The notes under the pieces: generated by a model
What the model saw: the letters and a program-made list of their open reading frames with translations, nothing else
Told to the model about the DNA's origin: nothing
Databases searched by the model: none
In this document: positions 1 through 64,000 of the stretch, piece after piece
How positions within the stretch are numbered: position 1 is the first letter of the stretch
Layout: the number at the start of each line of letters is the position of its first letter
Source of the DNA: Candidatus Spongiisociaceae bacterium
Lineage (GTDB): Bacteria > Actinomycetota > Acidimicrobiia > Spongiisociales > Spongiisociaceae
Length of the DNA: 64,000 bases
Assembly (NCBI GenBank): GCA_965202675.1
Contig: OZ241842.1
Location: 323,188 to 387,187, forward strand
Reading direction: 5' to 3'
Position numbers and translations under genes: made by a program

Positions 1-812
1 TCGGCCAGTCCGACGGTTACTTCGGGCAGCTGGACGAGGCCGGGCCGGGGGTATTGCTGTTCATCGCCCCGGACAGCAGGATCGACACCCTGTGGGCCGA
101 GATCCGGCGCCAGATGGAAACGTCGGACAAGGGCATCCGGCTGGAGATCATCGAAACCGGTGATCGAACCCGACGAGCCGGGATAGCCGGTTCGGACAAG
201 CAGCTGATGCTGGTCAGCTGGGCCCTCCTGCTCGACGCCCTGGCCGTTGCCGCTTCCGGCGACGCCAAAGTCTCGTCGGACATTCTGCAGCTGCGCGGTC
301 TGGCCCGGCGGGAAGACCAGGAGGCTTTCCTCCCGATCCATCGGGATGAGTTGGCGCCTTCTCTGCCCCGGCGCATCCGGGGGCTCCACCGCCTGATCAA
401 TGACGTGGTCGACGGCCGAGGTGTTCCGCAGGGTTGGATGAGCGTCGAGGGGTTCCGGGCAACTGCAACCAGCGAAGGATACGGGCGGTATTTTCGATTT
501 ACTTTTACGGGCGTTGCTTTTACGGGCGTTCGCGACAATCAGCTTTTCCTGGGCACCAACTTCCGGCGGTGGCAAGAAGGTTCCACACCTTTGTGGCTCC
601 AGATCCGGGTCCCCCGTTTGGGGTTTTGGGACAAGTTCATTCCGATTCATTTGCAAACCGGCCTGGAATACGAAGGGGTCCTGGAGGATGTCGTGCGCCA
701 GGTAAGGGCCGTCGAGGACATGATCGACCGAGAAGGGGTAAGCCTGGGGCGGGTCCGGGCGGACGATGCGCCGCCCGAAGAGGACTCTCCGGCAGAACCC
801 GGGGCGGGGTGA
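1..812 (+). CDS. hypothetical protein, 5' end outside window; region contains a lower-GC stretch and a short direct repeat (tttacgggcgtt x2)
   Basis: ORF runs in frame from base 3 to stop at 812; no recognisable motifs; codon usage partly atypical. Confidence 0.4.
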   Translation, partial: GQSDGYFGQLDEAGPGVLLFIAPDSRIDTLWAEIRRQMETSDKGIRLEIIETGDRTRRAGIAGSDKQLMLVSWALLLDALAVAASGDAKVSSDILQLRGLARREDQEAFLPIHRDELAPSLPRRIRGLHRLINDVVDGRGVPQGWMSVEGFRATATSEGYGRYFRFTFTGVAFTGVRDNQLFLGTNFRRWQEGSTPLWLQIRVPRLGFWDKFIPIHLQTGLEYEGVLEDVVRQVRAVEDMIDREGVSLGRVRADDAPPEEDSPAEPGAG

Positions 813-953
813 TCGGACCCGGGAGGGGGAAACGCCGGACCGCCGGGTGCCTGTTCGGCGGCGCCCCGACCGGACGGTCTGTCCAGACCCGGGGCATCTC
901 GCCATCACCTACACTCAAGCCCACTCAGGGTTACGCGAGGACACGGAGGCGGA

Positions 954-3002
954 ATGGCATCGGAGAAGATCCGTAACGCGGGCCTGTTCGGCCACGGCGG
1001 GGCGGGCAAGACCGCCGTGGCCGAAGCATTGCTCCACAACGCAGGCCTGACGACCCGGGTGGGGTCGGTGGAGGCCGGCAACACCGTCATGGACTTCGAA
1101 CCCGAGGAGATCGAACGCGGCAGCTCGCTCGGGCTGGCGGTCGCCTCCTTCCAGCAGAACGGGGTCAGGGTCAACCTGGTAGACACCCCCGGCTACGCCG
1201 ACTTCGTAGGAGACGCCAAGGCGGCCCTGCGGGCGGTCGACCTGGCCGTGTTCGTGGTTTCCGCCGTGGACGGGGTCGAGGTGCAGACCGAGCTCCTCTG
1301 GGAGGCCGCCGAGGAGGAAGGCGTCGCCAGGGCGTTCTTCATCAACAAGCTCGACCGCGACCGGGCTTCCTTCTCCCGGACCCTCGAGCAGCTGACCGAG
1401 GTCTTCGGCAAGCGGATCGCCCCGGTCCAGGCGCCGATCGGCGAGGAGAGCCGGCTGTCGGGGCTGGTGCGGATGGTGTCGGGGCAGGCCTTCGGTTACT
1501 CCGGCGGCAGCACCGAGGGGGCGCCCATCGACATCCCAGCCGACCTGGCCGGCGGCATGGACGAGATCAGGACCGCGCTGGTCGAAGCGGTGGTGGAGAC
1601 CGACGACGACATGCTCGAGGCCTATTTCGAGGGCGAGGAGCCCTCCCGCGAGAAGATGATCGAGGTGGTGCGCACCACCATGTCGGCCGGAGAGATCTTC
1701 CCGGTGCTGGTCGGATCGGCCGGCGCCCTGGTGGGCATCGACACCCTGGCCGATTTCATCGTCGACTTCGGTCCCTCCCCCATGGAGCGCCCGGCCCCCC
1801 CCACCCGATCGGGAACCCTGCCGCTCGACCCGGACGGGCAGTTCACCGCCTACATCTTCAAGACCTCGGGCGACCAATACGTGGGGCGCATCAACACCTT
1901 CCGGGTCTTCTCCGGCGCCTACAACCCCGACCTCGCCCTGGAAACGCCGGGCGGCGAGAAGTTCAGGATGACCAACCTCTTCGCCCAGCAGGGCAAGCAG
2001 CACATCGACGTAGACGAGGTAACCGCCGGGTCCATCGTTTCGGTGGCCAAGCTGGACAACCTGCGGGCGGGCGACACCATACGTGAGCCGGGAAGCGGCG
2101 TCGCCATCGAGCCGGTGGAAATGCCCCGCCCGGTCCACGAGGTGACCGTATCGCCCCGCTCCACCCAGGACGAGGACAAGCTGTCCACCGCCCTGGCGCG
2201 CGCCCACGAGGAGGATCCGACCATCCTGGTGGAGCGCCGGGCCGAGACCAAGGAGACCGTGCTGTCCGGGCTGGGGGAGGCGCATGTCAATGTAACCCTG
2301 GCCAGGGTGGCCCGCCGCTTCGGGGTGGAGATGGACACCGGGCTGCCGCGCATCCCCTACCGGGAGACCATCCAGGGCCGGGCCGACGTCGAGGGCAAGC
2401 ACAAGAAGCAGTCCGGCGGGCGCGGCCAGTTCGGGGTGGCCTACGTGAAGTTCGAGCCCAACGGGCGCGGGGAGGGGTACGAGTTCATCGACAAGATCAA
2501 GGGGGGTTCCATCCCCCGCAACCTCATCCCGGCGGTCGACAAGGGAATACAGGAGGCTCTGGATCGGGGGATATTGGCCGGTTATCCGGTGATGGACGTG
2601 CGGGCCACCCTCTACGACGGCAAGTTCCACTCGGTCGACTCCGACGAGCTGAGCTTCCGCATGGCGGGCATCATGGCGGTGCGGGCCGCCGGCGCGGACC
2701 TGCGGGCCACCATCCTCGAACCGATCGCGGTCGTCGAGATCAAGGTTCCCGAGTCGTATATGGGCGATGTGATAGGCGACCTGAACTCCAAGCGGGGCCG
2801 GGTGCTGGGCATGGACGCCGACGGACGGAACCGGGTCGTCAGAGCGGAGACCCCGATGTCGGAGATGCAGCGGTATTCTGTCGATCTCCGGTCGATGACC
2901 GGCGGGAGGGGTTCGTTCGAGATCGCTTTCTCCCACTACGAAGCCGCCCCCCCGCAGGAAGTCCAGAAGGTGGTGGCGGCCGCCAAGACCGACTCCGATT
3001 AG
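954..3002 (+). CDS. elongation factor G family GTPase (EF-G paralog)
   Basis: N-terminal G1 motif GHGGAGKT, DTPGYADF G3 motif, NKLDR G4 motif, 682 aa with EF-G domain order. Confidence 0.9.
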   Translation: MASEKIRNAGLFGHGGAGKTAVAEALLHNAGLTTRVGSVEAGNTVMDFEPEEIERGSSLGLAVASFQQNGVRVNLVDTPGYADFVGDAKAALRAVDLAVFVVSAVDGVEVQTELLWEAAEEEGVARAFFINKLDRDRASFSRTLEQLTEVFGKRIAPVQAPIGEESRLSGLVRMVSGQAFGYSGGSTEGAPIDIPADLAGGMDEIRTALVEAVVETDDDMLEAYFEGEEPSREKMIEVVRTTMSAGEIFPVLVGSAGALVGIDTLADFIVDFGPSPMERPAPPTRSGTLPLDPDGQFTAYIFKTSGDQYVGRINTFRVFSGAYNPDLALETPGGEKFRMTNLFAQQGKQHIDVDEVTAGSIVSVAKLDNLRAGDTIREPGSGVAIEPVEMPRPVHEVTVSPRSTQDEDKLSTALARAHEEDPTILVERRAETKETVLSGLGEAHVNVTLARVARRFGVEMDTGLPRIPYRETIQGRADVEGKHKKQSGGRGQFGVAYVKFEPNGRGEGYEFIDKIKGGSIPRNLIPAVDKGIQEALDRGILAGYPVMDVRATLYDGKFHSVDSDELSFRMAGIMAVRAAGADLRATILEPIAVVEIKVPESYMGDVIGDLNSKRGRVLGMDADGRNRVVRAETPMSEMQRYSVDLRSMTGGRGSFEIAFSHYEAAPPQEVQKVVAAAKTDSD

Positions 3003-3018
3003 AAGGTTTCATACACCC

Positions 3019-4302
3019 ATGGCAGAAGCGACGCTCCGGGCGGACGGGGAGGACCTGGCTTCCCTCCCGATCATCGAAGGGACAGAAGGCGGCAAAGCCG
3101 TCGACATAGGGCGTCTGCGCCGGGATGCGGGCCTGGTTGCGTTCGACCGGGGGTACGGCAACACCGCCGAGACCGCCAGCGGCATCACCTTCATCGACGG
3201 CGAGGAGGGAATCCTCCGCTACCGGGGTTATCCGGTCAGCCAGCTGGTGGGGGAATCCTCGTTCCTCGAGACGGCCTGGCTGCTCGACCGGGGCGAACTT
3301 CCTTCCCGCAGCGATCTGGACGGCTATGAGGAGGAGGCCGCCCGCCATGCGGCGCTGCCGGACGGCTTCGCCTCTGTCCTGGAGTCCTTTCCGGCGGGCG
3401 CCCACCCCATGCAGAAGCTGGCCGCCGCCGTGGTGCTGTTGGGGTCGTATTTTCCGGAGGCGGGCGAACCGACCGACCCCGAGTCGGCCCGGTCGGGCGC
3501 GCTGCATCTGATCGCCAAGATGCCCGCCCTGGCCGCCTGGACCTACCGGAGCGGCGCCGACCGCACCTACATCGACCCCCGCCCCGGCCTCGGATACGCG
3601 GCCGACTTCCTCAATATGATGTTCCATCCGGGCGGCAACGCTTCCTACCGGCCCGACCCGCCCAGCGTCGAGGCGATGGAGGCGCTGCTGATCCTGCACG
3701 CCGACCACGGCCAGAACCTTTCCACGTCGGCGGTGCGCCTGGTGGGTTCCAGCCTGACCAACCTCTTCTCCGCCGTCTCGGCGGGGGTCCTGGGCCTGTC
3801 CGGGCCGCTCCACGGCGGGGCCAACCAGCGGGTGATCGAGATGCTCGAAGCCATCCTGGCCGACGGCGGCGACACCCGCCGCTACCTGGAGCGGGCCAAG
3901 GACCGCAGCGACCCGTTCCGGCTGATGGGCTTCGGCCACCGCGTATACCGGAACTTCGACCCCCGGTCGGATCTGATCAAGCACCACGCCCGTTCGCTGC
4001 TCGGCGAGCAGGACGACCCGCTGCTGGCGTTGGCCCTGCGGTTGGAGCAGGAGGCGCTGGCCGACGACTTCTTCATCCAACGCCGCATCTACCCCAACGT
4101 GGACTTCTACTCCGGCATCCTGTACCGGGCGCTCGGCTTCCCCAGCGAGCAGTTCACCGTGCTGTTCGCGCTGGGCCGGCTCCCCGGCTGGCTGGCCCAA
4201 TGGAGGGAGATGGTCGGCGACCCCCAGGTCCGGATCAAACGCCCCCGCCAGATATACACCGGATACACAAGGCGCGACCACACCCCCATCGACCGCCGCT
4301 GA
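3019..4302 (+). CDS. gltA: citrate synthase
   Basis: GYGNTAETASGITFIDGEEGILRYRGYPV and HADHGQNLSTS / GFGHRVY catalytic motifs; 427 aa. Confidence 0.9.
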   Translation: MAEATLRADGEDLASLPIIEGTEGGKAVDIGRLRRDAGLVAFDRGYGNTAETASGITFIDGEEGILRYRGYPVSQLVGESSFLETAWLLDRGELPSRSDLDGYEEEAARHAALPDGFASVLESFPAGAHPMQKLAAAVVLLGSYFPEAGEPTDPESARSGALHLIAKMPALAAWTYRSGADRTYIDPRPGLGYAADFLNMMFHPGGNASYRPDPPSVEAMEALLILHADHGQNLSTSAVRLVGSSLTNLFSAVSAGVLGLSGPLHGGANQRVIEMLEAILADGGDTRRYLERAKDRSDPFRLMGFGHRVYRNFDPRSDLIKHHARSLLGEQDDPLLALALRLEQEALADDFFIQRRIYPNVDFYSGILYRALGFPSEQFTVLFALGRLPGWLAQWREMVGDPQVRIKRPRQIYTGYTRRDHTPIDRR

Positions 4303-4781
4303 TGGACGGCATCCGCATCCCCCGAGAGGAGGCCGAAGCGGCAGGGATGCCCGACGACCTAGATTCGGGAATCCTCGGCGCATACCGCTTTCCTTCCCCC
4401 GCCCGCCGCCGGACCGCCGCCCGCATCTACGCCGCCGCCGCCGGCCTGGCCGCGCTGGGGGCGCTGGCCGGCCTCTCGTCCGGGTTCTGGGCGGTGTCGC
4501 TGGGGCTGCTGGCGATGGCTTTCATCCACACCCAGGCCGCCTGGCCGCTCCGGATCGACCAGGAGGAGGCGTTCCTCTGGGCGGCCGCCGCCGCGCCCTT
4601 TCCGGTCGGCCACGCCTCGGCCGCTCTTGTATTCGTGGGTTTCCGGTCCCGCCCCGTCTGGGCGGTGGTGCTCTACTCGGCCGAGGATCCCCCCCGCCGC
4701 CGGGCGCTGGTGCGCCTGGAGGCCGCCACGGGGGCGCCCCTGGGCGAGACCTACATCGAGGAGCTCCCCCCGCCCGGCTGA
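4302..4781 (+). CDS. hypothetical small membrane protein
   Basis: ATG overlaps gltA stop (ATGA); Ala/Leu-rich predicted TM segments; longer upstream ORF extension overlaps gltA and was trimmed. Confidence 0.4.
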   Translation: MDGIRIPREEAEAAGMPDDLDSGILGAYRFPSPARRRTAARIYAAAAGLAALGALAGLSSGFWAVSLGLLAMAFIHTQAAWPLRIDQEEAFLWAAAAAPFPVGHASAALVFVGFRSRPVWAVVLYSAEDPPRRRALVRLEAATGAPLGETYIEELPPPG

Positions 4782-4855
4782 ACCCTGGGTGTACATCCCT
4801 CAACCACCAGCTGCCGGATCCTAGTTCTGCTCTACGCCGGGAAACCCAACTAGAA

Positions 4856-5503
4856 CTACTCCCCTTGGTGACTCTCCCCTGAATCCGAAGGGACCGTTTT
4901 GCTCTCGAGCCGGATACGCAGCTGGTCGAGGGAACTCAGAGCCCGGTCGAGGCTGGGGGAACGCCGACGAGCCCGGTCGGGGCTCCACGACCCCTGTACA
5001 TATTTCTGCACAATCTCCACATATTCAGGGCCTACCCGCCGCCCGTTGCCCTGACGGGGAGGCACCCCTTCTCTGATCTGCCTCCTTCTTGACTTCCGGC
5101 AGAGGTTGAGCAATGAGATCTTGGGGTCCTCGAGTTCGTCGACCCTGTAGGGAAGCTGACGGCGTACTGCGAAGAAATCGGCAAAGGCCTCGGAGTCGGC
5201 CATAAGCCAGGCTTCGATTGACCGTACAGCCAGGCGGAAGCACATTCCGCCGTTGGCTTGGCCATCGAGAAGGTTTACCCGGAGTTCAGGAACACAGCGG
5301 TCTCGGTCATCTTGATCCAAGTCTCTGATAACCAGCCATGCCGAATGCGCGGCAGATCTGTTGATACCAGGCAACTTCTTGTCGAGTTTTGCCTTCCCTC
5401 CCACTATGAACGGTCGGGCTGGATGCAGTCCCGAGGCTTGAAGAAGTTTCTCAGCCACTGGTTGATCGGTTGGTCCTTCGACCGCGTATCTGACATATAA
5501 CAT
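4856..5503 (-). CDS. DUF4276-like protein, partner of upstream AAA ATPase
   Basis: N-terminal MLYVRYAVEGPTDQ (VEGxTD/E motif typical of DUF4276 family as I recall it); start overlaps ATPase stop by 1 nt; lower GC than flanks. Confidence 0.65.
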   Translation of the reverse strand: MLYVRYAVEGPTDQPVAEKLLQASGLHPARPFIVGGKAKLDKKLPGINRSAAHSAWLVIRDLDQDDRDRCVPELRVNLLDGQANGGMCFRLAVRSIEAWLMADSEAFADFFAVRRQLPYRVDELEDPKISLLNLCRKSRRRQIREGVPPRQGNGRRVGPEYVEIVQKYVQGSWSPDRARRRSPSLDRALSSLDQLRIRLESKTVPSDSGESHQGE

Positions 5504-6657
5504 CAGAATGCCGGAAGACGATCTATATCATCGGGCGCGGTCTCCGGGTTTAGTATTTCAGCAAGATTAAAACCGGCATCCAAGAAAGATTCTATATCGG
5601 GAATCTTTGTTGCCGGCAAGGCGGTCGTTCCTTCTTCACCGGGTTTGAGGATGAGAATTTCGTCCAAGCCCAGACCGGGGTCTTCCAACATCTCGGTGGA
5701 GTGGGTAGACAGGATGAACTGCGAGCGGTTGCCTCTTGCCGCCTTGTGCAAAATGGTGGGAAGCCAGCGCACGATGGCGGTGTGAAGCGACAGCTCCGGC
5801 TCCTCCAGGAGGATCACGCGGCCCTTTTTCCCCGCTTTTTCTTGGATCATCCACAACAATCCGATCAGCCGCAGCGTACCGTCCGAAAGATCGTGCTCGC
5901 TCTGTTTAGCCCCGGATTGCCGCCAGTGTTTGTACCGGGCTGCGAGGTGCGGCTTGCCGGCATCGTCGCGCTCAAAGGACAAATCGTCTAGTTGCGGCAC
6001 TGCGATGCGCAAGGCGGCGTTGATCCGTTTCAGACGCGAATCCCTGGTGCGTTCGGCGGTCCCGGCGAGGCGCACCAGGAAATCACCGCCGAACGGGTCG
6101 TCTTGCCTGCCGTGGCCGAGCTCGGGGTCGCGGATGATCTGGGGCACCAGGTGCATATATCTGACCTCTTCGAGAAACTCTGCGATCGGTCGGAACCCAC
6201 GGTTGGTGTTCACCTGTTCCAGTGCGGTCTGGGTCAGGCGCTCTGCATCTTCTTCGTCGTTCTGATCCGGCCGATCGAGGATGGTTTGGCCGTCTTTGCT
6301 GACTGTCTCCCGTCGAACGCTGGGGCGGTGCAGTCCCCGCTGTTCTGCTGTAAAATGCAACTCATATACCCAGGAAGGGCCGTCGTCCGCGGCTTGTAGC
6401 TCAAGCTTGATCCCTACCCATCCGTGGTTGTAGTTGCGGGCGGCCAGGCACCGCACCCGTTTGAGGCCGCCGCGTACGGCTACGGCGTGTTGAAGTCCGC
6501 CGCCGACGGCGGCTATATCCCGCAGGAAACGAAGGGCGTCCAGCAGGTTCGATTTTCCAGAGGCGTTCGGGCCGACCACCAAGAGGCGATTCCCTACTGC
6601 GGTTTCTACCGACTTGAAGTTGCGCCAGTTCTTCAACGTGAGATGTTCTATCCGCAC
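5503..6657 (-). CDS. AAA family ATPase (AAA_21 / ABC-type, OLD/RecF-like N-terminus)
   Basis: Walker A VVGPNASGKSNLLDAL at N-terminus, ABC signature-like LSDGTLRLIGLL, Walker B ILLEEPELSLH, H-loop STHS; 384 aa. Confidence 0.85.
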   Translation of the reverse strand: MRIEHLTLKNWRNFKSVETAVGNRLLVVGPNASGKSNLLDALRFLRDIAAVGGGLQHAVAVRGGLKRVRCLAARNYNHGWVGIKLELQAADDGPSWVYELHFTAEQRGLHRPSVRRETVSKDGQTILDRPDQNDEEDAERLTQTALEQVNTNRGFRPIAEFLEEVRYMHLVPQIIRDPELGHGRQDDPFGGDFLVRLAGTAERTRDSRLKRINAALRIAVPQLDDLSFERDDAGKPHLAARYKHWRQSGAKQSEHDLSDGTLRLIGLLWMIQEKAGKKGRVILLEEPELSLHTAIVRWLPTILHKAARGNRSQFILSTHSTEMLEDPGLGLDEILILKPGEEGTTALPATKIPDIESFLDAGFNLAEILNPETAPDDIDRLPAF

Positions 6658-6939
6658 CGCGGTTCACCTTCCGGCTGGAGCCAGTGACGGCATTATAGGT
6701 CAGCGGCCCGGGTAATATGGCTCTTCGAAGTTGAGCGGTGAGGGGTGATATGAAGGGAAGGAGGAATCCGCGGGGGTCGGGGTGAGGTCCTCCATTATCG
6801 AACGCCGAAACTTTCCCGTACGCCGCCTCGCGGGACCATCAACATACAAGGAGGAATACCCGCCGCCGCAACAACCACACGCCTCATTCGGAACCGCCTC
6901 ATCCGGTCCGTAACCCTTCCCTCACCTGCCCATCATCCA

Positions 6940-7188
6940 AGAACGCGAAAACCCGCGCACCACCCCCGGCTGCGCCGGGACCCGCCCCCGCCTCCTCCAC
7001 CAGCACCGGATCCATCGCTTGGGCAAGCCGCCCCTGTTCAGGCGCCGGCGCCCGAACAGACAGTATTCCGATAATGACCGCCGCGCTCTCCGGAACTCCG
7101 GCGACGGTGTTTGTGTGTCAGCACACACATAGTACCGCAAACCTATGACAAACCCAATACCCTCATCCCAGAACGCGAAAAATATTCC
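6940..7188 (-). repeat. promoter-bearing intergenic repeat element, copy 1 (minus orientation), bounded by AGAACGCGAAA motifs
   Basis: Shares >80% identical core with copies at 22800-23051, 57601-58215, 62441-63030. Confidence 0.75.
7122..7157 (-). promoter_or_regulatory. sigma70-like promoter TTGGGT-N17-TACTAT reading toward AAA-ATPase/DUF4276 operon
   Basis: -35 at 7152-7157 (rc TTGGGT), 17-bp spacer, -10 at 7129-7134 (rc TACTAT); same architecture conserved in all element copies. Confidence 0.5.
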
Positions 7189-7221
7189 TGCCGGCGCCGG
7201 GAGGGGCCGGCCTGTCCCCGG

Positions 7222-9231
7222 TCAGCGCGGAGGGCGGGCGGCGGCGGACAGCTCCTCCACCGCCTCGTCCAGGGGTACGCCGCGCCGGTCCCGCTTCTCC
7301 CCCCGCAGGCGCAGCCCCACCGTGCCGGCGGCGGCGTCCTGGTCGCCGGTAACCAACAATGCCGGGATCTTCCGGGTGATGGCCGAGCGGACCTTCTCCC
7401 CCAGCCTGCCCGGCCCGCTTCCGGCCTCGACCCGCAGACCCCGCTCCGACAAGGCGGCGGCGGCCTCGGATGCGTAGGCCTCATGGCGGTCGGCCACCGG
7501 GATCACCGCCGCCTGCACCGGCGCCAGCCACATGGGGAACGCCCCGGCGTAGTGCTCGATCAGCACCCCCAGGAACCGCTCCACCGACCCGAACTTGGCG
7601 GAGTGGATCATCACCGGGCGTTCCCGCCCATCGGCGGGGGTCACGTATTCCAGGCCGAAGCGTTCGGGAAGGGAGAAGTCCACCTGGATGGTGGACATCT
7701 GCCAGCGGCGCCCGATGGCGTCTCGGATGTGCACGTCGATCTTCGGGCCGTAGAAGGCCCCCTCCCCCTCCGCCGCCGTGTAGGGGACGCCCGCCTCCCG
7801 CAGGGAATCCTCCAGGGCCTGTTCGGCCAGCTGCCAGAGGCCCAGCTCGCCCACCCACTTCTCCTCGGGGCGGGTGGCCAGCTCCGCCTCGAACTCCTCG
7901 AATCCGAAATCCCGGAGCAGGCCGAGCACGAAGTCGAGGTGCATCAGCAACTCGGAGGGGACCTGCTCCCGGGTGCAGAAGGTGTGGGAGTCGTCCTGGG
8001 TGAACCCCCGGGCCCGCATCAGGCCGTGGACCACGCCCGACCGTTCGTAGCGGTAGACCGCCCCCAGCTCGGACAGGCGCATGGGCAGCTCCCGGTAGGA
8101 ACGGGCCGCCGAACGGTAGATCAGGACATGGAAGGGGCAGTTCATGGGTTTGACCCGGTACTCGTCCTGCTCGTCCATCTCCATGCCCGGGTACATGTTC
8201 TCGGCGTAGAAGTCGAGGTGGCCGGACACGCCCCACAGGCCGGCCCGCGCCAGGTGGGGGGAGTTGACGAAGTCGAAGCCGTAGGCCTCGTGGGCGCGCC
8301 GGCTGTAGCCCTCCACCAGACGGCGCAGCATCCCGCCCTTGGGATGCCACACCGCCAGGCCCGGCCCCAGCTCGTCGGGAAACGAGAACAGGTCCAGCTC
8401 GCGGCCCAGCTTGCGGTGGTCCCGCCGGGCCGCCTCCTCGATCCGATGCAGGTAGTCGTCCAGGGCCCTGCGGCTCTCCCAGGCCGTCCCGTAGATGCGC
8501 TGGAGCTGGGGCCGGCGCTCGTCGCCCCGCCAGTAGGCGCCCGCCGTCCGGGTCAGCTTGACCGCCTTCAGCCGGCCGGTCGAAGGCAGGTGCGGCCCCC
8601 GGCACAGATCCACGAATCCCTCGTTGCGGTAGACCGAGACCGCATCGCCCGACTCCACCTCCGACCCTTCCGCCGAGCGGATGATCTCGGTTTTGTAGGG
8701 GTGGTCCCGGAACAGCTCCAGCCCGGCGGCGCGGGGCATCTCCTCCCGCACGAACGGCTGGTCGGCCTCGATGATCCGCTGCATCTCGGCTTCGATCCTC
8801 TCCAGGTCCTCGGGGGTGAAGGGGCGTCCGACGTCGAAGTCGTAGTAGAAGCCGTCGGCGATCGCCGGGCCGATGGCGAAGGTGGCCCCCTCGAACAGGT
8901 TCAACACCGCCTGGGCCAGCACATGGGCGGCCGAGTGCCGCAGCACCGACCGGCCCTCCTCCGAGGACTCGGTGATCACCGCGAACCGCCCGCCCGCCTC
9001 GATGGGGCGGTCCAGGTCCATCATCACCCCCTCGACCGAAACCGCCACCGCCGCCGCGGCCAGGCGCGGTCCGACCGCCTCGGCCGCCCGGCGGCCGGTT
9101 ACTCCGCGGTCGTGGCGGGCAATGGTCCGGTCGGGAAGGATCAGATCGATGGTCTCGATGGCCACAGCAGGATCGACCTCGGTTCGTTCGGGGCCGCCAT
9201 CGTAACCGCTCCGGGCGCGCCGCCCGGTCAC
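7222..9231 (-). CDS. thrS: threonine--tRNA ligase
   Basis: TGS/editing/class II core motifs (SAAHVLAQAV, MNCPFHV, GAFYGPKIDV, anticodon-binding C-term); exact start uncertain. Confidence 0.9.
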   Translation of the reverse strand: MTGRRARSGYDGGPERTEVDPAVAIETIDLILPDRTIARHDRGVTGRRAAEAVGPRLAAAAVAVSVEGVMMDLDRPIEAGGRFAVITESSEEGRSVLRHSAAHVLAQAVLNLFEGATFAIGPAIADGFYYDFDVGRPFTPEDLERIEAEMQRIIEADQPFVREEMPRAAGLELFRDHPYKTEIIRSAEGSEVESGDAVSVYRNEGFVDLCRGPHLPSTGRLKAVKLTRTAGAYWRGDERRPQLQRIYGTAWESRRALDDYLHRIEEAARRDHRKLGRELDLFSFPDELGPGLAVWHPKGGMLRRLVEGYSRRAHEAYGFDFVNSPHLARAGLWGVSGHLDFYAENMYPGMEMDEQDEYRVKPMNCPFHVLIYRSAARSYRELPMRLSELGAVYRYERSGVVHGLMRARGFTQDDSHTFCTREQVPSELLMHLDFVLGLLRDFGFEEFEAELATRPEEKWVGELGLWQLAEQALEDSLREAGVPYTAAEGEGAFYGPKIDVHIRDAIGRRWQMSTIQVDFSLPERFGLEYVTPADGRERPVMIHSAKFGSVERFLGVLIEHYAGAFPMWLAPVQAAVIPVADRHEAYASEAAAALSERGLRVEAGSGPGRLGEKVRSAITRKIPALLVTGDQDAAAGTVGLRLRGEKRDRRGVPLDEAVEELSAAARPPR

Positions 9232-9240
9232 CGCGTCCGG

Positions 9241-10119
9241 TCAGCGGCCGCGCACCCACCGATAGGCCCGGTCGACGTGCTCGGTCGCAAAACCCAGGCT
9301 CCGGTACAGGCCTGCGGCCGCCTCGTTGGACGAATCCACGTACAGGACGGCCCGGTCCGCCCCCCTCCGGTCCCGCAGGCGCCGCAGGCCTTCCACCGCC
9401 GCCGCCCGCCCCAGCCCCCTCCCCCGGCGGCTCGGGTCCACCCCGATGGCGTAGATCTCGCCCAGAGGCGGCTCCCCCGGCGGGGCTGGGTGGACCTTGG
9501 TCCAGTTGAAGGCGGCCATCCTCCCGTCGATCCAGACGGTCCGCACCCCCTCCGGGTCGAACCACGGCAGGGCGATGCGCTCGTCCAGGTCCCGGAGGGT
9601 CCAGCCGCCCTGTTCGGGATGCCCGGCGAAGGCCCGGTTGTTGAGCTCGAGAAGGGTTTCCCGGTCGCGGTCCGGGCGGAAGGCCCTGATCGACGCCCCC
9701 GCCGGCGGAGGGCGGTCGTCCTCCAGGGGCAGGTCGACGGCCATGCGGTGGAGCTCCCGCTCCGGGCGGACCAGATCCGGCGGGGGTTCCAACGCCGGGG
9801 CGTGCACCCAGAGGACCGCTTCGGCCACCCCCTCCGCCGCCAGCATTTCCAGGAACCCGCCCAGGAACCATCCGTACTCCTCCGCCGACAGGGCGGCTAT
9901 CTCCAGGGTCCACGCCCGCCCGTCGGGGTTGGGCGCCGCGTATCCGTACGCCGCCGGGGCCCCGGCGCGTTCCCCCACCGCGCCGAAGCCGCGGCCGGGC
10001 GCGGCCATCGCGGTGAGCAGCGCCTCGCCGAAAGGAGGGGCTCCCTGCCTGCGCTCCGCCTCGGCGATGAGCCCGTCCGCCTCCGCGGGGGCGGCGGGGC
10101 GGACGGTCATCCGGTTCAT
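9241..10119 (-). CDS. GNAT family N-acetyltransferase with tandem GNAT folds, mycothiol synthase (MshD)-like
   Basis: C-terminal IGVDPSRRGRGLGRAA...LYVDSSNEAAAGLYRSLGF acetyl-CoA binding motif; ~290 aa two-domain layout. Confidence 0.6.
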   Translation of the reverse strand: MNRMTVRPAAPAEADGLIAEAERRQGAPPFGEALLTAMAAPGRGFGAVGERAGAPAAYGYAAPNPDGRAWTLEIAALSAEEYGWFLGGFLEMLAAEGVAEAVLWVHAPALEPPPDLVRPERELHRMAVDLPLEDDRPPPAGASIRAFRPDRDRETLLELNNRAFAGHPEQGGWTLRDLDERIALPWFDPEGVRTVWIDGRMAAFNWTKVHPAPPGEPPLGEIYAIGVDPSRRGRGLGRAAAVEGLRRLRDRRGADRAVLYVDSSNEAAAGLYRSLGFATEHVDRAYRWVRGR

Positions 10120-10261
10120 CCGACAGAGGGTAGACGGGGGCGGCCGCGGGCTTCGAGGCCCTTTGCGGGGCTGATTACCCGTTCGGCGCGCCTGCGCTCA
10201 CTATTCTCAATGTCCGTACCGAAAGCGGTTCCGTGAGAGGTGACAACCGAGGAACGGTATT

Positions 10262-11242
10262 TTGACCGGTTCAGACGAGACCACCCTGCCGGATGATAAC
10301 TTCGGCCGCTCCGACCAGGACCCGCGGCGCGAATCCATCGCGAGGGCCGCCCCCCCGCCGGTGACCGAGGCGATGATAACGCCCCGCACGGTTCCCCTGG
10401 ACCCGGAGGAAGCCGCCGAGTTGGAGGCCCGCGTCTGTGATGTCTGCGGGGAGCTGAACGACCCGGGCCGTTCGGCCTGCCTGCTCTGCGGCGCCCGCAT
10501 CACTGCGTCCGAACCCCCCGGGGGCGACCGCCCCGGAACCGGGGAAATGTCCGCCTGGGAGCGGCCCGAACCCGACTGGGCCCCCGGGGTCGATGAGGAC
10601 CCGGTCGCCCTGTGGGACGAGGAGATAGACGGGCGGATCGGGGTCCGCTACAAGGGGGCTTCCCGGAAGCGCTGGATCAGGATCCTGCTGGTACTGGTCA
10701 CCGCGGTTGCGGTCCTGGTGGTGGGCGTCGACTACCTGCTGAACCGGGGCGGTGCGCCGGCGGAGCCCGATCCCGCGACCACCACGACCGTCTCCGCCGC
10801 CGTCGAGCCGCCCCCCGCCCCCCGGAACGACACGTTGGAGTCCTTCGCCCTGCGGGCCTATGCGGAACAGATCGCGGAAATGGCCGACGACGTGGAGTTG
10901 CTGGAGACCTCCGGGCGGCTGATCAACGACCGGTGGGAAGCCCGCATCGTCGGCTTCGACACCACCATAGCGGCTCTGGACGAGCTGGCCCCGCAGGCGG
11001 AGGAGGTGTTCCTGCGGTTCAGAGAGATAACCCCCCCGGACGCCGCCGGCGTTGCCGACCACCGGCAGATGCTCGAGGAGATCGCGAACATGGTCACAGC
11101 GGTGAAGGGGATGCTGTCCGGGCTGCGGTCTACGGATTCGGGCGAGTCCCGCCGGGAGCAGCTGTCCATGTTCGAGAGGGCCGCCGCCGATTTCAGACGG
11201 CTGGCGAACCGGATCACCGTACTCCTGGAAACCGGGCAATGA
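10262..11242 (+). CDS. hypothetical protein with N-terminal zinc-ribbon (CDVCG...CLLCG) and one TM helix
   Basis: Protein-like composition versus GC-artefact ORF on opposite strand; CxxC-x15-CxxC then hydrophobic RILLVLVTAVAVLVVGV. Confidence 0.5.
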   Translation: MTGSDETTLPDDNFGRSDQDPRRESIARAAPPPVTEAMITPRTVPLDPEEAAELEARVCDVCGELNDPGRSACLLCGARITASEPPGGDRPGTGEMSAWERPEPDWAPGVDEDPVALWDEEIDGRIGVRYKGASRKRWIRILLVLVTAVAVLVVGVDYLLNRGGAPAEPDPATTTTVSAAVEPPPAPRNDTLESFALRAYAEQIAEMADDVELLETSGRLINDRWEARIVGFDTTIAALDELAPQAEEVFLRFREITPPDAAGVADHRQMLEEIANMVTAVKGMLSGLRSTDSGESRREQLSMFERAAADFRRLANRITVLLETGQ

Positions 11243-11286
11243 AGTACCCCGCCCGGTATGCGGTCCCGGCCGCCGTCGAATGACGG

Positions 11287-12108
11287 TCAGGATCGGCCCC
11301 GGCGGGCGGATCCTGCCCGGTGTTTTATCCACTCCGCCAGGTCGTCGACCATCGGGGCGCCGGCGGGTTCGTTGATCGACCCGTGCCGTAGGCCCGGATA
11401 GACCCGCCGCTCCACGCTCGGCCGCCTGCCCAGCGGGGCGCTGGCCTCCGGCGGAACGACGGTGTCGCCGCTCCCGTGCAGCACCAGGGTGGGGGCGCGG
11501 TAGAGGTCGAGGGAGCGGCCCGCCCCTTCCATACAGCGGAACAGGAGGGCGCCCAGGCGGACGGTGGAGCGGGTTACAACCAGCGGATCGGTCCGATAGT
11601 CCTCGGCCATGGCCGGATCGACGTACAGATCCCGGGGGTGGATCGGGTTGGGGAGGGCCAGGCGGGGCGCCGCCCTGGCCAGGAGCGGGGCCGCCCGCCG
11701 CTGCCAGGCGGGGACGGACGCGTCCAGCGCCGGGGCGCTGAGCACCACCAGGTCCGGTTGGCGGCGGCGCGACAGGGCGTAGTCGACCGCCAGCAGGCCG
11801 CCCATCGAGTGGCCGAGCAACACCGTGGGCAGCCCGGAGGCGAAGGGCTGCACCAGGTTGTCGAAGATCTGGTTCCGGTAATCGTCGAGCCCGCCGATGT
11901 CGGCCCGCCGCCCCGCCGAGGAACCGAACCCCTGGAGGTCGAAGGCGTATACGTCTACCCCGGCGGCGGCCAGCCGGGCGCCGGTGCGCTCGTAACGGCC
12001 CGAATGTTCGGCGATCCCGTGGACGATGAGCAACGCCGCCCGGGGATCCGAAGCCGGCCAACGGCGGCGCAGCTCGGTAACCCCGGTGCGGGTCAGACCG
12101 ACTTCGAG
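11287..12108 (-). CDS. alpha/beta hydrolase (lysophospholipase / monoacylglycerol lipase-like)
   Basis: LLIVHGIAEHSGRY, nucleophile elbow GHSMGG, C-terminal VLHGSGDTVVP; start uncertain (no in-frame ATG after MerR stop; possible CTG/GTG start). Confidence 0.6.
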   Translation of the reverse strand, partial: LEVGLTRTGVTELRRRWPASDPRAALLIVHGIAEHSGRYERTGARLAAAGVDVYAFDLQGFGSSAGRRADIGGLDDYRNQIFDNLVQPFASGLPTVLLGHSMGGLLAVDYALSRRRQPDLVVLSAPALDASVPAWQRRAAPLLARAAPRLALPNPIHPRDLYVDPAMAEDYRTDPLVVTRSTVRLGALLFRCMEGAGRSLDLYRAPTLVLHGSGDTVVPPEASAPLGRRPSVERRVYPGLRHGSINEPAGAPMVDDLAEWIKHRAGSARRGRS

Positions 12109-12143
12109 GAGGCTGGTGCGGCCCTCCCCGGGGCGGCGGCCGC

Positions 12144-12653
12144 TCAGGTCGCCGCCGCCTCCGCCCTCGATTCCTGTTCCGCGTACCTGGCGGCGGGCGG
12201 GAACATCTCCAGGATCTCGCCCTCCAGGTCCCGCTGCACCTGTCCGATGGCGATGCCGAATACGCCCTGGCCCCGCTTCAGCAGGTCCAGGAAGAGCGCC
12301 GCCGCCTCGTCCGCCTGGTCCCTGACCCATATATCGGTTCCGTCCGACACGAGGGTGAAGTCCACCAGCGGGTGTTCGGTTCCCATCTCGTCCCGCATCC
12401 ACTCCACTGCCTTCCTTATCTTCTGGAGGCTGAGGCCGGCATCCAGCAGCCTCTTGACGACCCGCAGCCGGAGCAGGTCGGTGAAGGAATACAGGCGCTG
12501 GGTTCCCGACCCCCTCGCCTTCCGGAGGGAGGGCATGAGCAGGCCGGTGCGCGCCCAATGGTCGAGCTGGCGGTAGGAAATGCCCACCAGCTTGCATACC
12601 TGGGGGGCCCGGTAACCGGCGGCCACTTCGTTGTCGGTGATGGCGTTGTGCAT
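12144..12653 (-). CDS. MerR family transcriptional regulator
   Basis: HTH YRAPQVCKLVGISYRQLDHWARTGLL; 169 aa; syntenic with mycobacterial Rv1830-like gene. Confidence 0.8.
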   Translation of the reverse strand: MHNAITDNEVAAGYRAPQVCKLVGISYRQLDHWARTGLLMPSLRKARGSGTQRLYSFTDLLRLRVVKRLLDAGLSLQKIRKAVEWMRDEMGTEHPLVDFTLVSDGTDIWVRDQADEAAALFLDLLKRGQGVFGIAIGQVQRDLEGEILEMFPPAARYAEQESRAEAAAT

Positions 12654-13070
12654 TGAGCCGTTCCCTTCGCGGCTGCGCCCTGCGGCTGCGGGGTTCCGCC
12701 GGGATGCCGGAGCGCCCCGCCCTCCTGACAGACCGATGACCGACAGGCCGTCGGTCCGTGTCTTGGGGGGCCGGGCGCACCCTCCCGGGGCGCCGCAGGT
12801 TTACACCGCCGTAATTATATGAAGAGCGTACTCTAGACGAGGGAGGCCGCCGTAATCAACGATTCCGCCGATCACGCTCCCCCGGCGCCTCGAGCGGCGG
12901 CCTTCCGGCAGGACGGGAAGGGCCCGGCGGCGGGTTGCGGCGAACCCGAACCCGACTGCTCCCTGCCGGCGCCGCGCAAGCCCGAACCCTTTCTGCGAAC
13001 CCGCCGGTCGAGCCCTGCCCCGCCCCACCGATCTGCTGACAACGAACCGCCTTCGGGCCTTTCTGTGAAC

Positions 13071-13250
13071 CCACCGGTTGGGCCTTTGCCGTCCTGTACG
13101 GCCAGTTCGTCGGGCAGTCCATTGCCCGCTGTTTTTTTGTGGGCCCGTCGGTTGGGCCTTTGCCGTCCTGTACGGCCAGTTCGTCGGGCAGCAGTCCATT
13201 ATCCGCTGTTTTTTTGCGGGCCCGTCGGTTGGGCCTTCACCGGGTCAGCC
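13071..13250. repeat. ~75-bp tandem direct repeat (2.3 copies) containing hairpin GCCCGC-TGTTTTTTT-GCGGGC
   Basis: Units at 13071-13144, 13145-13221, partial 13222-13250; near identical. Confidence 0.7.
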
Positions 13251-13354
13251 CCAAACACCCCAACCACCCCTGCAGGACCTTCTGTGAACCCCGGTCAAGC
13301 CCCTCTCCCACCCCAAGACCCCAAGCCCTCTTCCCACCCCAAGACACCCGGGCA

Positions 13355-13591
13355 AGAACGCGAAAAAAGCCGCCCCCTCGCCCCGCTTCACGGGCCCGGC
13401 CCCCACCTCCGCCACCTGGATTCCGGACGCGGTCGGTCAGTACCCCGGAGGGCCGCGTTCGGAAGATGATCCCTGTCACGGTCTGCGCCGGCTGCGGACC
13501 GGAGGTGCTTTCGGCTCCTCCATTGATACAGCATCGGTGCGACAAGGTCAATACCCTTGTGCGGGATCCGGCGGGATTTTTTTGTCATTCC
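13355..13591 (-). repeat. promoter-bearing repeat element, variant family, copy 5 (~90% identical to 52906-53140)
   Basis: AGAACGCGAAAAA...TTTTTTTGTCATTCC boundaries; internal GGTATTGACC-N17-TATCAA on minus strand. Confidence 0.7.
13516..13551 (-). promoter_or_regulatory. sigma70-like promoter TTGACC-N17-TATCAA reading toward MerR gene
   Basis: -35 rc at 13546-13551, -10 rc at 13523-13528. Confidence 0.45.
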
Positions 13592-13642
13592 GCGGTTTTA
13601 TCCGATGAGCCCCCTCGACCACTGTCCGTTTCGGGTTCGGGG

Positions 13643-14140
13643 TCAGGTGCGGAAGTCCTCCGGGGTGAGGTCTTCGAGGAATTCCTTGAAGCGCTCCACC
13701 TCGGCCTCCTGGGCCTCTTCGTCGTTCTCGTCCCTTATCTGGATCCCGGCGCTGTCGAGCACCTCGGGGGTGGCGTAGAGGGGGGCGCCGGTCCGGGCCG
13801 CCAGGGCTATCGCGTCGGAGGGGCGGGAGCTGACATGCATCTCCTCCCCGTTCCGGCTCAGCACCAGATCGGCGTAGTAGACGTTGTCCCGCAGCTCGGT
13901 GACGGTTACCCGGTCGACCCGCCCCCCCAGCATCTCGGTGGTGATGCGGAGCAGGTCGTGGGTGAAGGGGCGCGGGGTGGACACCCCCTCCAGGGCGTAG
14001 GCGATGGCGGTCGCTTCCATCCTCCCGATCCAGATCGCCAGATAGCGCCGCCCCCGGGCTTCGCGGAGCAGGACGATGGGCTGCTGGGTCGGGTACTCGA
14101 TCCGCACCCCGATCAGATCCATAGGAACCACATCGCTCAT
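13643..14140 (-). CDS. bifunctional nuclease family protein (DUF151)
   Basis: 165 aa, conserved in actinobacterial garA neighbourhood (Rv1829-like). Confidence 0.7.
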   Translation of the reverse strand: MSDVVPMDLIGVRIEYPTQQPIVLLREARGRRYLAIWIGRMEATAIAYALEGVSTPRPFTHDLLRITTEMLGGRVDRVTVTELRDNVYYADLVLSRNGEEMHVSSRPSDAIALAARTGAPLYATPEVLDSAGIQIRDENDEEAQEAEVERFKEFLEDLTPEDFRT

Positions 14141-14195
14141 GGCATGAGCCTATCACCGCCTGCGGCGTGTGCAACCCCCCGTGAGCGCGGCGGGG

Positions 14196-15410
14196 TCATC
14201 CGAATATCCAGTTCCAGTAGCGCCCCGCCCAGGACAGCGCGTCGAGCATTCCGGGCAGAACGGGCCGCCTCTCCAGCTCTTGCACGATCACCGGTTCCGG
14301 CGGGGGCGCCTGCTCCGCCGGTTCTGTGTACACCGGCGCGGGCGCGGGCGGTTCCTCCTGCTCCGGGGCGGGGACCGCCTCCGCCGGCGGCGCCTCCTCG
14401 CCGGCGGGCTCGGCCGGGAACAGCTCGAAGCCGTCCGCCGGTTCTTCCGGGCCCGGGTCGAGCAGGCCCACCGCCAGCGGCCTGCGTTCGCCGCCGCCGA
14501 ACGGGGTCAGGGTCACGGGCGAGAACTCCTCGAATCCGTAGTCCAGCAGGGCGGCCGCATCGGCGAAATGGCCGGTGGAGCCGAGCACCACCGCATAGAG
14601 CCGCCTTCCGCCCCGTTCGGCCGCGGCCACCAGCGTCAGGAGGGCGTCGTCGGTGTAGCCGGTCTTGACGCCGACCGCGCCCGGATAGCCCTCCAGCAGC
14701 TGGTTGCTGTTGAGCGCAACCCTCGGCCGGCCTCCGGGGGCGGCGGGAAGGTCGGTGCTGCGGGTCCCGACCAGCCGGGCGAAACGCTCGTCTTCCATGC
14801 CGGACAGGGCCATGAACAGCAGGTCCCGCGCCGAGCTGTAGTGATCGGGGTGGTCGAGGCCGTGGGGGTTGACGAAGTTCGTGTTCCGGAGGCCCATCTC
14901 CACCGCCTTCGAGTTCATCAGGAAGGCGAAGCCCTCCACCGTTCCGGCCGTGTGTTCGGCCAGCGCCACCGCCGCGTCGTTGGCGCTCCGCACCAGCAGG
15001 GCGGCCAGCAGGTCCTCCACCGTCCACCCCGGCTCGCCGGGCGTGAGGTCGACCTCCGATTCCCCTATCAGGGTGGCGTTCTCCGAGATTTCCACCGGTT
15101 CGCCGGGGCCGGCCTCGTCGAGCACCACCAGGGCGGTCATGATCTTGGTGGTGGAGGCCACGGCCCGCTGCTGGTCGGCCCGGTGTTCGGCCAGCACCCG
15201 CCGGTAGGTGTCGTCGTACAGTATCCAGGCCTCGGCGGTCAGCTCGGGGGGCGGCGGGGCGGCCAGCCCGTCGGCGGGGGGCAGGGCGGCGCCGGCGGCT
15301 TGGAGGAGGCCCGCCGATGCGGACAGCAGGGCGGCCGCCAACAGGAGGGCGGCCCGGGTGCGCGCCGCCGTCCGGCGGAACGACCCTGCGGCTCCCCCGG
15401 GGCTACCCAT
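14196..15410 (-). CDS. D-alanyl-D-alanine carboxypeptidase (serine peptidase S11)
   Basis: Signal-like N-terminus, active-site SxxK (ASTTKIM), SGN/KTG-like motifs (VKTGYTD); Pro/Glu-rich C-terminal tail. Confidence 0.8.
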   Translation of the reverse strand: MGSPGGAAGSFRRTAARTRAALLLAAALLSASAGLLQAAGAALPPADGLAAPPPPELTAEAWILYDDTYRRVLAEHRADQQRAVASTTKIMTALVVLDEAGPGEPVEISENATLIGESEVDLTPGEPGWTVEDLLAALLVRSANDAAVALAEHTAGTVEGFAFLMNSKAVEMGLRNTNFVNPHGLDHPDHYSSARDLLFMALSGMEDERFARLVGTRSTDLPAAPGGRPRVALNSNQLLEGYPGAVGVKTGYTDDALLTLVAAAERGGRRLYAVVLGSTGHFADAAALLDYGFEEFSPVTLTPFGGGERRPLAVGLLDPGPEEPADGFELFPAEPAGEEAPPAEAVPAPEQEEPPAPAPVYTEPAEQAPPPEPVIVQELERRPVLPGMLDALSWAGRYWNWIFG

Positions 15411-16164
15411 CGATGAGGGTTTCCACCTCCGCGGCGAACAGCAGCTCGGTCAGCCGCATCACGGCTTCGGCGTTGCGGCTCAGGGCCTGGGCGGCCCGGC
15501 GGCGGACCTCCGGGTAGCGGTTCTTGTGGATGTCGACGTTGAGGCCGGCCAGCATATCCAGATGGCGGACCACGGCGTGGCGGATGGTGCGCAGGTGCCG
15601 GGGTTCCAGGCCGTGCCGCAGCAACAGGCTGCATTGACGGGCGATGGCGGCGTCCCTGGTCCCGAATCTGGCCGCCCCGTCCACCTCCGCCGGCCTGACC
15701 AGCCCGTGGTCGATGAGACCCCGCACCTGCTCCCTGGTGAGGTCGGCCCGGCGCGCCAGCTCGTGGATCTCGAAGACCTCCTCGTATTCCTCCTCCCCGG
15801 TGTCGGGGCCGTCCGCCTGCTGCGCCGGGGAGCTCTGCCCGGGGGTGCCCTGCACGGGCGGAGCGCCCTTCTGCGGCGCCCGGGGTTTCCTGTCCGGCCT
15901 GTTCGGCGCCTCTCCCCGGTCCCAGCGCGCCAGCTGCGACTTGATCACCTTGAGGGGCAGGAAATGGTCCCGCTGCCGGCGGAGGATGAACTGCAGGCGT
16001 TCGACGTCGGCGGAGAGGTACTGCCGGTATCCGGAGGACGACCTCGACGGGTTGATCAGTCCCTGGGTTTCGAGGAACCGCACCTTCGACATGGTTACAT
16101 CGGGAAACTCGTGCTTGAGCAGGTCGGTCACCTCCCCGATGCTCAGGGCCGGGGGATCCGTCAT
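15403..16164 (-). CDS. MerR family transcriptional regulator (FtsR / Rv1828-like)
   Basis: HTH LSIGEVTDLLKHEFPDVTMSKVRFLETQGLI; ATG at 16164 overlaps garA stop; long upstream ORF extension rejected. Confidence 0.75.
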   Translation of the reverse strand: MTDPPALSIGEVTDLLKHEFPDVTMSKVRFLETQGLINPSRSSSGYRQYLSADVERLQFILRRQRDHFLPLKVIKSQLARWDRGEAPNRPDRKPRAPQKGAPPVQGTPGQSSPAQQADGPDTGEEEYEEVFEIHELARRADLTREQVRGLIDHGLVRPAEVDGAARFGTRDAAIARQCSLLLRHGLEPRHLRTIRHAVVRHLDMLAGLNVDIHKNRYPEVRRRAAQALSRNAEAVMRLTELLFAAEVETLIDG

Positions 16165-16583
16165 CGCCCTTGGGTTACCAGCAGATGGAACTTCCCGATC
16201 ATCAGCCGGTCGCCGGAGGTCAGCCGCGCCTCCTCGACCAGCGTTTCGTTCACGTAGCTTCCGTTGGTGGAACCCAGATCTTCGAGGATCAGGCGCCCGT
16301 CGGAATCGAGCAGCATCCGGCAGTGGCGCCGGGAGACGGTTATGTCGTCGAGGGTGATGTCGTTGGACGGATGCCGCCCGATCCTGGTGGCGCCGGGCGA
16401 AAGGCTCCACTTGCGGCCGGCGTGCATGCCCCGCTGCACGGTGAGCGTGTACCCCGGCAGCTCCTCCGCCGAATCCTCCGGGCCGGGCCCGGGCTTCGTC
16501 GACCACCCCGCCTCCTCGGCAGGGTCGAAGATCATGGTCGCTTCAAATTCGTCCGAATGCCGAAGCTCGTCTCGACCCATCAT
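16161..16583 (-). CDS. garA: FHA domain protein GarA/OdhI-like
   Basis: C-terminal FHA motif GRHPSNDITLDDITVSRRHCRM...GSTNGSYVN; 140 aa. Confidence 0.8.
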   Translation of the reverse strand: MMGRDELRHSDEFEATMIFDPAEEAGWSTKPGPGPEDSAEELPGYTLTVQRGMHAGRKWSLSPGATRIGRHPSNDITLDDITVSRRHCRMLLDSDGRLILEDLGSTNGSYVNETLVEEARLTSGDRLMIGKFHLLVTQGR

Positions 16584-16691
16584 GACCTCCTGTCCGGTTC
16601 CGAGTGTAGTTGGCCCGCCGCGGCTGCGCCCCCTGTTTTCGCCGGCGCCCGCCGGCGTTCTGCCCGCCGGCGCCCCGGGTCTTGCTCCGGC

Positions 16692-17321
16692 CTACTCCCG
16701 GCGCTGATCGCGCAGGGTCGGGCTGCGGCGCATATCCCCTATATATTGCCAGGTGACCGCCAGGTACAGCAACAGGCCCGCCCCTCCCGACCAGGCGCCG
16801 AGCCCCTGCCAGAGGCGGGGGTTGGTTCCCGCCGCCGCCAGGTAATAGAAGGGCACGGCCGCGAACACCAGACCGGTGGCCAGCTTGCCGATCCACCTAA
16901 CCTTCACCTTGAGGTTGAACCTGAACAAGAAGTATAGGGCCGCCGCCCCCACCGCCGCCTCCCGGGCCAGCAGCGGCCACCCCAGCCATCCCGGGACCAC
17001 CCCGGCCAGGAGGCCCCCCGCCACCGAGGCGAACACCACCAGGCGGTCGGCGAGCGGGTCGAGGAACTTGCCTATCTCCGAGACCTGGCCGAGCTGGCGG
17101 GCCAGCACCCCGTCCAGGTAGTCGGTCAGGGCGGCGGCGGCCAGCAGCCAGGCGGCCAGGCTGTAGTCCTCCCGCCCGAGCAGCACCCACAGGAACACCG
17201 GAACGGCGGCGATCCGCAGCGCCGAGATCAGGTTGGGGATCGTCCACAGCCCCGCGTCGGGCCCGGTTGCTTCCGGTCGGCCGGTCGGCTTGCTTCTCAG
17301 CCGGGCGCTCCTTTTTTCCAT
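16692..17321 (-). CDS. pgsA: CDP-alcohol phosphatidyltransferase (phosphatidylglycerophosphate synthase-like)
   Basis: DYLDGVLAR...GKFLDPLADR CDP-OH transferase motif; multiple TM helices. Confidence 0.75.
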   Translation of the reverse strand: MEKRSARLRSKPTGRPEATGPDAGLWTIPNLISALRIAAVPVFLWVLLGREDYSLAAWLLAAAALTDYLDGVLARQLGQVSEIGKFLDPLADRLVVFASVAGGLLAGVVPGWLGWPLLAREAAVGAAALYFLFRFNLKVKVRWIGKLATGLVFAAVPFYYLAAAGTNPRLWQGLGAWSGGAGLLLYLAVTWQYIGDMRRSPTLRDQRRE

Positions 17322-17387
17322 CGCCGTTTACCTTAACCCCGCGCGCCGGCCGGAAGCGGCGTTCGGGTGGTACAATTCTTCGGGCCG

Positions 17388-17461
17388 CGGGCTGTGGCGC
17401 AGCTTGGCAGCGCGCTTGACTGGGGGTCAAGAGGTCGCGGGTTCAAATCCCGCCAGCCCGA
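17388..17461 (+). tRNA. tRNA-Pro (anticodon GGG)
   Basis: Cloverleaf by hand: acceptor CGGGCTG/CAGCCCG, D-arm GCGC-AGCTTGGCA-GCGC, anticodon stem CTTGA/TCAAG with loop CTGGGGG, T-arm GCGGG-TTCAAAT-CCCGC. Confidence 0.85.
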
Positions 17462-17654
17462 CCGGAATACCCGAATCGCCCGCCGCGGCGGCGCCGTGCG
17501 GCGGGGCGGCAGGGTCAGGTGACCCACCGGATCAGGGCGGTCACCCCCTGCACCAGCCTCCACCCCAGATACAGGGCGGCCAGCCCCGCCAGCAGCTTGA
17601 AGCCGAAGGGCGTCCGGGGGGGCTCCTGATCCTCCGGCGGGGCCGGCGGGCCGT

Positions 17655-18986
17655 TCACCGCCCCGCCCTCCTCCGGCCCGACCCCCGGCGCACCGTTACA
17701 CGGACGGGCGTGCCCATGAAGTCGTAGGCCCGGCGCGCCCGCCGCTCCAGGTAGCGGAGATAGGTGCTGTCCAGCGTCCCTCCCTTCACGAAGAGCGCCA
17801 GGGTGGGCGGGTCGGTCCTCGACTGGACCCCGTAGAGAATCCTGGGGCGGCGCCCCTTCCTCACCGGGGGCGGGTGTTCCCCGGTCCACTCCGCCAGCAG
17901 ACGGTTGAGAGCGGGGGTCGGGATCCGCCGCCCCCGGTTGGCGAGCACCGTTTCCAGGGCCGCCCCCAGCCGGTGGAGGCGCGCCCCCGTCAGAGCCGAG
18001 ATGCGCAGCACGGGCGCCCAGCCGGCGAACCCCAGCCTGTCCCCCACCTCCTCGGCGGTGCTCTCCCGCCGTTCGAGGCCGGCCGCGTCCCACTTGTTGA
18101 GCAGGACGATCAACGCCGCCCCCGACCGGACCGCCTCCTCGGCGATCCGCTGGTCCTGATGGGTAACCCCTTCGAGGGCGTCCACCAGCAGCAGCGCGGC
18201 GTCGGCCCGCCCCAGCGCCTCGCGGGCGCGCAGCACCGAGTAGTACTCCGCATCCTCGGAAATCCTGGGCCGGCGGCGCATCCCGGCGGTGTCGATCAGC
18301 CGGTAGGGGGCGCCGTCGATCTCGATGTCGGCGTCGATCGGATCGCGGGTGGTACCCGGAACCGGCGACACCACCACCCGCTCCTCGCCGGTCAGGCGGT
18401 TCATGAGGGTCGACTTCCCCGCGTTGGGGCGCCCGATGATGGCCACTTCGGGGATCCGCCCCCCGCCGGCCTCTTCCGCCTCGGCGGGCAGCCGGGCGGC
18501 GGCGTCGTCGAGCAGCTCCGCCACCCCCCGCCCGTGGATGGCCGACACCGGAGCGGGGGCGCCCAAGCCCAGCCTTCCGAACTCCCCCGAAGCCCGGGCG
18601 ATGTCCTCGTTGTCGGCCTTGTTGGCCGCCACCAGCACCCGCTCCCGCACCGGGCGGAGCAGGCCCGCCACCTCCGCGTCGTCGGAGGTGATAATCCCCT
18701 GGGCGTCCACCACGAACACGATCAGGTCGGCGGCGGCGATGGCCATCTCGGCCTGGGCGCGGATGTCCTCGACCAGCTCGGCGCCGGGGCTGCGCTGCCA
18801 CCCCCCCGTATCGACCACGGTGAAGCGCCGCCCGTTCCATTCCGCCTCGAAGAAGCGGCGGTCCCTGGTGATGCCCGGCTTCTCCTGGACGACGGCCGCC
18901 CGCCGCCCCACGATCCGGTTCACCAGGGTCGATTTTCCCACGTTGGGCCGGCCCACGATGGCGATGAGGGGTTTTGTGCTGCTCAT
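17655..18986 (-). CDS. der: ribosome biogenesis GTPase Der (EngA), tandem GTPase domains
   Basis: Two G domains (GRPNVGKST and GRPNAGKST), KH-like C-term; ATG at 18986 inside longer artefactual ORF. Confidence 0.9.
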   Translation of the reverse strand: MSSTKPLIAIVGRPNVGKSTLVNRIVGRRAAVVQEKPGITRDRRFFEAEWNGRRFTVVDTGGWQRSPGAELVEDIRAQAEMAIAAADLIVFVVDAQGIITSDDAEVAGLLRPVRERVLVAANKADNEDIARASGEFGRLGLGAPAPVSAIHGRGVAELLDDAAARLPAEAEEAGGGRIPEVAIIGRPNAGKSTLMNRLTGEERVVVSPVPGTTRDPIDADIEIDGAPYRLIDTAGMRRRPRISEDAEYYSVLRAREALGRADAALLLVDALEGVTHQDQRIAEEAVRSGAALIVLLNKWDAAGLERRESTAEEVGDRLGFAGWAPVLRISALTGARLHRLGAALETVLANRGRRIPTPALNRLLAEWTGEHPPPVRKGRRPRILYGVQSRTDPPTLALFVKGGTLDSTYLRYLERRARRAYDFMGTPVRVTVRRGSGRRRAGR

Positions 18987-19088
18987 GACCGCCCCGCCGC
19001 GATTCCGGCGCCTCCCCGGCCAGTCTAAAGAGCAGGACGGCGGGCGGGCCTGCGCGGGCGGAGCGGGGCGGCGGGGTACGATTGGCCG

Positions 19089-20210
19089 ATGCCTCCGACG
19101 ACCGGGTCCGGTCCCCCCACGCCCCCCCGCCGGGGCAGCCCGCCCTCCGGTTCCCGCCGGCCCGCCAAGGTGCTGTTGGCCGAGCCGCGCGGTTTCTGCG
19201 CCGGGGTGGACATGGCCATCAAGGCCCTCGCATGGATGGTCAAGATATTCGACCCCCCGGTGTACTGCTATCACGAGATCGTCCACAACCGGTTCGTGGT
19301 CGAGGCCTTCGAGCGGGCCGGGGTGGTGTTCGTGGATTCGATCCGCCGGGTTCCCCGAGGCGCCCCGGTGATGCTGTCCGCCCACGGATCGGCGCCCGAG
19401 GTGGCGGACGGGGCGGCGGAGCGGGCCGGGGTGGTCATAGACGCGGTGTGCCCGCTGGTTACCAAGGTCCATCACGAGGTCAGGAAAGCCGCCAACCGGG
19501 GCTTCGACATCCTGTTCGTGGGCCACGAGGGCCACGACGAGGCGGTGGGCACCCTGGCGGAGGCCCCCTCGTCCATCACGCTGGTGGAGCCGGAGACCGG
19601 GCTGGCCGATTTCACCCCCGAGGACCCCGGACGGGTGGCCCTCTTCGCCCAGACCACCCTCGGCCTCCACGAATGGGAGGAGGTGCTGTCCGAGGCGTCC
19701 CGGCGCTACCCCGGCCTGGTGACCGCCCGCAAGAGCGACCTCTGTTACGCCACCACCAACCGCCAGGCGGCGGTGCGGGAGATGAGCGGGCGGTGCGACC
19801 TGATCCTCGTGGTGGGTTCGGACAACTCGTCCAACACCAGGGCGCTGGTGCGCACCGCCCGGGTGCTCGGCGCCCCCGCCCACCGGGTGGACTCGGCGGA
19901 CGCCGTCCGCGACGAATGGCTGGACGGCGCCGAGGTGGTGGGGGTGACCGCCGGGGCCTCGGCCCCCGACAACCTGGTGCGGGAGGTGGTGGAGCGCATC
20001 CGCCCCTCCGAGGGCTGGGAGCTGCTCCGCATCACCGAGGAAGACGAATACTTCCCCCTCCCCCGCCGCCTCCGATCCTTCCTCACCGCCCTCGAAGCCG
20101 CCCTCGCCCTCGGTTTCACCGCCCGCCCCGGCGCCCCCGGCCCCCTTTCCCAGGACCGCCAAGCCACCGCCGCCCGCGCCCTGTCCGCCCTGTCCGCCCC
20201 CCAACCCTGA
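19089..20210 (+). CDS. ispH: 4-hydroxy-3-methylbut-2-enyl diphosphate reductase
   Basis: VLLAEPRGFCAGVDMAI and conserved Cys ligands; start may lie slightly downstream of 19089. Confidence 0.85.
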   Translation: MPPTTGSGPPTPPRRGSPPSGSRRPAKVLLAEPRGFCAGVDMAIKALAWMVKIFDPPVYCYHEIVHNRFVVEAFERAGVVFVDSIRRVPRGAPVMLSAHGSAPEVADGAAERAGVVIDAVCPLVTKVHHEVRKAANRGFDILFVGHEGHDEAVGTLAEAPSSITLVEPETGLADFTPEDPGRVALFAQTTLGLHEWEEVLSEASRRYPGLVTARKSDLCYATTNRQAAVREMSGRCDLILVVGSDNSSNTRALVRTARVLGAPAHRVDSADAVRDEWLDGAEVVGVTAGASAPDNLVREVVERIRPSEGWELLRITEEDEYFPLPRRLRSFLTALEAALALGFTARPGAPGPLSQDRQATAARALSALSAPQP

Positions 20211-20317
20211 TCACCCTGTCCCCGCGTTTCGCGAAGCCTCAAATAATTCCCCGCTCTGCCCGCCCGCGTCCACTTCGTGTTCTATAATCCACCCGGATGG
20301 GTGGCAGGAGCTGAGAC

Positions 20318-21007
20318 GTGATAGATGAGGGTACACAAGAGCGCCTGCTGGAGGCGACCAGACAATTTTGGTCTTATCATGTGACGACCGATGAGTTTCA
20401 GAGTCTCGCATCCGGCAAAGAGATCGGACACCGTATCGCCGACTATGTTGAAGAACACACTGTTGGCTTGATCGATGCAGAGTTTTCGACCGGGTATCAA
20501 CTGAAAAGGGATGGACAACGGGCGGCTCGAGGAATGGGCGACGTATGGGTCAAGTCCAATGACATCTTCAATCCGATTAATATAAAGTCCGGAGAATTAT
20601 TCAAAAAAGGTCAACCCAACATGGTATCTCTCAAAAAGCTTCTACGCGGTGTGCTTGAAAGAAAGATTGACTCCTATTACCTGCTCATAGTAAAATTTGA
20701 TCCGATAAACAAACGGGCAGATATAAATTTGGTTGATCTTCTAGACTATCTGGATTATACACATTTTGATTCAGGACCGGGGCAGATAATGCTCCGCGAG
20801 CGAGACTTCTATGAGGTTCTTGATTCCGATTATGAACCACCGCTCTTGACGTTACGAGAAAAGGTGGATATCCTCTTGAAAACACTACAGGAAGGCGACG
20901 AGAGACTGCAAAAGAACCGCGAAAAGGCACAAAAAGAGCTTATGGGACTGGCAGAACAGTTTGACATTGAAATGCCGATCAACCAGCAATCTCTGAATAT
21001 CGGATGA
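20318..21007 (+). CDS. hypothetical protein; candidate restriction endonuclease partner of downstream methyltransferase
   Basis: 229 aa, AT-rich codons, stop overlaps MTase start by 4 nt; no confident nuclease motif seen by eye. Confidence 0.45.
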   Translation: MIDEGTQERLLEATRQFWSYHVTTDEFQSLASGKEIGHRIADYVEEHTVGLIDAEFSTGYQLKRDGQRAARGMGDVWVKSNDIFNPINIKSGELFKKGQPNMVSLKKLLRGVLERKIDSYYLLIVKFDPINKRADINLVDLLDYLDYTHFDSGPGQIMLRERDFYEVLDSDYEPPLLTLREKVDILLKTLQEGDERLQKNREKAQKELMGLAEQFDIEMPINQQSLNIG

Positions 21008-22656
21008 GCCAGGCAAAAGATAAGCGCGTTCCGAAACGGCAGAAGGGGCAGTTTCTTACCCCTCAGCCTCTGGCGCTGGACGTACTGTCCGATATCGAGT
21101 TCAAAAGAACCGATCGTGTACTCGAGCCGGGCTTTGGAGAGGGGTCCTTTCTCCTTCCCTTGATTGAGGCATTTCTGGAACTGTATGATGGTCCGACTGC
21201 CAGCCGACTCGACCATATATTGAACAACAATGTTTGGGGTGTCGAGATAGACCCTGCTATGTATGACAAGGCCCTTTCGAATATTGAAGAAAGAATAGCT
21301 CCACTTCCTGCTTCACATAATCTTTTACTAGAAGACTATTTTGAAACAACTTTTGATAGTAATACTTTGCGCTCTGATTTCGCTAGCGGCTCATTTCGGT
21401 CCAGCCTGGACTTTACGCATGTTATCGGCAATCCACCGTTTGGCGGAACAATTGCGTCCTATTTACAGGATTCACTCGACAAAGTGCTTGGTTGGCGTCA
21501 TGGAATAAAGATCAAAAAGGAGACCTACGCTTGGTTTATAATAAAGAGTCTAGATCTATTAGCGGATGATGGAATACTCAGGTTCATATGCAGTGACACC
21601 TTTCTTACGATATATACAATGCGCGGCCTTCGCAATGCTTTGGCGCTGGAAGGACAACCCACTGTATGGCCACTCAATAAATTTTCGGAAGAAACTTCTT
21701 ATCCGATGGTAGTTCTCGATTGGGTAAAAACAGGCTCTGCAGACCACGTACTAATAGATGGAGATCCTATACCTATTACAGATATTGAGCGGACTGCCAA
21801 TCTATCTTGGGGGTTGAATCGAGACATGGTTCCATATTTTCAAGGGCCGTCCCTCGGTGAATTCATGGTTGCGACGAGTGGAATGACAACAGGAAACAAT
21901 TCTCTGTTTATACGTGAAGTTCACGATAATATTATTTCAGAACCGTATGAGTTCACTTTTGAGGAGGCGCCGATTACTTTGGGCAAAGAGATACAGCGAG
22001 CAAGACTGGGCCGCTTATCTGCCAAAAGGATAAAGCAAATCAAAGAGTTGGAAAAACAAGGAAAGACCAGGCGTGAGCTGAAACCCCTTAGATTGCCTTC
22101 TCCTAACGTTATCGACCTGCCGAACGAAGACTATCTGCCTTATAATAAAGCTACCGGCAGTCTTGTATACAGTCGTCCTACTCACTATATATATTGGAAA
22201 GATGATGGAGATGCTGTTCTGACATATAAGAAAACCGGCAACTGGTATCTTCATGGAATAGGAGGCGCCAAGTATTTCGGCAGAGAAGGTTTGACCTGGC
22301 GGCTGATCTCTGGCACTCTCGATGTCAGATACCTTCCTACAGGATACATACTCGACAGCGGCGCTCCTTGCGCCTTCCCGCGTCCTGGAGTATCGCAAGA
22401 AGAAATGCTGTTCATCATGGGATGGACGCTGACCGACAAATGTACTCAGATCCTCAAGCAGGTCATAAACCATACGATGAACATTCAAGGCAAGGACTTC
22501 GAGCGGTTGCCGTACCCCTTTTGGGTAGGCAGCGACGAACGCTCCGAAGCAGTATCGTTGGTTATGAGTATGCTCGATGAAGGTTTCGATGGGCGTCAAT
22601 TCTCAAGACAGGACCCGGAGTTCGATGCTTTGGAATCTCTATTCAGGATGGCATAG
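21004..22656 (+). CDS. N6-adenine-specific DNA methyltransferase (gamma-class, TaqI/Eco57I-like) with C-terminal target-recognition region
   Basis: Motif I VLEPGFGEGSF, motif IV IGNPPFGG; 550 aa; very low GC relative to genome. Confidence 0.8.
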   Translation: MSQAKDKRVPKRQKGQFLTPQPLALDVLSDIEFKRTDRVLEPGFGEGSFLLPLIEAFLELYDGPTASRLDHILNNNVWGVEIDPAMYDKALSNIEERIAPLPASHNLLLEDYFETTFDSNTLRSDFASGSFRSSLDFTHVIGNPPFGGTIASYLQDSLDKVLGWRHGIKIKKETYAWFIIKSLDLLADDGILRFICSDTFLTIYTMRGLRNALALEGQPTVWPLNKFSEETSYPMVVLDWVKTGSADHVLIDGDPIPITDIERTANLSWGLNRDMVPYFQGPSLGEFMVATSGMTTGNNSLFIREVHDNIISEPYEFTFEEAPITLGKEIQRARLGRLSAKRIKQIKELEKQGKTRRELKPLRLPSPNVIDLPNEDYLPYNKATGSLVYSRPTHYIYWKDDGDAVLTYKKTGNWYLHGIGGAKYFGREGLTWRLISGTLDVRYLPTGYILDSGAPCAFPRPGVSQEEMLFIMGWTLTDKCTQILKQVINHTMNIQGKDFERLPYPFWVGSDERSEAVSLVMSMLDEGFDGRQFSRQDPEFDALESLFRMA

Positions 22657-22799
22657 GGAGCGCGTATCCGTAATGGAACCCCAATTTTCGCCTTGCCGGT
22701 CATACCCCAAGCCCCCCAGTATTACAGATTCTTGCGGCCCCGGTCCAACTTCGAATCATTCCCGGAAGCTCCCTGGCGAACACATCCCGTGAACCGCCG

Positions 22800-23051
22800 A
22801 GAACGCGAAAAACCTGCGCCCCCCCGCCCGGCTCCGCCGGGCACCCTCCCCCGCCGCCACCGCCAGCCATCGGATCTCCGCCTGGACGCGCCGCCCCTGT
22901 TCGGGCGCCGGCGCCCGGCCTGACAAGATTCCCATGATGACCGCCGCGCACTCCGGAACCCGGCGGCGGTGTTTGTGTGTCAGCGAACACATAGTACCGC
23001 AAACCTATGACAGAGTCAATACCCTCATCATAGAACGCTAAAAATAATTCC
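22800..23051 (-). repeat. promoter-bearing repeat element, copy 2
   Basis: AGAACGCGAAAAA start, AAAAATAATTCC end, core identical to copy 1. Confidence 0.75.
22984..23019 (-). promoter_or_regulatory. sigma70-like promoter TTGACT-N17-TACTAT (reads toward 3' end of MTase gene, convergent)
   Basis: -35 rc at 23014-23019, -10 rc at 22991-22996. Confidence 0.45.
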
Positions 23052-23143
23052 GGTCCGGGCTGCCCGGCCTCCTGCGCGCAACCCCCGGAATCCGTCTGCC
23101 GAGGCCGGCGCGGCGGCGCGGGGACCCTGCTTCCATCTGCAGG

Positions 23144-23836
23144 TCAGGCAGGGCGGATGCCCCGTTCGGCGCACAGCCGCAGGACTTCTTCGACGGCCTC
23201 CCCGGCGCTCATGTCGGAAGCGTCGATCACCACCGCGTCCTCCGCCCTGGCCAGCGGCGAGAACGCCCGGGTCGAGTCCAGGCGGTCGCGGCGGGCCAGC
23301 CCCTCCCGCGCCGCTGCCACGCCGGTGGCGTCCTGGCCGGCCCGCCGGGCGGCCCTCACCTCCGGCCGGGCGGTCAGGAACACCTTCGGGTCGGCGCCGG
23401 GGAACACGACCGTGCCGATGTCCCGGCCCTCCACCACCCCCCTCCCGCCGCGGGCGGCCAGCCACCGGCGCTGCCATCCCGCCATGATCAGCCGCAGGCC
23501 CGCCAGCGCCGCCGCCTGGCTCACCTCCGCCGTCACCGCCTCGCTGCGGATCGCCCGGCTCACGTCGACCCCCTCCACCAGCATCGCGCCGTCCTCGTAG
23601 TCGAAGCCGGCCCCGGCCGCCGCCGCCATGACCGCGGCCTCGTCGGAGAGGTCCACCCGGTGCATCATGGCGACCAGGGTGGCGGCCCGGTAGCAGGCGC
23701 CGGTGTCCAGGTGGGCGCATCCCAGGGCGGCGGCGACCGCCTGCGAAAGGGTGGTCTTGCCGACGCCCCCCGGCCCGTCCACGGCCACCACGAACCGCCG
23801 CCCCCCGCCGCCCGCGCCCCCTCCGGCGCCGGTCAC
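23144..23836 (-). CDS. cmk: cytidylate kinase
   Basis: P-loop VAVDGPGGVGKTT; GTG start overlaps aroA stop (GTGA). Confidence 0.85.
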   Translation of the reverse strand: MTGAGGGAGGGGRRFVVAVDGPGGVGKTTLSQAVAAALGCAHLDTGACYRAATLVAMMHRVDLSDEAAVMAAAAGAGFDYEDGAMLVEGVDVSRAIRSEAVTAEVSQAAALAGLRLIMAGWQRRWLAARGGRGVVEGRDIGTVVFPGADPKVFLTARPEVRAARRAGQDATGVAAAREGLARRDRLDSTRAFSPLARAEDAVVIDASDMSAGEAVEEVLRLCAERGIRPA

Positions 23837-25089
23837 AGCGACTCCAGCATGCCGAAGAAGCCCGGCCAGGTCTTGGCCGCGCACCCCGGATCCTCGATCA
23901 GGATCCCCGGCTGCGCCAGGCCCGCCACCGCGAAGGACATGGCCATCCGGTGGTCGTCGTAGGTGCGGATGCGGGCCGGGCGGAGCGGGCCGGGGCGGAC
24001 GGCGATCCAGTCCCCCCCGGCGGACGCCTGCGCCCCCATCCTGTTCAGCTCGTTCTCCAGCGCCGCCAGCCGGTCGGTTTCCTTGATCCGCAGGTTGGCG
24101 AGGCCGGTGAAGCGGCTCGGCCCGGAGGCGAAGGCCGCCGCCACCGCCAGCCCCAGCGAGGCGTCCGGGCAGTCTCTCAGGTCGGCCTCCACCCCCCCGA
24201 GCGGGGAGGCGCCGGCCACGGTGATGCCGCCCGCCCCCGCCCGGACGCCGCAGCCCATCCGTTCGAGCACCCCGAGGGCGGCCATGTCGGCCTGGGTGCT
24301 GGCCGGGTCGATCCCCGTAACCGTCACCGACGCGCCGGTCACGGCGGCCGCCGTCCACGGATAAACGGCGGCGGAGGCGTCGGCTTCCACGGTGAAGGAA
24401 GCGGGCCGGTACCCGCCGGCCGCCGCCTCGACGGTGCGGCGGTCCAGCCACCGGGCCCCGGCGCCGAACGCCGCCATCACCTCCAGGGTGGTGTCCAGGT
24501 AGGGGCGGGACGCCAGGTCGTCCCCCAGATCGAGGGTGACCGTCCGCCCGGCCCGGGGGGCGCTCAGCAGCACCGCCGAGATGAACTGGCTGGACCGGGA
24601 TCCGTCGACCGCGGCCCTCCCCCCCGCCAGCCCTCCCCCCGCCGTCCTCACCGGCGGGTACCTTCCGCCCCGGGCGGCGTCCACCCCGGCGCCGAGGGAG
24701 CGCAGGGCGTCCACCAGCTCCCCGATCGGGCGTTCCCGCATGCGGGGCGTCCCGTCGATCACGCAGGGGCCGTCGGCCAGGGCGGCGGCGGCGGTGATGA
24801 AACGGGCGGTGGTTCCCGAAGCCCGGGCGTCGAGGCGCCCCCCTCCCCGCAGGCGGCCCGTCGACCGCACCCGTAGCCCGCCTTCCGGCGCCTCCTCGAT
24901 ATGCACCCCCATGCGCCGCAGGCATCCGGCCATCGCCTCGGTGTCGTCGCTGCGCAGGGCCCCGGCGATCAGCGACTCCCCCTCGGCCAGGGCGGCGGCC
25001 GCCAGCGCCCGGTTGGTGATGCTCTTCGACCCCGGCGGCCTCACGGACGCATCCCGGATCCGCCGGGGCCGCACCTCGTACCAGCTCAC
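23833..25089 (-). CDS. aroA: 3-phosphoshikimate 1-carboxyvinyltransferase (EPSP synthase)
   Basis: PGSKSITNRAL and LGxG.. motifs; start set at GTG overlapping rluB stop; ORF extension upstream is artefact. Confidence 0.85.
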   Translation of the reverse strand: MSWYEVRPRRIRDASVRPPGSKSITNRALAAAALAEGESLIAGALRSDDTEAMAGCLRRMGVHIEEAPEGGLRVRSTGRLRGGGRLDARASGTTARFITAAAALADGPCVIDGTPRMRERPIGELVDALRSLGAGVDAARGGRYPPVRTAGGGLAGGRAAVDGSRSSQFISAVLLSAPRAGRTVTLDLGDDLASRPYLDTTLEVMAAFGAGARWLDRRTVEAAAGGYRPASFTVEADASAAVYPWTAAAVTGASVTVTGIDPASTQADMAALGVLERMGCGVRAGAGGITVAGASPLGGVEADLRDCPDASLGLAVAAAFASGPSRFTGLANLRIKETDRLAALENELNRMGAQASAGGDWIAVRPGPLRPARIRTYDDHRMAMSFAVAGLAQPGILIEDPGCAAKTWPGFFGMLESL

Positions 25090-25832
25090 GCGCCCCCCCC
25101 GGCCCGGATCCCGTAGAAGGCCCGCACCTCGCCGACCTCCAGCCTGCGCCATTCCCCGGGACGCAGGGCGCCGGCCCGCAGCGGGCCGATCGAGGAGCGG
25201 TGGAGCCGGACCACCGGAAAGCCCGCCGCCGCGCACATCCGCCTGACCTCCCGGTTGCGGCCCTCCCCCATGTCTATCTCCAGGTGGGTGCGGCGCCCGT
25301 CCGATCCGATCCTGCGCACCGCCAGCGCCCGGGCCGGCCCGTCCTCCAGATCCACGCCCCGCCGCAGGGCCGCCAGCTCCCGCCGGCCGGGCGCGCCCTC
25401 CACCAGCGCCTCGTAGGTCTTGGCGACCCCGTAGCGCGGATGGGTGACCAGGTCGGCGAAATCGCCGTCGTTGGTCAACAGCAGCAGGCCGGTGGTGTCG
25501 GAGTCGAGGCGCCCCGCCGGAAACACCCGGGGGCGGGGCGGGACCATCTCCACCACCGTCGGCCGGCCCCGGGGGTCGCGGGCGGTGCTGATCACCCCGG
25601 CCGGCTTGTTCACCAGGTAATGGACCAGCCCGGGGTCGGCGGGGAGCCGGATCCCGTCCACCAGGATCTCGGCCCCGGCCGGGTCGACCCGCAGGCCCGG
25701 CGAAGCCGTCCGCCCGTCCACGGCGACCCGGCCGTCCTGGATCATCCGGTCGGCGGCCCGGCGCGAGGCCAGGCCGCTCCGGGCGATGACCTTCTGCAGC
25801 CGCTCAGCCTTCGGGGGCGGGCCGGCGGTCAC
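25086..25832 (-). CDS. rluB: 23S rRNA pseudouridine synthase, RsuA/RluB family
   Basis: S4 domain RLQKVIARSGLASRR, catalytic GRLDSDTTGLLLLTNDG. Confidence 0.85.
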   Translation of the reverse strand: MTAGPPPKAERLQKVIARSGLASRRAADRMIQDGRVAVDGRTASPGLRVDPAGAEILVDGIRLPADPGLVHYLVNKPAGVISTARDPRGRPTVVEMVPPRPRVFPAGRLDSDTTGLLLLTNDGDFADLVTHPRYGVAKTYEALVEGAPGRRELAALRRGVDLEDGPARALAVRRIGSDGRRTHLEIDMGEGRNREVRRMCAAAGFPVVRLHRSSIGPLRAGALRPGEWRRLEVGEVRAFYGIRAGGGA

Positions 25833-26394
25833 CGGAGGTACCGGAGGAGAAGGAGGCCTGCTCGAGCGACTCGGCCGCCTCGGGGCTGGGCATGTGATCG
25901 GTGATGGGCGGAAGGTCGGAGAGCGACCCCATGCCGAGCGCCTCCAGGAACAGGCCGGTCGTCCCGTACAGGGCGGGGGTGCCGGGGCCAGGCAGGCGCC
26001 CGGTCTCTTCGACCAGGCCCCGGCGGGCCAGGGTGCGGAGGGCGGATCCGGAATCCACCCCCCGCAGCTCGGCGATCCGGCTGCGGGTGACCGGCTGGCG
26101 GTAGGCCACCACCGCCAGCACCTCGAGGGCGGCCTTGGAGAGCCGGGCCGCTCCGTCCGTCTCGGAGTACCGCTCCAGGTAGGGAAGGGCCTCCGGCTTG
26201 GTGTAGAGGCGCCACCCCCCCGCCGCATAGCGGAGAACGATCCCCCGGCTTTCATCTTCCAGCTGCTCCGCCAGGGCGGCCAGGACGGCCTTCACCTCCG
26301 CCGGCGGCAGCTCCAGCACCTCGGCCAGCTCCGCCTCCGGCACGGGGGCCTCGGCCACGAACAGGACCGCTTCGAGAGCCGCTTCCGGGTTCAT
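25804..26394 (-). CDS. scpB: segregation and condensation protein B
   Basis: ScpB winged-helix repeats, AYRQPVTRSRI motif. Confidence 0.85.
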   Translation of the reverse strand: MNPEAALEAVLFVAEAPVPEAELAEVLELPPAEVKAVLAALAEQLEDESRGIVLRYAAGGWRLYTKPEALPYLERYSETDGAARLSKAALEVLAVVAYRQPVTRSRIAELRGVDSGSALRTLARRGLVEETGRLPGPGTPALYGTTGLFLEALGMGSLSDLPPITDHMPSPEAAESLEQASFSSGTSGDRRPAPEG

Positions 26395-27179
26395 GAGCCG
26401 TACCCGTATCCGTCGGCCGCGGCCGGGACCGCAGGAGCGTCATCCCTCCGCCGCACCTCGATCTCGGAGGGGTGCTCCTGCGCCACCGACAGCACCCCCC
26501 ACCGGGCCAGCTCCAGCACGGCCAGGAAGTAGGCCGCCACCTCCACCCGGCGGCGGCAGTGGGACACCAGCCTGCTGAAGGTGGATTCCAGCTCGGCGGT
26601 CATGCGCGCCCTGATCTCCTCCATGGCGCCGCCGATCGACGGCAGGTCGAAGTCCAGGTGGTCGACTTCGAGTTCGGGTTCTACTTCAGGTGCATCCTCA
26701 ACCTCTAGCAGAGCTTCATAGACGGCGGCCAGGGCGTCCGGCGTGACCGCCGGGGGCAGGGCGGGCGCCGCCCGGGCGGCCGTTTCCCGGTCCATCCCCG
26801 CGGTGCGGCCCCGGTAACGGGCCGTTCCGGCCAACCGCCGCCCGAACACGGCCGCCATGTCCTCGAAGGTGAGGAAGGCCAGCAGCCGGGCCAGCAACCG
26901 GTCCCGCTCGTCCAGCAGGGCCAGCTCCTCCTCCAGATCGGGGAGGCTGCGGTCGGCCAGCAGGAAGCGGGCCTTGATCTGGAGGAGCATGGCGGCCATC
27001 AGGAGGAACCCGGAGGCGGCGTTGAGGTCGATGATGCTCATGGCCTCCGCCTCCGCCAGGTAATCGTCCACGATCCCGGCGATGTCCACCCTCGTCACGT
27101 CCACGTGGCGCTGGTTCACGAGCTGGATCAGCAGCTCGAAGGGCCCCTCGAACACCTCCGTCTTCACTTCGTACGCCAT
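26391..27179 (-). CDS. scpA: segregation and condensation protein A
   Basis: N-terminal FEGPFELLIQLV kleisin motif; start at internal ATG 27179. Confidence 0.8.
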   Translation of the reverse strand: MAYEVKTEVFEGPFELLIQLVNQRHVDVTRVDIAGIVDDYLAEAEAMSIIDLNAASGFLLMAAMLLQIKARFLLADRSLPDLEEELALLDERDRLLARLLAFLTFEDMAAVFGRRLAGTARYRGRTAGMDRETAARAAPALPPAVTPDALAAVYEALLEVEDAPEVEPELEVDHLDFDLPSIGGAMEEIRARMTAELESTFSRLVSHCRRRVEVAAYFLAVLELARWGVLSVAQEHPSEIEVRRRDDAPAVPAAADGYGYGS

Positions 27180-27775
27180 GTTCCCGCCTGGCCCGCCTGA
27201 CGCCGCCATCGTAGGCGGCGGAGCCGCCCGGCCGGGGTCTTTCGGGCGGCGGCGCGCCCGGCAAAGGCGCGCAGCCCGGGCAGGCGCGCCCGGTCCGCCG
27301 CCTGCAGCACCGCCCAGTCCCCGGGGGAGATCGAATCCGGCCGCCCGCCGTGGTGGTGGCGGGCGTAGTCGGCCGCCAGGGTCCCGGTGCCCGCCGCGGC
27401 CAGCTCCTCGGCCCCCAGCCGTCCGTGGTCGAGATAGGCGGCCCCCCGTTCCGAGGGGGGAAGCCCCAGCCCGGAGCGGATTACCGTCAGGGCCCGGCCC
27501 GCCGCCCCCAGCCGGGCGCGCCGCTTGCCCGCGTCGTGGAGCAGGGCCGCCCGGATCAGGTCGGTCCGGCCGGGGCGGGACAAGGCAACCGCCCGGGCGG
27601 CGGCCAGCCCGTGCCGCCGGTCCGCCCCGGACTGGCCCCAGAACATCGCCCGTTCGGCGTCCGAGGCCAGCAGGCGGGCGGCCTCGTCCTGCTCGGACGG
27701 GGAGAGCCGCCCGGCCAGCACCGCGTCCGCATACCGGGCCGCCAGATGGGCGAGGCGGGAGAGGCGTTCTCGCAA
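27164..27775 (-). CDS. HD domain-containing hypothetical protein
   Basis: H...HD motif (LLHDAGK) and downstream DH; 203 aa. Confidence 0.5.
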   Translation of the reverse strand: MRERLSRLAHLAARYADAVLAGRLSPSEQDEAARLLASDAERAMFWGQSGADRRHGLAAARAVALSRPGRTDLIRAALLHDAGKRRARLGAAGRALTVIRSGLGLPPSERGAAYLDHGRLGAEELAAAGTGTLAADYARHHHGGRPDSISPGDWAVLQAADRARLPGLRAFAGRAAARKTPAGRLRRLRWRRQAGQAGTWRTK

Positions 27776-27801
27776 AAGGTGCCGTTGCCGGGGCCGGGCG
27801 G

Positions 27802-28146
27802 TCAGCGCCTAGCCGATTTGCATTTCACGCACAGGCGGGACCTGGGGCGCGCCTCCATCCGCTCCGGCGAGATCCGGTTCGAGCACCGGGCGCAGATGCC
27901 GTAGGTGTTGTCGGCGATCCGGCCCAGGGAGGCGTCCACCTCGTCGAGATGGACCTTCAGCGATTCCACGATGCCCAGCACCTCGGTGCGCTCGGTGATG
28001 ACGGTGCCCGCATCGGAGAACCCCTCCCCGAAGTCCAGATCGCTGCGCAGGTCGCCGGACTCGGTGGCGCCCAGCTCCTTCAGCTGGTGCACCAGCTTCT
28101 CCCGCTCCTTCAGCAGAATCTCACGGGCCGCTGCGTAGTCGGCCAT
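27802..28146 (-). CDS. TraR/DksA family C4-type zinc finger protein
   Basis: C-terminal CxxC-x17-CxxC (CARCSNRI...CVKC), coiled-coil N-terminus. Confidence 0.75.
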   Translation of the reverse strand: MADYAAAREILLKEREKLVHQLKELGATESGDLRSDLDFGEGFSDAGTVITERTEVLGIVESLKVHLDEVDASLGRIADNTYGICARCSNRISPERMEARPRSRLCVKCKSARR

Positions 28147-28175
28147 GCGACGCCCCTCTCCGGTAGACCTGTTCC

Positions 28176-29081
28176 TTACCGCAGGGCCCGGGGATGGGCC
28201 TCCACGTACACTTCGTGCAGGTGCCGGAGCGACATGCGCGTGTACACCTGCGTGGTGGAAACACTAGCGTGTCCGAGGATTTCCTGTACGGTGCGCAGGT
28301 CGGCGCCCCCCTCCACCATGTGGGTGGCGGCCGAATGGCGCAGGACATGGGGCGAGATGCGGGCGGCGGGGATGCCCGCCCGTTGCGCATGCTTGCGCAC
28401 GATTCCGAAGACCCCCTGGCGGGTCAGCCGCCCCCCCCTGGCGTTGAGGAACACCGCCCCCGGATCATCCCCCGGGCGGCGCAGCTCCAGCCGGTCCGGA
28501 AGGTAACCCTCGATGGCCTCCGCGGCGGGCCGGCCCAGCGGCACCATCCGCTGCTTCGACCCCTTGCCGGTGACCAGGGCGCTGCGGGTGTCCAGATCCA
28601 GCTCCGCCAGATCGAGGCCCACCAGCTCGCTCACCCGCACCCCCGTCCCGTACAGGGTCTCCAGCATGGCCCTGTCCCGCCTGCCCAGCACCGTGTCCGC
28701 GGGGGGCGCCTCCACCAGGCCGATCGCCTCGTGCACATCGAGCGCCTTGGGGAAACCCAGCCGGCTGCGGGGCGTCTCGGCGAACCGGGTGGGGTCCTCC
28801 TCCGCCTCCCCCTCCGCCACCAGAAACCGATGGAACCCCCGCACCGCCGCCAGCTTGCGGGCCACGGTGGAAACCTCCATGCCCCGCTCATGCAGCGAGG
28901 CCAGATACCCGTCCACCAGCTCCGGCGTGGGCTCCTCCCCCTCCAGAAACGCCAGATACCCCTCCAGGTCCCCCCGGTAGGCGGTAACCGTGTTGCGGCT
29001 CAGCCCCCTCTCCACCGCCAACGCAGACAGATACCCCTCCGTCTGGGGTTCAAGTGGATGGGGTTCGACCTTCTGCGTCAT
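28176..29081 (-). CDS. xerD: site-specific tyrosine recombinase XerD
   Basis: Catalytic R..HxxR..Y block (PHVLRHSAATHM, LGHASVSTTQVYT); chromosomal context next to pyrG as in other actinobacteria. Confidence 0.85.
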   Translation of the reverse strand: MTQKVEPHPLEPQTEGYLSALAVERGLSRNTVTAYRGDLEGYLAFLEGEEPTPELVDGYLASLHERGMEVSTVARKLAAVRGFHRFLVAEGEAEEDPTRFAETPRSRLGFPKALDVHEAIGLVEAPPADTVLGRRDRAMLETLYGTGVRVSELVGLDLAELDLDTRSALVTGKGSKQRMVPLGRPAAEAIEGYLPDRLELRRPGDDPGAVFLNARGGRLTRQGVFGIVRKHAQRAGIPAARISPHVLRHSAATHMVEGGADLRTVQEILGHASVSTTQVYTRMSLRHLHEVYVEAHPRALR

Positions 29082-29397
29082 GCAAGCCCCTATGCAGGTG
29101 ATTAATGCAGTCTCCCCATGTTACGGCCGTAAGGCCGTGATCAGTGGAACATTCTGCCGCGCTCATCGCCTGCCTCGACTCGAAGGCCACCGAGCGAATT
29201 GCGCTCTCATGTATTCCGGGGATACGAAGCTCTTCATCACGGATCAGCTGCTGGCAAGTCTCGACCCGTGTACACTGGACGAAGGGACAGAAGCGGTGTG
29301 CACATCCCCGCGTGGTCGGATGCTTCTCCGGATGTAACATTGCCGCTCGTTTGGGAACCCACTGGATGATTCAGCGGGGAGGAAGGATGAAGGAACG

Positions 29398-29634
29398 ATG
29401 ACTGTCGCTGACGTGTTTTACGACATCACCGAAACCGCCGAAGGCTGGGAAGTCGCCGCTGGCGGCCGGGGCGGCAACTGGAAACGGATGTACCCTACCG
29501 CTCATGCCGCGCAACAAGCCGTCCTCGCCGCCGAGGAAGAACAAACCGCCGCGGAAGGCCGTGACCGGACAGCAGTGATCGACTGGACGCCGGTCACCGC
29601 CGTCGGGAGGGCGGTCGTCGCGGCTATCACCTGA
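29398..29634 (+). CDS. small hypothetical protein (78 aa)
   Basis: Good RBS GGAGGAAGG upstream; lower-GC island. Confidence 0.4.
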   Translation: MTVADVFYDITETAEGWEVAAGGRGGNWKRMYPTAHAAQQAVLAAEEEQTAAEGRDRTAVIDWTPVTAVGRAVVAAIT

Positions 29635-29649
29635 AAGGAACCAAGAACG

Positions 29650-29877
29650 ATGACAAACCATCTGTCTTTCTTCGAGTACCTTGACCGGGCGGCCTGCGAC
29701 GAGCCGTACACCGACGAGGATTGGCGTCTTGCAACAGAGCGGGTGCGGGCAATCCGCGAAAGAGTGTTGGCCGATCCCAGGATCGCCGAACTCGAAGACC
29801 GTAAATATGCCGAGATTACCAGGCGAGTCCAAAAGCTCAAGGCGGTTCGCCGCGACGGCGGACGGCTCGAGTCATAG
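29650..29877 (+). CDS. small hypothetical protein (75 aa)
   Basis: RBS AAAGGAA upstream; 15-nt gap to previous gene. Confidence 0.4.
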   Translation: MTNHLSFFEYLDRAACDEPYTDEDWRLATERVRAIRERVLADPRIAELEDRKYAEITRRVQKLKAVRRDGGRLES

Positions 29878-29937
29878 ATGTTGGTTCGTCCCGAATCACC
29901 AATGAGCGGCGGAGCGGTTGTTTGTATTCGCTTACGA

Positions 29938-30876
29938 CTATCGACGGCCGCCCAATCGGGCGAGCGAGCGGTGAGGCCTGACAAAGAGGTTGTAATAGTG
30001 CCAATTAACATAAGGAATAGCAGGCGGATCATATCCGGCCTGCGGCATTCGCATATGAGATCCTATCAGCTCCATGACAGGTAACTGCGCCTCCCCTCCC
30101 CGCGTAATCATGTGCTGGCTAACGAGTATTCGATGATCTTGGTCCAGTCCTAGAGCTCCGCGGTCGAACAGCCGGTGATGGAACACACAAAGCGCCATTC
30201 CATTGGTGATGTGGTCGGGCCCGTGATATGAACGCATCTTTACGTGGGCGGCATCGATCGCCAATGGTCGGCCCTTGAGACTCCCATTGAATCCACAGAA
30301 CGAACATTGGTTCTCATAAGCCAGCAGAACAGTGCGCCTGAAGTCGGGATCTCTGGGAGCCGCGACTGTCGTGACAAGATGCCCCAGATTGACCTCTTCA
30401 AGAATTTCAGCATGGAGAGTGTCCGGGAACTCCATATCCAATAGGGTGTTGACCACCCTGGAACGCACTTGCGGGCTCTGCAAAGCCAGCTCGAAATCGG
30501 GGGCCAAATAGCCGGTGGCCTCTTGCCGCAGGAACGGTGTACTTTCCCGTACATTCTGCGGCATGGCGGCTATATCGTTGCCGTTGGTATCCTCTACCCT
30601 CCACAGATCGCGTTCGGTTCCGAGGTATACGAAGGGGTTGGCCACTCGAAGCACGGTGCCCAGGCGATGCTTGTCCATCAATTGTTTCAAGTCCTCCTCA
30701 GCATCTTGGAAGGAGATTCGGGTAGGCAATCTTGCGGCTTGTCGTCCGATGAGCCACAGCAACAACAACGGTTTGTACGGCGCGCGTCTGTCCCCGCCGG
30801 CAAATCGCCTTATCGATCTGACCTTGTCGGCCCAATGTCTGGCGCTCTCCGGATCTGTCGTTCTTATGCGCTGCAC
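29938..30876 (-). CDS. HNH endonuclease family protein (HNH_2-like C-terminus), candidate modification-dependent restriction enzyme
   Basis: CSFCG...AAHVKMRSYHGPDHITNGMALCVFHHRLFDRGALGLD HNH signature at C-terminus; ~200-aa uncharacterised N-terminal domain. Confidence 0.75.
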   Translation of the reverse strand: MQRIRTTDPESARHWADKVRSIRRFAGGDRRAPYKPLLLLWLIGRQAARLPTRISFQDAEEDLKQLMDKHRLGTVLRVANPFVYLGTERDLWRVEDTNGNDIAAMPQNVRESTPFLRQEATGYLAPDFELALQSPQVRSRVVNTLLDMEFPDTLHAEILEEVNLGHLVTTVAAPRDPDFRRTVLLAYENQCSFCGFNGSLKGRPLAIDAAHVKMRSYHGPDHITNGMALCVFHHRLFDRGALGLDQDHRILVSQHMITRGGEAQLPVMELIGSHMRMPQAGYDPPAIPYVNWHYYNLFVRPHRSLARLGGRR

Positions 30877-30928
30877 GTCGAGGGTAAATCTAGCTCATGC
30901 AGAAAAGGCCTGCTCTGCGGGATCGGGG

Positions 30929-32236
30929 TCAACGCCGCTCCTCTCCCTCCGTCCGCTCCTCGGACGCCTCCGCGTCCGCCGCCCAGATGATGAGGCGCAG
31001 CTCGCTGTCGTCGATCACGGTGTACTCGGGCCGCCGCCCCGACAGGGCGCGGCTCTCGTCGAGGATGATCGGCACCCCGTCCCCCCGCCGCTCCATCATG
31101 TAGGTACGGTTCAGGCGCTCGTTGTCGACGGGGCATCTGACCAGGAGGGAGGCGATCAGCTCGTTTCTGCTGTGCTGCCGATACTGCATGCCTTCCGTTG
31201 TCAGCGTGTTGGTGAGGCCGCCCGGAACGTACAGCTCGATCCGATCCTTGAACATATGCAGCCTGATCCGGGCACCCGCCATCGAATAATCACGGTGCGC
31301 CACCGCGTTCACGAGCGCCTCGAACACGGCGCGCTCGCTGTATTGCGGCCGCTCCGTCCGGGCCAGTTTCTTTGCAGCTCTGGTGAACATGTTCTTGCGG
31401 ACAAAGCCAAGAGCCTCCATAACCTGGGTGTCCAGAGGGCCGACAATGTCGCGGGCGTCTGGTTGATAGTTGATATCTGATCTCTCTCCGGTGTAACTGA
31501 CTGCTTGAATGTATGCATGAGGTATCCGGTCGCTCGGTGTTCGGGTACACATCAGAACCCCGGCTACTGTGATACCGGCATTGCCGCTTCTATCGTAAGC
31601 GATGATCCTCATGTTGCTCAGTGTTTCCTCGGTCATATCAATATTGTGCCGGAGATATTTACCGACCAAAACAGGGTCCAGCATATCCGGTGTGGTTCTA
31701 GGAACTATCAATTCATCAAATCTTATCATTCTATTTTGACTGTGTTCTTGAAATATCCTCGAAAGCAATTCTGGCCTCATTTTACGGTTGGAGTTTCCTG
31801 TTCTACGAAAGTAACCGTTTGGACTACTGTGTACAAACATACTGCGGGCGACATCAATATAGATTATTGGAACGGGGTTGCCCTCGAAATCAGGCAGTTT
31901 GACCTTGCGGATCAATACATCTAGCGGAGGATCCACAGAATCGCCGCATATTCCGCTTGCCCATTCTTCTACAGCCGCTAGGTGTTCGATAGGGATTCCC
32001 AGGACTTCATTATCTTTATCAGAGGCTCCCAGAACAACAGTCCCGCCTCTGCTGTTTGCCATGCCCGCCATGGTGTCTGCCAGGTCATTGCGCCTTGGGC
32101 CGACCACTTTGGAACCGCTCAAGAAAACTTGTTGAAGCTCCAGGTTCAAATCTTCACCGAGCCGTATACGGCTCGCCAAACTTCTGGTGTCTACCATGTT
32201 CCTGTACCTCGTTTTCTGCGCCCGGTGGCAAGCCAA
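30929..32236 (-). CDS. AlbA_2 (Schlafen-like) + HATPase_c_4 domain protein (COG2865-type putative DNA-binding ATPase/regulator)
   Basis: N-terminal GGTVVLG...DNEVLGI divergent-AAA/AlbA_2 block, C-terminal NAVAHRDY histidine-kinase-like ATPase motif; 435 aa. Confidence 0.65.
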   Translation of the reverse strand: MACHRAQKTRYRNMVDTRSLASRIRLGEDLNLELQQVFLSGSKVVGPRRNDLADTMAGMANSRGGTVVLGASDKDNEVLGIPIEHLAAVEEWASGICGDSVDPPLDVLIRKVKLPDFEGNPVPIIYIDVARSMFVHSSPNGYFRRTGNSNRKMRPELLSRIFQEHSQNRMIRFDELIVPRTTPDMLDPVLVGKYLRHNIDMTEETLSNMRIIAYDRSGNAGITVAGVLMCTRTPSDRIPHAYIQAVSYTGERSDINYQPDARDIVGPLDTQVMEALGFVRKNMFTRAAKKLARTERPQYSERAVFEALVNAVAHRDYSMAGARIRLHMFKDRIELYVPGGLTNTLTTEGMQYRQHSRNELIASLLVRCPVDNERLNRTYMMERRGDGVPIILDESRALSGRRPEYTVIDDSELRLIIWAADAEASEERTEGEERR

Positions 32237-32248
32237 CGCCGCTTGGGG

Positions 32249-34324
<2,076 letters not shown>

Positions 34325-34783
34325 CTAGTTGGTTTCGCGTAAGTGAAGGAAGTTAATCGCTGTGTTGTCGTCCTTGCCTTCTAGGTAAAGGTACAAGTCT
34401 ACAGTGAGGAGCGGTGTTTCCGGTTTGGCGGCCTCGAGAAGCGCCGCATCCGTCAACCCAAGCCGCTTGAACTCGCTGTTCTGTGAAGCCGTCCGACTTG
34501 CAATGACGATTTCTTCACTTCTTTGTATTAGTAGTTGAAGCTGTTCAAAGAGCGCAGATCTTTCAGGCTCTCTGTGCTGGGCTAGTAGATTTGATGCTTC
34601 TGTGAGGGTGTTCGGTGTTACATATACATGCTTGACAGGTTTCAATAGCTCGCGCAAAAGCCTGTAATCATCAGATGTATAACCGCCGAGCCTGCGATGT
34701 TTGTATATCAAACCAATATCTACATCACCTGCGACCAGCAGCGTCAGCAGGTTTGCATCTATAAAGTATCCGATAGGTGACAC
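34325..34783 (-). CDS. PIN-like domain protein
   Basis: N-terminal FIDANLL (Asp1), TEAS, LTDAALL acidic residues in PIN-like spacing; GTG start 4 nt after upstream gene stop; low GC. Confidence 0.5.
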   Translation of the reverse strand: MSPIGYFIDANLLTLLVAGDVDIGLIYKHRRLGGYTSDDYRLLRELLKPVKHVYVTPNTLTEASNLLAQHREPERSALFEQLQLLIQRSEEIVIASRTASQNSEFKRLGLTDAALLEAAKPETPLLTVDLYLYLEGKDDNTAINFLHLRETN

Positions 34784-34787
34784 TGGC

Positions 34788-35072
34788 TTAGTTAGGTGCA
34801 GGCAAGATTCGATCTTCGACCGATAAGATCTTACCTTCTTTATCGTCGATGCAAACTACTTTATAGGCGCGGCCTTCGGCTCTGGTCATTATTGGATGAC
34901 CGAGCGGACCATTTACCTGTTCCCACTCTCTATTGAAGCCGACAGTTATGAACCAATTATCCGAGTCATAATCAAGCTTGATCTCTTCGAGCCCGACAAA
35001 GTTTATGCCTTCTTCACCGAAGAGCTCGATGATGTGCTGCTTGGCTGCTCTTGCGGCTTCTTTGACATCCAC
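34788..35072 (-). CDS. hypothetical protein, upstream partner of PIN-like gene
   Basis: GTG start with AAGGAG RBS; 93 aa; translationally coupled to PIN-like gene. Confidence 0.4.
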   Translation of the reverse strand: MDVKEAARAAKQHIIELFGEEGINFVGLEEIKLDYDSDNWFITVGFNREWEQVNGPLGHPIMTRAEGRAYKVVCIDDKEGKILSVEDRILPAPN

Positions 35073-35225
35073 CGTCGGCTCCTTGTTTATTGGCTGCGGC
35101 CCTCTGCCGCAACTATGGTAACTGCCGAGGGCGGGCTCGGCAAGCGCGAAAATCGACCGCACCAGCACGTATGGAGGCGGCTTCCTTTCAACGATTCTGT
35201 GCCGCATGAGCTTACAGGGCGGGGG

Positions 35226-36824
35226 TCAGCCGGCCCGGCGGCGGGCCTGGGCGACGGCGCGCAGCTCGCCGGCGTGGCGGTGGCCGCGTTCGGAATCGGC
35301 CAGGCCCGACAGCATTCTCGACAGCTCGCGGAGGCGTTCTTGCTCGTCGAGCATCCGCACCGAGGCGGCGGGGCCGTCCCGCTCCACCGTGATGTGGGAA
35401 TCGGCGAAGGCGGCCACCTGCGGGAGGTGGCTGACGCAGAGCGCCTGGCGGCCCCGGGAGAGCCGGGCGAGCTTGGCGCCCATCTCCAGCGCCGCGGCGC
35501 CGCCCACGCCGGTGTCGATCTCGTCGAAGGCCACCACCCGGGCGGCGTCCGCCCCGGCCGCCAGCCGGAGCGACAGCACCAGGCGGCTCAGCTCCCCGCC
35601 CGACGCCACCCGGCCCACCGGGCCCGCCTTCAGCCGGGAATCCGAGGCGAACAGCAGCTCCACGGTGTCCGCCCCCGCCGACCGGGGCGCCGTCTCCCCC
35701 ACCTCGATGAGCACCACCGGATCGCTGAAGCCCAGCTCCCGCAGATGGGCGGCGGCCTCCTCCGCCAGACGGGAGGCGGCCTCCCCGCGGGCTTCCCGGA
35801 GGGCCTGCCCGGCCCGGTCCAGCGCCCGGGAAGCCTCGGCCCGGTCCGCGTCGAGGGAGGCGGCCCGCTCGAGCAGCCCACCCACCTCGGCGTGGCGGGC
35901 GCGGGCGGCCTCCCCGAACGACAGTATCTCCTCGATCCCCGCCCCGTACTTGCGCCGCAGGTCCCCCAGCAGGGCCAGGCGTTCGTTCACCGCGGCGAGC
36001 TTCTCGGGATCGTTTTCTATTCCTTCCCAGGCTTCCCGCACCCCGGATGCGGCCTCGGACAGCCCGGCGTCCAGGTTCTCCAGGGTCTCCCGCAGGGCGT
36101 TCTGGGAGGGGTCGAGGAGGCGCACCTCCCGGAGTATCGACACCGCCGGCCCCGTCCGCTCCCCGGCCTCCGCCAGCTCCTTGCGGGCTTCCCCCAGCAG
36201 CTCCCTGATCTGCTCGGCGTTGCCCAGGCGGCCGGCCAGCCGTTCCAGCTCGGCGTCCTCGCCGATCCGGAATCCGGCCTGCTCGATTTCCTCTGCCTGA
36301 TAGGAGAGCAGGTCCTGTTCCCTTTCCAGGGCGCGCAGGCCGCCCCCCAGCGCGGCGCGGTCCGACTCCAGCTCCCGGACCCTTTCCCAGGCCGCCCGGT
36401 ATTCCTCCAGCGGCTCTGGCGATTCCAGGCGCAGATCGATCAGGCCCCGGAGGGTGCCGGGCCGGGTCAGCGACAGGGGGTCGTGCTGGCCCACGATCTC
36501 CACCCGGCCGTCGAGGTGTTCGGCCAGCGCCCGGGCCGGAACCATCCCGCCGTCGATGTAGGCCCGGCTGCCGCGGGCGTGGATGCGCCGGGCGGCCACC
36601 ATCTCCCCGCCGTCCAGGACGAACCTTCCCTCCACCGCCGCTTCGGGGCCGCCGGGGCCGATGAGGCCGGCCCGGGCGGGGGCGCCGGTGAGCAGCCGCA
36701 GGGCGCCCAGCAGCAGCGTCTTGCCCGCCCCCGTCTCCCCGCTGACCACCACCATGCCGGGGCCGGGCGTGATCCGGGCCGACGAGATGATGCCCAGGTT
36801 GGTCACCGACAGCTCGTCAAGCAC
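35226..36824 (-). CDS. recN: DNA repair protein RecN
   Basis: N-terminal Walker A SGETGAGKT, coiled-coil centre, C-terminal signature/Walker B. Confidence 0.9.
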   Translation of the reverse strand: MLDELSVTNLGIISSARITPGPGMVVVSGETGAGKTLLLGALRLLTGAPARAGLIGPGGPEAAVEGRFVLDGGEMVAARRIHARGSRAYIDGGMVPARALAEHLDGRVEIVGQHDPLSLTRPGTLRGLIDLRLESPEPLEEYRAAWERVRELESDRAALGGGLRALEREQDLLSYQAEEIEQAGFRIGEDAELERLAGRLGNAEQIRELLGEARKELAEAGERTGPAVSILREVRLLDPSQNALRETLENLDAGLSEAASGVREAWEGIENDPEKLAAVNERLALLGDLRRKYGAGIEEILSFGEAARARHAEVGGLLERAASLDADRAEASRALDRAGQALREARGEAASRLAEEAAAHLRELGFSDPVVLIEVGETAPRSAGADTVELLFASDSRLKAGPVGRVASGGELSRLVLSLRLAAGADAARVVAFDEIDTGVGGAAALEMGAKLARLSRGRQALCVSHLPQVAAFADSHITVERDGPAASVRMLDEQERLRELSRMLSGLADSERGHRHAGELRAVAQARRRAG

Positions 36825-36827
36825 CGG

Positions 36828-37649
36828 TCATTCCAGGGAGAACTTGTGTTTGACCGCGGCGGGGAAACTGCGGTCGCTCAGGCTGGCGAACGCGACGTGT
36901 CCGGCGCTTTCCACGGTTACACGGCCGCCGGGCGGGACGGTGGCGATCTCGACCCCGTCCACCCCCACCCCCACCGAGAGATCCTCCATCACCTCGAAGC
37001 GGAGGGGCAGGCCGGGCGGGAACACCATGGAGCGGGAGAAGAGGGAATGGGGGGCGACCGGGGTGACCAACAGCAGATCCAGGGCGGGATCCACCAGCGG
37101 TCCGCCCGCCGACAGGTTGTAGGCGGTGGAGCCGGTGGGGGTGGCGGCCACCACCCCGTCCCCCCGGTAGGTGGTGAAGAGGTCCCCCTCCAGCGACAGC
37201 GCTAGGCGGATGATCCGTTGGTTCTCGACCTTTTCGATCACCACGTCGTTGAGCCCCACCGTGGGCGGCCCCCCGTTCACGGAGGCGGACAGCAGCATCC
37301 GCTCCGAGGTGTACCACTCCCCCGACACCAGCCGGTCGAGAATGTGCGGCAGGCCGCCGGGGGTTCCCTCGGCCAGGAAACCCAGCCGGCCGTCGTTCAC
37401 CCCGAAGATGGGGGCCCTGCTCTCCCGGCTGATCCGCACCGCCTTGAGGACGGTTCCGTCTCCGCCCACGGCGATCACCAGATCGAGGCCGGAGCCGGCG
37501 CCGAAACCGGTGGGTTCCACCCCCAGGGCGGAGGCGTTCTTCGGCGACGACAGCACCTCCGCCCCCCGGCTGCGGATCTCGGCGGCCAGGCGGCGGCACA
37601 GCGACAGGGTGCGTTCCCGGTCCTTGTGCGGCACCAGGGCGATCCTCAT
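36828..37649 (-). CDS. nadK: NAD kinase
   Basis: GGDGT motif (AVGGDGTVLKA), NDGRLGFL; ATG at 37649 overlaps tlyA stop. Confidence 0.9.
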   Translation of the reverse strand: MRIALVPHKDRERTLSLCRRLAAEIRSRGAEVLSSPKNASALGVEPTGFGAGSGLDLVIAVGGDGTVLKAVRISRESRAPIFGVNDGRLGFLAEGTPGGLPHILDRLVSGEWYTSERMLLSASVNGGPPTVGLNDVVIEKVENQRIIRLALSLEGDLFTTYRGDGVVAATPTGSTAYNLSAGGPLVDPALDLLLVTPVAPHSLFSRSMVFPPGLPLRFEVMEDLSVGVGVDGVEIATVPPGGRVTVESAGHVAFASLSDRSFPAAVKHKFSLE

Positions 37650-38419
37650 CCGGCCGCCTCCCGCACCTGTTCCGGGCCGACCGCCGGTGCCCCCGCCCGG
37701 AACCACCCGAACACCTCCCGGTTCCCCTTGGCGCCTTCGATCGGCGACGGCATCAGGTTCAGCGCGCCCAGGCCCGCCTCGGCCAGGCCGGACACTGCGC
37801 CGGTTACCGCCTGCGCCCGGACCTCCGCGTCCCGCAGCACGCCCCGGCGGTCGACCGCCCCCCGCCCGGCTTCGAACTGCGGTTTGATCAGCAGCAGGTA
37901 GTCGGCGCCGGCGCCGCCCAGCCCGGCCAGCGCCCGGGCGATGGTGCGCAGGGAGATGAACGAGACGTCGGCGGCGACCAGATCGAAGGGCACCCCCAGG
38001 CGGGCGGGGTCTGCGTACCGGATGTTGGTGCGCTCCACCACGGAGACCCGGGGGTCGCGGCGCAGGGACAGGTGCAGCTGGCCGTACCCCACGTCCACCG
38101 CCGTTACATGGACGGCCCCGTGTTCGAGCAGGCAATGGGTGAACCCCCCGGTGGAGGCCCCCACGTCCACCGCCCGGCGCCCGGCTGCGGACACCCCGAA
38201 TCCGCGCAGGGCGGCCTCCAGCTTCAGGCCGCCCCGGCTCACGTAGCGGGGGCGGTCCGCCGCTATGCGCACCGCCGCCCCGGCGTCGATCATGGTGGCC
38301 GGTTTGGGGGCGGGGATGCCCGCCACCACCACCTTGCCCTCGCGGATGAACCGGGCGGCGGCGGTGCGCGAATCGGCCAGGCGGCGGCGCACCAGCTCGG
38401 CGTCGAGGCGGCGCCTCAT
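37646..38419 (-). CDS. tlyA: TlyA family rRNA (cytidine-2'-O)-methyltransferase
   Basis: S4 domain N-terminus, SAM motif VDVGASTGGFT, FtsJ-like fold. Confidence 0.85.
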   Translation of the reverse strand: MRRRLDAELVRRRLADSRTAAARFIREGKVVVAGIPAPKPATMIDAGAAVRIAADRPRYVSRGGLKLEAALRGFGVSAAGRRAVDVGASTGGFTHCLLEHGAVHVTAVDVGYGQLHLSLRRDPRVSVVERTNIRYADPARLGVPFDLVAADVSFISLRTIARALAGLGGAGADYLLLIKPQFEAGRGAVDRRGVLRDAEVRAQAVTGAVSGLAEAGLGALNLMPSPIEGAKGNREVFGWFRAGAPAVGPEQVREAAG

Positions 38420-38643
38420 GACTGGTCCTCCGGGCCGGGGTGCCCGGCGGGCGGGTCGAGAACGGCCCGCGCCTCGGGGTCGTCGGCCCCCTCCAGCCGG
38501 GCGGCCAGCAGCTCGGCCAGGGCGGCGGCCGGCTCGGGGGCGTCCTCCGCGTCGGTCTGCTCCAGGGCCCTCAGGTAACGGTCGAGGTCCTCGTCGGTCG
38601 CGCCGCCGCCGGACGGGGCCGGGGTGTCTCCTGGTCGGTCCAT
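38416..38643 (-). CDS. small acidic hypothetical protein (75 aa)
   Basis: Start overlaps tlyA stop region (coupled); Asp/Glu/Ala-rich. Confidence 0.4.
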   Translation of the reverse strand: MDRPGDTPAPSGGGATDEDLDRYLRALEQTDAEDAPEPAAALAELLAARLEGADDPEARAVLDPPAGHPGPEDQS

Positions 38644-38804
38644 GCCGCCATTATCGCGCCTCCGGGCGGCCTGTAAGCCGATTCGGGGAGGTGTTTTTTC
38701 GCGAACCGCGGGGCTGTCCGCCGCCGATCGACAAGGGAGCGGCCCGGCGGGGCAGCCTCCGGTCGTATCATCGGCGCCTTCGGGGGTTGAACAAGGAGGG
38801 CGGC

Positions 38805-39761
38805 GTGACAGGGAGGACGGTTGTTGTTCCGGTGCGGGCCGACGCGGAGCGGGCGGCGGCGGCGTTGTCTGACGCCGGGGTGGGCCGGGTGGTGCTGTTC
38901 GGCTCGGTGGCGCGCGGCGAAGCCACCGAGCGAAGCGACATCGACCTGATGGCCATCTACGACGACCTCGACTACGGGGAGCGGTGGAAGATGCGCTGCG
39001 AGTTGAAAGAGTTGGCCGAGCAGGCGGCGGGTTTCTCGGTGGATGTGAGCGTGACCGACCGGGCGGAGTGGAGGATGCGCACCACCCGGGTGCTTACGTC
39101 GTTCGAGGGGCGCGTCGACCGTCAGGGGGTGGTGCTGGTGGACCGCCCCGCCGATGATGTGGATTGGGGCAAGGAGATGGTGCTGCCCGCCGGCGACTGC
39201 GAGGAAGCCCTCGACCGGCTGGGGCGCACAAGAGTCGCGCTGGGCGAGCTGCTCGACCATCTCCGGCCCAGCCCGGTCGAGCAGGGCGGTCTCGGGGTAG
39301 ATGTGCGGGCGCGGCTGATGGGCCGGTTGCAGAGCGGCTGCGGAAACGCCCGTACGGCGGTCGAGCTGGCGGTCAAAGCGCTCATCCATCTCGGGGCCGA
39401 CCCCGCCAAGACACCGCGGGGGCATGACATCGAGAAGCTCTGCGCCCAGCTGTCCGAGCCCCATCGCAGCGTCCTGACATCAATGCTGGAACCGCTCGGT
39501 GCCCGGAGGATCACACCCCGGCGCACCGACGCTATCTACGGCAGGTCGGGCCGGGATCCCGGCGCCGCTCCGGAGCTGCTGGGTGAAATGGCGCGCACAG
39601 CCTGCCGGGTGGCTGTATACGCCGCCGACCTGTTCCCCGCCGATGCACCCGCCGCGTCTGATATCCGCGTGTACGCCGCCTACATAGAGGACTATCTCGA
39701 CAGTTTCGCCGTCGACACCGGCGAACCTCTCCGGCGCGGCGGCCCCGGCCGCCGGGAGTGA
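38805..39761 (+). CDS. nucleotidyltransferase (Pol-beta/MNT-like) fused to C-terminal HEPN-like domain
   Basis: GTG with AAGGAGGG RBS; LFGSVARGEATERSDIDLM NTase motif; C-terminal helical domain with R...H (RGHDIEKL) HEPN-like motif. Confidence 0.6.
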   Translation: MTGRTVVVPVRADAERAAAALSDAGVGRVVLFGSVARGEATERSDIDLMAIYDDLDYGERWKMRCELKELAEQAAGFSVDVSVTDRAEWRMRTTRVLTSFEGRVDRQGVVLVDRPADDVDWGKEMVLPAGDCEEALDRLGRTRVALGELLDHLRPSPVEQGGLGVDVRARLMGRLQSGCGNARTAVELAVKALIHLGADPAKTPRGHDIEKLCAQLSEPHRSVLTSMLEPLGARRITPRRTDAIYGRSGRDPGAAPELLGEMARTACRVAVYAADLFPADAPAASDIRVYAAYIEDYLDSFAVDTGEPLRRGGPGRRE

Positions 39762-39765
39762 ACGA

Positions 39766-40071
39766 TCAGCCTCCGGGGGTTGCTGTACGCGACTCTCGGA
39801 CGTAGTCGATGAGCGCCTCGGCGCGTCTTTCGTCCAGGCCCGGGTGGTCGTCCAGCCGGGCCGCCCTCCCTTGCCGGAGGGCCTCTTGGAGGCCGGCTGC
39901 GGCGTTCAGCGCCCCGGCGGCCCGGCGCACCCGCAACGCGTCGGGCCGCACCATCACCGCCGCCGCCTCGCCGCGGCGGGTAAGCGTTATTTCCTCACCC
40001 GCCGTTACGCGTTCGATTATCCGGGCAAGATCGGCCTGCGCCTCGCTGATGGGAACCGTCGCAGCCGTCAT
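39766..40071 (-). CDS. type II toxin-antitoxin Phd/YefM family antitoxin (no cognate toxin adjacent)
   Basis: PISEAQADLARIIERVTAGEEITLTRRGEAAAVMV Phd/YefM fold signature; 101 aa. Confidence 0.75.
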   Translation of the reverse strand: MTAATVPISEAQADLARIIERVTAGEEITLTRRGEAAAVMVRPDALRVRRAAGALNAAAGLQEALRQGRAARLDDHPGLDERRAEALIDYVRESRTATPGG

Positions 40072-40121
40072 AAGGCGTCAGTATACAAATGCCCGTCGGC
40101 GTCCAACAATGCTTTTACCCC

Positions 40122-41489
40122 CTACAGGCCGTTGCTTCCACCCCATTCCGAAGAGGCGATGATGCGGCTCAGCAGCCGGGCGGTCATACCCAGAGAGGCT
40201 ACGCCGACCCGTTCGTCGTTGCCGTGGAAGAGGCCGAGGAACTCGCTGAAGGCGATGCGGTCGTCGTACAGCCCCACGCCGTAGGAGGCCGCTCCCCGGG
40301 CTCGGAAAAAGCGGCCGTCGGTGGCCACCGGGGTGAGGGCGGGGACGATCCGGCGGCTTCCGGCCACGGATTCGTAGGCGTCGGCGATGGCCTCCCACAT
40401 CGGACCCCCGGCGGGCGAGGACGAGGCGCGGACGCTGATGATGTCCTCCACCTCCATCTCCTCGTAAAGCGGCCCCAGAGCCTTGCGCAGGTGGTCGTTG
40501 GCGTCCTGTCCGGTCTGGCCGGGGAGCAGGCGGACATCCAGCTGCACCTCCGCCCGGTCGGCCACGATATTGGCCTTGGTGCCCCCGTGGAAGACATTGG
40601 GGCTGAAGGTGGTGTGGGTGCAGGCGTGCACCCATCGGGCCAGCAGCAGATCCTCCGCCGCCATGTTCTCTATCTCGTCGTCCACCCGGTCGACGTCCAA
40701 CAGGGCGGCCGATCTGCCCGGATCCCACACCGCCTCCGCGAAGGCCCGCCATTCCGGGGTGATCACCGCCGGACCGCCGGAACGGGCGATTGCCGCCGCG
40801 GCCTCCGCCGCCTTGACCACCGCATTGTCGGTTCCGTAGGGCTGGCTCCCGTGCGAGGGCGCGCCGGACGCCCGGATGAACCGCCAAGCGGGGCCCTTCT
40901 CGCCCGCGGTCACCGGATAGACCGGCGGGCGGCCCGGGAGGCGGATGGCCGGAAAGGCCACCTCGGTCAGGACGTAATCGCATTCGACCAGCTCCGGGCG
41001 GTGTTCGGTGATCCATCCGGCGCCCAGACCCCCGCCGTTCTCCTCGTCGGCCGCCCCGAAGAACAGCAGGTCTCCCGCCGGCGGGGGCTTCTCCCCCGTC
41101 AGATAGGGCTTGAAGACGACCGCCATCGCCGCGGTGATGTTGAGCATGTCCACCGCCCCCCTCCCCCACACCATCCCGTCGATGACCTCGGCCCCGAACG
41201 GATCCACCGACCACCCCTCCTCCGTGACCGGCACCACGTCCAGGTGGCCCATCAGCATCAGGGCGGGGGCGGACGGGTCGCGCCCCGGAACCCGGTACAC
41301 CACGCTCTGCCGTCCGGGGGCCGGTTCCACCACCTCGCCCGGCTCTCCGAAATACGCCTCCAGCGAAGCCGCCGAGCGCTCCTCATGGCCGGAAGCCTCC
41401 GTCCCGTCGTTCACGCAGCGGTTGCGGATCAGGACCTGCAGCAGCTCCAACACTTCGCCTTCGAGGAGGGCGCCGGCGCGGCCGCTCAT
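40122..41489 (-). CDS. M20 family metallopeptidase (succinyl-diaminopimelate desuccinylase-like)
   Basis: [15 protein letters not shown], metal-binding His/Asp/Glu pattern; 455 aa. Confidence 0.8.
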
Positions 41490-41893
41490 ATCCCCAGCTT
41501 CTCCAGCAGGCCGTACATGGTCGGGGTGAGCGGCAGCGAGCGCACCTCCTCGAGCGGCACGAAAGCGGCGTCCCTGGCGTCGCCGCCCGCCTTCAGCTCC
41601 CCGCCGGTCACCCGGCCCGTGAAGTCCACCAGCGACGCGTGGTAATCAGGGGGGTCTCCTTCCCCGATGGCGTCGCCCGCCCAGATCACCTCCCCGAGGG
41701 CGACCTCCAGGCCGGTTTCCTCCCGGATCTCCCGAACCGCCGCCTCGGTCAGCCGCTCCCCCCAGCGCACCTTGCCGCCCGGCACCGCCCAGTATCCGGA
41801 AAGGGCCCCGCCGCCCCGCTCCACCAGCAGCAGGCGGCCCCGGTCCACGACCACCACCCCCACCCCCACCAGCGGCCGGGCGCGGTCGGTCAT
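41486..41893 (-). CDS. NUDIX hydrolase
   Basis: Nudix box [24 protein letters not shown]. Confidence 0.8.
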
Positions 41894-41900
41894 GGCCGGG

Positions 41901-42419
41901 TCATCCCGGATAGGCCTCTCTTATGCGGCGGCCGCCGTCGGGCCGGTCGCTGTGGTGCATGACGATTGACCGGGCCGCGAAGCCGCCCGCCTCGAAGAAG
42001 TTCTTGGCCAGGCGGTGGCCGGGCAGCACATGGGCGTCGAACAGGTGATGGCCCGAGCGGCGGAACTCCTCCATCAGGGCGTCGCGCATGACCTCCCCCA
42101 CCCCCGCCGCCCTGGCTTCTTCCTCCACGAACACCAGCCGGATCGCAGCCACCCGGACTCCCTCCTCATGGGCCAGGATCGGTTCGGAGCGCCCATAGAT
42201 GAAACCGAGCGGGAAGCCGTCCACCTCGCCGATGAAAACCCGGACGTCCTTGTCATCGATCCCGTCCAGGAAGGACTGCTCCACCGGTTCGTCCAGGCCG
42301 TCGGCGCGGGGCCACATCGGATGGAGGGAGGTCATCTCCGCCTCCAGCTTGCGGTAGAGATCCTCCAGGACGGGGGCGTCCTCGGATCGGGCGGGGCGGG
42401 CGGTTACCGAGTTATCCAT
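41901..42419 (-). CDS. GNAT family N-acetyltransferase
   Basis: 172 aa, acetyl-CoA binding-like [16 protein letters not shown]. Confidence 0.65.
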
Positions 42420-42467
42420 CTTCGGGCCGAGGGTAGCCGCGACCGGCCCCTCCGCCGGCCCCTTGCC

Positions 42468-42971
42468 TCAGGTGCAGTCGGCGCAGAGCATATTTTTGGG
42501 GTCGGCCAGCTGAACGTTCTTGCGCAGCAAGAAACACGAGGTGCAGACGAACTCGTCTACCCGCCGGCTGTCCGCTTCGACGTCGATGGCCATCTCTTTC
42601 CGGCGGAGGGCCTTGATCTCGGAGGCTTCGTCGACCAGGATGGTGGCGGGGTCGTTGGTTTCTACGGTTTCCAGTTCCTCCGCCTCCAAGGCGTCGAGGG
42701 TCACCGTTTTCTGATCGTCCTCGTCTTCATCGTCTTCGTCGTCGTCTTCGTCCTGATCGCCCCCGTTGATGTCATCCTCATCGAGATCATTGTCGTCGAG
42801 GTCCCCTTCGTCGAGGTCGTCGTCCTCGTCGATGTCTTCGTCGGGATCGAGGTCGTCTTCTTCGAGGTCCTCGTCGGGGTCGAGGTCGTCTTCTTCATCG
42901 ACATCAGGGGCGTCCTCGAACTTATCCCGGGGTTTTTTCGCCAAACCGATCCCTTGTTGCGGCGGCGGCAT
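42468..42971 (-). CDS. DUF4193-like protein (poly-acidic N-terminus, C-terminal Cys pairs)
   Basis: Extreme D/E run then EFVCTSCFLL...CADC. Confidence 0.55.
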   Translation of the reverse strand: MPPPQQGIGLAKKPRDKFEDAPDVDEEDDLDPDEDLEEDDLDPDEDIDEDDDLDEGDLDDNDLDEDDINGGDQDEDDDEDDEDEDDQKTVTLDALEAEELETVETNDPATILVDEASEIKALRRKEMAIDVEADSRRVDEFVCTSCFLLRKNVQLADPKNMLCADCT

Positions 42972-42995
42972 TATAGGCTCTCCGGAGGCGGGCCG

Positions 42996-43883
42996 TCAGA
43001 CTTTCAGCGCAATCCGTCCGGCCTGGACCCGCACCAACAGGGGCGAGTCGCCGAGCGGTTCCCCGTCTGCCTCCACCGGCCAGGGCTCCTCGGCCTCGAT
43101 CCGCACCTCGGCCGCCTGATACCGCCGGACGCCGGGGTCGGAGAGATGGTTCCCTCCCCGCGCCCTGGCCGCCAGCCGCCCCATCCGCCGTCTGGAGGAG
43201 GTGATCACCTGCACGTCTAGCAGGCCGTCCGCCATCGAGGCGCGGGGGGCGATGTTGTACCCCGCCCCGATGAACTGTCCGTTGGCCAGGATCACCGCCG
43301 CCGCCCTTCCCTCGAAGCTCCGTCCGTCCGCCTCCAGGCGGATGTCCCCGCCCCGGAACCCGGCCAGCGCCAGCGCCGCCGCCCCGGCGTAACGGAAGCG
43401 GCCCCATCCGGCGGGCAGGCGCAGGGCGGCGGACGCCGCGGCCGCGGTCAGTCCGGCCCCCGCCGCGTTCAGGAAGTAGCGCCTCCCCCACTCCCCGACC
43501 GCCAGCGCCGCATCCACCGGATAGACATCCCCCGCCGCCAGCCGGTCGGCGGCGGTTTCCAGGTCGGGGCCGATCCCGAAGGTGCGGAGCAGGTCGCCGG
43601 CCCCGGCGGCGGGCAGCACCCCCAGAACGGGGGTCTCCTCCCATGGGTGATCGAGGACGGCGTTGAGCACCGCGTTGACGGTTCCCCCTCCCCCCGCCGC
43701 CGCCAGCCTGCTCCGGCCCTCGGCGGCCGCCCGCCCCACCGCCTCCCGCAGCTCCTCCAAGCCGTCGGCGGCCACTATGTCGGCGGGTATCTTCCTGCGC
43801 CGCAGGACATCCTCCACGCGGGGCAGGATACGGCGGCCCCGGCCGGCGCGGGGGTTGACCAGCACCAGCCAGGCCTCGGTCAC
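42996..43883 (-). CDS. diacylglycerol kinase family lipid kinase
   Basis: GTG start overlapping helicase stop; LVNPRAG...GGGGTVN DAGK catalytic motif. Confidence 0.75.
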   Translation of the reverse strand: MTEAWLVLVNPRAGRGRRILPRVEDVLRRRKIPADIVAADGLEELREAVGRAAAEGRSRLAAAGGGGTVNAVLNAVLDHPWEETPVLGVLPAAGAGDLLRTFGIGPDLETAADRLAAGDVYPVDAALAVGEWGRRYFLNAAGAGLTAAAASAALRLPAGWGRFRYAGAAALALAGFRGGDIRLEADGRSFEGRAAAVILANGQFIGAGYNIAPRASMADGLLDVQVITSSRRRMGRLAARARGGNHLSDPGVRRYQAAEVRIEAEEPWPVEADGEPLGDSPLLVRVQAGRIALKV

Positions 43884-45913
43884 ACCGCTCCGCCCGCCGT
43901 CACCACTCCCCGGTCCACCGCCGCCAGGGCCTGGGAAGCCGTCCGGTCCAGCCCGCCGATCCCCAGCGCCCCGGCCGCATCCCTGAGCTGGCGCAGCACA
44001 TCCATTATCTGGCGGGAGGTGCGCACGAAGTCCCCGGGATCCAGGGAGGTGTCCTCCAGGAGGTCCTCCAGGTCGCGGAACTGCGCCCAGGCGTAGGCGA
44101 GCGGGCCGAAGCCGGGCTGGGGAGGGCGGGTGGCGGCCAGCCCGTGCGCCTGCTCGGCGGCGGTGTGGCGCTCCCACAGGTCGACCAGCAGGCCCCATCG
44201 CTGCTCCAGGGTCACGGACGGCCAGTCCCCGCCCGGTTCGGCATCCCGCCGCGGCTCGTACACGAAAGTCGAGGCCAGGGCGGCCAGCTCCGGGGGGGAG
44301 ACATCCTCGAAAACGCCCGCCTGCGCCGCCTCCACCAGCAGGAAGTCCATCTCGTTGTAGACCTTTCGCAGCGCCTGGCCCGGCGGCAGCAGGTTCCAGC
44401 CGTCCAGGTAGCCCCGCTCCGCCAGCAGGTTCCGGGTGCGGTGGAAGAAACCCACCAGGTCATCCGAGGCGCCCGACCGTTCGAGGCCCGGACTGCTCCG
44501 CACCACCCGCGCCCCCCTGAGCCGGAACTGGGCGAACGAGGCCTCGAGCAGCCGCTCGGCCTGCCGGCGGGGGTAGTTGGCCACCAGGTTCACCGCCATG
44601 TTGTAGGTGGGGCGGAAGTTGGAGCGCAGCGGATGGCTGCCCATCTGGGCGATGGCCGCCGCCCGCTCGAACGGTACGTAGGGCGAGTGCAGCACCACGC
44701 CGTGGCCCACCTCGTCGATTCCCCGCCGCCCGGCCCGCCCGGTCAGCTGCGTGAACTCGCCCGGGAGCATCAGCTCGTGGCCCTCGCCGGTGAACTTGGT
44801 GAGGCTGTCGAGCACCACGGTGCGGGCGGGCATGTTGATGCCGAGGGACAGCGTCTCGGTGGCGAACACCAGCTTTACCAACCCGTCGCAGAAGAGCTGC
44901 TCCACCACCTCCTTGAAGGCGGGGACCAGCCCGGCGTGGTGGGCGGCCACTCCTTTTTCCAGGGCGGCCAGCCACCGGCCGTAGCCGAGGGCCCGCAGGT
45001 CGGCGGCCTCCAGGCGGGCGGCGCCCTGCTCGGCCCGGCGGCGTATCTCCTCCTGTTCCTCCCGGTCGGTCAGCCTGATCCCGGTTACCGACGCCCGGGC
45101 CGCCGACTCGTCGCACCCCGCCCGGGAGAACACGAAGTAGATGGCCGGCAGCATGTCGAGGGCGGCCAGGCGCTCCACCATCTCCAGCCTTCTGGGGGTT
45201 GCGAAGCGCCGCCGGCGGCCGCCGCGGCGGGCCAGCATCCCCGAAATCGACCTGTTGGGGAGGGTTCCCCGGGCGGCCTCCTCGAACAGCGGAAGGGTGT
45301 GGATCTTGGCTTCGAAGCGGTCTTTCACCGCCCACCATCTCTCCAGGGGGACGGGCCGGTGGTCTTCGATCACCAGCTCGGCGCGCCCCCTCCGGGACCG
45401 CAGCCAGTCGGTGAACTCGCCGGCGTTGGCCACGGTGGCCGACAGGCACACCAGCCGGATGTGCCGGGGGGCGTGGATGATCACCTCCTCCCAGACCGCC
45501 CCCCGGAAGCGGTCCTGGAGGTAATGGACCTCGTCGAGCACCGCAGTATCCACCGAGGACAGGTCGGCGCCGGCGTAGATCATGTTCCGCAGCACCTCGG
45601 TGGTCATGACCACGATCGGCGCCTCTCCGTTGATGGTGTTGTCTCCGGTCAGCAGGCCCACCCGCTCGGCGCCATACGCCGCCGTGAAATCGCGGAACTT
45701 CTGGTTGGACAGGGCCTTCAGGGGGGTGGTGTAGAACACCCGGCGGCCTCTTTCCAGGCTCAGATGGACCGCCGCCTCGGCCACCAGGGTCTTGCCCGCC
45801 CCGGTGGGGGCCGTCACCACCACCGACGACCCCCGCTCCACCGCCTCGGCCGCCATGGTCTGGAACGGGTCGGGCCGGAACGGGAGGGACTCGAAGAACC
45901 GGTCGACCCTCAT
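43880..45913 (-). CDS. helY: DEAD/DEAH box helicase, HelY/Ski2-like
   Basis: Motif I APTGAGKT, DEVH, SAT, HHAGL, QLTGRAGRRG; ATG at 45913 overlaps tatC stop. Confidence 0.8.
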   Translation of the reverse strand: MRVDRFFESLPFRPDPFQTMAAEAVERGSSVVVTAPTGAGKTLVAEAAVHLSLERGRRVFYTTPLKALSNQKFRDFTAAYGAERVGLLTGDNTINGEAPIVVMTTEVLRNMIYAGADLSSVDTAVLDEVHYLQDRFRGAVWEEVIIHAPRHIRLVCLSATVANAGEFTDWLRSRRGRAELVIEDHRPVPLERWWAVKDRFEAKIHTLPLFEEAARGTLPNRSISGMLARRGGRRRRFATPRRLEMVERLAALDMLPAIYFVFSRAGCDESAARASVTGIRLTDREEQEEIRRRAEQGAARLEAADLRALGYGRWLAALEKGVAAHHAGLVPAFKEVVEQLFCDGLVKLVFATETLSLGINMPARTVVLDSLTKFTGEGHELMLPGEFTQLTGRAGRRGIDEVGHGVVLHSPYVPFERAAAIAQMGSHPLRSNFRPTYNMAVNLVANYPRRQAERLLEASFAQFRLRGARVVRSSPGLERSGASDDLVGFFHRTRNLLAERGYLDGWNLLPPGQALRKVYNEMDFLLVEAAQAGVFEDVSPPELAALASTFVYEPRRDAEPGGDWPSVTLEQRWGLLVDLWERHTAAEQAHGLAATRPPQPGFGPLAYAWAQFRDLEDLLEDTSLDPGDFVRTSRQIMDVLRQLRDAAGALGIGGLDRTASQALAAVDRGVVTAGGAV

Positions 45914-46629
45914 TTCTTGAGGAACCATCTCACCAGCCAGATGGTGCCCTCGTAGAACAGATACAGGGGCGCGGAGAGCAGCAGCAGGGTCAGGGGGTCG
46001 CCGGTGGGGGTGAGCGCCGCCCCCACCGTGACGATGATCAGCACCGCCCAGCGCCGCCCGGCGGCCAGCCTGGCCGAAGACACCGCCCCCGCCGCCGCCG
46101 CCGCAAACAGAAAAACCGGGAACTGGAAGGAGACGCCGAACAGCAGCAGGAAGCGCACCGTGAACCTGGTGTAGTGCTCGACGGTGACGAAGGTCTCCAG
46201 GTCGTCGAAGATGGTCAGCAGGAACCCCAGGGCCCGCTCCATGCTCCAGTAGGCGAACGCCACCCCCAGCCCGAACAGGACCACCATGGCGCCGACCACC
46301 GGGAAGGCCCACTTGCGTTCCCTGGGGGTGAGGCCGGGGTTCACGAAGGCCCAGATCTGGTAGGTGATCACCGGGCTGGCCAGCACCGCCCCGCCGAACA
46401 GGGACATCCGCATGGCGATGGAGAAAGGCTCGGTGGGTCCGGTGACGATCAGCGGCTTGTCGGACACCAACAGGTAGGGCCCCTGCAGGACGGCGAGCAT
46501 CCAGTCCCGGAAGAAGAAGGCCGCCGCCGCGCCCACCGCCAGGGCGGCCATGACCTTGACCAGCCGCGACCGCAGCTCGGTCAGATGGCCCATGAGGGGC
46601 TGGCTGGACAGGTCGGCCTGTTCGGTCAT
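45910..46629 (-). CDS. tatC: twin-arginine translocase subunit TatC
   Basis: Six TM segments, MGHLTELRSRL N-terminus. Confidence 0.9.
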   Translation of the reverse strand: MTEQADLSSQPLMGHLTELRSRLVKVMAALAVGAAAAFFFRDWMLAVLQGPYLLVSDKPLIVTGPTEPFSIAMRMSLFGGAVLASPVITYQIWAFVNPGLTPRERKWAFPVVGAMVVLFGLGVAFAYWSMERALGFLLTIFDDLETFVTVEHYTRFTVRFLLLFGVSFQFPVFLFAAAAAGAVSSARLAAGRRWAVLIIVTVGAALTPTGDPLTLLLLSAPLYLFYEGTIWLVRWFLKK

Positions 46630-47306
46630 GATTCCGCCGCCCGGCCGTCCGCCCCGGCGCCGTCTGTCTCGCCGGCGGGCCGGGTATCCGCGGTTTCTTC
46701 ATCGGGGGCGGCGTCTCGGGAGGCTTCGCCTCCGGCGGCGGGGGCCGCTGCGGGCGGCGGGTGCACCACGGCGGGCATCGGATCTCCCATACCCCGGCGG
46801 GATTCACTCGGGGGCACCCCCACCGGAGGGTCGGGGGCTATCCATCGCGCCCCGGGGGCCTGCCCGCCGCCGGACGCATCATCGGCCGGGCTGTCCGCCC
46901 CGGCGCCCTCCGCGGCGTCCGGTTCGGGGGCCGGCGCGGCGCCGCCCGCCTCCTTGCCCGCTCCGTCCGCGGCCGCCGCTCCGTCCGCCCCGGGCGTCGG
47001 GGGCGGGTTCTTGGCGGCCTGCCTTATCTCCCGCTCGGCTGCCCTGGCGGTCTCGGCCGTCTCCCTGAAGGTGCGGCGGACGTCCGCCGCCGGCTGGGAA
47101 AGTTCCTGCCGGATCTCCTTGATGGGCTCTCGGATCGGCCCCACCTCCTGCTCGATTCCCCGCCGCAGATCGGTTACCGCCTGCCGCAGCTCCCGCACGT
47201 ACCGGCCGATGGAGCGGGCGAGGTCGGGAAGGCGGTTGGGGCCGAACACCACCAGCGCGATGACCGCGATGGTGAGGATCTCGGCGCCGCTCAGGGAATC
47301 GAACAC
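46626..47306 (-). CDS. tatA: Sec-independent translocase TatA/TatB family protein with long Ala/Pro/Gly-rich tail
   Basis: N-terminal TM + amphipathic helix ILTIAVIALVVFGPNRLPDLARSIG. Confidence 0.75.
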   Translation of the reverse strand: MFDSLSGAEILTIAVIALVVFGPNRLPDLARSIGRYVRELRQAVTDLRRGIEQEVGPIREPIKEIRQELSQPAADVRRTFRETAETARAAEREIRQAAKNPPPTPGADGAAAADGAGKEAGGAAPAPEPDAAEGAGADSPADDASGGGQAPGARWIAPDPPVGVPPSESRRGMGDPMPAVVHPPPAAAPAAGGEASRDAAPDEETADTRPAGETDGAGADGRAAES

Positions 47307-47356
47307 GGTCCCATGGTACAGCCGTATATGCCCCTGCTATGCCCCGTTCGCCCGGG

Positions 47357-48295
47357 TCAGGCCTCCCCGTACCGGGACAGGATGGCCCGCCTGAGCCGCT
47401 CCGTTTCCTGCGACACCTCTTCTCCCTCCACCAGGCGCGCCCGGTCTCCGAGGCGGATCAGCAGGCGGGCCGTCACCCTGGGGTCGGCGGCGGCGAAGCG
47501 CACCACCAGCTCGCCGCCGTCGTCCGAGACGGTCTCCACCGGGTAGTACTCGGCCGCCCAGCGGGCCTCTTCTCCGAGGGCCAGCACCGCGTAGACGCTG
47601 TCGGCGGAGGGGGTGAAAGCCACCGTCGGCGGGCCGCCGCCCGGGGCGGATTCGAAGGTCTCGTCGAGGACGGTCAGCGACCTGATCCGGTCCACCCGGA
47701 AGGTGCGCCGGTCCCCGGCCAGGCGGCAATGGGCCAGCAGGTACCACCAGCCCAGGGAGGCATGCACCATCGCAGGCTCCACCACCCGGTCGGTGGTGCG
47801 GTTGGCGCCCCCCGACAGATAGGTGAGGAGCACCGCCCGGCGGTCCGCCGCCGCCCGCCGCAGGGCGTCCAGATGTTCGGGTTCGGGGGGGAGCTCCGCA
47901 TCCAGGGCTTCGGGGGCGTCGGGGAAGAGCGCCGCGGTCAACTTCTCGACCGCCCGGCCCAGGGCGGGGTTGGGCGGGTCCAGGCCGGCCGCCGCCATTC
48001 CGGCGCTCAGCAGGCCGAGGGCTTCGGGAGGGGTGAGGCGCAGAGGCCGGGAGAAATAGTCGGCCATGTCCAGCACCACCAGGTCGTCTTCTATGGAGGC
48101 CCACATCAGGTCCTCGGGTCCGTATCCGGGAAGCCCGCACACGAACAGCAGTTCCAGGTCCTTGGCCAGCTGTTTCTCTTCCCGGTAGCCGAACCGTTCC
48201 ATCACCTCGGAGACACGCGGGTAGGGGTTGGCGATGATCCAGGGAACCATGGCCAGGATCCGGTTCAGGCGGCGGCTGGTGGAGTCGGCGCTCAC
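47357..48295 (-). CDS. pafC: proteasome accessory factor PafC (WYL-domain regulator)
   Basis: GTG overlaps pafB stop (GTGA); WYL-like WWYLLAHCRLAGDRRTFRVDRI. Confidence 0.8.
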   Translation of the reverse strand: MSADSTSRRLNRILAMVPWIIANPYPRVSEVMERFGYREEKQLAKDLELLFVCGLPGYGPEDLMWASIEDDLVVLDMADYFSRPLRLTPPEALGLLSAGMAAAGLDPPNPALGRAVEKLTAALFPDAPEALDAELPPEPEHLDALRRAAADRRAVLLTYLSGGANRTTDRVVEPAMVHASLGWWYLLAHCRLAGDRRTFRVDRIRSLTVLDETFESAPGGGPPTVAFTPSADSVYAVLALGEEARWAAEYYPVETVSDDGGELVVRFAAADPRVTARLLIRLGDRARLVEGEEVSQETERLRRAILSRYGEA

Positions 48296-49218
48296 GCTCC
48301 GCTCCTCACCCGGCTGATCACCGACCGGCGCAGCCCGGACGGAGCCAGTACCTCCGCCGCGTCGTCCAGGGCGAGGATCTGGTTGACGAAGTTCCTCTCC
48401 GCCCAGTAGGGGATGTCCAGCAGCGTCCAGCCCTCCGGGTCCCGGCCCGCCTTCCGGGCGCCGGGGAAACGGCTCTCCGCCCACCAGGCCGCGTCGGGGT
48501 GGCACCGCACCCGGGCCGTCAGCTCGGGCCCCGTCTCCCAGGGCAGGGAGGACATGATGTCGCGGGCGGCGAACCCGCCGGGGCGCTCGAAGGCGCCGGC
48601 GGGGCCGGCCGCCTCCAGGCCCTCGGCCCGGTCCAGCCGGTAGGTGCGGATATCTTCCGCCGGCCGGCCCTCCTCCGCACCGGCGAAATACCAGTGGCCC
48701 CGGTAATAGCGCATCCCGTACGGTTCGACGGTCCGCCGCCTTTCCCGGTAGGTGAAGCGCAGCCGCCGCCGTTCGAACACCGCCTCGAACACGGCGCTGG
48801 GCCGTTCACCCGGGGCGAGGTCGGCGCCCATCGGGGCCGCCGCCTCGACGAAGCGCGCCCCTCCCAGCTTCAGCAGGGCGTCCGACCCGGAGGGGCCGTC
48901 CCCGGTCCTCATCATGTGGACGGCCAACGCCAGGGCGGCGCGCTCCTCTTCGGTCAGGTCCGGGTCGATGGTGCGGTAGGCCTCGTCGGGGATCACATAG
49001 CCTTTCTCCACCTCCCAGACATCGGTGGAGCGCATCTCCAGCTTCACCCCCAGCCGCCGCAGGGTGTCCTTGTCCCGCTCGAACATGCGGCGGAAGGCCA
49101 GGTCGGAGTCCTGTCCGTAGCCGTGCACCGTGCGGCGGATCTCCCGGGCGGTCACCGGCCGTCCGGAATCGATGAGGAAGGCCAGCAGGTTGATCAGGCG
49201 CTCGATGACTGCACTCAT
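48292..49218 (-). CDS. pafB: proteasome accessory factor PafB (WYL-domain regulator)
   Basis: HTH N-terminus, YRGHWYFAGAEEG WYL motif. Confidence 0.8.
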   Translation of the reverse strand: MSAVIERLINLLAFLIDSGRPVTAREIRRTVHGYGQDSDLAFRRMFERDKDTLRRLGVKLEMRSTDVWEVEKGYVIPDEAYRTIDPDLTEEERAALALAVHMMRTGDGPSGSDALLKLGGARFVEAAAPMGADLAPGERPSAVFEAVFERRRLRFTYRERRRTVEPYGMRYYRGHWYFAGAEEGRPAEDIRTYRLDRAEGLEAAGPAGAFERPGGFAARDIMSSLPWETGPELTARVRCHPDAAWWAESRFPGARKAGRDPEGWTLLDIPYWAERNFVNQILALDDAAEVLAPSGLRRSVISRVRSGA

Positions 49219-49242
49219 GGACTTCTCCGGCCTACCCTTTCC

Positions 49243-50628
49243 CTACAGCCTCTCGATCAACCGCTCGACCCGATCGTCGTCTTCCCGGCATCCGAACGGA
49301 TCCTTGCAGATCACGGTCTGTTGGGCTTGGTCGTTCACCTTCAGATGCACCCAGTCGACCGTTACCTGCCGGTTCTTGGCCTTGGCGGCGGCGATGAACC
49401 TGCCCCGCAGCCGGGCCCTGGTGTCCTGGGGCGGGCTCATGACGGCGGCGGCCACCGCGGCGTCGGTGACCATCCGCCGCACCGCCCCCCGCCGGGCCAG
49501 CAGGTTGTAGAGGCCCCGCTCCTCGGAGACGTCGTGGTAGCTCAGATCCAGCAGCATCACCCGCGGGTGGGACAGGGGAAGGCGGAACCGGCTGCGGTAG
49601 TGCTCGATCAGGTGGTACTTGGTTACCCAGTCGACCTCCCGGACGAGGGACAGGGGTTCCTCCTCCAGGCGGGTGAGCAGGTACCCCCACCCTTTGACCG
49701 CCTGGCTGATGCCCGGCTGCCCGCCGGCCGCCTCCCGGCGGAAACCGGGGTTGCGGGCGTACTTTTCGACCCGTTCCCAGTATTCCCACTGGATGTCGAG
49801 GGCCGACATGACCCGTCCGTTGGCCATCTCCATCTTGTGGTCGCGGCAGGAGAGATCCTTGCTGATTTCCCTGATGGCCATGATCGGGTCCTTGAGGGTC
49901 ATGTCGCGGAAGATGGCGCCGCCCTCGATCATCTCGAGCAGGGCCGCGACCGTTCCCACCTTGACGAAGGTGGCGAACTCGTTCATGTTCGAGTCCCCGG
50001 CTATTACGTGGAGCCGCCGGTAGCGCTCGGCGTCGGCGTGGGGTTCGTCCCTGGTGTTGATGATCGGGCGCGACCTCGTGGTGGCCGAGGAGTCGGTGTC
50101 CCAGATGTGCTCGGCGCGCTGGGATATCGTGAATACGGGGCCCCGGGGGGTCTGGTGCAGCTTCCCCGCCCCGGTGTAGATCTGGCGGGTGACCAGGAAG
50201 GGGATCAGGACGTCCAATATCTTGTTGAAATCCGCCTTCCGGTCCACCAGATAGTTCTCGTGGCAGCCGTAGGAGTTGCCCGCCGTGTCGGTGTTGTTCT
50301 TGTAGAGGAAGATGTCGCCCCGGATGCCCTCCCCCGCCAGGCGCTGCTCGGCCGAGCGCCGGAGTTTCTCCAGCACCCGGTCCCCGGCCTTGTCGTGGGC
50401 CACCAGGTCCTCGAGTCTGAGGCATTCGGGGGTGGCGTATTCGGGGTGGCTGCCCACGTCCAGGTAGAGGCGGGCGCCGTTCTCAAGGAAGGTGTTGGAG
50501 GAACGGCCGCCCGAGGCCACGCCCCTGAAAAGGTGCCGGGCCACCTCGTCCGGGCTCAGCCGGCGCTGGCCGCGCAGGGTGCAGGTAACGCCGTATTCGT
50601 TCTCGATCCCGAAGATGCGCCTGTCCAC
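49243..50628 (-). CDS. pafA: Pup--protein ligase PafA
   Basis: [14 protein letters not shown]-terminus, glutamine-synthetase-like fold motifs. Confidence 0.9.
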
Positions 50629-50679
50629 ACTTCTAGATTAGGCGCGGAGGGGCCGCCCGGGGTTCGGCGGCCGCCCGGG

Positions 50680-51360
50680 TCAGACGCTGTCCAGCTCTTC
50701 GCGCGTCAGCCGGCGGAACCGGCGGTTGGTTCCCGCCGCCGGGGAGGCCCGTTCGAGCAGGGCGCCCTCCCAGCCGTCGATGTCGCGTTCCTCGACCACC
50801 CGGAAGGCTTCGGCCGCCTGCCTGAGGGCGTCCCCGAGGGCGGGGGTTTCTTCGTAGGACTCGCCTAGCTTGTCCGCCAGCTCGTCCGACGGGCCGCCGA
50901 TGGCGGTGTAGCCGGTCTTGTCGTAGAGGGTGCCGTCGTAGGTGACCTTGAACAGGCGGTCGTCGGCGGTGGTGCGGCCCACCTCGGCGATCAGGACCTC
51001 CACCTCGAACGGTTTGGGGCCCTGGACGAAGATGGTGCCCAGGGTCTGGGAGAAAGCCGAGGCCAGGCTCTTGGCGGTGACGTCCTCCCGCCCGTACTGG
51101 TAGCCCTTCACGTCGGCGTAGCGGATGCCGGCCACCCGCAGCGACTCGAACTCGTTGTACTTGCCGACCCCGGCGAAGGCGATGCGGTCGTAGATCTCGG
51201 AGATCTTGGTGAGGGTGCGGCTGGGGTTCTCGGCCAGGATCACCACCCCCTCCCGAACCGCCAGCGCCGCGATCGAACGGCCCCGGGCGATGCCCTTGCG
51301 GGCGTATTCGGCCCGGTCCTTGACCAGCTGCTCGGGCGGAACGTAGAAGGGAAGGGTCAC
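50680..51360 (-). CDS. prcA: proteasome subunit alpha
   Basis: GTG start overlapping prcB stop; PrcA-like sequence throughout. Confidence 0.85.
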   Translation of the reverse strand: MTLPFYVPPEQLVKDRAEYARKGIARGRSIAALAVREGVVILAENPSRTLTKISEIYDRIAFAGVGKYNEFESLRVAGIRYADVKGYQYGREDVTAKSLASAFSQTLGTIFVQGPKPFEVEVLIAEVGRTTADDRLFKVTYDGTLYDKTGYTAIGGPSDELADKLGESYEETPALGDALRQAAEAFRVVEERDIDGWEGALLERASPAAGTNRRFRRLTREELDSV

Positions 51361-52148
51361 GAAACCACCCGGACGGCCCGCTCGGCGGCGGCCGCCACCT
51401 CCTCTTCGGGCGCTTCCTCGAGGCCCGCCTCGGTTACGGTAACCACGTTCGGGTAGATGCCGCGCCGGAAGTCGGGTCCGCCGGTGGCCAGGTCCTGCCC
51501 GGACGCCGCCACCAGAGCCTGCATGGCGTGGTCGACGGCCCGGCCCCGGTCGGAGCCGGGGCGGTAGACGGTGCGCAGGTAGGCCCGCGCCTCGCGGCTG
51601 CCCGACCCCGCCGCCCCGAAGTCCTGCTCCTCGTACCGGCCCCCCACCGCATCGAAGGTAAACACATGCCCGGTCCCGGCCGGCGGCTCGTACCCGCAGA
51701 AGATCGGTACAACCAGGAACCCCCGAAGGGCCAACGGCAGATGCATGCGCACCATCCGGGCCAGGTAGGTGGCCTTCCCGTCCAGGCTGAGGCGCACCCC
51801 CTCCAGCTTCTCGTAGTGCTCCAGCTCGGTCTGGAACAGCCTGACCAGCTCGATCGCCAGACCCGCCGTGCCGGAGATGGCCACCGCCGAGTAGGCGTCG
51901 GCGGCGAACACCTTCTGGATGCGCCGGTGCGACACGTCGTATCCGGCCGTGGCCTGGCGGTCGCCCGCCATCATCACCCCCCCGTCGTAGCGCAGGGCCA
52001 GCACGGTGGTGGCTTCCGGAGCGGCGACGTTCGAGGGTCCGGCCTCCGCCGGAAGGTCCCACCGGGGGGCGAGGTCGAGGGAGCGGGCCAGCTCGGTGAA
52101 GCCGGCCCCGGGATAGGGCTCGCCGTACGAGAGCAGGGCGCCGTTCAC
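51357..52148 (-). CDS. prcB: proteasome subunit beta
   Basis: Propeptide then TTVLALRYDGGVMMAGD (catalytic Thr), GSGS; GTG start overlapping pup stop. Confidence 0.85.
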   Translation of the reverse strand: MNGALLSYGEPYPGAGFTELARSLDLAPRWDLPAEAGPSNVAAPEATTVLALRYDGGVMMAGDRQATAGYDVSHRRIQKVFAADAYSAVAISGTAGLAIELVRLFQTELEHYEKLEGVRLSLDGKATYLARMVRMHLPLALRGFLVVPIFCGYEPPAGTGHVFTFDAVGGRYEEQDFGAAGSGSREARAYLRTVYRPGSDRGRAVDHAMQALVAASGQDLATGGPDFRRGIYPNVVTVTEAGLEEAPEEEVAAAAERAVRVVS

Positions 52149-52330
52149 TCCCCGCCTTTCTGCACGTAGTTCTTCACGAACTCCTCGGCGTTCTCCTCGA
52201 GCACCGAATCTATCTCTTCCAGCAGGTCGTCGATCTTGGCGATCGAACCGGCGGCGCCCGACGGCGGCGGCCCGGCGCCCGATGTTTCCTCGCGCTCGGT
52301 GCGCCTTCTGGGCAGACGCTCTTGGGCCAT
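52145..52330 (-). CDS. pup: prokaryotic ubiquitin-like protein Pup (C-terminal GGE)
   Basis: 61 aa, ...IDDLLEEIDSVLEENAEEFVKNYVQKGGE. Confidence 0.85.
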   Translation of the reverse strand: MAQERLPRRRTEREETSGAGPPPSGAAGSIAKIDDLLEEIDSVLEENAEEFVKNYVQKGGE

Positions 52331-52905
52331 ATCTCCTCCTAACGGGAACCCGGGCGCACCCCCGGCAGGGGCGGCCCGGCGGGTCCGTAAATCGTCGGCG
52401 CCGCCATGATAATCGGGGCCGCCCGGTTTTCAGGAGACATCGGCGGCGGATGCTCGCGCCGCCGCCGGTGATTTCGGCGCCGGCCGGGCCGGGAACCCGG
52501 AATCGAGGACCCCGCCGGGGTTGCCGCCGATCGGGGCGCGGCGCGCGCGGACAGGAAAGCCGGAAGGCGTTCGGCGCAAGCAGCTGTTGGACGCTCTGCC
52601 CGATGAGCACGGTCGGCCGGGCGCCGCCCCCGCCGACGAAACGGCGAAGGCAACCCCATCCGCGCATCCTCTTGCAAGCGCAGCACCCTTCAGCAGAGCT
52701 CGGGGGCCTTTCTGCGAACCCCCTGGTCAAAACCCCTCTCCCGCCCCCACCGATCTGCTGGACAATGAACCCGCCTCCGGGCCTTTTCTGCGAACCCGCC
52801 TGTCAAACCCCTCTCGCACCGGCTTCCGCCCAGGTCAACCCCCAGGCAACAGATGCTTTCTGCGAACCCCTGGTCAAGCCCCTGCCCCGACCCCGGACCC
52901 CGGCC

Positions 52906-53140
52906 AGAACGCGAAAAACCCCGCCCCGCGCCCCGCTTCGCGGGCCCGGCCCCCACCGCCTCCACCAGATGTCCGGACGCGTTCGGTCAGTACCCGGCAG
53001 GTCGCGTTCGGAAGATGATCCCTGTCACGGTCTGCGGCGCCTGCCGACCGGAGGTGCTTGCGGCTCTTCCATTGATACAGCATCGGTGCGACATCGTCAA
53101 TACCCTTGTCAGGGATCCGACGGGATTTTTTTGTCATTCC
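52906..53140 (-). repeat. promoter-bearing repeat element, variant family, copy 6, inside a ~780-bp dop-pup intergenic insertion
   Basis: ~90% identical to 13355-13591; left flank 52690-52905 carries three CTTTCTGCGAACCC motifs as in 12975-13300. Confidence 0.7.
53066..53101 (-). promoter_or_regulatory. sigma70-like promoter TTGACG-N17-TATCAA reading toward pup-prcB-prcA
   Basis: -35 rc at 53096-53101, -10 rc at 53073-53078. Confidence 0.45.
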
Positions 53141-54635
53141 GTGATTTGTCCGGACCGCCGGCGGCCTCACCCAGGGCTTCGAGCAGGTCGACGGCTTCCC
53201 CGGCGGCGTCGAGCAGCCCTCCCACCAGCTCCGCGCTGCCCCGCAGGGGTTCCTTCATGGGCACCCGCTTGAGGGTCTCCCCCCCGATGTCGAACACCAG
53301 GGAGTCCCAGTTGGCGGCGACCAACGATTCGGGGAACTGCCCCACGCACCGCCCCCGGAAGTAGGCCCTGGTGCCGGCGGGCGGGTGCAGGGCGGCGCGG
53401 TCCAGCGCCTCGTCGGTGAACAGGCGGCGGAGCAGCCCGCCCTCCTGCAGGCGGTAGGAGAGGCCCCGGGCGGGGTCGGTGTCGTGGTACTGGAGGGCGG
53501 CCAGGGCCAGCTTGGGGTGGCTCCATTCCAGGTCGTCGCGCCGGCGGAACCCGTTCAGCATGCGGAGCTTGGCCGACCAGTCGAGCCGGTCGGAGGTGCG
53601 CATGAAGTCGATCTCCAGGTCGTGGAGCACCGCCCCCCACTCGCGGATCACGTCGGCCCAGATCTCCCCGGGAAGGTGCTCGTCGGCGTACTTCGACAGC
53701 CGCTCGTGATACCGGAGCTGCAGCTCGAGGGCGGTGGCCGTCCCCCCGTCGGCCAGCCGCAAGGGCTCGGCCAGGGTGAGGTCGTGGCTGGTGCGCCAGG
53801 TCGCCTCCACCGGGTCGGCCAGGGTCAGGGGGTCGTGGACGGCGCCGTCCTCGACGGCCGCCAGCAGCAGGGCGGTTGCGCCCAGCTTGATGAAGGTCTG
53901 CACCTCCGACATGTTGGCGTCGCCGATGATTACGTGGAACCGCCGGTACTTGGAGGGCTCCCCATGGGGCTCGTCGCGGGTGTTGACGATGGGCCGCCGC
54001 AGGGTGGTCTCGAGACCCACCGCCTCCTCGAAGAAGTCGGCCCGCTGGGTGATCTGGTACCCGACGCCCGGACGTCCGTTCTCGGCGCCGAGCTTGCCCG
54101 AACCGGTGAATATCTGGCGGGTTACCAGCCAGGTGGTGGCGTAGCGGATGAGGTCGGCGAAGGGCGCGGCCCGCGAAACCAGATAGTTCTCGTGGTAACC
54201 GTAGGAGTTGCCCTTCCCGTCGCTGTTGTTCTTGTGTATGTACAGCTCCTCCTCCGGACGGAAGCCGCGGTACGCGGCGGCCGCGTCCGCCAGCACCCGC
54301 TCCCCCGCCTTGTCGTACAGTGCGGCCTGCAGGGGGTCGGAGCACTCCGGGCTGGAGTATTCGGGGTGGGCGTGGTCTACGTAGAAGCGGGCGCCGTTGG
54401 ACAGGACCACGTTGACCATGTTGTTGTTCGCCTCGGCGGGTCCGTACAGCTCGTACTCCAGGCCGCGGGCGTCCCGGTCGGGGGTTTCCTCGTCGTATGA
54501 CCACTGGACCCGCACCCGGTCGCCCCGGTAGGAGTTCACCACCCAGGAGGAGGCCAGGGTGGGGTGGAGGTCGGGGTTGTTGCGGACCGTGATCCCGTAT
54601 TCCGTCTCGGTCCCTATGACCGTGGGGACCGCCAT
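53109..54635 (-). CDS. dop: Pup deamidase/depupylase Dop
   Basis: MAVPTVIGTETEYG N-terminus, PafA/Dop fold; 3' end runs into repeat element. Confidence 0.85.
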   Translation of the reverse strand: MAVPTVIGTETEYGITVRNNPDLHPTLASSWVVNSYRGDRVRVQWSYDEETPDRDARGLEYELYGPAEANNNMVNVVLSNGARFYVDHAHPEYSSPECSDPLQAALYDKAGERVLADAAAAYRGFRPEEELYIHKNNSDGKGNSYGYHENYLVSRAAPFADLIRYATTWLVTRQIFTGSGKLGAENGRPGVGYQITQRADFFEEAVGLETTLRRPIVNTRDEPHGEPSKYRRFHVIIGDANMSEVQTFIKLGATALLLAAVEDGAVHDPLTLADPVEATWRTSHDLTLAEPLRLADGGTATALELQLRYHERLSKYADEHLPGEIWADVIREWGAVLHDLEIDFMRTSDRLDWSAKLRMLNGFRRRDDLEWSHPKLALAALQYHDTDPARGLSYRLQEGGLLRRLFTDEALDRAALHPPAGTRAYFRGRCVGQFPESLVAANWDSLVFDIGGETLKRVPMKEPLRGSAELVGGLLDAAGEAVDLLEALGEAAGGPDKSRNDKKIPSDP

Positions 54636-54637
54636 GC

Positions 54638-56413
54638 CTACAGGTACTGGCCGGTTCCGACCGCCTCTATGGTCCTCGACTCGTCCTCGCCCTCGATCAG
54701 GGTGCGCACGTAGACGATCCGCTCCCCCTTCTTGCCCGAGATCTTCGCCCAGTCGTCGGGGTTGGTGGTGTTGGGGAGGTCCTCGTGTTCCCGGAACTCC
54801 TGCTTGATGGCCGACAGCAGGTCGTTCAAGGTGATGCCGCCGGAGGCGCCGCCGATCCGGCGCTTGATGGCGTCTTTCTTGGCCCGGCGCACGATGTTTT
54901 CGATCATGGCCCCCGAAGAGAAATCCCGGAAGTAGAGCACTTCCCGGTCCCCGTTCTGGTAGGTGACCTCGAGGAAACGGTTGCCGTCGCTGTCCTCGTA
55001 CATGGCCTCGACCACCCGGTCGACCATCTGCTTCACCAGGGCCCGGCCGTCTCCCCCGGCTTTTTCCAGGGCTTGCTCGTCGTAGGGCAGGTCCGGGCTC
55101 AGGTAGATGCGGAAGATCTGCTTGGCGGCCTCGGCGTCCGGGCGGGCGATCTTGATCTTCACATCCAGGCGCCCCGGACGGAGGATGGCCGGATCGATCA
55201 GGTCCTCGCGGTTGGAGGCGCCGATCACTATGACGTTCTTGAGCTGCTCCACCCCGTCCAGCTCGGAGAGCAGCTGCGGGACGATGGTCGACTCCACGTC
55301 GGAGGAGATGCCGGAGCCCCTGGTGCGGAACAGGGAGTCCATCTCGTCGAAGAAGACGATGACCGGAACCCCCTCGTCGGCTTTTTCCTTGGCCCGCTGG
55401 AAGATCAGCCTTATCTGGCGTTCGGTCTCCCCCACGTACTTGTTGAGCAGCTCCGGGCCCTTGATGTTGAGGAAGTAGGAGCGGGCGTCCTCGTTGCGGG
55501 CACGCTCGGCCACCGCTTCGGCCAGGCTGTTGGCCACCGCCTTGGCGATGAGGGTCTTGCCGCACCCCGGCGGCCCGTAGAGCAGCACCCCCTTGGGGGA
55601 GACCAGCCCGTATTCCTCGAAGAGCTCGCGGTGGATGAAGGGCAGCTCCACCGCATCCCGGATCGCCTCTATCTGGTCCCGCAGGCCCCCCACCTCCCCG
55701 TAGGTGATGTCGGGCACCTCTTCGAGCACCAGCTCCTCGACCTCGGGGCGGAACAGCTTCTCGTAGGCCAGGCCGGTGCGGTTCTCCAGGAGCACGTGGT
55801 CTCCCGCCCGCAGATGGGTTTCCGACAGGGGGCCGGCCCGCTCCACCACCCGTTCCTCGTCGGTGTGGGCCAACACCAGCAGCCGGTTGTCCTCCATCAC
55901 CTCCTTGATGGAGACCACCTGGCCCTGGCGGGTGAAATCCCGCACCTCCACGATGGACATGGAATCGTTCACCAGCACCTGCTGGCCCGGCTGCAGCTGC
56001 TTGATCTCGATGGAGGGCGAGGCGTTGACCCGCATCCGGCGGTCCCCGCTCATTACGTCGACGGTGCTGTCGCTGTTGACCCCCAGCACGGTGGCGAAGG
56101 GGTTGGGGGCGGCGGTGAGCTTCTCGACCTCTTCGCGCATCATGGCCACCTGCTCGCGGATGTCCTCGATCACCTCGGTGAGTTTCCGGTTCTTGAGGCG
56201 GGCCTTCTCCAGCTGGGCCCTGGTTTCGGCCAACCGGGATTCCACCATCCTGACCGGGCGGGGTCCGGTCTGGAGCTGGCGGCGGAGCATCGCTATCTCC
56301 TCCCGCATGGCGTCCATCTGGCGCTGGTTGTCGTACGGCTGCCGCCGGCCGGACGCGGGTTCCATCCAGCGTTGGTAGTCGTACGGTTCCCGCTTGTCAG
56401 GCAACGGCGGCAC
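54638..56413 (-). CDS. arc: proteasome-associated AAA ATPase ARC/Mpa
   Basis: Coiled-coil, OB inter-domain, Walker [10 protein letters not shown]-terminal GQYL; N-terminal start uncertain. Confidence 0.9.
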
Positions 56414-56554
56414 CTCGGCTCTCCCGGCTTGTCGGGCGCCGGGCTTGCTGTTTTCTCGGGCTAACGCAGTATAGGAGGGTAGCGGTGGGAGAACAGGGGG
56501 TTTCCCGGCGGGGGCCCGCCCCGTTTTCCGAAGGCGGTCCGGGCGGGCCGGGGA

Positions 56555-57406
56555 TCAGGCCGGCCGGACGCAGCGCGCCGAGGTCACGAAGCCGGTATGC
56601 CCCACCATCCCGTGGTCGGGGCGCACCGAACGCCCGGTTACATTCCAGGTGCGGAGCAGCACCTCGAACGTCTCCACGTCGGCGAACCGGCCGCTGCCCC
56701 GGAGCGCCCTATGCAGCTGCTCGAGCTGGGGCACGGTGGGCAGGTAGCAGCACAGGACGCCGCCCGTGCGCAGGCCCCGCAGGGCGGGAATGACCACCTC
56801 CCACGGCTCGGGGATGTCCAGCACCAAGCGGTCGTGCTCGATCTCCGCCGCCGTTTCGGCCACGTCGCCCACCCGGAGATCCAACCACTCCGGCACCTCC
56901 CCGAAGCGGCGGACGACGGCGGCCCGGGCGTGGGCGGCGTGATCCTCCCTGATCTCGCAGGAGGCCACCCGCCCGGCCGGCCCCACCGCCCTGGCGAGGG
57001 TCATGGCCAGGGCGCCGGATCCGGTGCCGCCCTCGACCACGGTCAGGCCGGGGTGGATGTCGGCGTACATGAGAACGGCGCCCAGGTCCTTGGGGTAGAC
57101 GATCTGGGGGCCGCGCCGCATCTTGAGGAGGTAGTCCCCCAGCCGGGGGCGGAGGGCGGTCAGGGGCGCCCCTTTGGAGGACCGCAGGCGGGCGCCGTCC
57201 GGGGCGCCGATCAGCTCGGCGTGGGCCAGGGCGCCCAGGTGGTACTGGAACACCCCGTCCGCCCGCAGGTGGAGCAGGTACTTGCGTCCCTTGCCGTCGA
57301 TCAGGAGGACCGGTTCGCCCTCGGCCAGGGGGCGCCCCCGGGGCAACGGCGCATCGGACGACTCGGGCGGGCCGGGCGCGTCGGGCGGGCCGGGGGCGGC
57401 GGCCAC
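56555..57406 (-). CDS. trmI: tRNA (adenine58-N1)-methyltransferase TrmI-like
   Basis: SAM motif VVEGGTGSGALAMTLA; Rv2118c-like position beside arc. Confidence 0.8.
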   Translation of the reverse strand: MAAAPGPPDAPGPPESSDAPLPRGRPLAEGEPVLLIDGKGRKYLLHLRADGVFQYHLGALAHAELIGAPDGARLRSSKGAPLTALRPRLGDYLLKMRRGPQIVYPKDLGAVLMYADIHPGLTVVEGGTGSGALAMTLARAVGPAGRVASCEIREDHAAHARAAVVRRFGEVPEWLDLRVGDVAETAAEIEHDRLVLDIPEPWEVVIPALRGLRTGGVLCCYLPTVPQLEQLHRALRGSGRFADVETFEVLLRTWNVTGRSVRPDHGMVGHTGFVTSARCVRPA

Positions 57407-57678
57407 GATTCAGTCGAAGCCTATGGAGATGACGCCGGCCAGCAGGGTGAGGATCATGCCGGCCACGGTTACCCACACCACTGTCTGCACCCATCTCGGA
57501 GTCCGCCTCATGGGTATGCACTCTATAGCCTCCCGCCGCCGATCCCCCCGGCGGACGCCCGGGCGACGAACAACCCCCTTGCGACGCACCCATCCGGATG
57601 CGCAGTCTTGCGCTCAGTGCAGGAACCCGGCTGCGGCAAAGAACGGCAAAGAATTTTTCGCATTCCAGGATGAGGGTA

Positions 57679-57714
57679 TTGAACTTGTCATAGGTTTGCG
57701 GTACTATGTGTGCG
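57679..57714 (+). promoter_or_regulatory. sigma70-like promoter TTGAAC-N17-TACTAT
   Basis: -35 57679-57684, -10 57702-57707, predicted TSS ~57714 followed by hairpin GTGTG-CGCTGA-CACAC. Confidence 0.5.
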
Positions 57715-57887
57715 CTGACACACAAACACCGCCGCCGGAGTTCCGGAGCGCGCGGCGGTCATGATCGGAACCTTGTCTGTCCGGGCGCCGGCGCCCGGTG
57801 CAGGGCGGCTCGCCCGAGCGGCGGATCCGATGCCGGTGGAGGAGGCGGGGGAGGGTCCCGGCGCAGCCGGGGGCGGTGCGCCCGGAT

Positions 57888-57955
57888 TTCGCGTTCTCGA
57901 ATGGCGGGCGTTCTCGAATGGCGGGCGTTCTCGAATGTTGGGCGTTCTCGAATGC
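57888..57955 (+). repeat. 4 x 17-bp tandem iterons CGGGCGTTCTCGAATGG
   Basis: Direct count in sequence; derived from element terminal motif TTTCGCGTTCTCGAATGG. Confidence 0.85.
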
Positions 57956-58215
57956 CGGGGTCGGGTGAAGAAAAGGGCGCGTCCCGGATGAGGCGGTTCC
58001 GAGTGCGCACGGCTGCTGCGGAACGAGAACTCCCTGGGTTCGCGGACGACTTCGGGAGATGGACGGCTCCGGGATGCGTATGATTGCCGCGGCGGCGGGC
58101 ATTCCGCCCCGGTGTTGTTGATGATTCTGCCGCGCGGCGCGGCGCACGGCAACCAGAAGCGTTGCGCGCCTGTACCGGCAGTGCATACACCGGTCTACCG
58201 GTAGAAATGAGGAAC

Positions 58216-58431
58216 ATGTCGGGACGCAGACGCATCGGCTATGTCCTGCTGCGCCGCGGGCTGCGGAAGGGCAATGTCCTGCTCCAGGCGGCGGGGGCGT
58301 TCCTGATCCTGCTCCATTGGGCCAGGCGCCGCCGGGCGGCCGTTTTCGACCTGGAAGCGGGGCAGAAGGCGGGGCTGGCGGTCAACCGGCCCGGAGACGG
58401 CCCGATTGCCTTCCGCATAGAATCGGCCTGA
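58216..58431 (+). CDS. small hypothetical membrane protein (72 aa) downstream of repeat element
   Basis: GAGGA RBS before ATG; one TM helix; weak. Confidence 0.3.
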   Translation: MSGRRRIGYVLLRRGLRKGNVLLQAAGAFLILLHWARRRRAAVFDLEAGQKAGLAVNRPGDGPIAFRIESA

Positions 58432-58481
58432 CCGCAGACGGCGCCCGCGTTGTCGGGCCCGGGAACCTGCGGGCAGGCGGG

Positions 58482-58676
58482 TCAGAGGCGGTGTATCTCG
58501 ATCCTCGCCCCCCGGCGGCGCCTCCCCCGCCTGCGCCCCGCCAGGAAGACGGCGGCGAGGGCGGCGGCGGCCCCCAGGGTATTCTTCACCGCGGAAGAGC
58601 GCACGGCCTCGCCCGCTTCGAAGACGGCTTCTTCCAGCTCCCTGGCTTTCGCCTCTATGTCGCCGCGTTCGATCAC
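58482..58676 (-). CDS. DUF3618-like small protein
   Basis: GTG overlapping upstream gene stop (GTGA); commonly paired with actinobacterial holin-X-like genes. Confidence 0.35.
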   Translation of the reverse strand: MIERGDIEAKARELEEAVFEAGEAVRSSAVKNTLGAAAALAAVFLAGRRRGRRRRGARIEIHRL

Positions 58677-58978
58677 GGCGAGGCCTTCGAGCGGGAAGCG
58701 GCTTTCACAACCAGGAAAGCGGCGGCCAGGGCGGCCAGCCCTCCGATCAGGTAGGCCAGGGCGCTCCACAGCTGGGTGTCCGGCAGCAGGTCCTGGAGGA
58801 GGCGCAGACCCGCCACCGCCAGGAACAGCCATCCCGCGGCCAGCAGCAGACCCCCCAGCAGGCTGACGCCGGCGAAGCGGGCGGTGCGGCGCAGGGGCGC
58901 TACGGCCTCCTGTTCGAGGTAGCTCTTCGACATCTCGAACAGCTCGGACGCCAGTTTGGGTATCTCGGTTGTTTTCAT
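58673..58978 (-). CDS. phage holin family (actinobacterial Holin-X-like) membrane protein
   Basis: MKTTEIPKLASELFEMSKSYLEQE then two TM helices; ~100 aa. Confidence 0.55.
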   Translation of the reverse strand: MKTTEIPKLASELFEMSKSYLEQEAVAPLRRTARFAGVSLLGGLLLAAGWLFLAVAGLRLLQDLLPDTQLWSALAYLIGGLAALAAAFLVVKAASRSKASP

Positions 58979-59201
58979 GCGGAAACCGGGTGGGCTCGGG
59001 GTTGCGCTTCCGATTCTACCAGCCGGGGCGGTTGCCTTCCGGGAGCCGGATTCGATGGTTCGACCGGTCCGGGGGCCGGTTTGGTTACCCTCCCGCCCCA
59101 TGCCCCCGCCGCCCCCCTCCGCCGGCCGCCACGGCCGGGCCTATGTGTTCTCCACCTCCCAGGGATCGCGGCGCGGGCCCTTCGGGTGGGTGGAATGGGC
59201 G

Positions 59202-60032
59202 ATGCTGTGCGGGGTGACCCTGTTCTGGGGGTCGGCCTACTCGCTCATCGACCTGGGGTTGGAGGGCTTCGCACCCCCCGCCATCACCTGGGTGAGGATC
59301 GTGCTCGGCTTCGTGATCCTGCTGTCCTTCAAGACCTCCCGCCGTCCGGTGGAGCGGGCCGACTGGGGCCGCATCGCCGTGCTGGGAATAACCTGGTTCA
59401 CCGTACCCTTTCTTCTGTTTCCCATCGCCCAGCAGCACATCGACTCGGCCCTGGCCGGGATGCTGACCTCCATGGTGCCCATCTACAGCACCGTCATCGC
59501 GTCGGTGATGCTGTCCGCGCTCCCCAGGGCCCGCCAGGCGGCGGGGATAGTCCTGGGGGCCGCAGGAGGTGCCGGCATCAGCATCCCCGCCCTCGGAGGT
59601 TCGGAATCCAGCGCCTGGGGGGTGATGCTGATCACCGCCGCCACCATCACCTACGGGCTGTCGATCGCCCTGGCCGTGCCGCTGCAGCAGCGCTACGGGG
59701 CTCCGGCGGCGATGATGCGGGCGATGGGGGTGGCCGCCGTCATCACCATGCCCACGGGGATCATCGGGCTGGCCGGCTCCGAATGGCAGGCCGCTTCGGC
59801 GGCGGCGGTGGCGGGCCTGGGCGTCTTCAGCACCGGAACGGCCTTCGTGCTCATGACCGCCCTGGTCGGAAGGGTGGGACCCACCCGGGGCGCCGCCCCC
59901 ATCTACATCCTCCCGGCGGTCGCCATGGTGATCGGCATGACCTTCCGGGGCGACGTGATAGCGCCCCTCCAATGGGCCGGCACCGCCCTGGTAACCCTGG
60001 GCGCCTGGCTGACCAGCCGCCGCGAGGCCTGA
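59202..60032 (+). CDS. EamA/DMT family transporter
   Basis: Ten predicted TM helices in two EamA repeats; alternative GTG start at 59190. Confidence 0.75.
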   Translation: MLCGVTLFWGSAYSLIDLGLEGFAPPAITWVRIVLGFVILLSFKTSRRPVERADWGRIAVLGITWFTVPFLLFPIAQQHIDSALAGMLTSMVPIYSTVIASVMLSALPRARQAAGIVLGAAGGAGISIPALGGSESSAWGVMLITAATITYGLSIALAVPLQQRYGAPAAMMRAMGVAAVITMPTGIIGLAGSEWQAASAAAVAGLGVFSTGTAFVLMTALVGRVGPTRGAAPIYILPAVAMVIGMTFRGDVIAPLQWAGTALVTLGAWLTSRREA

Positions 60033-60260
60033 CCCCGGGCCGGTCCGCTCCGACCGGGCTGCATCCCGGCGCCCCCCAACCGGTGTGTTCCTGCGGACAA
60101 GGGTCTAGACCTTAGCGATATTTTATGATATACAGTAGATTATGATACTCAACACTCTACTCAAGCACTCGGTAAGTTCGGGAGCGCCCTGGTCCGGGGC
60201 GCGGGCCGACGGGCGGCGTTGCGGACCGATGAACAAGCCGGCCGGCGGGGGGAGGCGGGC

Positions 60261-60998
60261 ATGACCCGGATCGTGACCGAGCAGGATTCCATCAGGTTCG
60301 GGGACGCCACCATCGACTTCGACGTGCGCCGCAGCTCCCGCCGCCGCAAGACCATCGAGATATCGGTGGGCAGCAGCGGCGTCCTGGTGGCCGCCCCGAT
60401 GGACGTTCCCGGCGCCGAGGTGCGGGCGTTCGTCCGCAAGCGGGCGCCCTGGATCATCCGGCACCGCGCCGAGGCGCAGAAACGGGTGCACAACCGGTTC
60501 CTGGACGGCGAGACCCTCCCCTATCTGGGCCGCCCCGCCCCGATGACCTTCGAGGCGTCCGGCGTGCAAGACCCGGAGGTCTATTTCGAGGGCGGATGCT
60601 TCAGGGTGGCCGAACCCCCCGGTCTGGACGGCCAGGAGCGGGTCCGGGCGATCGAGGAGGCCGTGTCGAACTGGTTCTTCTACCGGGCCATGGAGCGGCT
60701 GCCGGACGACGTGGACCGCTGGTGGCCGCATCTCGCCTACGGCCGGAAGCCGAGGGTGCTGGTGCGCAGCCAGCGCAGACGCTGGGGCAGCTGCGCCAGC
60801 GACGGAACCATCCGCCTCAACTGGCGGCTGATGATGCTGCCCCCCGGCCTGATCGACTATGTAGTGGTGCACGAGCTGGCCCACCTCCGGGTCAGAAACC
60901 ACTCCCCCGACTTCTGGAACGTGGTGCGCGGGGTGATGCCCGACGTGCAGGAGCGCCGCCGCCTGCTCAGAGAAGCCGAAAAGACCCTCCCCCTGTGA
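60261..60998 (+). CDS. M48/DUF45 (YgjP/WLM-like) zinc metallohydrolase
   Basis: HExxH (VVHELAHL) near C-terminus; RBS GGAGG before ATG. Confidence 0.75.
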   Translation: MTRIVTEQDSIRFGDATIDFDVRRSSRRRKTIEISVGSSGVLVAAPMDVPGAEVRAFVRKRAPWIIRHRAEAQKRVHNRFLDGETLPYLGRPAPMTFEASGVQDPEVYFEGGCFRVAEPPGLDGQERVRAIEEAVSNWFFYRAMERLPDDVDRWWPHLAYGRKPRVLVRSQRRRWGSCASDGTIRLNWRLMMLPPGLIDYVVVHELAHLRVRNHSPDFWNVVRGVMPDVQERRRLLREAEKTLPL

Positions 60999-61156
60999 CT
61001 GCGCCGCCGCCGGGCCGGGCTCCGGCGGACCGTTCGGCGGAACAGGAGGGCCGGGGCCGGATTGCCGCTGTTCCGGGCCCTCGGGGGGATATCATCATCG
61101 GCGGCGCAGCACCGGAACCGGAATGCGCATCCATTGCCTGGCGTTGCGGGAGCAGT

Positions 61157-62434
61157 ATGGAACTATTCGGCAAGCGGCCGCCCCGGAGATACGGGAGGAA
61201 CATAATCCCCCACGTGTTTCTCGGTTTGGCGGTCGCGGCGGTGATCGTGTTGATCTTCACCCGCGGGGGTTCCGATCAGCCCGATCCTCCCCCGGAGAGC
61301 CGGCCGGCCGCCGAGGCCGCCGCCCCGTCCTCCGTTCCGGGCAGCTCCGGTGCCGACGACGCCGTCCGGCCCGCCGCGTCGGACACCGCAGCCGCCGCCG
61401 GCGAGGGCCCCCCGGAAGAAGCCGAGGCACCCGTTGCATCCGGGACGACGGTTGTTACAACCGAGACGATTGTTGCATCCCCGGCGCCCGCGCCGGACGA
61501 GCCGGAGGAGGAAACCGCAGCGGTTCTGAGCGCGGAAGCCTCCCGTTACCTGCTCGGCCTGTCGGCGTTCCAGGCGGCGCTGGACGGGCTGGCGTCGGAC
61601 ATGGGCGCCGTCAACCGCTCCTGGGACGCCGAGAAGGGGGACGCGCCGGACGAGCAGAGCTACCGGGTCAGGTACAGGCAGGCCGAATCCGCCCTGGAGA
61701 ACATCCTCGACCGGGTGCGGGGCTTCCGCGCCGACGTACGGGCTCACCCGGTTCCCGCCCCGGTCGCCGAGCAGGGGCTGGCGCTGTCGGGGCTGGCCGC
61801 CGGGATGGTCGACTCGGCGGAGGGCGTACTGGCCGGGCTCCGCCGCCCCCGCCCCGACGACGGGTCGGCGCGCCGGGCCGCCCTGGCCGATTTCGAGGCC
61901 GAGGCGGCCGACTTCAGCCGCCGCGCCGCCGGCCTCGCCGTTCTCATCCAACAGAACGCCTCCGCCCTGGGGCTGACCGCCGCCGGCGCTGGGGCCGCCG
62001 CGGCGCCGGACGAAGCCGCGGCCGACTACTTGAGAGGCTTGGCGGATTTCAGGGGAGAGCTGGACGGGCTGGCGGCGGAAATGGGCGCCGTCAACCGGTC
62101 CTGGGACGCCGAGAAGGGGGACGCGCCGGACGAGCAGAGCTACCGGGCGAGGTACCGGCAGGCCGAGTCCGCCCTGGAGAACATCCTCAACCGGGTGCGC
62201 GGCTTCCACACCAGGGTGCAGGCCCATCCGATCCCGGCTTCGGTGCGGGCGACCGGGGCGGGGCCGGAGGCTTTGACCGCCGGGCTGGTCGACTCGGCGG
62301 AGGGCGTACTGGCAGGGCTCCGCCGCCCCCGCCCCGACGACGGGTCGGCGCGCCGGGCCGCCCTGTCCGATTTCAACGACGCCGTCCGGGAATTCGGCCG
62401 CAGGGTGGACGAGCGGGCGGCGGCTGCCGGCTAG
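61157..62434 (+). CDS. membrane-anchored hypothetical protein with internal ~150-aa duplicated module
   Basis: N-terminal TM (IIPHVFLGLAVAAVIVLIF), two near-identical modules MGAVNRSWDAEKGDAPDEQSYR...VDSAEGVLAGLRRPRPDDGSARRAAL. Confidence 0.6.
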   Translation: MELFGKRPPRRYGRNIIPHVFLGLAVAAVIVLIFTRGGSDQPDPPPESRPAAEAAAPSSVPGSSGADDAVRPAASDTAAAAGEGPPEEAEAPVASGTTVVTTETIVASPAPAPDEPEEETAAVLSAEASRYLLGLSAFQAALDGLASDMGAVNRSWDAEKGDAPDEQSYRVRYRQAESALENILDRVRGFRADVRAHPVPAPVAEQGLALSGLAAGMVDSAEGVLAGLRRPRPDDGSARRAALADFEAEAADFSRRAAGLAVLIQQNASALGLTAAGAGAAAAPDEAAADYLRGLADFRGELDGLAAEMGAVNRSWDAEKGDAPDEQSYRARYRQAESALENILNRVRGFHTRVQAHPIPASVRATGAGPEALTAGLVDSAEGVLAGLRRPRPDDGSARRAALSDFNDAVREFGRRVDERAAAAG

Positions 62435-62510
62435 ATGCGCAGTTCCTGCGCCCCTCCGCGCAGGAACCCGGCGGCGGCAAGAATATTTTTCGCGTTCCGG
62501 GATAAGGGTA

Positions 62511-62546
62511 TTGAATTTGTCGCAGGTTTGCGGTACTATGTGTGCG
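62511..62546 (+). promoter_or_regulatory. sigma70-like promoter TTGAAT-N17-TACTAT
   Basis: -35 62511-62516, -10 62534-62539. Confidence 0.5.
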
Positions 62547-62716
62547 CTGACACACAAAACCGCCGCCGGGGTTCCGGAGTGCGCGGCGGTCATCATGGGA
62601 TCTTTGTCTGTTCGGGCCCGGCGCCCGAACAGGGGCGGCATGCCACAACGACGGATCCGATGCTGGTGGAGGAGGCGGGGGAGGGTCCCGGCGCAGCCGG
62701 GGGCGGTGCGCGGGAT

Positions 62717-62815
62717 TTTCGCGTTCTCGAATGGCGGGGGCGGTCTCGAAGGGTGGGGGTGTCTCGAATGGCGGGGGGTGTCTCGAATGGCGGGGGGTGT
62801 CTCGAATGGCGGGCG
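62717..62815 (+). repeat. 5 x ~19-bp tandem iterons GGTGTCTCGAATGGCGGGG
   Basis: Direct count; variant of the 17-bp iteron in copy 3. Confidence 0.85.
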
Positions 62816-63098
62816 GGCGTTGGAGGAAAGGGAACGCGTCCGGATGAGGCGTTTCCAAAAGATGTGTGCGGTTGCTGCGGCCCGAGGACGCTCCTGGATG
62901 CTCGGAGGGGCGGGGATGAGCGGTTCCGGGGATGCGTATGGTCGGTTGCGGCGGCGGGCATTGCCCCCGTGCTGCCGATGATTTCCGCCGCGCGGCGGCA
63001 GCGCGTACGGTAGAAGTATCAACACACGGGATAGAGGGGCGGGTGCCCACGGACGGCGCAGGGCAGCCCCTGGGTCCCGGCGGGAACGGAGGCAGAAG

Positions 63099-64000
63099 AT
63101 GGCGGAGCGGCTGGTGGTCATCGGGGGCGACGCGGCGGGGATGTCGGCGGCCAGCCAGGCGCGCCGCCGCCGCCCGGCGGACGATCTGGAGATCATCGCC
63201 CTGGAACGCTCCGGCTGGGTCAGCTACTCGGCCTGCGGGGAGCCCTACTACGTAGCGGGTTACGTCGAGCCGTTGGAGCGCCTGGTGGCCCGCACCCCCG
63301 AGCAGTTCGCCCGGATGGACATCGAGGTGCGTACCCGCCACGAGGCCGCCGCCGTCGACCTGGACCGGCGCCGGGTAGGAGTCGTCGACCTCGCGTCGGG
63401 GGACCGCACGGAGCTGGGTTTCGACCTCCTGATGATCGGGACGGGCGCCCGGCCGATCCGCCCCGCCATCGACGGCGCCCGGCTGCCCGGCGTGTACGGC
63501 CTCCATACCCTGGACGACGCCGCCGTCCTCAGGGAGGCCGCCGACCGCGGCCCCGGCAATGCGGTGGTGGTGGGCGGAGGGTACGTCGGGCTGGAAGCGG
63601 CCGAGGCCTTCCACAGCAGGGGCTGGAAGACGACCGTGCTGACCTCGGGGCGGGCGGTGCTCGACCGCACCCTCGACCCCGACCTGGGGGCGCTGGTGGT
63701 GTCGGCGATGGAGCGGATGGGAATCCGGGTGGTTACGGGCACCAGGGTGCAATGCATCAACGGGGCGGCGCAGGTGGAGAGCGTGGGGTGCGACGACGAG
63801 ACCCATCCGGCCGAGGCGGTGGTGCTCGGCCTGGGGTTCCGCCCCGAGTCGGGCCTCGCCGCCCGGGCCGGGATCGGGCTGGGGCCGACCGGAGCGGTCG
63901 CGGTGGACGACCGCCAGCGCACCGACGCCAGTGGGGTGTGGGCGGGCGGCGACTGCGCCGAGGCCCGGCACCGGCTGACCGGGCGTCCGGTCAACTTCCA
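63099..64000 (+). CDS. FAD-dependent pyridine nucleotide-disulfide oxidoreductase (CoA-disulfide reductase/NADH oxidase-like), 3' end outside window
   Basis: N-terminal VVIGGDAAGMSAA dinucleotide-binding motif, SYSACGEPYY redox-active Cys, second GGGYVGLE Rossmann motif. Confidence 0.7.
   Translation, partial: MAERLVVIGGDAAGMSAASQARRRRPADDLEIIALERSGWVSYSACGEPYYVAGYVEPLERLVARTPEQFARMDIEVRTRHEAAAVDLDRRRVGVVDLASGDRTELGFDLLMIGTGARPIRPAIDGARLPGVYGLHTLDDAAVLREAADRGPGNAVVVGGGYVGLEAAEAFHSRGWKTTVLTSGRAVLDRTLDPDLGALVVSAMERMGIRVVTGTRVQCINGAAQVESVGCDDETHPAEAVVLGLGFRPESGLAARAGIGLGPTGAVAVDDRQRTDASGVWAGGDCAEARHRLTGRPVNF

Follow-up and report, generated by a model that had tools for sequence, protein, structure and literature searches.

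Known ATPase-Toprim Pairs and Their Relatives

HEC-01 pairs an ABC ATPase with a TOPRIM protein and was described from within Hma systems (Payne et al., 2024, bioRxiv 10.1101/2024.01.29.577857). In the same study, occurrence outside Hma in more than 100 genomes was a condition for keeping a candidate, an ABC fold was reported for HEC-01A, and none of the phages tested was stopped by the HEC-01 representative (Payne et al., 2024, bioRxiv 10.1101/2024.01.29.577857). Elsewhere, one HEC-01 representative has been reported to protect E. coli B against at least one of T4, T5 and T7, and HEC-01 ranks with the commonest candidate types in cold-seep genomes. DUF4276 has been placed in the Toprim superfamily in the literature. 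In P. aeruginosa, deletion of mad3 or mad4 is reported to weaken MADS defence. OLD-family ATPase-nickases can also serve non-defence roles, as described for Cran1.

The two genes discussed here, A and B, lie in a window of 64,000 nucleotides, which is the whole stretch of DNA analyzed. The pair almost certainly belongs to HEC-01, and is therefore an ordinary case of an already catalogued candidate anti-phage system rather than a novel type. The novelty lies in the variation among near-identical strains, whose alleles of the cassette differ greatly and in which B has repeatedly been lost.

Layout and Composition of the Locus

Gene A (5503..6657, minus strand) encodes an ABC-type (AAA_21) ATPase of 384 aa with a GTG start, and gene B (4856..5503, minus strand) encodes a Toprim/DUF4276-like predicted nuclease of 215 aa with an ATG start; the ORFs and their profile matches identify them as HEC-01A and HEC-01B, respectively. 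The overlap of 1 nt between the two minus-strand genes, noticed in a sequence-only reading of this DNA, is exact: at the junction (minus strand, GCATTCTGATGTTA), one base in TGATG belongs to both the TGA stop and the ATG start. Upstream of A is thrS (7222..9231, minus strand), a conserved flank with 99.3% amino acid identity to its counterpart in the conspecific contig L001, and the 31 nt 3′ of the thrS stop (7221–7191), including a GC-rich hairpin, are common to the window and L001. On the other side, a 159-aa ORF (4302..4781, plus strand), convergent with B, forms the conserved downstream flank, and is preceded by gltA (3019..4302, plus strand). The cassette had been placed between gltA and thrS; both flanks are present, but the 159-aa ORF intervenes between gltA and B. 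The identities of gltA and thrS come from the Pfam annotation of the syntenic locus L001. The exact 159-aa protein is found on eight other contigs; its ortholog in L001 and related contigs has no recorded Pfam match, and the protein has no PADLOC match. The A protein of the window has no record in the contig index.

The lower GC of the cassette is also borne out, with 0.53–0.62 across 4750–6750 against 0.69–0.74 in the flanks. GC3 is 0.69 in A and 0.62 in B, against about 0.9 in the surrounding genes (0.83–0.92 in EF-G, gltA, the 159/193-aa ORF and thrS). Together with the occurrence of the same pair within the his operon in a Ca. Spongiisociaceae MAG, this base composition points to a foreign origin and mobility of the cassette. 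A repeat search at the locus found no att-like direct or inverted repeats around the cassette, and neither an integrase nor a tRNA gene is present at the locus.

Gene A Encodes an ABC-Type ATPase

A matches the PADLOC profile HEC-01A (PDLC04180) with an E-value of 2e-153, residues 1–381 against profile positions 1–378 of 382, and Pfam AAA_21 with 1.3e-36 over residues 27–324. All of the ATPase motifs proposed earlier are found, namely Walker A GPNASGKS at 29–36, the signature-like LSDG at 257–260, Walker B VILLEEPE at 281–288, and the H-loop STHS at 317–320, and the catalytic motifs are at least 95% conserved among 76 homologs. Judged by sequence motifs, A falls in the ABC ATPase clade rather than AAA+, as the motifs stand in ABC order, including conserved Q143/Q148 and LSDGT at 257–261.

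Gene B Encodes a Toprim/DUF4276-Like Protein

B matches the PADLOC profile HEC-01B (PDLC04194) with an E-value of 3.1e-59, residues 3–199 against profile positions 5–201 of 204. Its N-terminus, MLYVRYAVEGPTD, carries VEGPTD at residues 8–13, the motif from which it had been taken for a DUF4276 protein. This assignment stands only in a looser form: B is DUF4276-like, but its PF14103 match of 23.9 bits (E 5.7e-5, residues 8–127) is below the gathering threshold of 30.2 bits. In the B family, DUF4276 matches at E ≤ 0.01 are found in 36 of 50 members (best, 8e-9), and some B homologs carry a precomputed PF14103 match. By these profile scores, B is a divergent branch of the DUF4276 family. No NCBIfam model matches B, and a PDB sequence search with the B-family profile gave nothing meaningful.

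The AF2 model of B (pLDDT 93.7, pTM 0.88) has strands at residues 3–8, 27–33, 56–62, and 87–93, and its best structural match is the Toprim and helical region of BpOLD. The predicted three-layer alpha/beta fold, with a Glu after beta1 (E9) and DxD after beta3 (D61/D63) in the model and the alignment, is that of the Toprim superfamily. Among 50 sequences, E9, D13, D61, E97, and D103 never vary, and conservation of D63 and D65 is 90% or higher. The spacing of these acidic residues (E-x3-D, DxD, and the post-beta4 Glu) appears to parallel E400/E404, D455/D457, and E508 of BpOLD. Profile matches, the AF2 fold and the structural comparison all agree with the Toprim/OLD-like role suspected for B, of which nuclease activity is a prediction.

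Comparison With Described Systems

Like HEC-01, the cassette has an ABC-fold AAA_21 ATPase gene followed by an adjacent gene for a small TOPRIM protein with an OLD-like metal site. Unlike HEC-01 embedded in Hma, it stands alone between thrS and gltA, and its B comes from a branch mostly under the Pfam DUF4276 threshold; its host probably belongs to an uncultured lineage of Acidimicrobiia. Mad3 and Mad4 of MADS are also a pair of an AAA ATPase and a DUF4276 protein. However, MADS is an eight-gene methylation-associated system, and mad1, mad2, and mad5–8 are all absent at this locus; the flanks (thrS, the 159-aa ORF and gltA) lack the mandatory MAD6–8, and the NCBIfam MAD3 score of A, 70.2 bits, is well short of the cut-off of 420.

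The ABC ATPase head motifs of OLD and GajA match A, and the Toprim fold and acidic spacing of BpOLD match B, whereas OLD and GajA are fused ATPase-Toprim proteins of 510–630 aa and the cassette consists of two genes. OLD proteins of class 1–2 are single ATPase-Toprim polypeptides, and the PADLOC Old and GajA matches cover only the end motifs of A. Gabija also needs the UvrD-like helicase GajB, but no helicase gene adjoins the pair, and GajA similarity is confined to A residues 1–47.

PARIS, whose trigger is Ocr and whose target is tRNA, often travels on phages or satellites. The module here, in contrast, is chromosomal and absent from the phage collection searched. AriA matches A at 1e-33, far weaker than HEC-01A, and B, without any match to AriB or DUF4435, is DUF4276-like and about 90 residues shorter than AriB. 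Septu is made of PtuA and the HNH protein PtuB, and AbiL of the ATPase AbiLi and AbiLii. Both resemble the cassette in combining an ABC/AAA_21-like ATPase with a small nuclease, but AbiLi matches A at 8e-27, PtuA matches only the P-loop region, and the scores are far below that of HEC-01A; the partner here is Toprim instead of the AbiLii or HNH type, and B matches neither AbiLii nor PtuB among the PADLOC profiles.

Spread and Genomic Context of the Pair

Of 83 loci, ranging from Acidimicrobiia to Myxococcota, Acidobacteriota, Planctomycetota, and others, 82 have A immediately upstream of B, and a 4-nt overlap of the A stop with the B start is seen in 45 of 74. As far as gene order tells, this shows that the A-B linkage is obligatory across phyla. 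Relatives of the B subfamily occur in 193 stretches among species-representative genomes, and the subfamily is nearly absent from the plasmids searched. In related genera, the pair is found at different loci. The proposal of a candidate defence module fits the full-length PADLOC matches of both genes, and the same ATPase-TOPRIM pairing is described in the literature, with no established mechanism. The accompanying expectation of defence islands is only weakly borne out, since most homologs stand alone among housekeeping genes. When 113 immediate neighbor proteins from 29 loci were compared with PADLOC at E ≤ 1e-10, each family listed matched only one or two of them, mad6 once and mad3 twice. 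For these neighbors, gene calls were made with a GC3 > GC1 > GC2 filter for high-GC DNA and checked against known calls.

Upstream Region and the Repeat Element

The proximal upstream region of A (6658..6708, minus strand) travels with the cassette, and is near-identical in the conspecific contigs L001 and L091 with or without the repeat element described below. It contains a Shine-Dalgarno sequence, GGAAGGTGA (6672–6664, minus strand), and a −10-like TATAAT (6697–6692, minus strand; TATCAT in relatives) with no recognizable −35. The 78 nt adjoining the A start, which include both, are conserved irrespective of the element. Farther upstream is a 482-nt segment (6709..7190, minus strand), whose breakpoints were set by pairwise alignment with L001, where the segment is missing and an unrelated 74 nt stands in its place. 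The segment comprises copy 1 of the element (core at about 7190–6930, extension to about 6870) and about 160 nt missing in the other three copies of the window.

The element itself is a real repeat with four copies in the window, at 7190–~6870 (minus strand), 23046–~22700 (minus strand), 57653–~58100 (plus strand), and 62485–~62950 (plus strand). Outside the window, it was found only in two conspecific contigs, L091 and L084, and exact scans of GTDB species genomes and JGI metagenomes with its core found nothing. Rfam has no family for the leader or the element at the gathering threshold in the whole window or at the E-value threshold in 6600–7260. Single-sequence folding of the element gives a z of −0.4, and RNAalifold on the four copies shows no covariation. 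A coding role of the small ORFs in the leader was considered and rejected, because the frames diverge between element copies.

Within the element, the promoter-like motif TTGGGT-N17-TACTAT (7157–7129, minus strand) points towards A, and it had been read as the operon's own, element-derived promoter, driving A and B through a leader of about 440 nt. The motif does exist and is unique in the window, with 0.02 chance matches expected, but the leader, from the −10 to the GTG start, measures about 465–472 nt. TACTAT and the spacing are kept in all four copies, with TTGGGT, TTGAAC, TTGAAT, and TTGACT as the −35-side hexamers; a minus-strand terminator scan of 4600–7400 made no call, including between the motif and A; and copies 2 and 3 are also located upstream of co-directional, unrelated housekeeping genes. 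Furthermore, in all three contigs having the element, it is on the thrS side, upstream of A: besides the window, L091 has the 482-nt segment upstream of a cassette disrupted by an HNH gene, and L084 has part of it upstream of Fic-A-B. Nevertheless, L001 and another conspecific contig, L090, keep an intact cassette between about 99% identical flanks with a thrS-A spacer of only 152–155 nt and the whole segment absent, indicating that the cassette is independent of the element. Copy 4 has no gene to drive, as it points at a convergent methyltransferase gene from that gene's 3′ side, at the edge of another island, and a strict scan of 4600–7400 with the sigma-70 consensus called no promoter, TTGGGT-N17-TACTAT included. 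The element core also ends in a GC-rich hairpin followed by a second copy of its T-rich terminal motif, TTTTCGCGTTCTNGGATGA (6930..6951, minus strand), a direct repeat of 7160–7181 located 230 nt apart; hairpin and motif could be a weak terminator, though folding of the hairpins after thrS, at the element end and after B does not surpass that of shuffled sequence. With the proximal −10-like box and Shine-Dalgarno sequence conserved independently of this dispersed repeat, the element promoter is not supported as the operon's own, while keeping an appreciable minority chance. Most likely, A and B are expressed from the conserved proximal region, by read-through from thrS, or both, and the alignments of conspecific contigs make the upstream repeat a strain-specific addition outside the module.

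Allelic Variation Among Conspecific Strains

Among conspecific contigs, the flanks are about 99% identical while the A and B alleles are only 80–97% identical. The flank proteins are 99–99.9% identical with dS of 0–0.02; in the conspecific comparison, identity is 87% for A and 86% for B, and dS is 0.22 and 0.12, respectively. Within the species, A alleles are 86–91% identical. The alleles form mosaics, with variable sites concentrated at A residues 101–140, 201–220, and 341–360, while catalytic residues never vary. The dN/dS values of 0.32 (A) and 0.66 (B) are below 1, a ratio that shows purifying selection on the cassette. In other strains, an HNH-gene insert or a DDE transposase (IS) has left only 25 or 43 codons of B. 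The former case, L091, was considered as an “effector swap” from Toprim to HNH and rejected, because tblastn finds the 25-codon remnant of B beyond the HNH gene, as expected of a disruption.

Function of the Cassette

Probably, with a likelihood of about two in three, the cassette gives OLD/PARIS-like immunity against phages or mobile elements. The ABC-fold ATPase A is translationally coupled to the small, predicted Toprim nuclease B with its OLD-like two-metal acidic site, and in this mechanism A would oligomerize and hold or gate B, by analogy with PARIS, OLD, and Gabija. The variable insert regions of A may sense an infection cue, upon which ATP binding or hydrolysis would license B to cleave nucleic acid, be it DNA of the invader or an RNA or DNA target of the host, and this cleavage would stop the infection. 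The mechanistic details, i.e., the A-B complex, the trigger, and the substrate, are drawn from these analogies and are less certain than the defence reading as a whole. Against immunity speak the lack of Hma or MADS context at the locus and the mostly housekeeping neighborhoods, as do the failed phage test of one HEC-01 representative, the absence of the B subfamily from the phages searched and its near absence from plasmids, the DUF4276 score of B under the Pfam gathering threshold, and the non-defence roles of some OLD-family enzymes such as Cran1.

Or the pair may be a selfish, toxin-like addiction module, in which a toxic nuclease B is restrained by A and which persists by post-segregational killing or drift with no net phage protection. 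A patchy, horizontally acquired distribution and a solitary insertion among housekeeping genes are consistent with such a module, as is the negative phage test of one HEC-01 representative, and the repeated and independent destruction of B, not A, in conspecific strains is expected if B is costly. But selection keeps dN/dS below 1 and catalytic residues invariant in both genes over wide phylogenetic distances, and hypervariability outside the catalytic core is typical of antagonistic coevolution. In addition, one HEC-01 representative is protective, mad3 and mad4 are needed for MADS defence, and the near absence of the subfamily from plasmids is at odds with addiction modules, which thrive there. 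This explanation is improbable.

A non-defence cellular function in DNA repair or chromosome processing, as in SbcCD, RecF/RecN, or the archaeal OLD-family protein Cran1, is very improbable. The N-terminus of A resembles RecF/SMC/Rad50 heads, but the RecF and SMC matches are confined to a P-loop region of about 45 residues. All conspecific contigs seen have the cassette at one fixed place in the chromosome, with no empty site found there, and Cran1 shows that OLD-like enzymes can be housekeeping; however, B is dispensable, as it is lost in several conspecific strains, and the foreign composition, the different loci in related genera, and the extreme allelic divergence beside near-identical flanks all speak against a housekeeping role. 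Finally, that the genes are an accessory pair orphaned from a larger methylation-associated system (mad3-mad4 of MADS or Hma), unable to work alone, is scarcely credible: HEC-01 was discovered within Hma, A matches both mad3 of PADLOC (5e-24) and MAD3 of NCBIfam (70 bits), and DUF4276 is the Mad4 fold, but that MAD3 score is far under the cut-off, Hma and MADS genes are absent here and in most of the 29 loci surveyed, and the candidates of Payne et al. occur outside Hma as well.

Significance for HEC-01 and the Strains

In annotation, the names HEC-01-type ABC ATPase for A and HEC-01-type Toprim nuclease for B should take the place of “AbiEii toxin” and hypothetical protein. Taking the repeat and the alleles jointly, the element, of roughly 250–480 nt, might be a mobile intergenic element, bearing a promoter or encoding a small RNA, that rewires acquired defence genes or marks recombination sites, and the allelic series of A a natural map of the trigger-sensing surfaces of an ABC-ATPase/Toprim immune system. 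The mobile-element part is based on its presence being polymorphic between near-identical strains, on its place on the thrS side of A in all three contigs having it, and on one copy adjoining a restriction-modification-like island; the map part is based on the focused variation of A and on the repeated loss of B within one population. The joint proposal is speculative and rather unlikely.

HEC-01 is widespread, and its phage tests conflict. The strains described here are a natural experiment for this family, in which about 99% identical flanks enclose intact, strongly diverged mosaic alleles in some cases and B-null forms in others, with or without the promoter-like repeat. Because the flanks are near-identical and the cassettes differ, this allele series makes it testable which parts of the ATPase set specificity, whether the nuclease carries a cost, and whether the pair functions outside Hma and MADS.

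Identity of the two genes

The cassette consists of two intact minus-strand ORFs: A (5503-6657; 384 aa), which starts with GTG and has GGAAGGTGA just 5′ of the start, and B (4856-5503; 215 aa). They are joined at a TGATG junction, where the stop codon of A and the start codon of B have one base in common. Upstream lies thrS (7222-9231, minus strand), and downstream a convergent ORF of 159 aa (4302-4781, plus strand) followed by gltA (3019-4302, plus strand). GC content of the A-B stretch is 0.53-0.62 versus 0.69-0.74 in the flanks, and GC3 is 0.69 in A and 0.62 in B versus 0.83-0.92 in EF-G, gltA, the neighbouring ORF and thrS; the base composition of A-B is foreign. The sequence-only reading had described two minus-strand genes with a 1-nt overlap and a GC content below that of the flanks, and these values agree with it. 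Its placement between gltA and thrS also stands, except that the 159-aa ORF intervenes between gltA and B, while the leader measures ~465 nt, not ~440 nt.

A is covered end to end by the HEC-01A model of PADLOC-DB (2e-153). Weaker matches to AriA (1e-33), AbiLi (8e-27) and mad3 (5e-24) are all far below this, and those to GajA/Old are restricted to the terminal motifs. In Pfam, A matches AAA_21 (1.3e-36, residues 27-324), with further P-loop matches to AAA_15 and SMC_N-type families; the sole NCBIfam match is MAD3, sub-threshold at 70 bits (cut-off 420). The ABC motifs, Walker A (29-36), Q143/Q148, LSDGT (257-261), VILLEEPE (281-288) and STHS (317-320), are at least 95% conserved among 76 homologs, so that the AAA_21-type ATPase with Walker A, signature-like motif, Walker B and H-loop, first recognized from the sequence alone, is confirmed.

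The HEC-01B model likewise spans B end to end (3.1e-59). B had been read as a DUF4276 protein; its own score on the Pfam family is 23.9 bits, below the cut-off of 30.2, but 36 of 50 aligned members of the B family match DUF4276 at E≤0.01 (best, 8e-9), and B is therefore placed in a divergent branch of that family. An AlphaFold2 model of B built on the family alignment is of high confidence, with a pLDDT of 93.7 and a pTM of 0.88. E9, G10, D13, D61, E97 and D103 do not vary at all, and variation at D63 and D65 is slight. The conserved residues are spaced like E400/E404, D455/D457 and the helical-domain E508 of BpOLD, which are ligands of its two metals; judged by spacing and the model, not by superposition, the acidic residues of B probably correspond to these ligands.

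HEC-01 has been described as an ABC ATPase and TOPRIM pair that is embedded in Hma systems and also occurs outside them, and an OLD-like metal site was noted in it (Payne et al., bioRxiv 10.1101/2024.01.29.577857). There is hardly any doubt that A-B belongs to HEC-01, a candidate system that is in the catalogues already. The earlier proposal of a candidate anti-phage defence module is thus largely right, but the module is not new.

Distribution and gene neighbourhoods

In a scan limited to a single genome for each species, B has 193 relatives. Those nearest to it are in Acidimicrobiia MAGs, namely of Ca. Spongiisociaceae (70% identity), Sva0996, Acidimicrobiales and Aldehydirespiratoraceae, and remoter ones in Vicinamibacteria, Thermoanaerobaculia, Myxococcota, Planctomycetota, Spirochaetia, Chloroflexota and others. 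An A homolog is located immediately 5′ of B in 82 of 83 loci, and in 45 of 74 the stop codon overlaps the start codon by 4 nt; A-B forms an obligate unit with coupled translation.

For 29 diverse loci, the closest two genes on either side (113 proteins) were searched with PADLOC at E≤1e-10. Of the families listed, none is matched by more than two of these proteins: type IIG RM and mad3 are each matched twice, and PDC-S01, AbiEi, DrmMI, PD-T4-6, mad6 and HEC-05 once each. The commonest Pfam families of the neighbours are housekeeping ones: short-chain dehydrogenases, antiporter subunits, MFS transporters, his genes and a tRNA synthetase. For example, in the Ca. Spongiisociaceae MAG contig OZ251535.1 (loci L003/L004, 8838-10606), the pair is inserted in the his operon between hisD and hisB, again with low GC3, and is 80% (A) and 70% (B) identical to that of the window. 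The module is usually solitary and outside classical defence islands, which fits a remark of Payne et al. on their own candidates and weakens the guilt-by-association case for defence. The defence-island setting expected by the sequence-only reading is borne out only weakly.

Allelic variation of the locus

Fourteen further contigs (L001-L002, L084-L097) were collected by look-ups with exact gltA and 159-aa proteins and close B homologs; L003, which belongs to another family, was left out. One of them, L091, is on a 3.16-Mb contig (ERZ25070167), and the remainder come from metagenome assemblies. Because the proteins of their flanking genes are 96-100% identical to those of the window, they were treated as one population of close relatives, among which no locus lacking the cassette was seen.

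Between the window and L001, the flanking EF-G, gltA, 159-aa ORF, thrS and two more genes share 99.0-99.9% of their amino acids and 98-100% of their nucleotides, with dS of 0-0.02, whereas A and B are only 87 and 86% identical in protein and 80-96% in DNA per 100 nt, with dS of 0.22 and 0.12, respectively. dN/dS is 0.32 for A and 0.66 for B versus 0.05-0.17 for the flanks. This at least 10-fold excess of synonymous divergence means that older alleles were brought by recombination into a nearly clonal background; relaxation in situ would not by itself account for it. The alleles are mosaic: pairwise identity is 86-91% among five A alleles and 79-100% among six B alleles; the window and L090 share 96.7% in B but 90.4% in A, and the last 32 residues of B are identical in the window and L001. 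Variable sites are concentrated in residues 101-140, 201-220 and 341-360 of A and 21-80 and 161-180 of B, and the catalytic residues are invariant across all alleles. Judged from their sequences, A and B are functional and under purifying selection.

Furthermore, B is disrupted in several relatives. In L091 (10521-13578), an intact A (88% identity) is followed by an opposite-strand HNH gene and then by a B remnant of the first 25 codons; the same remnant is found in L087-L089, L092, L093 and L096. The HNH-domain gene (513 aa), located beyond the remnant where the contig reaches (L091, L092 and partly L087 and L089), has no PADLOC match and may be a selfish element. In L094 (4312-5272), B is independently disrupted after codon 43 by a DDE transposase (DDE_Tnp_1_4) gene, which follows the remnant. 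L084, whose flanking proteins are ~96-97% identical to those of the window, carries at 419-1900, upstream of A, a 493-aa Fic-domain gene (SoFic/PDC-S04-like in PADLOC), possibly one more gene for defence or for a toxin at this locus.

The repeat element upstream of A

The window has seven occurrences of TTTCGCGTTCTNGGATGA versus 0.02 expected, and this motif delimits a dispersed intergenic element of ~250-450 nt, present in four copies of ~80-90% identity. Copy 1 (7190-~6870, minus strand) follows the terminator-like hairpin of thrS and points at A; copy 2 (57653-~58100, plus strand) separates a trmI-like gene from an EamA transporter gene; copy 3 (62485-~62950, plus strand) is upstream of a pyridine-nucleotide-disulfide oxidoreductase gene, as read from its N-terminal sequence; and copy 4 (23046-~22700, minus strand) comes after cmk, adjoining and facing the 3′ end of a low-GC island. 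All four retain TTGNNN-N17-TACTAT followed by several GC-rich hairpins, and in copies 1-3 a second TTTTCGCGTTCT lies 229-231 nt from the first as a terminal direct repeat. Short tandem repeats of a GTCTCGAATGGCGGGGG-like unit directly follow copies 2 and 3 (57905-~58010 and 62735-~62815, plus strand) and are absent after copy 1. The element has no Rfam family, folds no better than shuffled sequence, shows neither covariation nor a conserved ORF among its copies, and gave no match in GTDB species genomes or JGI metagenomes; a mobile promoter cassette, an sRNA gene and a MITE-like element are candidates for its nature.

The element's TTGGGT-N17-TACTAT had been taken for the cassette's own promoter. 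Indeed, copy 1 points at A; in L001, however, 482 nt of the window (7190-6709) are replaced by an unrelated 74 nt, while the 69 nt towards thrS and the 78 nt adjoining the A start are nearly identical. The A-proximal stretch has TATAAT 34 nt 5′ of the start codon (TATCAT in L001 and L091). The element is missing from L090 too; in L091 it matches the window's copy nearly base for base, and in L084 it is upstream of the Fic gene. It therefore varies between strains at the thrS side of the locus and is no part of the cassette, which persists in its absence. Where present, it may add transcription; that its motif drives A-B is doubtful, and the claim of an own promoter is unsupported.

Other islands and repeats in the window

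The low-GC island (0.44-0.52) next to copy 4, at 20318-22656 (plus strand) between ispH and cmk, comprises a 229-aa ORF that matches no family and a 550-aa Eco57I/N6_Mtase-type methyltransferase (PADLOC matches to PglX, type IIG and type II MTase), and looks like a small restriction-modification unit. A second island (0.52-0.62; ~28800-32400, minus strand) contains genes for an HNH_2 endonuclease (29938-30876) and for a Schlafen AlbA_2 and HATPase_c_4 protein (30929-32236), both on the minus strand; its genes have weak PADLOC HNH/type IV REase matches and pAgo-associated-domain matches. GC or GC3 is also reduced at ~34200-35400, where ORFs 34325-34783 and 34788-35207 have no PADLOC match and the latter no Pfam match either, and in a 252-aa ORF (54-812, plus strand; GC3 0.74) with no Pfam or PADLOC match.

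A second repeat family, unrelated to the element, has copies of ~235 nt at 13364-13598 and 52914-53147 (84-90% identity, 39.5 kb apart), the former adjoined by a 74-77-nt tandem duplication (13060-13242). A long ORF with no Pfam match (60596-62434) contains a 300-nt direct repeat (61515-61814 and 61995-62294; 77% identity, 480 nt apart).

Proposed function

We put the probability that A-B acts in defence at about two in three. An HEC-01 representative gave E. coli no protection (Payne et al., bioRxiv 10.1101/2024.01.29.577857); in a cold-seep study, one is reported to have protected E. coli B from one or more of T4, T5 and T7. The PARIS paper places DUF4276-partnered ATPases within the AAA15/21 defence ATPase tree. 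Allelic turnover and repeated loss of the effector, B, are typical of costly immune genes and give independent, circumstantial support. The B subfamily has one weak plasmid match and, in the phage collection, none. A selfish toxin-like module is an unlikely alternative. Still less probable is a cellular DNA-processing role like that of Cran1. In a published assignment, DUF4276 belongs to the Toprim superfamily and is equated with Mad4; deletion of mad3 or mad4 weakens MADS defence, and the MAD3/MAD4 pair is missing from some MADS loci. That A-B is an orphaned MADS/Hma accessory pair is the least probable of all.

The best-supported model of the mechanism is OLD/PARIS-like. Folds, motifs, obligate pairing and selection signatures are documented here; the steps that follow are drawn by analogy with PARIS, OLD and Gabija, and are less certain than the defence role itself. 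The ATPase A would control the Toprim nuclease B: A may oligomerise and sequester or gate B, its variable inserts may sense a phage cue, ATP turnover would release or activate B, and B would cut DNA or RNA via two-metal catalysis. With an allelic series and B-null variants among conspecifics, specificity and cost become approachable by experiment.

Follow-up and report, generated by a model that had tools for sequence, protein, structure and literature searches.

The low-GC island of 2.4 kb between the housekeeping genes ispH and cmk of a high-GC Acidimicrobiia bacterium is very probably a type II (most likely IIP) restriction-modification operon that was acquired from a lower-GC donor. It would combine a PD-(D/E)xK endonuclease (R) with a gamma-class methyltransferase (M). 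Our analysis covers a stretch of 64,000 nucleotides, called the window, in which the neighbors of the cassette are der, ispH, cmk, aroA, and rluB. Loci used for comparison carry L numbers. The cassette and its surroundings comprise the following features:

19089–20210, plus strand: ispH, the left host flank (GC3 0.92; Pfam LYTB in the gene called at L001)
20241–20250, plus strand: left AAATAATTCC 10-mer, outside the homology-defined cassette
20263–20317, plus strand: 5′ leader of the cassette, with a −10-like TATAAT (20283–20288), the hairpin CCACCCGGATGGGTGG (20289–20304), and the SD sequence AGGAG (20306–20310)
20318–21007, plus strand: R gene, 229 aa, GTG start, predicted type IIP restriction endonuclease
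20420–20422 (E35), 20540–20542 (D75), 20579–20581 (N88), and 20585–20587 (K90), plus strand: candidate active site of R, from conservation
21004–22656, plus strand: M gene, 550 aa, putative gamma-class N6-adenine DNA methyltransferase
22657–22795, no strand: spacer from the M stop to the repeat core, 139 nt, GC ~60%
22796–~23075, plus strand: repeat copy 2, shortened, 84–91% identical to three other copies, left part missing
23042–23051, plus strand: right AAATAATTCC 10-mer, the terminus of repeat copy 2; on the minus strand, the T-rich tail of a hairpin downstream of cmk
23144–23830, minus strand: cmk, the right host flank, convergent with ispH, start approximate (Cytidylate_kin in L001; tblastn matches in relatives)
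6865–7201 (plus strand), 57653–58005 (minus strand), and 62467–62881 (minus strand): other repeat copies, intergenic

The island is set apart by its composition. The first-pass annotation had estimated its GC content at roughly 40–45% versus ~70%, and the measured values agree with this description: 45.2% for the R gene and 46.5% for the M gene versus 69.4% for the remaining window. GC3 is 0.48 in R and 0.46 in M, far below the value of ispH. The fall in GC starts at ~20240, and host-level GC is regained at ~22800–23100. The two-gene layout with a 4-nt overlap described in the same annotation was also confirmed, as the reading frames for 229 and 550 residues share the letters ATGA. Upstream of R, the promoter and ribosome-binding stretch TCCAC(T/G)TCGTGTTCTAT(A/G)AT ... 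GGAGCTGAGA(C/A)GTGAT is conserved with L007 and L008, two loci that encode R proteins with 75% amino acid identity in an unrelated genomic context. The hairpin in the leader is not conserved in L007. Homology between the cassette and these two loci has its left edge at ~20263; further left, the alignment is lost.

By its sequence motifs, M is a gamma-class N6-adenine methyltransferase, as had been proposed for the 550-residue reading frame. Motif X (GQFLTP, aa 15–20, 21046–21063), motif I (EPGFGEGSF, aa 41–49, 21124–21150), and motif IV (NPPF, aa 143–146, 21430–21441) follow each other in this order and precede a C-terminal TRD (aa ~250–550). The Pfam matches Eco57I (1e-9) and N6_Mtase (1.5e-6) are both above cut-off. 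A phmmer search of PDB sequences returned 8c45 (PglX, 1.7e-9) and, for the catalytic region, M.TaqI (8e-5). The order of the motifs, the NPPF sequence, and the C-terminal position of the TRD are those of M.TaqI-type enzymes and of Pfam Eco57I (PF07669). Unlike in M.TaqI, the TRD is longer (~300 aa) and resembles the TRD of BREX PglX.

The R protein has no match in Pfam, NCBIfam, or PADLOC, and searching PDB sequences with a profile found nothing. Epsin matches with E ~0.1 were set aside as chance hits on the C-terminal helix. The first-pass annotation had suggested predicting the structure of this protein. The resulting AlphaFold (AF2) model, with a pLDDT of 92.8, shows a PD-(D/E)xK-type fold with an alpha-beta-beta-beta-alpha-beta core (DSSP: H36–55, E76–80, E83–93, E101–104, H105–113, E121–128). 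In a Foldseek search of the PDB, the best match of this model is R.SwaI (E 2e-8, TM 0.57–0.60, 230 columns, full length), followed by more than 30 HincII chains and then by EcoRV. The top matches are all type II restriction endonucleases; Hjc resolvases rank below them, and weaker viral matches are PD-(D/E)xK nucleases. Over its full length, the predicted fold thus resembles the beta-class, EcoRV-like type IIP enzymes.

The conservation pattern points to an active site. Among 32 sequences of the R family, with identities down to 23%, E35 and D75 never vary, and conservation of N88 and K90 is 90% or more. Within the family, conservation is highest at these catalytic-type residues. The motif reads D75 ... 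N88-x-K90 plus the invariant E35, with Asn standing for Asp/Glu. Enzymes of the MspI/HinP1I type contain N/Q-x-K sites. Deviations from the (D/E)xK half-motif to Asn or Gln are documented among type II restriction endonucleases (PMC2441816). R.SwaI (PDB 5TGQ/5TGX), for which mutagenesis has shown the catalytic residues to be D76, D93, and K95 (PMC5415892), is similar to R in size (226 aa versus 229 aa) and is likewise partnered by a separate adenine methyltransferase. In a comparison of residue numbers, D75 corresponds to SwaI D76, each being acidic and opening a beta-strand, and N88-x-K90 on the next strand corresponds to D93-x-K95. R differs from SwaI by the Asn in place of the second Asp and by the invariant E35, which lies within the sequence GKExGHR ahead of the first long helix. 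As second metal ligand, Asn instead of Asp or Glu weighs against the assignment as a nuclease of this type. Sequence identity between the two proteins is ~16%, and HMM comparison finds no sequence homology. The SwaI site ATTTAAAT does not occur in the 64-kb window. The predicted fold, the conserved candidate active-site residues, and the strict gene linkage described below support the assignment of the 229-residue protein as the cognate PD-(D/E)xK endonuclease, which the first-pass annotation had offered as a possibility.

An M homolog is encoded at 76 of the 80 metagenomic loci that encode an R homolog, and at 75 of them it lies directly downstream of R on the same strand. The remaining four loci leave at most 200 nt of room downstream of R. 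Every R locus with downstream room therefore carries M (76/76), and R-only loci do not occur among them. The unit conserved over the 75 loci is R plus M alone. The opposite case, M without R, occurs at L005, L009, and L004. At L005/L006, which represent the same der-ispH locus, the segment equivalent to window positions 20213–20943 is missing and M is kept; in L002, R contains an in-frame internal deletion and M is again kept. Close relatives thus hold two independent deletions of R, one of them at this same locus. Since M outlives the loss of R, and R with room downstream is never found without M, the distribution has the asymmetry expected for a toxic restriction endonuclease. Loss of R with retention of M is the usual path by which restriction-modification systems decay. 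Together with the methyltransferase motifs and the predicted nuclease fold, the linkage of R and M supports the earlier description of the island as a two-gene type II restriction-modification cassette.

We also weighed the possibility that M is an orphan methyltransferase, for example one with a role in epigenetic regulation, and that the small reading frame is an unrelated hitch-hiker or a nuclease that serves purposes other than restriction, for instance in repair or in the resolution of Holliday junctions. The R family is without annotation anywhere, Hjc resolvases do occur among the weaker fold matches, and M stands alone at three loci. Yet the structures that best match the fold over its full length are those of restriction enzymes rather than resolvases, catalytic-type residues dominate the conservation of the family, and the two genes overlap. 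R is, moreover, always accompanied by M where there is room for it, and M survives when R is lost. This explanation is in our view very unlikely. Somewhat less improbable, although still unlikely, is a cassette that is decaying or silent in this host. R would be intact here but unexpressed or inactive, through silencing of low-GC DNA or through antisense transcription from the repeat promoter, and M would be functionally an orphan. The two losses of R in close relatives and a codon usage very unlike that of the host are in line with this idea, and so is a promoter-like sequence in repeat copy 2 (TTGACT-17-TACTAT, minus strand, 23019–22991), which is directed at the 3′ end of M. Nor did palindrome counts over 61 kb of host sequence reveal site avoidance, the only deviations being the usual depletion of CTAG and mild deficits of GAGCTC and CACGTG; this result also stands against our main reading. 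On the other hand, R is full length with every family-invariant residue present, its −10 element and SD sequence are conserved with L007, and the sequence bears no sign of inactivation.

A third reading sees in the cassette what is left of a larger defence system based on methylation, or a pared-down version of one (BREX-like, MADS-like, or type IIG/IIL). The TRD (aa 374–530) matches BREX-1 PglX in NCBIfam (2e-23 over aa 374–519) and PADLOC (4e-19), and aa 370–530 align with residues 717–873 of PglX (PDB 8C45/8Q56; 1.7e-9). The N-terminal domain matches PADLOC mad2 (6e-14), and a type ISP enzyme is encoded immediately downstream at L007 and L009. M could accordingly be a PglX-like protein that works with partners other than, or beyond, the small nuclease. 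However, the scores are far under the family cut-offs (82 bits versus 500 for NCBIfam PglX), and M has about half the length of PglX (550 aa versus ~1200 aa). Its partner is a small nuclease, and BREX partner genes are absent: the neighbors are der, ispH, cmk, and aroA, with no PglZ, BrxC, BrxA, BrxB, or BrxL among them. The 75 loci that conserve R plus M alone also argue against a larger system, and we consider it extremely improbable.

The cassette is foreign to its host lineage. Among 22 Acidimicrobiia loci fetched through IspH, none contains a match to R or M. These relatives keep ispH as well as der (13 loci), cmk (14 loci), and aroA where the contig reaches, and in L011 the gap between ispH and cmk measures ~60 bp. 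This absence indicates that the cassette was horizontally acquired. The comparison of ispH-cmk junctions proposed in the first-pass annotation (cassette in 0/22) together with the low GC3 bears out the claim of a transfer from outside. Of 35 independent loci, 34 have an R-M module whose GC content is lower than that of the flanks. Composition and distribution support the view that the cassette has not been ameliorated.

The further claim that this transfer was very recent is overstated. The same cassette, with R already deleted, occupies this site in a sister lineage whose flanks are 95.4% identical, so that the cassette predates the sister lineage. The M alleles of the two lineages differ by 8%, which is more than their flanks do. 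When substitutions were polarized with L007 and L009, neither lineage showed an excess of AT-to-GC changes (16 versus 22–24), and the divergence of M therefore does not look like drift to host composition.

Comparative genomics has described restriction-modification units as mobile cassettes that move between conserved genes without a recombinase. The present cassette resembles such units in its minimal content (promoter, R, and M), in its occurrence in unrelated contexts, in its GC content, which is mostly below that of the host, in its intergenic insertion, and in its presence/absence polymorphism; it differs in that a long target duplication and flanking IS elements were not found. We found neither a recombinase nor inverted repeats nor an evident target duplication that would account for the insertion, and no significant direct or inverted repeat between 20211–20330 and 22641–22800. 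Plasmid and phage collections contained no R homologs and gave no sign of the cassette on known plasmids or phages.

From these observations we propose how the system may work. The operon of ~2.4 kb would be self-contained, with a −10 element and a ribosome-binding site of its own, and M would be translationally coupled to R through the ATGA overlap. R would be a small PD-(D/E)xK endonuclease of the EcoRV/HincII/SwaI class that uses E35, D75, N88, and K90 in its active site. Enzymes of this structural class typically produce blunt ends. By analogy, we infer for the enzymatic activity of R that it would act as a homodimer, recognize a short site, probably a palindrome, and use Mg2+ to cut both strands, presumably to blunt ends. 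The TRD of M would read the same site, and m6A would shield the host DNA. As to donor and mode of insertion, we infer that DNA from a lower-GC donor may have entered the convergent ispH-cmk intergenic region in an ancestor of this Acidimicrobiia lineage and landed beside a repeat element already present there. Sister lineages have lost the presumably toxic R gene and keep M.

The system is of an ordinary kind and leaves the understanding of restriction-modification biology unchanged; its nuclease family was previously unnamed. The R family comprises 259 clusters at 90% identity and ~250 at 50% from Chloroflexota, Actinomycetota, and others. These "hypothetical proteins" can now be assigned a function as predicted restriction endonucleases, invariably accompanied by Eco57I-domain adenine methylases from a single clade. 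Since Pfam, NCBIfam, and PADLOC miss the family, defence censuses would score such loci as orphan methylases. The relatives also provide a natural decay series, from intact R-M over the in-frame deletion to the full deletion of R, with M kept at the same chromosomal site, that may be used to study the origins of orphan methylases in uncultured high-GC Actinomycetota. R might furthermore provide a new specificity of practical use. We put forward only tentatively, and on balance with more doubt than conviction, the combined proposal that R founds an uncurated type IIP family with an E...D...N-x-K site and maybe a specificity not yet available, and that, more speculatively, the repeat is a preferred landing site for defence cassettes.

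Of the suggestion that the cassette is bracketed by this repeat, the right side stands, since copy 2 is a genuine if shortened copy; the left side is marginal. The sequence AAATAATTCC occurs exactly twice in the whole window. Its left occurrence extends rightward, over the next 15 nt, to a match of 25/28 nt with 23042–23069, without leftward extension into the "CGCGAA" part that the first-pass annotation had aligned. In local alignments, this match is significant against copy 2 only (p ~0.016, uncorrected for 8 tests). It lies outside the cassette boundary set by homology with the independent insertion in L007, and the direct repeat it forms also encloses the host repeat element. The letters thus hint weakly at bracketing, and acquisition through the repeat element, which had also been suggested, is not borne out. 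A full-length repeat abutting the M stop was considered and rejected because 22657–22795 is unlike the left parts of the other copies. This spacer is common to L005, at the same locus, and does not align with the 3′ flanks of L007, L009, L002, or L003. Rfam searches with gathering and E-value thresholds detected no RNA family in the cassette or the repeat element. Among all fetched loci, the repeat occurs only in this genome. Two of its four copies in the window abut low-GC defence islands, namely the R-M cassette and HEC-01 (4856–6657).

Between about 20250 and about 22650 the GC content, calculated in 300-nt windows, drops from 0.72–0.75 on the left to 0.40–0.50, and rises again to 0.75–0.80 thereafter. 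The two genes in this interval, R and M, contain 45.2% and 46.5% GC as compared to 69.4% for the remaining window, and their GC3 values are 0.48 and 0.46, against 0.92 for the neighboring ispH. The compositional anomaly noted by eye in the first-pass annotation is real and large. The two reading frames are also as described there, with a 4-nt overlap formed by a shared ATGA. They are listed here together with three sequence elements upstream of R:

20283–20288, + strand: perfect TATAAT upstream of R
20289–20304, + strand: hairpin with a 6-bp stem upstream of R
20306–20310, + strand: AGGAG upstream of R
20318–21007, + strand: R, 229 aa, GTG start
21004–22656, + strand: M, 550 aa, overlapping R by ATGA

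M matches the Pfam families Eco57I (PF07669, 1e-9) and N6_Mtase (1.5e-6), both above cut-off. Its motifs GQFLTP (residues 15–20), EPGFGEGSF (41–49), GVEID (79–83) and NPPF (143–146), followed by about 300 residues, occur in an order that indicates a gamma-class enzyme, in agreement with the initial description of an N6-adenine methyltransferase with a long C-terminal target-recognition domain (TRD). In a search of PDB sequences, the catalytic region resembles M.TaqI (8e-5), and residues 370–530 of M resemble the target-recognition region of BREX PglX (8c45, 1.7e-9). NCBIfam and PADLOC also pick up this PglX-like TRD, far under the family cut-offs (82 bits versus 500), and there are no BREX partner genes near the cassette, where the neighbors are der, ispH, cmk, aroA and rluB. 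We therefore rejected an assignment as PglX; M is predicted to be a stand-alone type II adenine methylase.

R finds no match in Pfam, NCBIfam or PADLOC, and a profile built on 36 homologs retrieved nothing meaningful from PDB sequences. Homologs form 259 clusters at 90% identity, and all named ones are called "hypothetical protein". When 1.84 billion representatives were searched exhaustively with an HMM, 250 clusters passed E ≤ 1e-3 and 196 passed E ≤ 1e-10. This is a discrete family of limited size, for which the curated libraries lack a model. An AlphaFold2 model based on the 36-sequence alignment is confident (pLDDT 92.8, pTM 0.85). Its core, comprising helix 36–55, strands 76–80, 83–93 and 101–104, helix 105–113 and strand 121–128, corresponds in this model to the αβββαβ core of PD-(D/E)xK nucleases. 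The top Foldseek matches in the PDB are exclusively type II restriction enzymes: R.SwaI, free and DNA-bound, ranks first (E 2e-8 and 5e-7, TM 0.57–0.61, about 230 aligned columns for proteins of 229 and 226 residues), followed by more than 30 HincII chains. Archaeal Hjc resolvases come next, and then EcoRV. Weak matches to PD-(D/E)xK nucleases and resolvases were all that a viral structure library returned.

Three elements of R are invariant in the first alignment:

E35: within GKExGHR, immediately ahead of the long helix
D75: directly ahead of strand 76–80
N88-x-K90: inside strand 83–93

After addition of 25 distant members (23–32% identity), E35 and D75 are still invariant, and N88 and K90 are conserved in at least 90%. 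Mutagenesis and metal-bound structures have proven D76, D93 and K95 as the catalytic residues of SwaI (PMC5415892). D75 and N88-x-K90 of R are nearly identical to these residues in position and spacing, with Asn in place of the second Asp, and the invariant Glu of the R family probably supplies the missing carboxylate.

Scanning metagenome contigs with the R alignment identified 80 loci, of which 76 contain an M homolog. In 75 cases this homolog is the next gene downstream, on the strand of R, and either overlaps R by 4 nt or is separated from it by at most 171 nt. The contigs of the other four loci stop within 200 nt past R, so that R without M was never seen where this could be judged. The predicted structure, the conserved residues and this linkage together place R, a predicted endonuclease, in the SwaI/HincII/EcoRV class, and agree with the initial guess that the small gene encodes the cognate endonuclease.

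M, on the other hand, does occur without an intact R. In a population with a der-ispH flank 95.4–98% identical to the window (loci L005/L006), M follows ispH directly, the sequence corresponding to 20213–20943 is absent, and R is reduced to its last 20 codons. On a 3.76-Mb contig (L002) with a 72% identical M, R is a 60-codon in-frame fusion of residues 1–26 to the C-terminal end (residues 167–228 by tblastn) from which the catalytic core is gone. A third relative (L009) carries a 77% identical M and no R. R-M pairs are intact at L003 and L007/L008, in unrelated contexts. A toxic endonuclease paired with a protective methylase predicts this pattern, in which R is deleted repeatedly while M stays intact and the opposite is never seen. 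Other genes also accompany relatives of M: two unannotated ORFs (228 aa and 139 aa) without homology to R ahead of it (L004, 6906–8014); an 845-aa protein without Pfam match after it (L002, 11654–14191); and a type ISP restriction enzyme after it (L007, 3241–8299, where the enzyme adjoins the R-M pair, and L009, 6665–11438). Nucleases other than R may serve as partners in the M clade.

The host belongs to the Acidimicrobiia and is uncultured; among species-representative genomes, the best match to its IspH has 73% identity. Among 22 acidimicrobial or actinobacterial loci, all fetched through IspH, the retrieved stretches include cmk in 14, der in 13 and aroA in 8, in the order and orientation of the window; one (L011) has about 60 bp between ispH and cmk. 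Neither R nor M has a match anywhere in these 22 loci, and therefore the cassette is an insertion in this lineage; a comparison of ispH-cmk junctions was among the checks proposed in the first-pass annotation. Its left boundary lies near 20263, as judged from L007/L008, an independent insertion whose alignment spans the −10 element and ribosome-binding site and ends further left. Past the stop codon of M no similarity to other insertions is left. Among 35 independent loci flanked by 2 kb or more of sequence, 34 have an R-M pair of lower GC content than the flanks (by more than 5 points in 27 and more than 10 in 11); the module is habitually a recent arrival. The cassette was not found in known plasmids or phages. 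We conclude that the locus is a genuine, intact-looking, horizontally acquired type II R-M operon, as first proposed.

The cassette is unameliorated and hence young by the measure of genome composition, yet it predates the split from the L005 lineage, in which it occupies the same site and has already lost R by deletion. The earlier description of a "very recent" transfer is thus overstated. Between the two lineages, the M alleles have diverged at 16.7% of third positions and at 47 of 550 residues, as compared to 5–7% of third positions in ispH and der. Changes in M polarized with L007 and L009 reveal no AT-to-GC excess (16 versus 22–24). This divergence may come from relaxed constraint, from a strong constraint that acts on host GC3, or from recombination that replaced an allele.

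The window also contains four copies of an intergenic repeat of about 260–415 nt (84–92% identity):

6865–7201, + strand: copy 1, promoter-like site pointing at the HEC-01 genes
22796 to about 23075, + strand: copy 2, between M and cmk, promoter-like site pointing antisense into M
57653–58005, − strand: copy 3, with internal tandem repeats
62467–62881, − strand: copy 4, with internal tandem repeats

The repeat carries a strong promoter-like TTGA(A/C)T-17-TACTAT, several GC-rich hairpins, and a hairpin with T-tract at one end. Copies 3 and 4 contain three to five units of the 17-nt GCGTTCTCGAATGGCGG and variants (57891–57958 and 62721–62815), which are missing from copies 1 and 2. The repeat matches no Rfam family and is absent from every other fetched locus outside this genome; a MITE-like element is one possible identity, a duplicated terminator-promoter-leader module another. 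The cassette had been described as bracketed by this repeat, which was taken to suggest acquisition through, or next to, a copy. Copy 2 does adjoin the cassette on the right; it is missing the left part that copies 1, 3 and 4 have. On the left, the sole similarity is AAATAATTCC plus 15 more nucleotides (25/28), matching the very end of copy 2 and no other copy. This 10-mer is restricted to the two sites, and the match, which only marginally beats shuffles (p about 0.016, eight comparisons), falls outside the cassette limits set by homology. The match may have been left by a duplication during insertion, or may have arisen by chance; neither bracketing nor acquisition via the repeat is established. 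A second repeat family (13364–13598 and 52914–53147, about 235 nt each, 84–90% identity, 39.5 kb apart) starts in both copies with GAACGCGAAAAA, the 12-mer flanking the core of the four-copy element.

A candidate HEC-01 defense system lies in a 56–62% GC stretch (4856–6657, − strand) directly downstream of copy 1, and another low-GC island (54–60%, 28176–32236, − strand) beside a XerC/D-type tyrosine recombinase gene (28176–29081):

4856–5503, − strand: DUF4276 protein, HEC-01B (3e-59), second gene
5503–6657, − strand: AAA_21 ATPase, PADLOC HEC-01A (2e-153), also AriA-like and OLD-like, first gene
29938–30876, − strand: HNH_2 protein
30929–32236, − strand: Schlafen/AlbA_2 and HATPase_c_4 protein

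In L001 the HNH_2 protein has a hit to the ScoMcrA DNA-binding domain, in which it resembles type IV modification-dependent restriction enzymes. Should this type IV-like enzyme be active, whether it is compatible with the cassette's m6A methylase would be of interest. ARAGORN called a tRNA-Ser (anticodon aga) at 26409–26492 (− strand), probably a false positive, as the Rfam tRNA model matches only a tRNA-Pro at 17388–17463. Another 1-kb GC dip occurs at 34001–35000 (54.8% versus about 70%). Finally, a 300-nt direct repeat (61515–61814 and 61995–62294, 77% identity, 480-nt spacing) in a long ORF region without Pfam match may represent an internal protein repeat.

Follow-up and report, generated by a model that had tools for sequence, protein, structure and literature searches.

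The insert between xerD and pyrG in the window (the whole 64-kb stretch of DNA analysed here) is best read, with a probability that we put at roughly 80%, as a patchwork of remnants and independent genes in a recombination hotspot: a phosphorothioate (PT)-DNA nuclease composed of a sulfur-binding domain (SBD) and an HNH domain, and an orphan Schlafen-GHKL gene, which do not make up one system. The locus is an ordinary mosaic defence hotspot, in which a known enzyme family gains a new member. Taken alone, the window changes little, as the HNH protein falls into a curated family and the pairing proposed in the preliminary description fails. Features are given in Table 1; related loci are referred to by L numbers.

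Table 1. Features of the xerD-pyrG region (positions in the window).
Feature	Position	Strand	Basis or remarks
xerD	28176-29081	-	Hotspot flank; ORF, with Pfam Phage_int_SAM_1 and Phage_integrase in orthologous loci
Exchangeable cassette (HNH gene, s75, s78)	29061-30918	.	Counterpart in L082: 9.4-kb cassette of sspABCD and ParB_N/234/341-aa genes
s78	29398-29634	+	Small ORF, doubtful status
s75	29650-29877	+	What is left, after truncation, of the N-terminus of an XRE/HTH_37-type regulator; HTH domain gone
SBD-HNH PT-DNA restriction endonuclease (by family), 312 aa, GTG start	29938-30876	-	NCBIfam NF045808
HNH nuclease motif and CCCH zinc finger	30145-30306	-	C191, C194, H211, N225, C230, H234
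SBD (winged-helix), ~aa 7-179	30340-30858	-	phmmer and AF2/Foldseek
Prokaryotic Schlafen (AlbA_2) and GHKL ATPase (HATPase_c_4) protein, 422 aa	30929-32197	-	Pfam
Indel junction	32202-32210	.	L083 carries 4.65 kb here; clean, at the AlbA_2 start codon
pyrG (CTP synthase)	32249-33922	-	Hotspot flank; ORF, with Pfam CTP_synth_N and GATase in orthologous loci

By sequence, the 312-aa protein belongs over its full length to the known family of SBD-HNH PT-DNA restriction endonucleases: it scores 209.4 bits against NF045808 (PT-DNA_restrict; cutoff 180), with protein residues 14-298 of 312 aligned to positions 2-283 of the 284 in the profile, and its homologs combine PF26340 (DNA-SBD_ScoMcrA) with PF13391 (HNH_2). 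The N-terminal ~200 aa had been described as a domain of unknown type, with the speculation that it might read modified DNA or bind sulfur in the manner of SBD/SRA-HNH type IV enzymes; the domain proves to be assignable to Pfam PF26340, and the sulfur-binding option is borne out by NF045808 and by sequence and fold matches to ScoMcrA and SprMcrA. In phmmer searches of the PDB, the SBD matched ScoMcrA (5ZMM/5ZMO) and SprMcrA (7CC9/7CCD/7CCJ) with E values of 8e-6 to 8e-5. The Foldseek comparison suggested earlier likewise returned the ScoMcrA/SprMcrA SBD fold of a sulfur-binding reader, the top matches of the AF2 model (mean pLDDT 75.6; mostly 80-94 in the SBD region) being structures of three different SBDs (7CCD/7CC9/7CCJ, 5ZMO, and 8H0L), with probability 1.00 and TM(target) of 0.66-0.75. 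At the C-terminus, what had been called an HNH_2-like motif is a Pfam HNH_2 match above the gathering cutoff (aa 191-244; E = 1e-7), and its zinc-finger and catalytic residues (Table 1) show no variation, either in alignment A1 or among any of the full-length homologs examined.

The predicted sulfur pocket consists of Y34, K35, N80, P81, and Y84, mapped by alignment to 5ZMM and 7CCJ, with residue roles taken from PMC6224610 and PMC7470945. P81 (ScoMcrA P165), K35 (R117 in ScoMcrA, Lys in most homologs), and Y34 (the H116/Y31 position) are all present and are invariant in alignment A1, and nearly all homologs of at least 43% identity retain the Y-K-x-P-Y pattern, with two differing at the last position. 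In contrast, N80 and Y84 stand where ScoMcrA has Y164 and A168 and SprMcrA has Y78 and A82. According to the literature, the residue at pocket position 80 is specific to sequence context; within the SBD-HNH clade this position varies (N/F/Y/D/H/K), whereas Y84 is nearly invariant across the clade at a position where the solved structures have Ala. With Asn in place of Tyr and Tyr in place of Ala, the PT sequence context read by this protein, and even its PT dependence, are thus predictions. Such pocket variants could widen the PT-reader toolbox, for example in EcoWI-seq-type mapping or in the separation of oligonucleotide stereoisomers.

With SprMcrA and EcoWI-type enzymes (NF045808; PDB 7CC9, 7CCD, 7CCJ) the protein shares an SBD plus HNH architecture free of an SRA domain, a similar length (~300 aa), a matching SBD fold, the pocket proline, the aromatic residue at the H116/Y31 position and the basic residue or its equivalent, and the CCCH zinc finger with H-N-H catalytic residues. 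However, it is only ~23-24% identical to the solved SBDs, and it has a true H-N-H triad where SprMcrA is reported to have H-N-R (PMC7461809). ScoMcrA (SCO4631; PDB 5ZMM/5ZMN/5ZMO; SBD-SRA-HNH type IV) has a homologous SBD (phmmer E = 8e-6), a homologous HNH domain, and the same principle of sulfur recognition, but is 561 aa long and has in addition a head domain and an SRA domain (5mC/5hmC), both missing from the 312-aa protein. We propose that the latter acts as a stand-alone modification-dependent (type IV or IIM-like) restriction endonuclease comparable to ScoMcrA, SprMcrA, and EcoWI, whose SBD would accommodate the Rp sulfur of the PT linkage in a hydrophobic pocket with P81 as its floor, K35 as its positive charge, and Y34, N80, and Y84 as its walls. 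After sulfur recognition, the C-terminal HNH/zinc-finger nuclease would cut close by, restricting entering phage or plasmid DNA that bears PT marks; we infer both the nuclease activity and its sequence context.

In this high-GC Acidimicrobiia lineage, the gap between pyrG and xerD is a hotspot at which defence genes recombine. The 3.2 kb of lower-GC DNA reported earlier between the two flanking genes is readily confirmed (GC of 0.45-0.64 versus 0.70-0.78 in the flanks), with a GC3 of 0.62-0.64 in the two island genes versus 0.88-0.94 in xerD and pyrG and, across the slot, of 0.57-0.75 versus 0.76-0.94 for flanking genes. Comparison with L082 reveals the swap of an entire cassette between flanks that are 91-96% identical: by blastn, window positions 30919-34323 on the AlbA_2 side correspond to L082 11246-7905 (91.5%), and positions 28534-29060 on the xerD side to L082 21236-20710 (95.6%), while PADLOC identifies SspA/B/C/D among the genes of the L082 cassette. 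Other occupants of the slot include an inserted type II R-M (L081) and an inserted YibE_F (L085), and partial duplications are seen at the slot in L080 and L084. Depending on the strain, the slot holds the PT reader only (the window), the PT writer only (L082), or both (L004, a close relative with 90.6% pyrG DNA identity, in which the HNH gene and sspABCD lie together). Most of the related genomes are sponge-symbiont MAGs.

The preliminary description had raised the possibility that the AlbA_2 and SBD-HNH genes form an unnamed two-gene defence system, for instance with a GHKL-Schlafen sensor or regulator and an HNH effector. Both protein families are associated with defence (PMC13056530), the gene order is repeated in L083 and L084, and the genes are co-oriented at a spacing of 52 nt with no terminator found, so that co-transcription or functional interplay is possible. 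Across the two families, however, the genes are not consistently linked, the outcome that the preliminary description had named as refuting its idea. An AlbA_2 homolog lies within 10 kb of SBD-HNH at 0 of 79 genome loci, SBD-HNH or ssp genes lie near AlbA_2 at 0 of 42 AlbA_2 loci, and the typical contexts differ: AlbA_2 goes with a TrlF ATPase, its deeply conserved partner, and SBD-HNH with Ssp islands or the pyrG-xerD slot. Outside the window the pair is seen only in L083 and L084, all three loci being close strain variants (pyrG 91-97% identical in amino acids in L083/L084, xerD 99% in L083), whereas L081, L085, and L001, closer relatives by their HNH genes (70-79% identity) that occupy this slot, have no AlbA_2 gene, and in L082 the same AlbA_2 allele group adjoins sspABCD instead of the HNH gene. 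Both L083 and L084 come from the PANK22-1 metagenome series. Between the window and L083, dS is 0.041 for the HNH gene and 0.53 for AlbA_2, a 13-fold gap that places a recombination breakpoint between the two genes. We regard a dedicated two-gene system as exceedingly unlikely, and consider that the Schlafen-like and HNH genes are adjacent because both landed in one hotspot. Of the minus-strand operon described earlier, the shared strand and the 52-nt distance stand, but the operon itself is unproven, as no promoter or terminator signal separating or delimiting the island genes rises above chance.

A recurrent association links the SBD-HNH clade to PT writers. Among its 25 closest homologs (at least 50% identity), 14 lie within 10 kb of SspABCD with pocket and catalytic residues intact, usually in a convergent layout at the island edge, whereas <3.6% of SBD-HNH cases had a dnd cluster nearby (PMC7461809). 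The SspABCD-SspE system, the commonest neighbour of the clade and, in L082 and L004, an occupant of this very slot between pyrG and xerD, also deals with PT-DNA, but SspE is of DUF262/GmrSD-type rather than SBD-HNH architecture, and the window has no Ssp genes. These observations, the joint presence of the HNH gene and sspABCD in L004, and the proposal from an Aravind-lab survey that SBD-type HNH proteins in Dnd loci are alternative restriction components (PMC10853773) would fit, in place of an autonomous type IV enzyme, an accessory arm of an Ssp island that would depend on a writer elsewhere in the genome and either read host PT marks, like SspE, or be restrained by them. We consider this unlikely, given that no ssp, dnd, DndB-like, or SNF2 gene lies within the 64-kb window (tblastn with SspA-D, DndB-like, and SNF2 queries gave no match there) and that copies with no adjacent writer (the window, L080, L081, L083, L084, and L085) are also under strong purifying selection. 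In addition, the reader outlives the writer in L002, L010, and L083, where the HNH gene is intact but the ssp genes next to it survive as decayed fragments; the canonical SspE adjoining sspD in L020 indicates that Ssp islands have their own effector; and characterised family members cut PT-DNA unaided, with the SprMcrA SBD failing to bind the Ssp-type CpsCA mark (PMC7461809, PMC7470945). For the stand-alone nuclease that we favour, the PT-writing SspABCD alleles in the same slot of sibling strains make it likely that PT-marked DNA circulates in the population, in which case the reader would have a target. We counted against our overall reading that a PT writer beside 14 of 25 homologs fits poorly with a role of restricting all PT-DNA, and that, with 64 kb of the genome covered, an ssp or dnd cluster may lie elsewhere.

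A broader view, which we hold tentatively, as possible though well short of probable, is that the SBD-HNH clade is a regular edge component of SspABCD islands in sponge-associated Acidimicrobiia, alongside an undescribed TrlF/Ppl and Schlafen-GHKL module (below). If the Ssp linkage were functional, the clade would add a new arm to Ssp-type defence, serving either as a reader that recognises PT contexts of foreign (Dnd-type) origin and complements host CpsCA marking or, alternatively, as a self-PT-dependent suicide effector, and the hotspot would represent a natural writer/reader polymorphism for DNA backbone modification. The co-location contradicts the Dnd-centred expectation that PT readers avoid writers, and provides a tractable case of coexistence.

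The second island gene has the domains that had been ascribed to it, an AlbA_2 N-terminus (SLFN_AlbA_2 PF04326; 39.1 bits, cutoff 25.3, E = 1e-9) and a HATPase_c_4 C-terminus (PF13749; 66.5 bits, cutoff 26, E = 2e-18), both above Pfam gathering cutoffs, with fold matches to 3LMM, the human SLFN5/11/13/14 nuclease domains, and GHKL kinases (PDK/HK853). Translation most likely begins at the ATG at 32197, giving 422 aa, rather than at the TTG at 32236, since homologs are 408-422 aa long and align from that Met; a purine-rich GAGG/AGGAA lies just upstream of the ATG. This N-terminal Schlafen/AlbA_2 nuclease-like plus GHKL architecture is shared with pSlfn-HisKinase/COG2865 proteins (3LMM), the commonest pSlfn architecture (34% of 5,930 proteins; PMC13056530), for which our literature search found no demonstrated function. 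The window copy departs from them in two ways. Most close homologs have a TrlF ATPase partner that is missing here, and the catalytic motif reads E15-x4-E20-x-Q22, with a glutamine for the lysine of Ex4(E/D)xK as defined in PMC13056530. K22 is found in 114 of 120 homologs and Q only in the window copy and P0121, so the Schlafen-GHKL nuclease may be weakened in this strain.

A TrlF-like PHP-ATPase gene lies directly upstream of AlbA_2 (gap 9-55 nt) in 20 of the 27 informative loci, and on RefSeq plasmids an adjoining 'TrlF family AAA-like ATPase' is annotated, at 48% and 27% identity. In L083 this gene (L083:2122-4848) passes the NF045780 model (TrlF_fam_ATP; 557 bits, cutoff 350) and shows strong similarity to Ppl (PADLOC, 2e-119), which PADLOC and NCBIfam treat as one single protein model; the extra 4.65 kb further holds an HTH_37 regulator and ORFs of 135 and 131 aa. 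By blastn, window positions 29646-32202 match L083 7397-4840 and positions 32210-32396 match L083 185-1. In the window, pyrG stops 51 nt before AlbA_2 begins, and tblastn with the L083 TrlF protein found no match there. Most likely, the TrlF ATPase and three other genes were lost by a deletion that the window shares with L082 and L084, the direction (deletion rather than insertion) being suggested by the conserved TrlF-Schlafen module. The TrlF/Ppl-like ATPase and Schlafen-GHKL pair, of which we found no description in the literature, looks like an undescribed, widespread two-gene defence module whose Schlafen half the window keeps; in functional assays, Schlafen-GHKL proteins might need the ATPase partner.

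The two small plus-strand genes described previously exist as ORFs, but do not have equal standing as genes. Truncated s75 is 79% identical over 56 aa to residues 26-81 of a 147-aa HTH_37 protein (L083:297-740(-)) whose HTH lies at ~aa 69-134, and it accompanies the HNH gene in L080, L083, L084, and L004 (dN/dS 0.33-0.41). For s78, domain and family searches gave no family match, and its positional counterparts in L080 and L083 share 49% and 29% identity with it (dN/dS 0.46-0.95); it is probably not a conserved gene. Together with the lost TrlF partner, the K22Q change in the Schlafen catalytic motif, and a GTG start for the HNH gene that has no clear Shine-Dalgarno sequence, these remnants might suggest that the whole island is decaying junk and both larger genes non-functional relics. 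That reading is highly unlikely: both ORFs are full length and intact, the other family-invariant residues are all kept, and dN/dS is 0.16-0.20 for AlbA_2 (comparisons among the three TrlF-less copies included) and 0.035-0.18 for SBD-HNH against its orthologs, similar to the 0.12-0.20 of pyrG. As judged from these substitution ratios, even the orphaned AlbA_2 gene is still under purifying selection.

The approximately 3.2 kb between xerD and pyrG has a GC content of 0.45–0.64, versus 0.70–0.78 on both sides, and third-position GC is 0.62–0.64 in two genes of this island versus 0.88–0.94 in the flanking genes; the coordinates, lower GC content, and ORFs assigned to the island in the preliminary description hold under ORF, GC, and Pfam checks. 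The ORF encoding a 312-aa nuclease (SBD-HNH, where SBD is a sulfur-binding domain) is separated by 52 nt from the Schlafen (AlbA_2)–GHKL ORF upstream of it. Judged from sequence, the most likely start codon of the AlbA_2 gene is the ATG at 32197, giving 422 aa, in preference to the TTG at 32236: its homologs (>100) are 403–430 aa long, mostly 408–422, and their alignment begins at that methionine; a purine-rich stretch lies upstream of this ATG. A promoter and terminator scan of the island gave no signal above shuffled expectation, and co-transcription of its genes is therefore possible but unproven. The search for att-like or terminal repeats at the island borders returned just short repeats at chance level.

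Features of the xerD–pyrG island and of a neighboring low-GC islet (window coordinates)
Feature	Coordinates	Strand	Remark
xerD	28176–29081	minus	Island flank
s78	29398–29634	plus	Small ORF
s75	29650–29877	plus	Small ORF
312-aa ORF (SBD-HNH)	29938–30876	minus	Pfam HNH_2 above gathering threshold
AlbA_2 ORF	Stop at 30929, likely ATG at 32197	minus	Pfam SLFN_AlbA_2 and HATPase_c_4 above gathering thresholds
pyrG	32249–33922	minus	Island flank
Islet ORF, 152 aa	34325–34783	minus	
Islet ORF, 139 aa	34788–35207	minus	

The SBD of the nuclease was identified through NCBIfam, PDB, and precomputed annotations. The NCBIfam model NF045808 (“phosphorothioated DNA-binding restriction endonuclease”) matches the protein end to end (residues 14–298) at 209 bits, above its curated cutoff of 180; a PDB sequence search aligns residues 7–179 with the SBDs of ScoMcrA (5ZMM, 5ZMO, 5ZMN) and SprMcrA (7CC9, 7CCD, 7CCJ); and among the matches listed, 120 of 120 homologs carry a precomputed PF26340 (DNA-SBD_ScoMcrA) annotation and nearly all of them PF13391. 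In a Foldseek search with an AlphaFold2 model (34 homologs; mean pLDDT 75.6, with the SBD core mostly >80), the sole significant fold matches are the SBD–DNA complexes of SprMcrA, ScoMcrA, and Hga (TM 0.66–0.75 on the target), and the HNH half bears a likeness to the modification-dependent enzymes VcaM4I and TagI.

The sulfur pocket of ScoMcrA is formed by H116, R117 (Lys in most homologs), Y164 (variable and context-specific), P165 (critical), and A168 (PMC6224610), and that of SprMcrA by Y31, Q32, Y78, P79, and A82 (PMC7470945). By alignment, the predicted pocket of the window protein comprises Y34, K35, N80, P81, and Y84. Across the clade Y34, K35, and P81 are invariant, position 80 is occupied by N, F, Y, D, H, or K (in line with the literature on the context-reading residue), and Y84 is near-invariant, whereas the solved ScoMcrA and SprMcrA structures have alanine there. 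Invariance extends to the cysteines of the zinc finger and to the H-N-H residues (C191, C194, H211, N225, C230, H234), pairwise dN/dS against orthologs is 0.035–0.18, indicating purifying selection, and HNH identity is 63–71% in the best species-level relatives. Taking family, fold, pocket and HNH residues, and dN/dS together, we therefore consider correct the earlier speculation that the N-terminal domain is a sulfur-binding reader; contrary to what had been written, the type of this domain is known (PF26340), and the nuclease adds a member to a family that is already known and curated.

Two-domain SBD-HNH enzymes (SprMcrA, EcoWI, and four others) cut phosphorothioate (PT)-modified DNA near the modified site and restrict dnd+ plasmids (PMC7461809); the activity and sequence context of the window enzyme itself we infer. 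It would bind Rp-PT linkages in foreign DNA and cut nearby, working alone. No PT writer genes were found within the 64-kb window, and PT-marked DNA would circulate in the population, since sibling strains carry the PT writer SspABCD.

The preliminary description had also raised the AlbA_2 and HNH genes as a possible unnamed defense pairing. Although their adjacency in the window is a real observation, neighborhood surveys from both sides led us to reject a single system. On the HNH side, we surveyed 79 loci, one genome per species and with up to 10 kb of flank each where the contig permitted, and found an AlbA_2 homolog in 0 of 79 (tblastn E ≤ 1e-5); on the AlbA_2 side, 0 of 42 metagenome loci contained an SBD-HNH gene and 0 of 42 an ssp gene. 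The pair recurs only in two loci, L083 and L084, both of the “PANK22-1” metagenome series and with flanking proteins 91–99% identical to those of the window. Three further loci (L081, L085, L001) hold HNH homologs of 70–79% identity in the pyrG–xerD slot without AlbA_2. Between the window and L083, dS is 0.041 for the HNH genes and 0.53 for the adjoining AlbA_2 genes, a disparity that places a recombination breakpoint, as read from sequence, between the two. Conserved linkage, whose lack the preliminary description had itself named as grounds for refutation, is absent, and the proposed pairing is unsupported.

Two leads beyond what the window itself contains are of greater interest: a TrlF–Schlafen module and the co-location of SBD-HNH with SspABCD. 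A model of the AlbA_2 protein matches 3LMM, the nuclease domains of human SLFN5/11/13/14, and GHKL kinases, the same architecture as the Schlafen–“HisKinase” class that is commonest among prokaryotic Schlafens (PMC13056530). The family has >4,900 matches, and homologs ascribed to Truepera, Thermoanaerobaculia, and others are ~62–65% identical, an unusually high conservation. Unbiased clustering of neighbors revealed one conserved alternative partner, a ~910-aa protein directly upstream in 20 of the 27 AlbA_2 loci with sufficient upstream sequence (tblastn gap between partner and AlbA_2 of 9–55 nt). The L083 partner scores 557 bits (cutoff 350) against the NCBIfam “TrlF family AAA-like ATPase” model, is similar to the anti-phage protein Ppl (PADLOC 2e-119), and combines a PHP domain at its N-terminus with an SMC/ABC-type ATPase. 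In RefSeq, the two genes are likewise annotated side by side on a Burkholderia thailandensis plasmid at 48% identity and, at only 27% identity, within a type I R-M operon on a Klebsiella plasmid. The order TrlF (Ppl-like PHP-AAA ATPase) then Schlafen–GHKL was seen at L083:2122-6113, among L086–L122, and in L128 (NZ_CP068711) and L129 (NZ_AP022145). Our literature search found no paper describing this pair, and PHP, Ppl, and ATPase partners go unmentioned in the bacterial Schlafen paper.

TrlF was not found in the window. DNA alignment places 4.65 kb of additional sequence in L083 between window positions 32202 and 32210, an indel whose borders are ~40 nt past the end of pyrG and 5 nt ahead of the AlbA_2 start codon; TrlF is encoded in this segment together with an HTH_37 regulator and two small ORFs. 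The TrlF-less junction of the window is common to L082 and L084. Because the TrlF–Schlafen module is so widely conserved, we infer that the TrlF segment was deleted in an ancestor shared by the window, L082, and L084, with the Schlafen–GHKL gene as the presumed survivor of a TrlF module. The gene is still constrained (dN/dS 0.18–0.20 among the three TrlF-less copies). The lysine of its Ex4(E/D)xK motif, present in 114 of 120 AlbA_2 homologs, is replaced by glutamine in the window and in a 95% relative (P0121), a change that may weaken the Schlafen nuclease.

Ssp core genes lie inside the fetched flanks of 17 of 79 SBD-HNH loci; these include 14 of the 25 loci with an HNH protein sharing ≥50% identity with that of the window. 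In the common layout, sspABCD is followed by a gene for a DndB-family protein, accompanied or not by an SNF2 helicase, and a convergent SBD-HNH gene lies last, at the edge. That SBD-HNH is the missing Ssp effector is weakened by L020, where canonical SspE (PADLOC 1e-234) occupies that place, and by other islands with DndB-like, SNF2, or GIY-YIG genes of their own; the islands therefore own an effector, and SBD-HNH is an extra component. Acidimicrobiia Ssp islands (L006, L012, L014–L017, L021–L023) carry a DndB-family protein (~420–510 aa), many also an SNF2 helicase (~520 aa), and some a small GIY-YIG protein along with one of ~920–1080 aa that bears a sigma70_r4-type HTH; these genes, in place of SspE, may form a non-canonical Ssp effector set.

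Pocket and catalytic residues of SBD-HNH are intact with or without adjacent Ssp, and residue 80 does not track Ssp linkage, as N, F, and Y each occur in both settings. Decayed ssp fragments lie beside an intact HNH gene in L002, L010, and L083, and thus the reader outlives the writer. Published surveys place dnd clusters near SBD-HNH genes in <3.6% of cases (PMC7461809) and the three-domain SBD-SRA-HNH form inside Dnd loci of 698 taxa (PMC10853773); our literature search found no paper linking two-domain SBD-HNH genes to Ssp. The SprMcrA SBD shows no binding to CpsCA, the mark of the Ssp type (PMC7470945), and an SBD blind to CpsCA may offer a simple way for reader and Ssp writer to coexist. 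Five loci (L009, L015, L017, L024, L033) have two SBD-HNH paralogs within a few kb, 31–52% identical to the window protein, which might widen the range of PT contexts recognized. An uncharacterized ~148-aa protein, at a median position just upstream of SBD-HNH, accompanies it in 12 loci (L002, L003, L013, L014, L017, L019, L020, L032, L034–L036, L050); Pfam and PADLOC gave no match for the representative, L050:6351-6794.

Of the two small plus-strand ORFs, s75 aligns over 56 residues, at 79% identity, with residues 26–81 of the 147-aa HTH_37/XRE regulator of L083 and stops short of the HTH domain; on this alignment it is a truncated copy, an N-terminal fragment of the regulator. It is kept beside HNH in L080, L083, L084, and L004 (dN/dS 0.33–0.41). 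ORFs at the s78 position in relatives are 29–49% identical, with dN/dS up to 0.95, and s78 matches no family in Pfam, NCBIfam, PADLOC, or PHROGs. We considered a toxin–antitoxin pair and rejected it, as s75 is a regulator fragment, s78 shows no relationship to the gene that lies upstream of the regulator, and matches in the four databases are lacking.

The pyrG–xerD slot is an ordinary mosaic defense hotspot that PT writers also occupy. In L082, with flanks 91–96% identical to the window, the stretch bounded by the AlbA_2 stop and the xerD start (~29061–30918: HNH, s75, s78) is swapped for 9.4 kb encoding SspA (PADLOC E-value 1e-125), SspB (5e-99), SspC (0), and SspD (5e-108); behind them come genes for a ParB_N protein, a 234-aa protein, and one with a metallo-beta-lactamase fold. 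L004, a Ca. Spongiisociaceae MAG (pyrG 90.6% identical in DNA), has the order pyrG, HNH, s75-like ORF, sspABCD; among other variants, L081 has a type II R-M pair in the slot and L085 a YibE_F membrane protein. The trio behind sspABCD (L082:17972-20531; ParB_N of 275 aa, 234 aa, and a metallo-beta-lactamase/beta-CASP-like 341 aa) also stands directly upstream of an SBD-HNH homolog in the gammaproteobacterial Porisulfidus (L075:7201-9759), and may be another PT-associated module.

Slot-resident SBD-HNH genes (window, L001, L004, L005, L008, L010, L081, L085) have GC3 of 0.57–0.75 versus 0.76–0.94 in their flanks, and span genomes whose pyrG proteins are merely 79–88% identical, whereas copies within the Ssp islands of Aldehydirespirator genomes equal local GC; this suggests repeated import of alleles into the slot and not long vertical residence. 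Partial tandem duplications that cover the 3′ end of AlbA_2 together with HNH (L080:4-933, L084:7456-7738), as well as short copies of the AlbA_2–HNH junction (L083:1865-2015), are signs of repeated hotspot recombination or possibly of strain-mixture assembly. A second low-GC islet (34325–35207; GC 0.46–0.55) lies between pyrG and recN; its two ORFs have no significant match in Pfam, NCBIfam, PADLOC, or PHROGs, and its edge (34321–34498) is partly conserved in L082 and L084.

Follow-up and report, generated by a model that had tools for sequence, protein, structure and literature searches.

The junction between dop and pup, at which the two genes overlapped ancestrally, is shown by comparison with related loci to have been split in this uncultured Acidimicrobiia bacterium by non-coding DNA that includes a copy of a dispersed repeat. 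The proteasome core genes downstream (pup, prcB and prcA) very probably have a promoter of their own within the inserted DNA, and a predicted site next to pup (P2) is most likely a better candidate for it than the promoter-like site in the repeat (P1). The reading as a whole, in which pup is expressed mainly from P2, P1 is dispensable and the repeat unit is selfish or neutral DNA, is given a probability of about 0.58 on the sequence evidence. The window referred to below is the whole stretch of DNA that was analysed (64 kb), and the features discussed are collected in Table 1.

Table 1. Features of the dop-pup region and of the other repeat copies, as positions in the window.
Feature	Position	Strand	Remarks
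prcA	50680-51360	-	gene calls, translation, Pfam Proteasome in L082
prcB	51357-52148	-	gene calls, translation, Pfam Proteasome in L082
pup	52145-52330	-	61 aa, C-terminal GGE; translation and Pfam Pup
pup Shine-Dalgarno sequence AGGAGGAG	52333-52340	-	kept in all alleles
Conserved pup-adjacent block (putative promoter and 5' UTR)	52331-52440	-	105/111 identical in allele B
P2, CTGAAA-N16-TATCAT	52406-52433	-	candidate promoter; sole sigma-70-type match in 52000-53400 (expected 0.0)
Single-copy distal spacer, non-coding	52441-52699	-	no codon-position GC periodicity; 78% identical in allele B
Three imperfect direct repeats, ~72-76 bp	52700-52904	-	each with TTGACC..GGGTTCGCAGAAAG; number of units differs by strain
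Repeat unit, subfamily-2 copy	52905-53147	-	from CGGAATGACAAAAAAA to TTTTTCGCGTTCT; alignments
3' boundary motif TTTTTCGCGTTCT	52905-52918	-	coincides exactly with the end of allele B homology
Purine-rich block CTGGTGGAGGCGG	52960-52975	.	common to both subfamilies; IS110-family insertion at the equivalent position in allele C
P1, TTGACG-N17-TATCAA	53072-53100	-	-35 at 53100-53095, -10 at 53077-53072; points at pup
Terminator-like hairpin and T7, opposite strand	53105-53134	+	overlaps dop stop; same feature in the 13.5-kb copy
Last 12 dop codons KSRNDKKIPSDP and stop	53109-53147	-	5' end of repeat unit; homology to the 13346-13598 copy begins at 53147
dop (Dop depupylase/deamidase)	53109-54635	-	508 aa, ~18-aa C-terminal extension; Pfam Pup_ligase on the L082/L105 product
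Subfamily-1 copy	6934-7201	-	immediately downstream of thrS stop
Second subfamily-2 copy	13346-13598	-	between bifunctional-nuclease gene and MerR-family gene; followed by the same GGGTTCRCAGAA repeats
Subfamily-1 copy	22797-23051	-	downstream of cmk, beside a low-GC restriction-modification island
Subfamily-1 copy, full-length, ~540 bp	57600-58139	+	17-bp tandem repeat GCGTTCTCGAATGGCGG present 4 times
Subfamily-1 copy, full-length, ~560 bp	62437-62997	+	begins 3 bp past the upstream gene's stop codon

The genes of the locus and their order (arc, dop, pup, prcB, prcA, pafA, pafB, pafC) are identical to those of the canonical actinobacterial Pup-proteasome (PPS) locus (review PMC8223512). The first-pass annotation had called the order canonical, and Pfam searches of a ~99% identical 3.16-Mb contig agree, placing AAA/Prot_ATP_ID_OB, two Pup_ligase, Pup, two Proteasome and WYL/HTH_PafC matches together; it had also read the Pup C-terminus correctly as GGE, an ending found in 50 of 78 relatives. 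Both prcB and prcA overlap a neighbour by 4 bp. The locus differs from the canonical arrangement in that dop and pup do not overlap, and in that Dop, translated for 508 residues from its start MAVPTVIGTETEYG to a stop codon at 53109-53111, carries a tail of ~18 residues that is in part encoded by the repeat. The stop falls inside a repeat copy, as had been noted, and the earlier estimate of ~780 bp to pup becomes exactly 778 bp (52331-53108, between the dop stop at 53109 and the pup start at 52330). This gap is made up of a repeat copy of ~245 bp, three direct repeats of ~75 bp, ~260 bp of single-copy spacer and a 110-bp block adjacent to pup. Exact-protein look-ups returned no match for Dop or for the 426-aa repeat protein.

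Evidence that the gap is a derived state comes from 78 dop loci of related Acidimicrobiia, which agree with the earlier remark that pup normally sits close behind dop. In these loci the median distance from the dop stop to the start of pup is -8 bp, with typical values between -8 and +17 bp and real gaps reaching 167 bp at most; furthermore, the Dop proteins of the relatives can be aligned only to residues 488-490 of the window protein and end at about residue 489. The gap itself is non-coding, because its GC content shows no codon-position periodicity (0.68-0.75 at all three positions, versus 0.70/0.45/0.94 in dop) and because the indels that distinguish alleles within it have lengths not divisible by three. 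The same two grounds rule out a gene concealed in the spacer. The distal spacer (52441-52699) has no similarity to Dop or to other available sequence, and an origin by decay of the dop 3' end was discarded after tblastn and blastn gave only noise.

Related sequences reveal at least four alleles of this junction, which can be assigned to one population because divergence at third codon positions from pup to pafC is only 1.2-1.5%. Allele A is the window itself, and allele A' (L082/L090) has one additional 76-bp unit. In allele B (L083) the repeat unit is absent and the gene upstream of pup is divergently oriented, with homology to the window starting exactly at TTTTCGCGTTCT. Since nothing co-oriented lies upstream in allele B, pup there needs a promoter downstream of TTTTCGCGTTCT; alternatively, a promoter in the private 370 bp of that allele could serve pup. 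Allele C (L106) carries a 1.3-kb IS110-family element inside the repeat unit, between P1 and pup: alignment equates L106 10201-10443 with 53213-52972 and L106 11748-11802 with 52964-52911, and the intervening element (L106:10453-11747) has the two domains of the family, PF01548 (DEDD transposase) and PF02371 (Transposase_20), with a long non-coding 5' end of ~245 nt upstream of an open reading frame that is frameshifted in the contig. The element shares no sequence with the repeat units. Comparison of its 5' non-coding end with CTCGGTG and GGTGGCGG gave a 7-nt match adjacent to the junction and an 8-nt match at the donor end, both of which are near chance.

The direct repeats between the repeat unit and the spacer also vary, with three units in the window, four in L082/L090 and one in L083. 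Their spacing in the window is 76 and 72 bp, and the three motif copies reported earlier in the gap are real, CTTTCTGCGAACCC having exact occurrences at 52708 and 52856 and a one-mismatch form (TTTTCTGCGAACCC) at 52784. The longer form GGTTCRCAGAA was found only at dop-pup and at the other subfamily-2 locus, three times at each. A reading of GGGTTCGCAGAAAG as a LexA box was rejected after inspection of the sequences, in which the spacing to a second half-site varies. A close comparison system is the mycobacterial MIRU-type VNTRs, reportedly those of Supply et al. 1997. Like these, the repeats here are direct units of 72-76 bp (within a range of 40-100 bp), intergenic within an operon, oriented with the flanking genes and present as 1, 3 or 4 units according to strain. 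Unlike MIRUs, they have no small ORF overlapping adjacent stop and start codons and lie clear of the pup start, and their copies are imperfect, varying over about half of the unit, and always follow the larger repeat unit.

The case for P2 as the better candidate rests on its being the sole scan match in the window spacer and again, as the same site, upstream of pup in allele B, and on its position inside the longest conserved run of the spacer, 34 nt without a difference between the window and allele B (52403-52436). As a consensus match it agrees with sigma-70/SigA promoters at 9 of 12 positions, with a 16-nt spacer and a -10 hexamer of the form TAnnnT; its -35 hexamer, CTGAAA, is poor (4/6). 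Three promoter-like matches occur in 44001-64000 versus 1.0 expected, a number that is not striking alone. Identity to allele B falls from 95% in the proximal block to 78% in the distal spacer, where 203/260 positions agree (binomial P = 1.6e-6 for the difference). The proximal identity could partly reflect a mosaic recombination boundary and not selection, although differences between alleles reach to within 5-7 bp of the pup Shine-Dalgarno sequence. A view of P2 as a piece of the repeat family was rejected, since it could not be aligned convincingly with the 3' ends of other copies.

The first-pass annotation had proposed that a promoter within the insertion points at pup and may have rewired transcription of the proteasome core. 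The half of this proposal that stands is the splitting of the junction by repeat-bearing DNA that very probably has its own promoter; the half that does not is the identification of P1 as that promoter. The sequence TTGACG-N17-TATCAA is indeed present on the minus strand and aimed at pup, preceded by an A-tract, and its -35 hexamer (5/6) and 17-nt spacer fit sigma-70/SigA. No canonical terminator lies between P1 and pup, the block CACCGATGCTGTATCAATGGA is common to most subfamily-2 copies, and five of the six repeat copies sit directly downstream of a co-oriented gene with the promoter-like block pointing onward along that strand. However, the -10 hexamer TATCAA lacks the near-invariant final T of TAnnnT, for which reason P1 was not called by a generic promoter scan, and the core is altered in L082 by 4 changes over 27 bp (TGCCGCAAAG...TATTAA) and also in L106 (TGCCGCAAAG...TATCAA). 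Furthermore, allele B lacks the unit and allele C has the IS between P1 and pup, and both nevertheless retain the pup-proximal region; the unit also evolves faster than synonymous sites. The model in which P1, initiating near 53065, drives most pup-prcB-prcA transcription and the repeat has thereby rewired the proteasome genes is considered unlikely.

A generic scan found no minus-strand terminator in 52000-53400, so that transcripts of dop may read through into pup. A stricter version of this idea dispenses with any internal promoter: the arc-dop promoter would supply all transcription of pup-prcBA through read-through, across 778 bp of inert intercistronic spacer. A predicted spacer RNA structure no stronger than that of shuffled sequence agrees with this. 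It is a distinctly improbable account of the locus. The upstream gene of allele B is divergent, which leaves no source for read-through, yet pup and the proximal block are intact there; allele C would need transcription across an oppositely oriented IS; and P2 is conserved well above its surroundings.

The repeat at the end of dop, suspected in the first-pass annotation, belongs to a family marked by a block, AGGGTATTG-N4-TGTC..TGC.GTA, that has six occurrences in the window (0.00 expected). The six copies form two subfamilies, are 245-560 bp long and are all intergenic; the motif TTTTTCGCGTTCT has ten near-exact occurrences in the window (0.74 expected), every one at a repeat copy. The dop-proximal copy is 88% identical over 253 bp to the one at 13346-13598, and by this alignment the C-terminus of Dop (the last 12 residues and the stop codon) is now supplied by the repeat. 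The family is previously undescribed and has been seen so far only in this population. No copy was found in 80 related dop loci, past the left end of the window, or in two viral-contig scans, and the single match in one metagenome scan was an unrelated low-GC promoter.

Set against third-codon-position divergence, the repeat unit shows no detectable purifying selection. Its identity between the window and L082 is 94.3%, versus 98-100% in the flanks, and at the other subfamily-2 locus it has diverged by 11.8% versus 2-8% at third codon positions; this comparison overturned an earlier view of the unit as conserved between lineages. The unit is best viewed as fast-evolving, probably selfish or neutral DNA. 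Several blocks within it are invariant in an alignment of copies, which leaves room for an undetected function. A possible intrinsic terminator at the end of the unit was discarded, because 6-14 nt separate its hairpin from the U-run and the generic scan reported no terminator on that strand.

It is very unlikely, judged from these data, that the unit is instead a functional gene or regulatory module, either an sRNA of ~170-200 nt with its own promoter or, in subfamily 1, a PafBC-dependent DNA-damage promoter. The PafBC version would connect the repeat with pafBC, which lie nearby. The published motif of PafBC-dependent (RecA-NDp) promoters is tGTCgg(N10)tA(N3)T, and these promoters have no -35 element (PMC8635444). 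All four subfamily-1 copies contain TGTC(A/G)-N11-TACTAT, which fits the motif and provides its only matches in the window (0.48 expected). However, three of the four have a normal -35-like hexamer (TTGACT, TTGAAC, TTGAAT), and the presence of such a TTGAC-like element argues against the PafBC-dependent class. The dop-pup copy was set aside as a weak match: it reads TGTCGC-N10-TATCAA, without the final T, and the GTC of subfamily 2 has become GCC in L082, L095, L101 and L106. As for an RNA product, one hairpin is common to the subfamilies (CCCGGC-GCA-GCCGGG versus CCCGC-GAA-GCGGG) and the invariant blocks would fit such a role, as against a consensus fold of seven copies that is weak, with little covariation, and folding energies no better than shuffled sequence (z = +1.7 and -1.0), the folds covering the putative transcript, spacer and 5' UTR. 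Rfam 15 reported only a tRNA above the gathering threshold in the window and nothing at E < 2 in 52200-53250 and 57550-58200. The missing purifying selection also weighs against any such module.

Among known classes, the units resemble the REP/BIME repeats on which IS110 elements land (IS621 in E. coli, ISPpu9/ISPpu10 in Pseudomonas putida), IS110 elements being reported to target repetitive elements (PMC11208160; PMC12288879). Like these, the units are multi-copy, non-coding and intergenic, mostly lie just downstream of a co-oriented gene, and in one case, at the dop-pup locus of the sister strain L106, host a site-specific IS110-family insertion within a block that both subfamilies have kept. 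Unlike the 20-40-bp palindromic REP unit, they are ~245-550 bp long and have no dominant palindrome (a 26-bp palindrome, CTGTTCGGGCGCCGGCGCCCGAACAG, is found in subfamily 1 and none in subfamily 2), and only a single IS insertion was seen. A bolder reading, in which the units are portable promoter-bearing modules (SigA- or PafBC-type in subfamily 1) and also programmed landing pads for a bridge-RNA-guided IS110 element, is held to be highly improbable. On landing between dop and pup they would have uncoupled depupylase expression from that of the Pup-proteasome, and differences between strains in repeat number, IS insertion and island replacement would tune proteasome expression in a single symbiont population.

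Correia (CREE) elements of Neisseria and other promoter-bearing MITEs are small, non-coding and intergenic, and carry outward sigma-70-like promoters that can affect the downstream gene. The repeat is similarly small, non-coding (with no conserved ORF), dispersed between genes in six copies in 64 kb, and has a predicted promoter-like site facing out. When four copies were searched for inverted repeats, no shared terminal pair emerged; a 16-nt inverted pair flanks the 13-kb copy and is without counterpart at dop-pup. Sequence related to the units in an autonomous element was not found in ~1.1 Mb. The dop side (CTGGGTGAGG) and pup side (TTAGGAGG) of the insertion are both weakly similar to the ancestral junction seen in relatives (...TTAGGAGG-ATG), and no clear target-site duplication was found.

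The long gap is almost certainly not an assembly artefact in which a repeat was collapsed or chimerically joined: short-read scaffolds of the population do often end inside repeat units, but a long-read contig of 3.16 Mb with 406x coverage (L082/L105) has the order dop, unit, repeats, pup, and independent short-read contigs from other samples contain the dop-unit junction (L106, L107) and the unit-pup junction (L086, L090).

In the favored history, which has P2 as the main promoter, an overlapping dop/pup junction was opened by non-coding DNA, comprising one ~245-bp repeat copy, a variable number of ~75-bp direct repeats and ~370 bp of single-copy spacer, and the repeat copy now provides the last residues and stop codon of Dop. 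Translational coupling of pup-prcB-prcA to dop would have been lost. These genes would now be transcribed mainly from P2, with a predicted start near 52399 and a 5' UTR of ~70 nt. Transcription continuing from dop may contribute to pup expression, since no terminator separates the two, and P1 would be dispensable for pup. The unit appears to make the junction prone to structural change, by alteration of repeat number, by insertion of an IS110-family element and by replacement of the upstream side with a foreign island.

The practical weight of these findings is modest. They document a curiosity, and carry the caution that the most eye-catching promoter match in a sequence is probably, as in this case, not one in use. 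The locus nonetheless represents a natural break in an otherwise universal tight coupling, as all 78 of the related Acidimicrobiia keep dop and pup overlapping or close, and it illustrates how an undescribed repeat family turns an operon junction into a hot spot of genome change. It also suggests that the proteasome core genes are able to run from their own short promoter region, because the same population contains alleles in which pup-prcBA lies behind unrelated DNA.

The genes of this locus all lie on the minus strand in the order arc, dop, pup, prcB, prcA, pafA, pafB, pafC, as supported by Pfam on a 3.16-Mb contig (L082/L105) about 99% identical to the window, and this arc-to-pafC order is that of the canonical Pup-proteasome locus (PMC8223512). 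The first-pass annotation had read the same order, a Pup ending in GGE and a separation of about 780 bp between dop and pup, and all three hold, the last at 778 bp. A Dop search recovered 80 loci, almost all from Acidimicrobiia metagenome-assembled genomes, with 72% Dop identity in the closest match; 78 also contain pup. At these 78 loci the median distance from dop stop to pup start is -8 bp (typically -8 to +17), and the biggest genuine gaps are 79 and 167 bp, versus 778 bp here; a few large negative distances are artefacts of tblastn extension through low-complexity tails. The comparison of junctions confirmed that the 778-bp gap is genuine, derived and unusual. Among the relatives, 50 have a Pup ending in GGE and 27 one ending in GGQ.

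The entire gap is non-coding. Its GC content by codon position is flat (0.68-0.75, compared with 0.70/0.45/0.94 in dop), indels between spacer alleles have lengths that are not multiples of three, and no similarity was found between the spacer and Dop or the other sequences compared. From dop to pup it consists of a copy of a dispersed repeat, three imperfect direct repeats, a single-copy spacer and a block adjoining pup. The repeat homology extends into the 3' end of dop, as had been claimed, where it includes the final 12 codons and stop of a C-terminal extension of Dop (AAGGPDKSRNDKKIPSDP); the extension is put at about 18 residues because the Dop proteins of relatives reach only to residues 488-490 in the numbering of the window Dop. 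The three motifs noted earlier are also present, as two copies of CTTTCTGCGAACCC and one with a single mismatch. Direct repeats of the same kind occur at the other subfamily-2 locus, and in subfamily 1 the corresponding position is taken by 17-bp tandem repeats (GCGTTCTCGAATGGCGG). A sequence resembling one further copy of the 17-19-bp motif lies just 5' of each subfamily-1 promoter block.

Features of the window and of sister contigs (window positions unless a contig is named)
Feature	Coordinates	Strand	Remark
pup	52145-52330	minus	61 aa, C-terminal GGE
dop	stop 53109-53111, start 54635	minus	508 aa
dop-pup gap	52331-53108		778 bp
dop extension within repeat	53109-53147	minus	12 codons and stop
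Repeat unit, subfamily 2, dop-pup	53147-52905		read dop to pup; has AGGGTATTG-N4-TGTC..TGC.GTA; 88% identical to next row
Repeat unit, subfamily 2, nuclease-MerR	13346-13598
Repeat units, subfamily 1	6934-7201, 22797-23051, 57600-58139, 62437-62997
P1, TTGACG-N17-TATCAA	53100-53072	minus
Direct repeats	52904-52700		three, 72-76 bp, each with TTGACC..GGGTTCGCAGAAAG
CTTTCTGCGAACCC	52708, 52856		one-mismatch copy at 52784
Single-copy spacer	52699-52441
pup-adjoining block	52440-52331		P2, GC hairpin, Shine-Dalgarno sequence
P2, CTGAAA-N16-TATCAT	52433-52406
PafBC-like matches, subfamily 1	7129-7150, 22991-23012, 57686-57707, 62518-62539
GTGTG(N6)CACAC	7098-7130, 57708-57725, 62540-62557		subfamily 1
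Tandem 17-19-bp repeats 3' of subfamily-1 units	57891-57958, 62721-62815		GCGTTCTCGAATGGCGG, 4 copies; TCTCGAATGGCGGGGGGTG, 5 copies
Tandem duplication, nuclease-MerR spacer	13075-13270		about 76-77 bp; hairpin e.g. 13111-13128 (plus)
Defence-like gene pair	4856-6657		AAA_21/AAA_15 ATPase, DUF4276
Low-GC island	20318-22656		between cmk and ispH/der
426-aa protein gene	61154-62434		300-nt repeats 61515-61814, 61995-62294, 77% identical
tRNA-Ser (aga)	26409-26492	minus	ARAGORN
Allele A			window
Allele A'			L082, L105, L090; one additional ~76-bp unit; 854-bp gap in L082
Allele B	L083:1-2630 (5' of pup)		L083, L085, L087, L088, L089; window homology begins exactly at TTTTCGCGTTCT
Allele C	L106:10453-11747 (IS110-family element)		L106; dop, first two-thirds of unit, 1,295-bp element in opposite orientation, remainder of unit

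The repeat represents an undescribed family, with copies so far only from this population. Six instances of its block AGGGTATTG-N4-TGTC..TGC.GTA are present in the window (0.00 expected), as are ten near-exact copies of TTTTCGCGTTC (0.74 expected); the family was absent from the 80 other Acidimicrobiia loci, JGI metagenomes and viral contigs searched, and an Rfam search of it matched no family. Each unit contains an A/T tract, a promoter-like block and some 150-200 nt of GC-rich sequence, in which a purine-rich block is conserved and a small hairpin lies, and has TTTTCGCGTTCT at its end. Five of the six copies are positioned from within the 3' end to 93 bp beyond the stop of a co-oriented upstream gene. 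The copies revealed no common terminal inverted repeats and no conserved ORF, and their folding did not surpass that of shuffled sequence (dop-pup copy, z = +1.7; one subfamily-1 copy, z = -1.0). A consensus structure computed from seven copies was weak and kept a single small hairpin. Two lineages differ by 11.8% across the unit at the nuclease-MerR locus and by 2-8% at third codon positions, and the dop-pup unit is 94.3% identical between window and L082, with flanks at 98-100%; these comparisons detected no purifying selection on the unit. Short-read scaffolds of the population commonly end within units, as expected of a multi-copy repeat. In behaviour the unit resembles REP-like IS110 targets and promoter-bearing MITEs, and the dop-pup direct repeats resemble MIRU-like VNTRs, though none fits the formal definition of REP, MITE or MIRU.

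The subfamily-1 promoter block, TGTC(A/G)-N11-TACTAT, fits the published PafBC (RecA-NDp) motif tGTCgg(N10)tA(N3)T (PMC8635444), and its four copies account for every match in the window (0.48 expected); across 903 kb of related loci there are just four instances of the stricter TGTC[GA][GC]-N10-TAnnnT. The resemblance is intriguing given the neighbouring pafBC. PafBC promoters lack a -35 element, however, whereas three of the four copies have a -35-like hexamer (TTGACT, TTGAAC, TTGAAT), and PafBC control of subfamily 1 is a low-probability lead. For the dop-pup copy this reading was set aside: the -10 does not match, and the GTC triplet is lost in sister sequences. The operator-like inverted repeat GTGTG(N6)CACAC overlaps the predicted transcription start in subfamily 1 and is missing from subfamily 2.

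Several other features of the window were observed. The defence-like gene pair lies directly downstream of the post-thrS repeat copy; three sister contigs (L092-L094) part from the window just past 4781 and match only 5430-5521 (87-89%), so this island is variable between strains. The low-GC island adjoins the repeat copy at 22797-23051 and contains an Eco57I-type N6 DNA methylase, an unannotated 229-aa ORF and many AT-rich promoter-like matches. Each copy of the nuclease-MerR duplication, which is absent from the dop-pup copy, has a hairpin followed by a T-run. The 426-aa protein has no Pfam domain and returned no record in an exact-sequence look-up; its L106 counterpart has 424 aa. The tRNA-Ser call was unreported by the Rfam tRNA model at the gathering threshold and may be a false positive.

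Sister contigs from several samples were recovered by exact-protein look-ups of Pup, Arc and the nuclease. Their third-codon-position divergence from the window, taken from pup to pafC, is only about 1.2-1.5%; they therefore belong to one population, in which the dop-pup spacer takes at least four structural forms. Allele B contigs contain neither dop nor the repeat unit; upstream of TTTTCGCGTTCT they carry unrelated lower-GC DNA with a divergent SLH-domain gene and an ORF resembling a transposase fragment, a call made by eye for which Pfam gave no match. In L083 this DNA has 49-62% GC and also small ORFs. In allele C the insertion site is the purine-rich block kept in both subfamilies (about 52964-52972 in the window), and the element, recognized by Pfam (DEDD_Tnp_IS110, Transposase_20), has a frameshifted transposase ORF. 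Sequence-specific insertion into repetitive elements is known for IS110 elements (PMC11208160, PMC12288879). The roughly 245-nt 5' non-coding end of the allele C element holds CTCGGTG, the same 7 nt that flank the insertion, as well as ATAGGAGC, matching the element's own 3' end; these could be bridge-RNA guides, with both matches near chance level.

The alleles bear directly on which promoter serves pup. The first-pass annotation had assigned this role to P1, a site within the repeat unit that is indeed present, with a good -35 hexamer and spacer. The final T of the -10 element is near-invariant in sigma-70/SigA promoters; P1 lacks it (TATCAA), and a generic promoter scan does not call the site. 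Furthermore, the P1 core varies (GATGCCGCAAAGATGCTGTATTAA in L082, TGCC in L106), and P1 is missing from allele B and severed from pup in allele C. The scan's sole promoter-like match in 52000-53400 is the pup-proximal P2 (0.0 expected), and in allele B, too, no other turns up in the 940 bp 5' of pup. There the upstream gene points away, so that the pup-prcBA promoter must lie downstream of TTTTCGCGTTCT, and P2 is the obvious candidate. Between allele B and the window the distal spacer is identical at 203/260 positions and the proximal 111 bp at 105/111 (binomial P = 1.6e-6); no perfect run is longer than the 34 nt at 52403-52436 that exactly enclose P2. The other subfamily-2 locus has a similar layout, in which the repeats differ between lineages and the ~240 bp immediately preceding the MerR-family gene, with a promoter-like stretch ending TATAAT (read by eye), are almost invariant.

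This comparative evidence favours P2 over P1 as the probable pup promoter, and the allele comparison shows that the repeat unit would be dispensable. Between dop and pup the minus strand carries no predicted intrinsic terminator, and therefore read-through from dop, plus P1 if active, may provide additional pup transcription in alleles A and A'. The proposed rewiring of the operon thus survives in part: the assignment to P1 falls, and what stands is an operon split by inserted DNA in which pup would have a promoter of its own.
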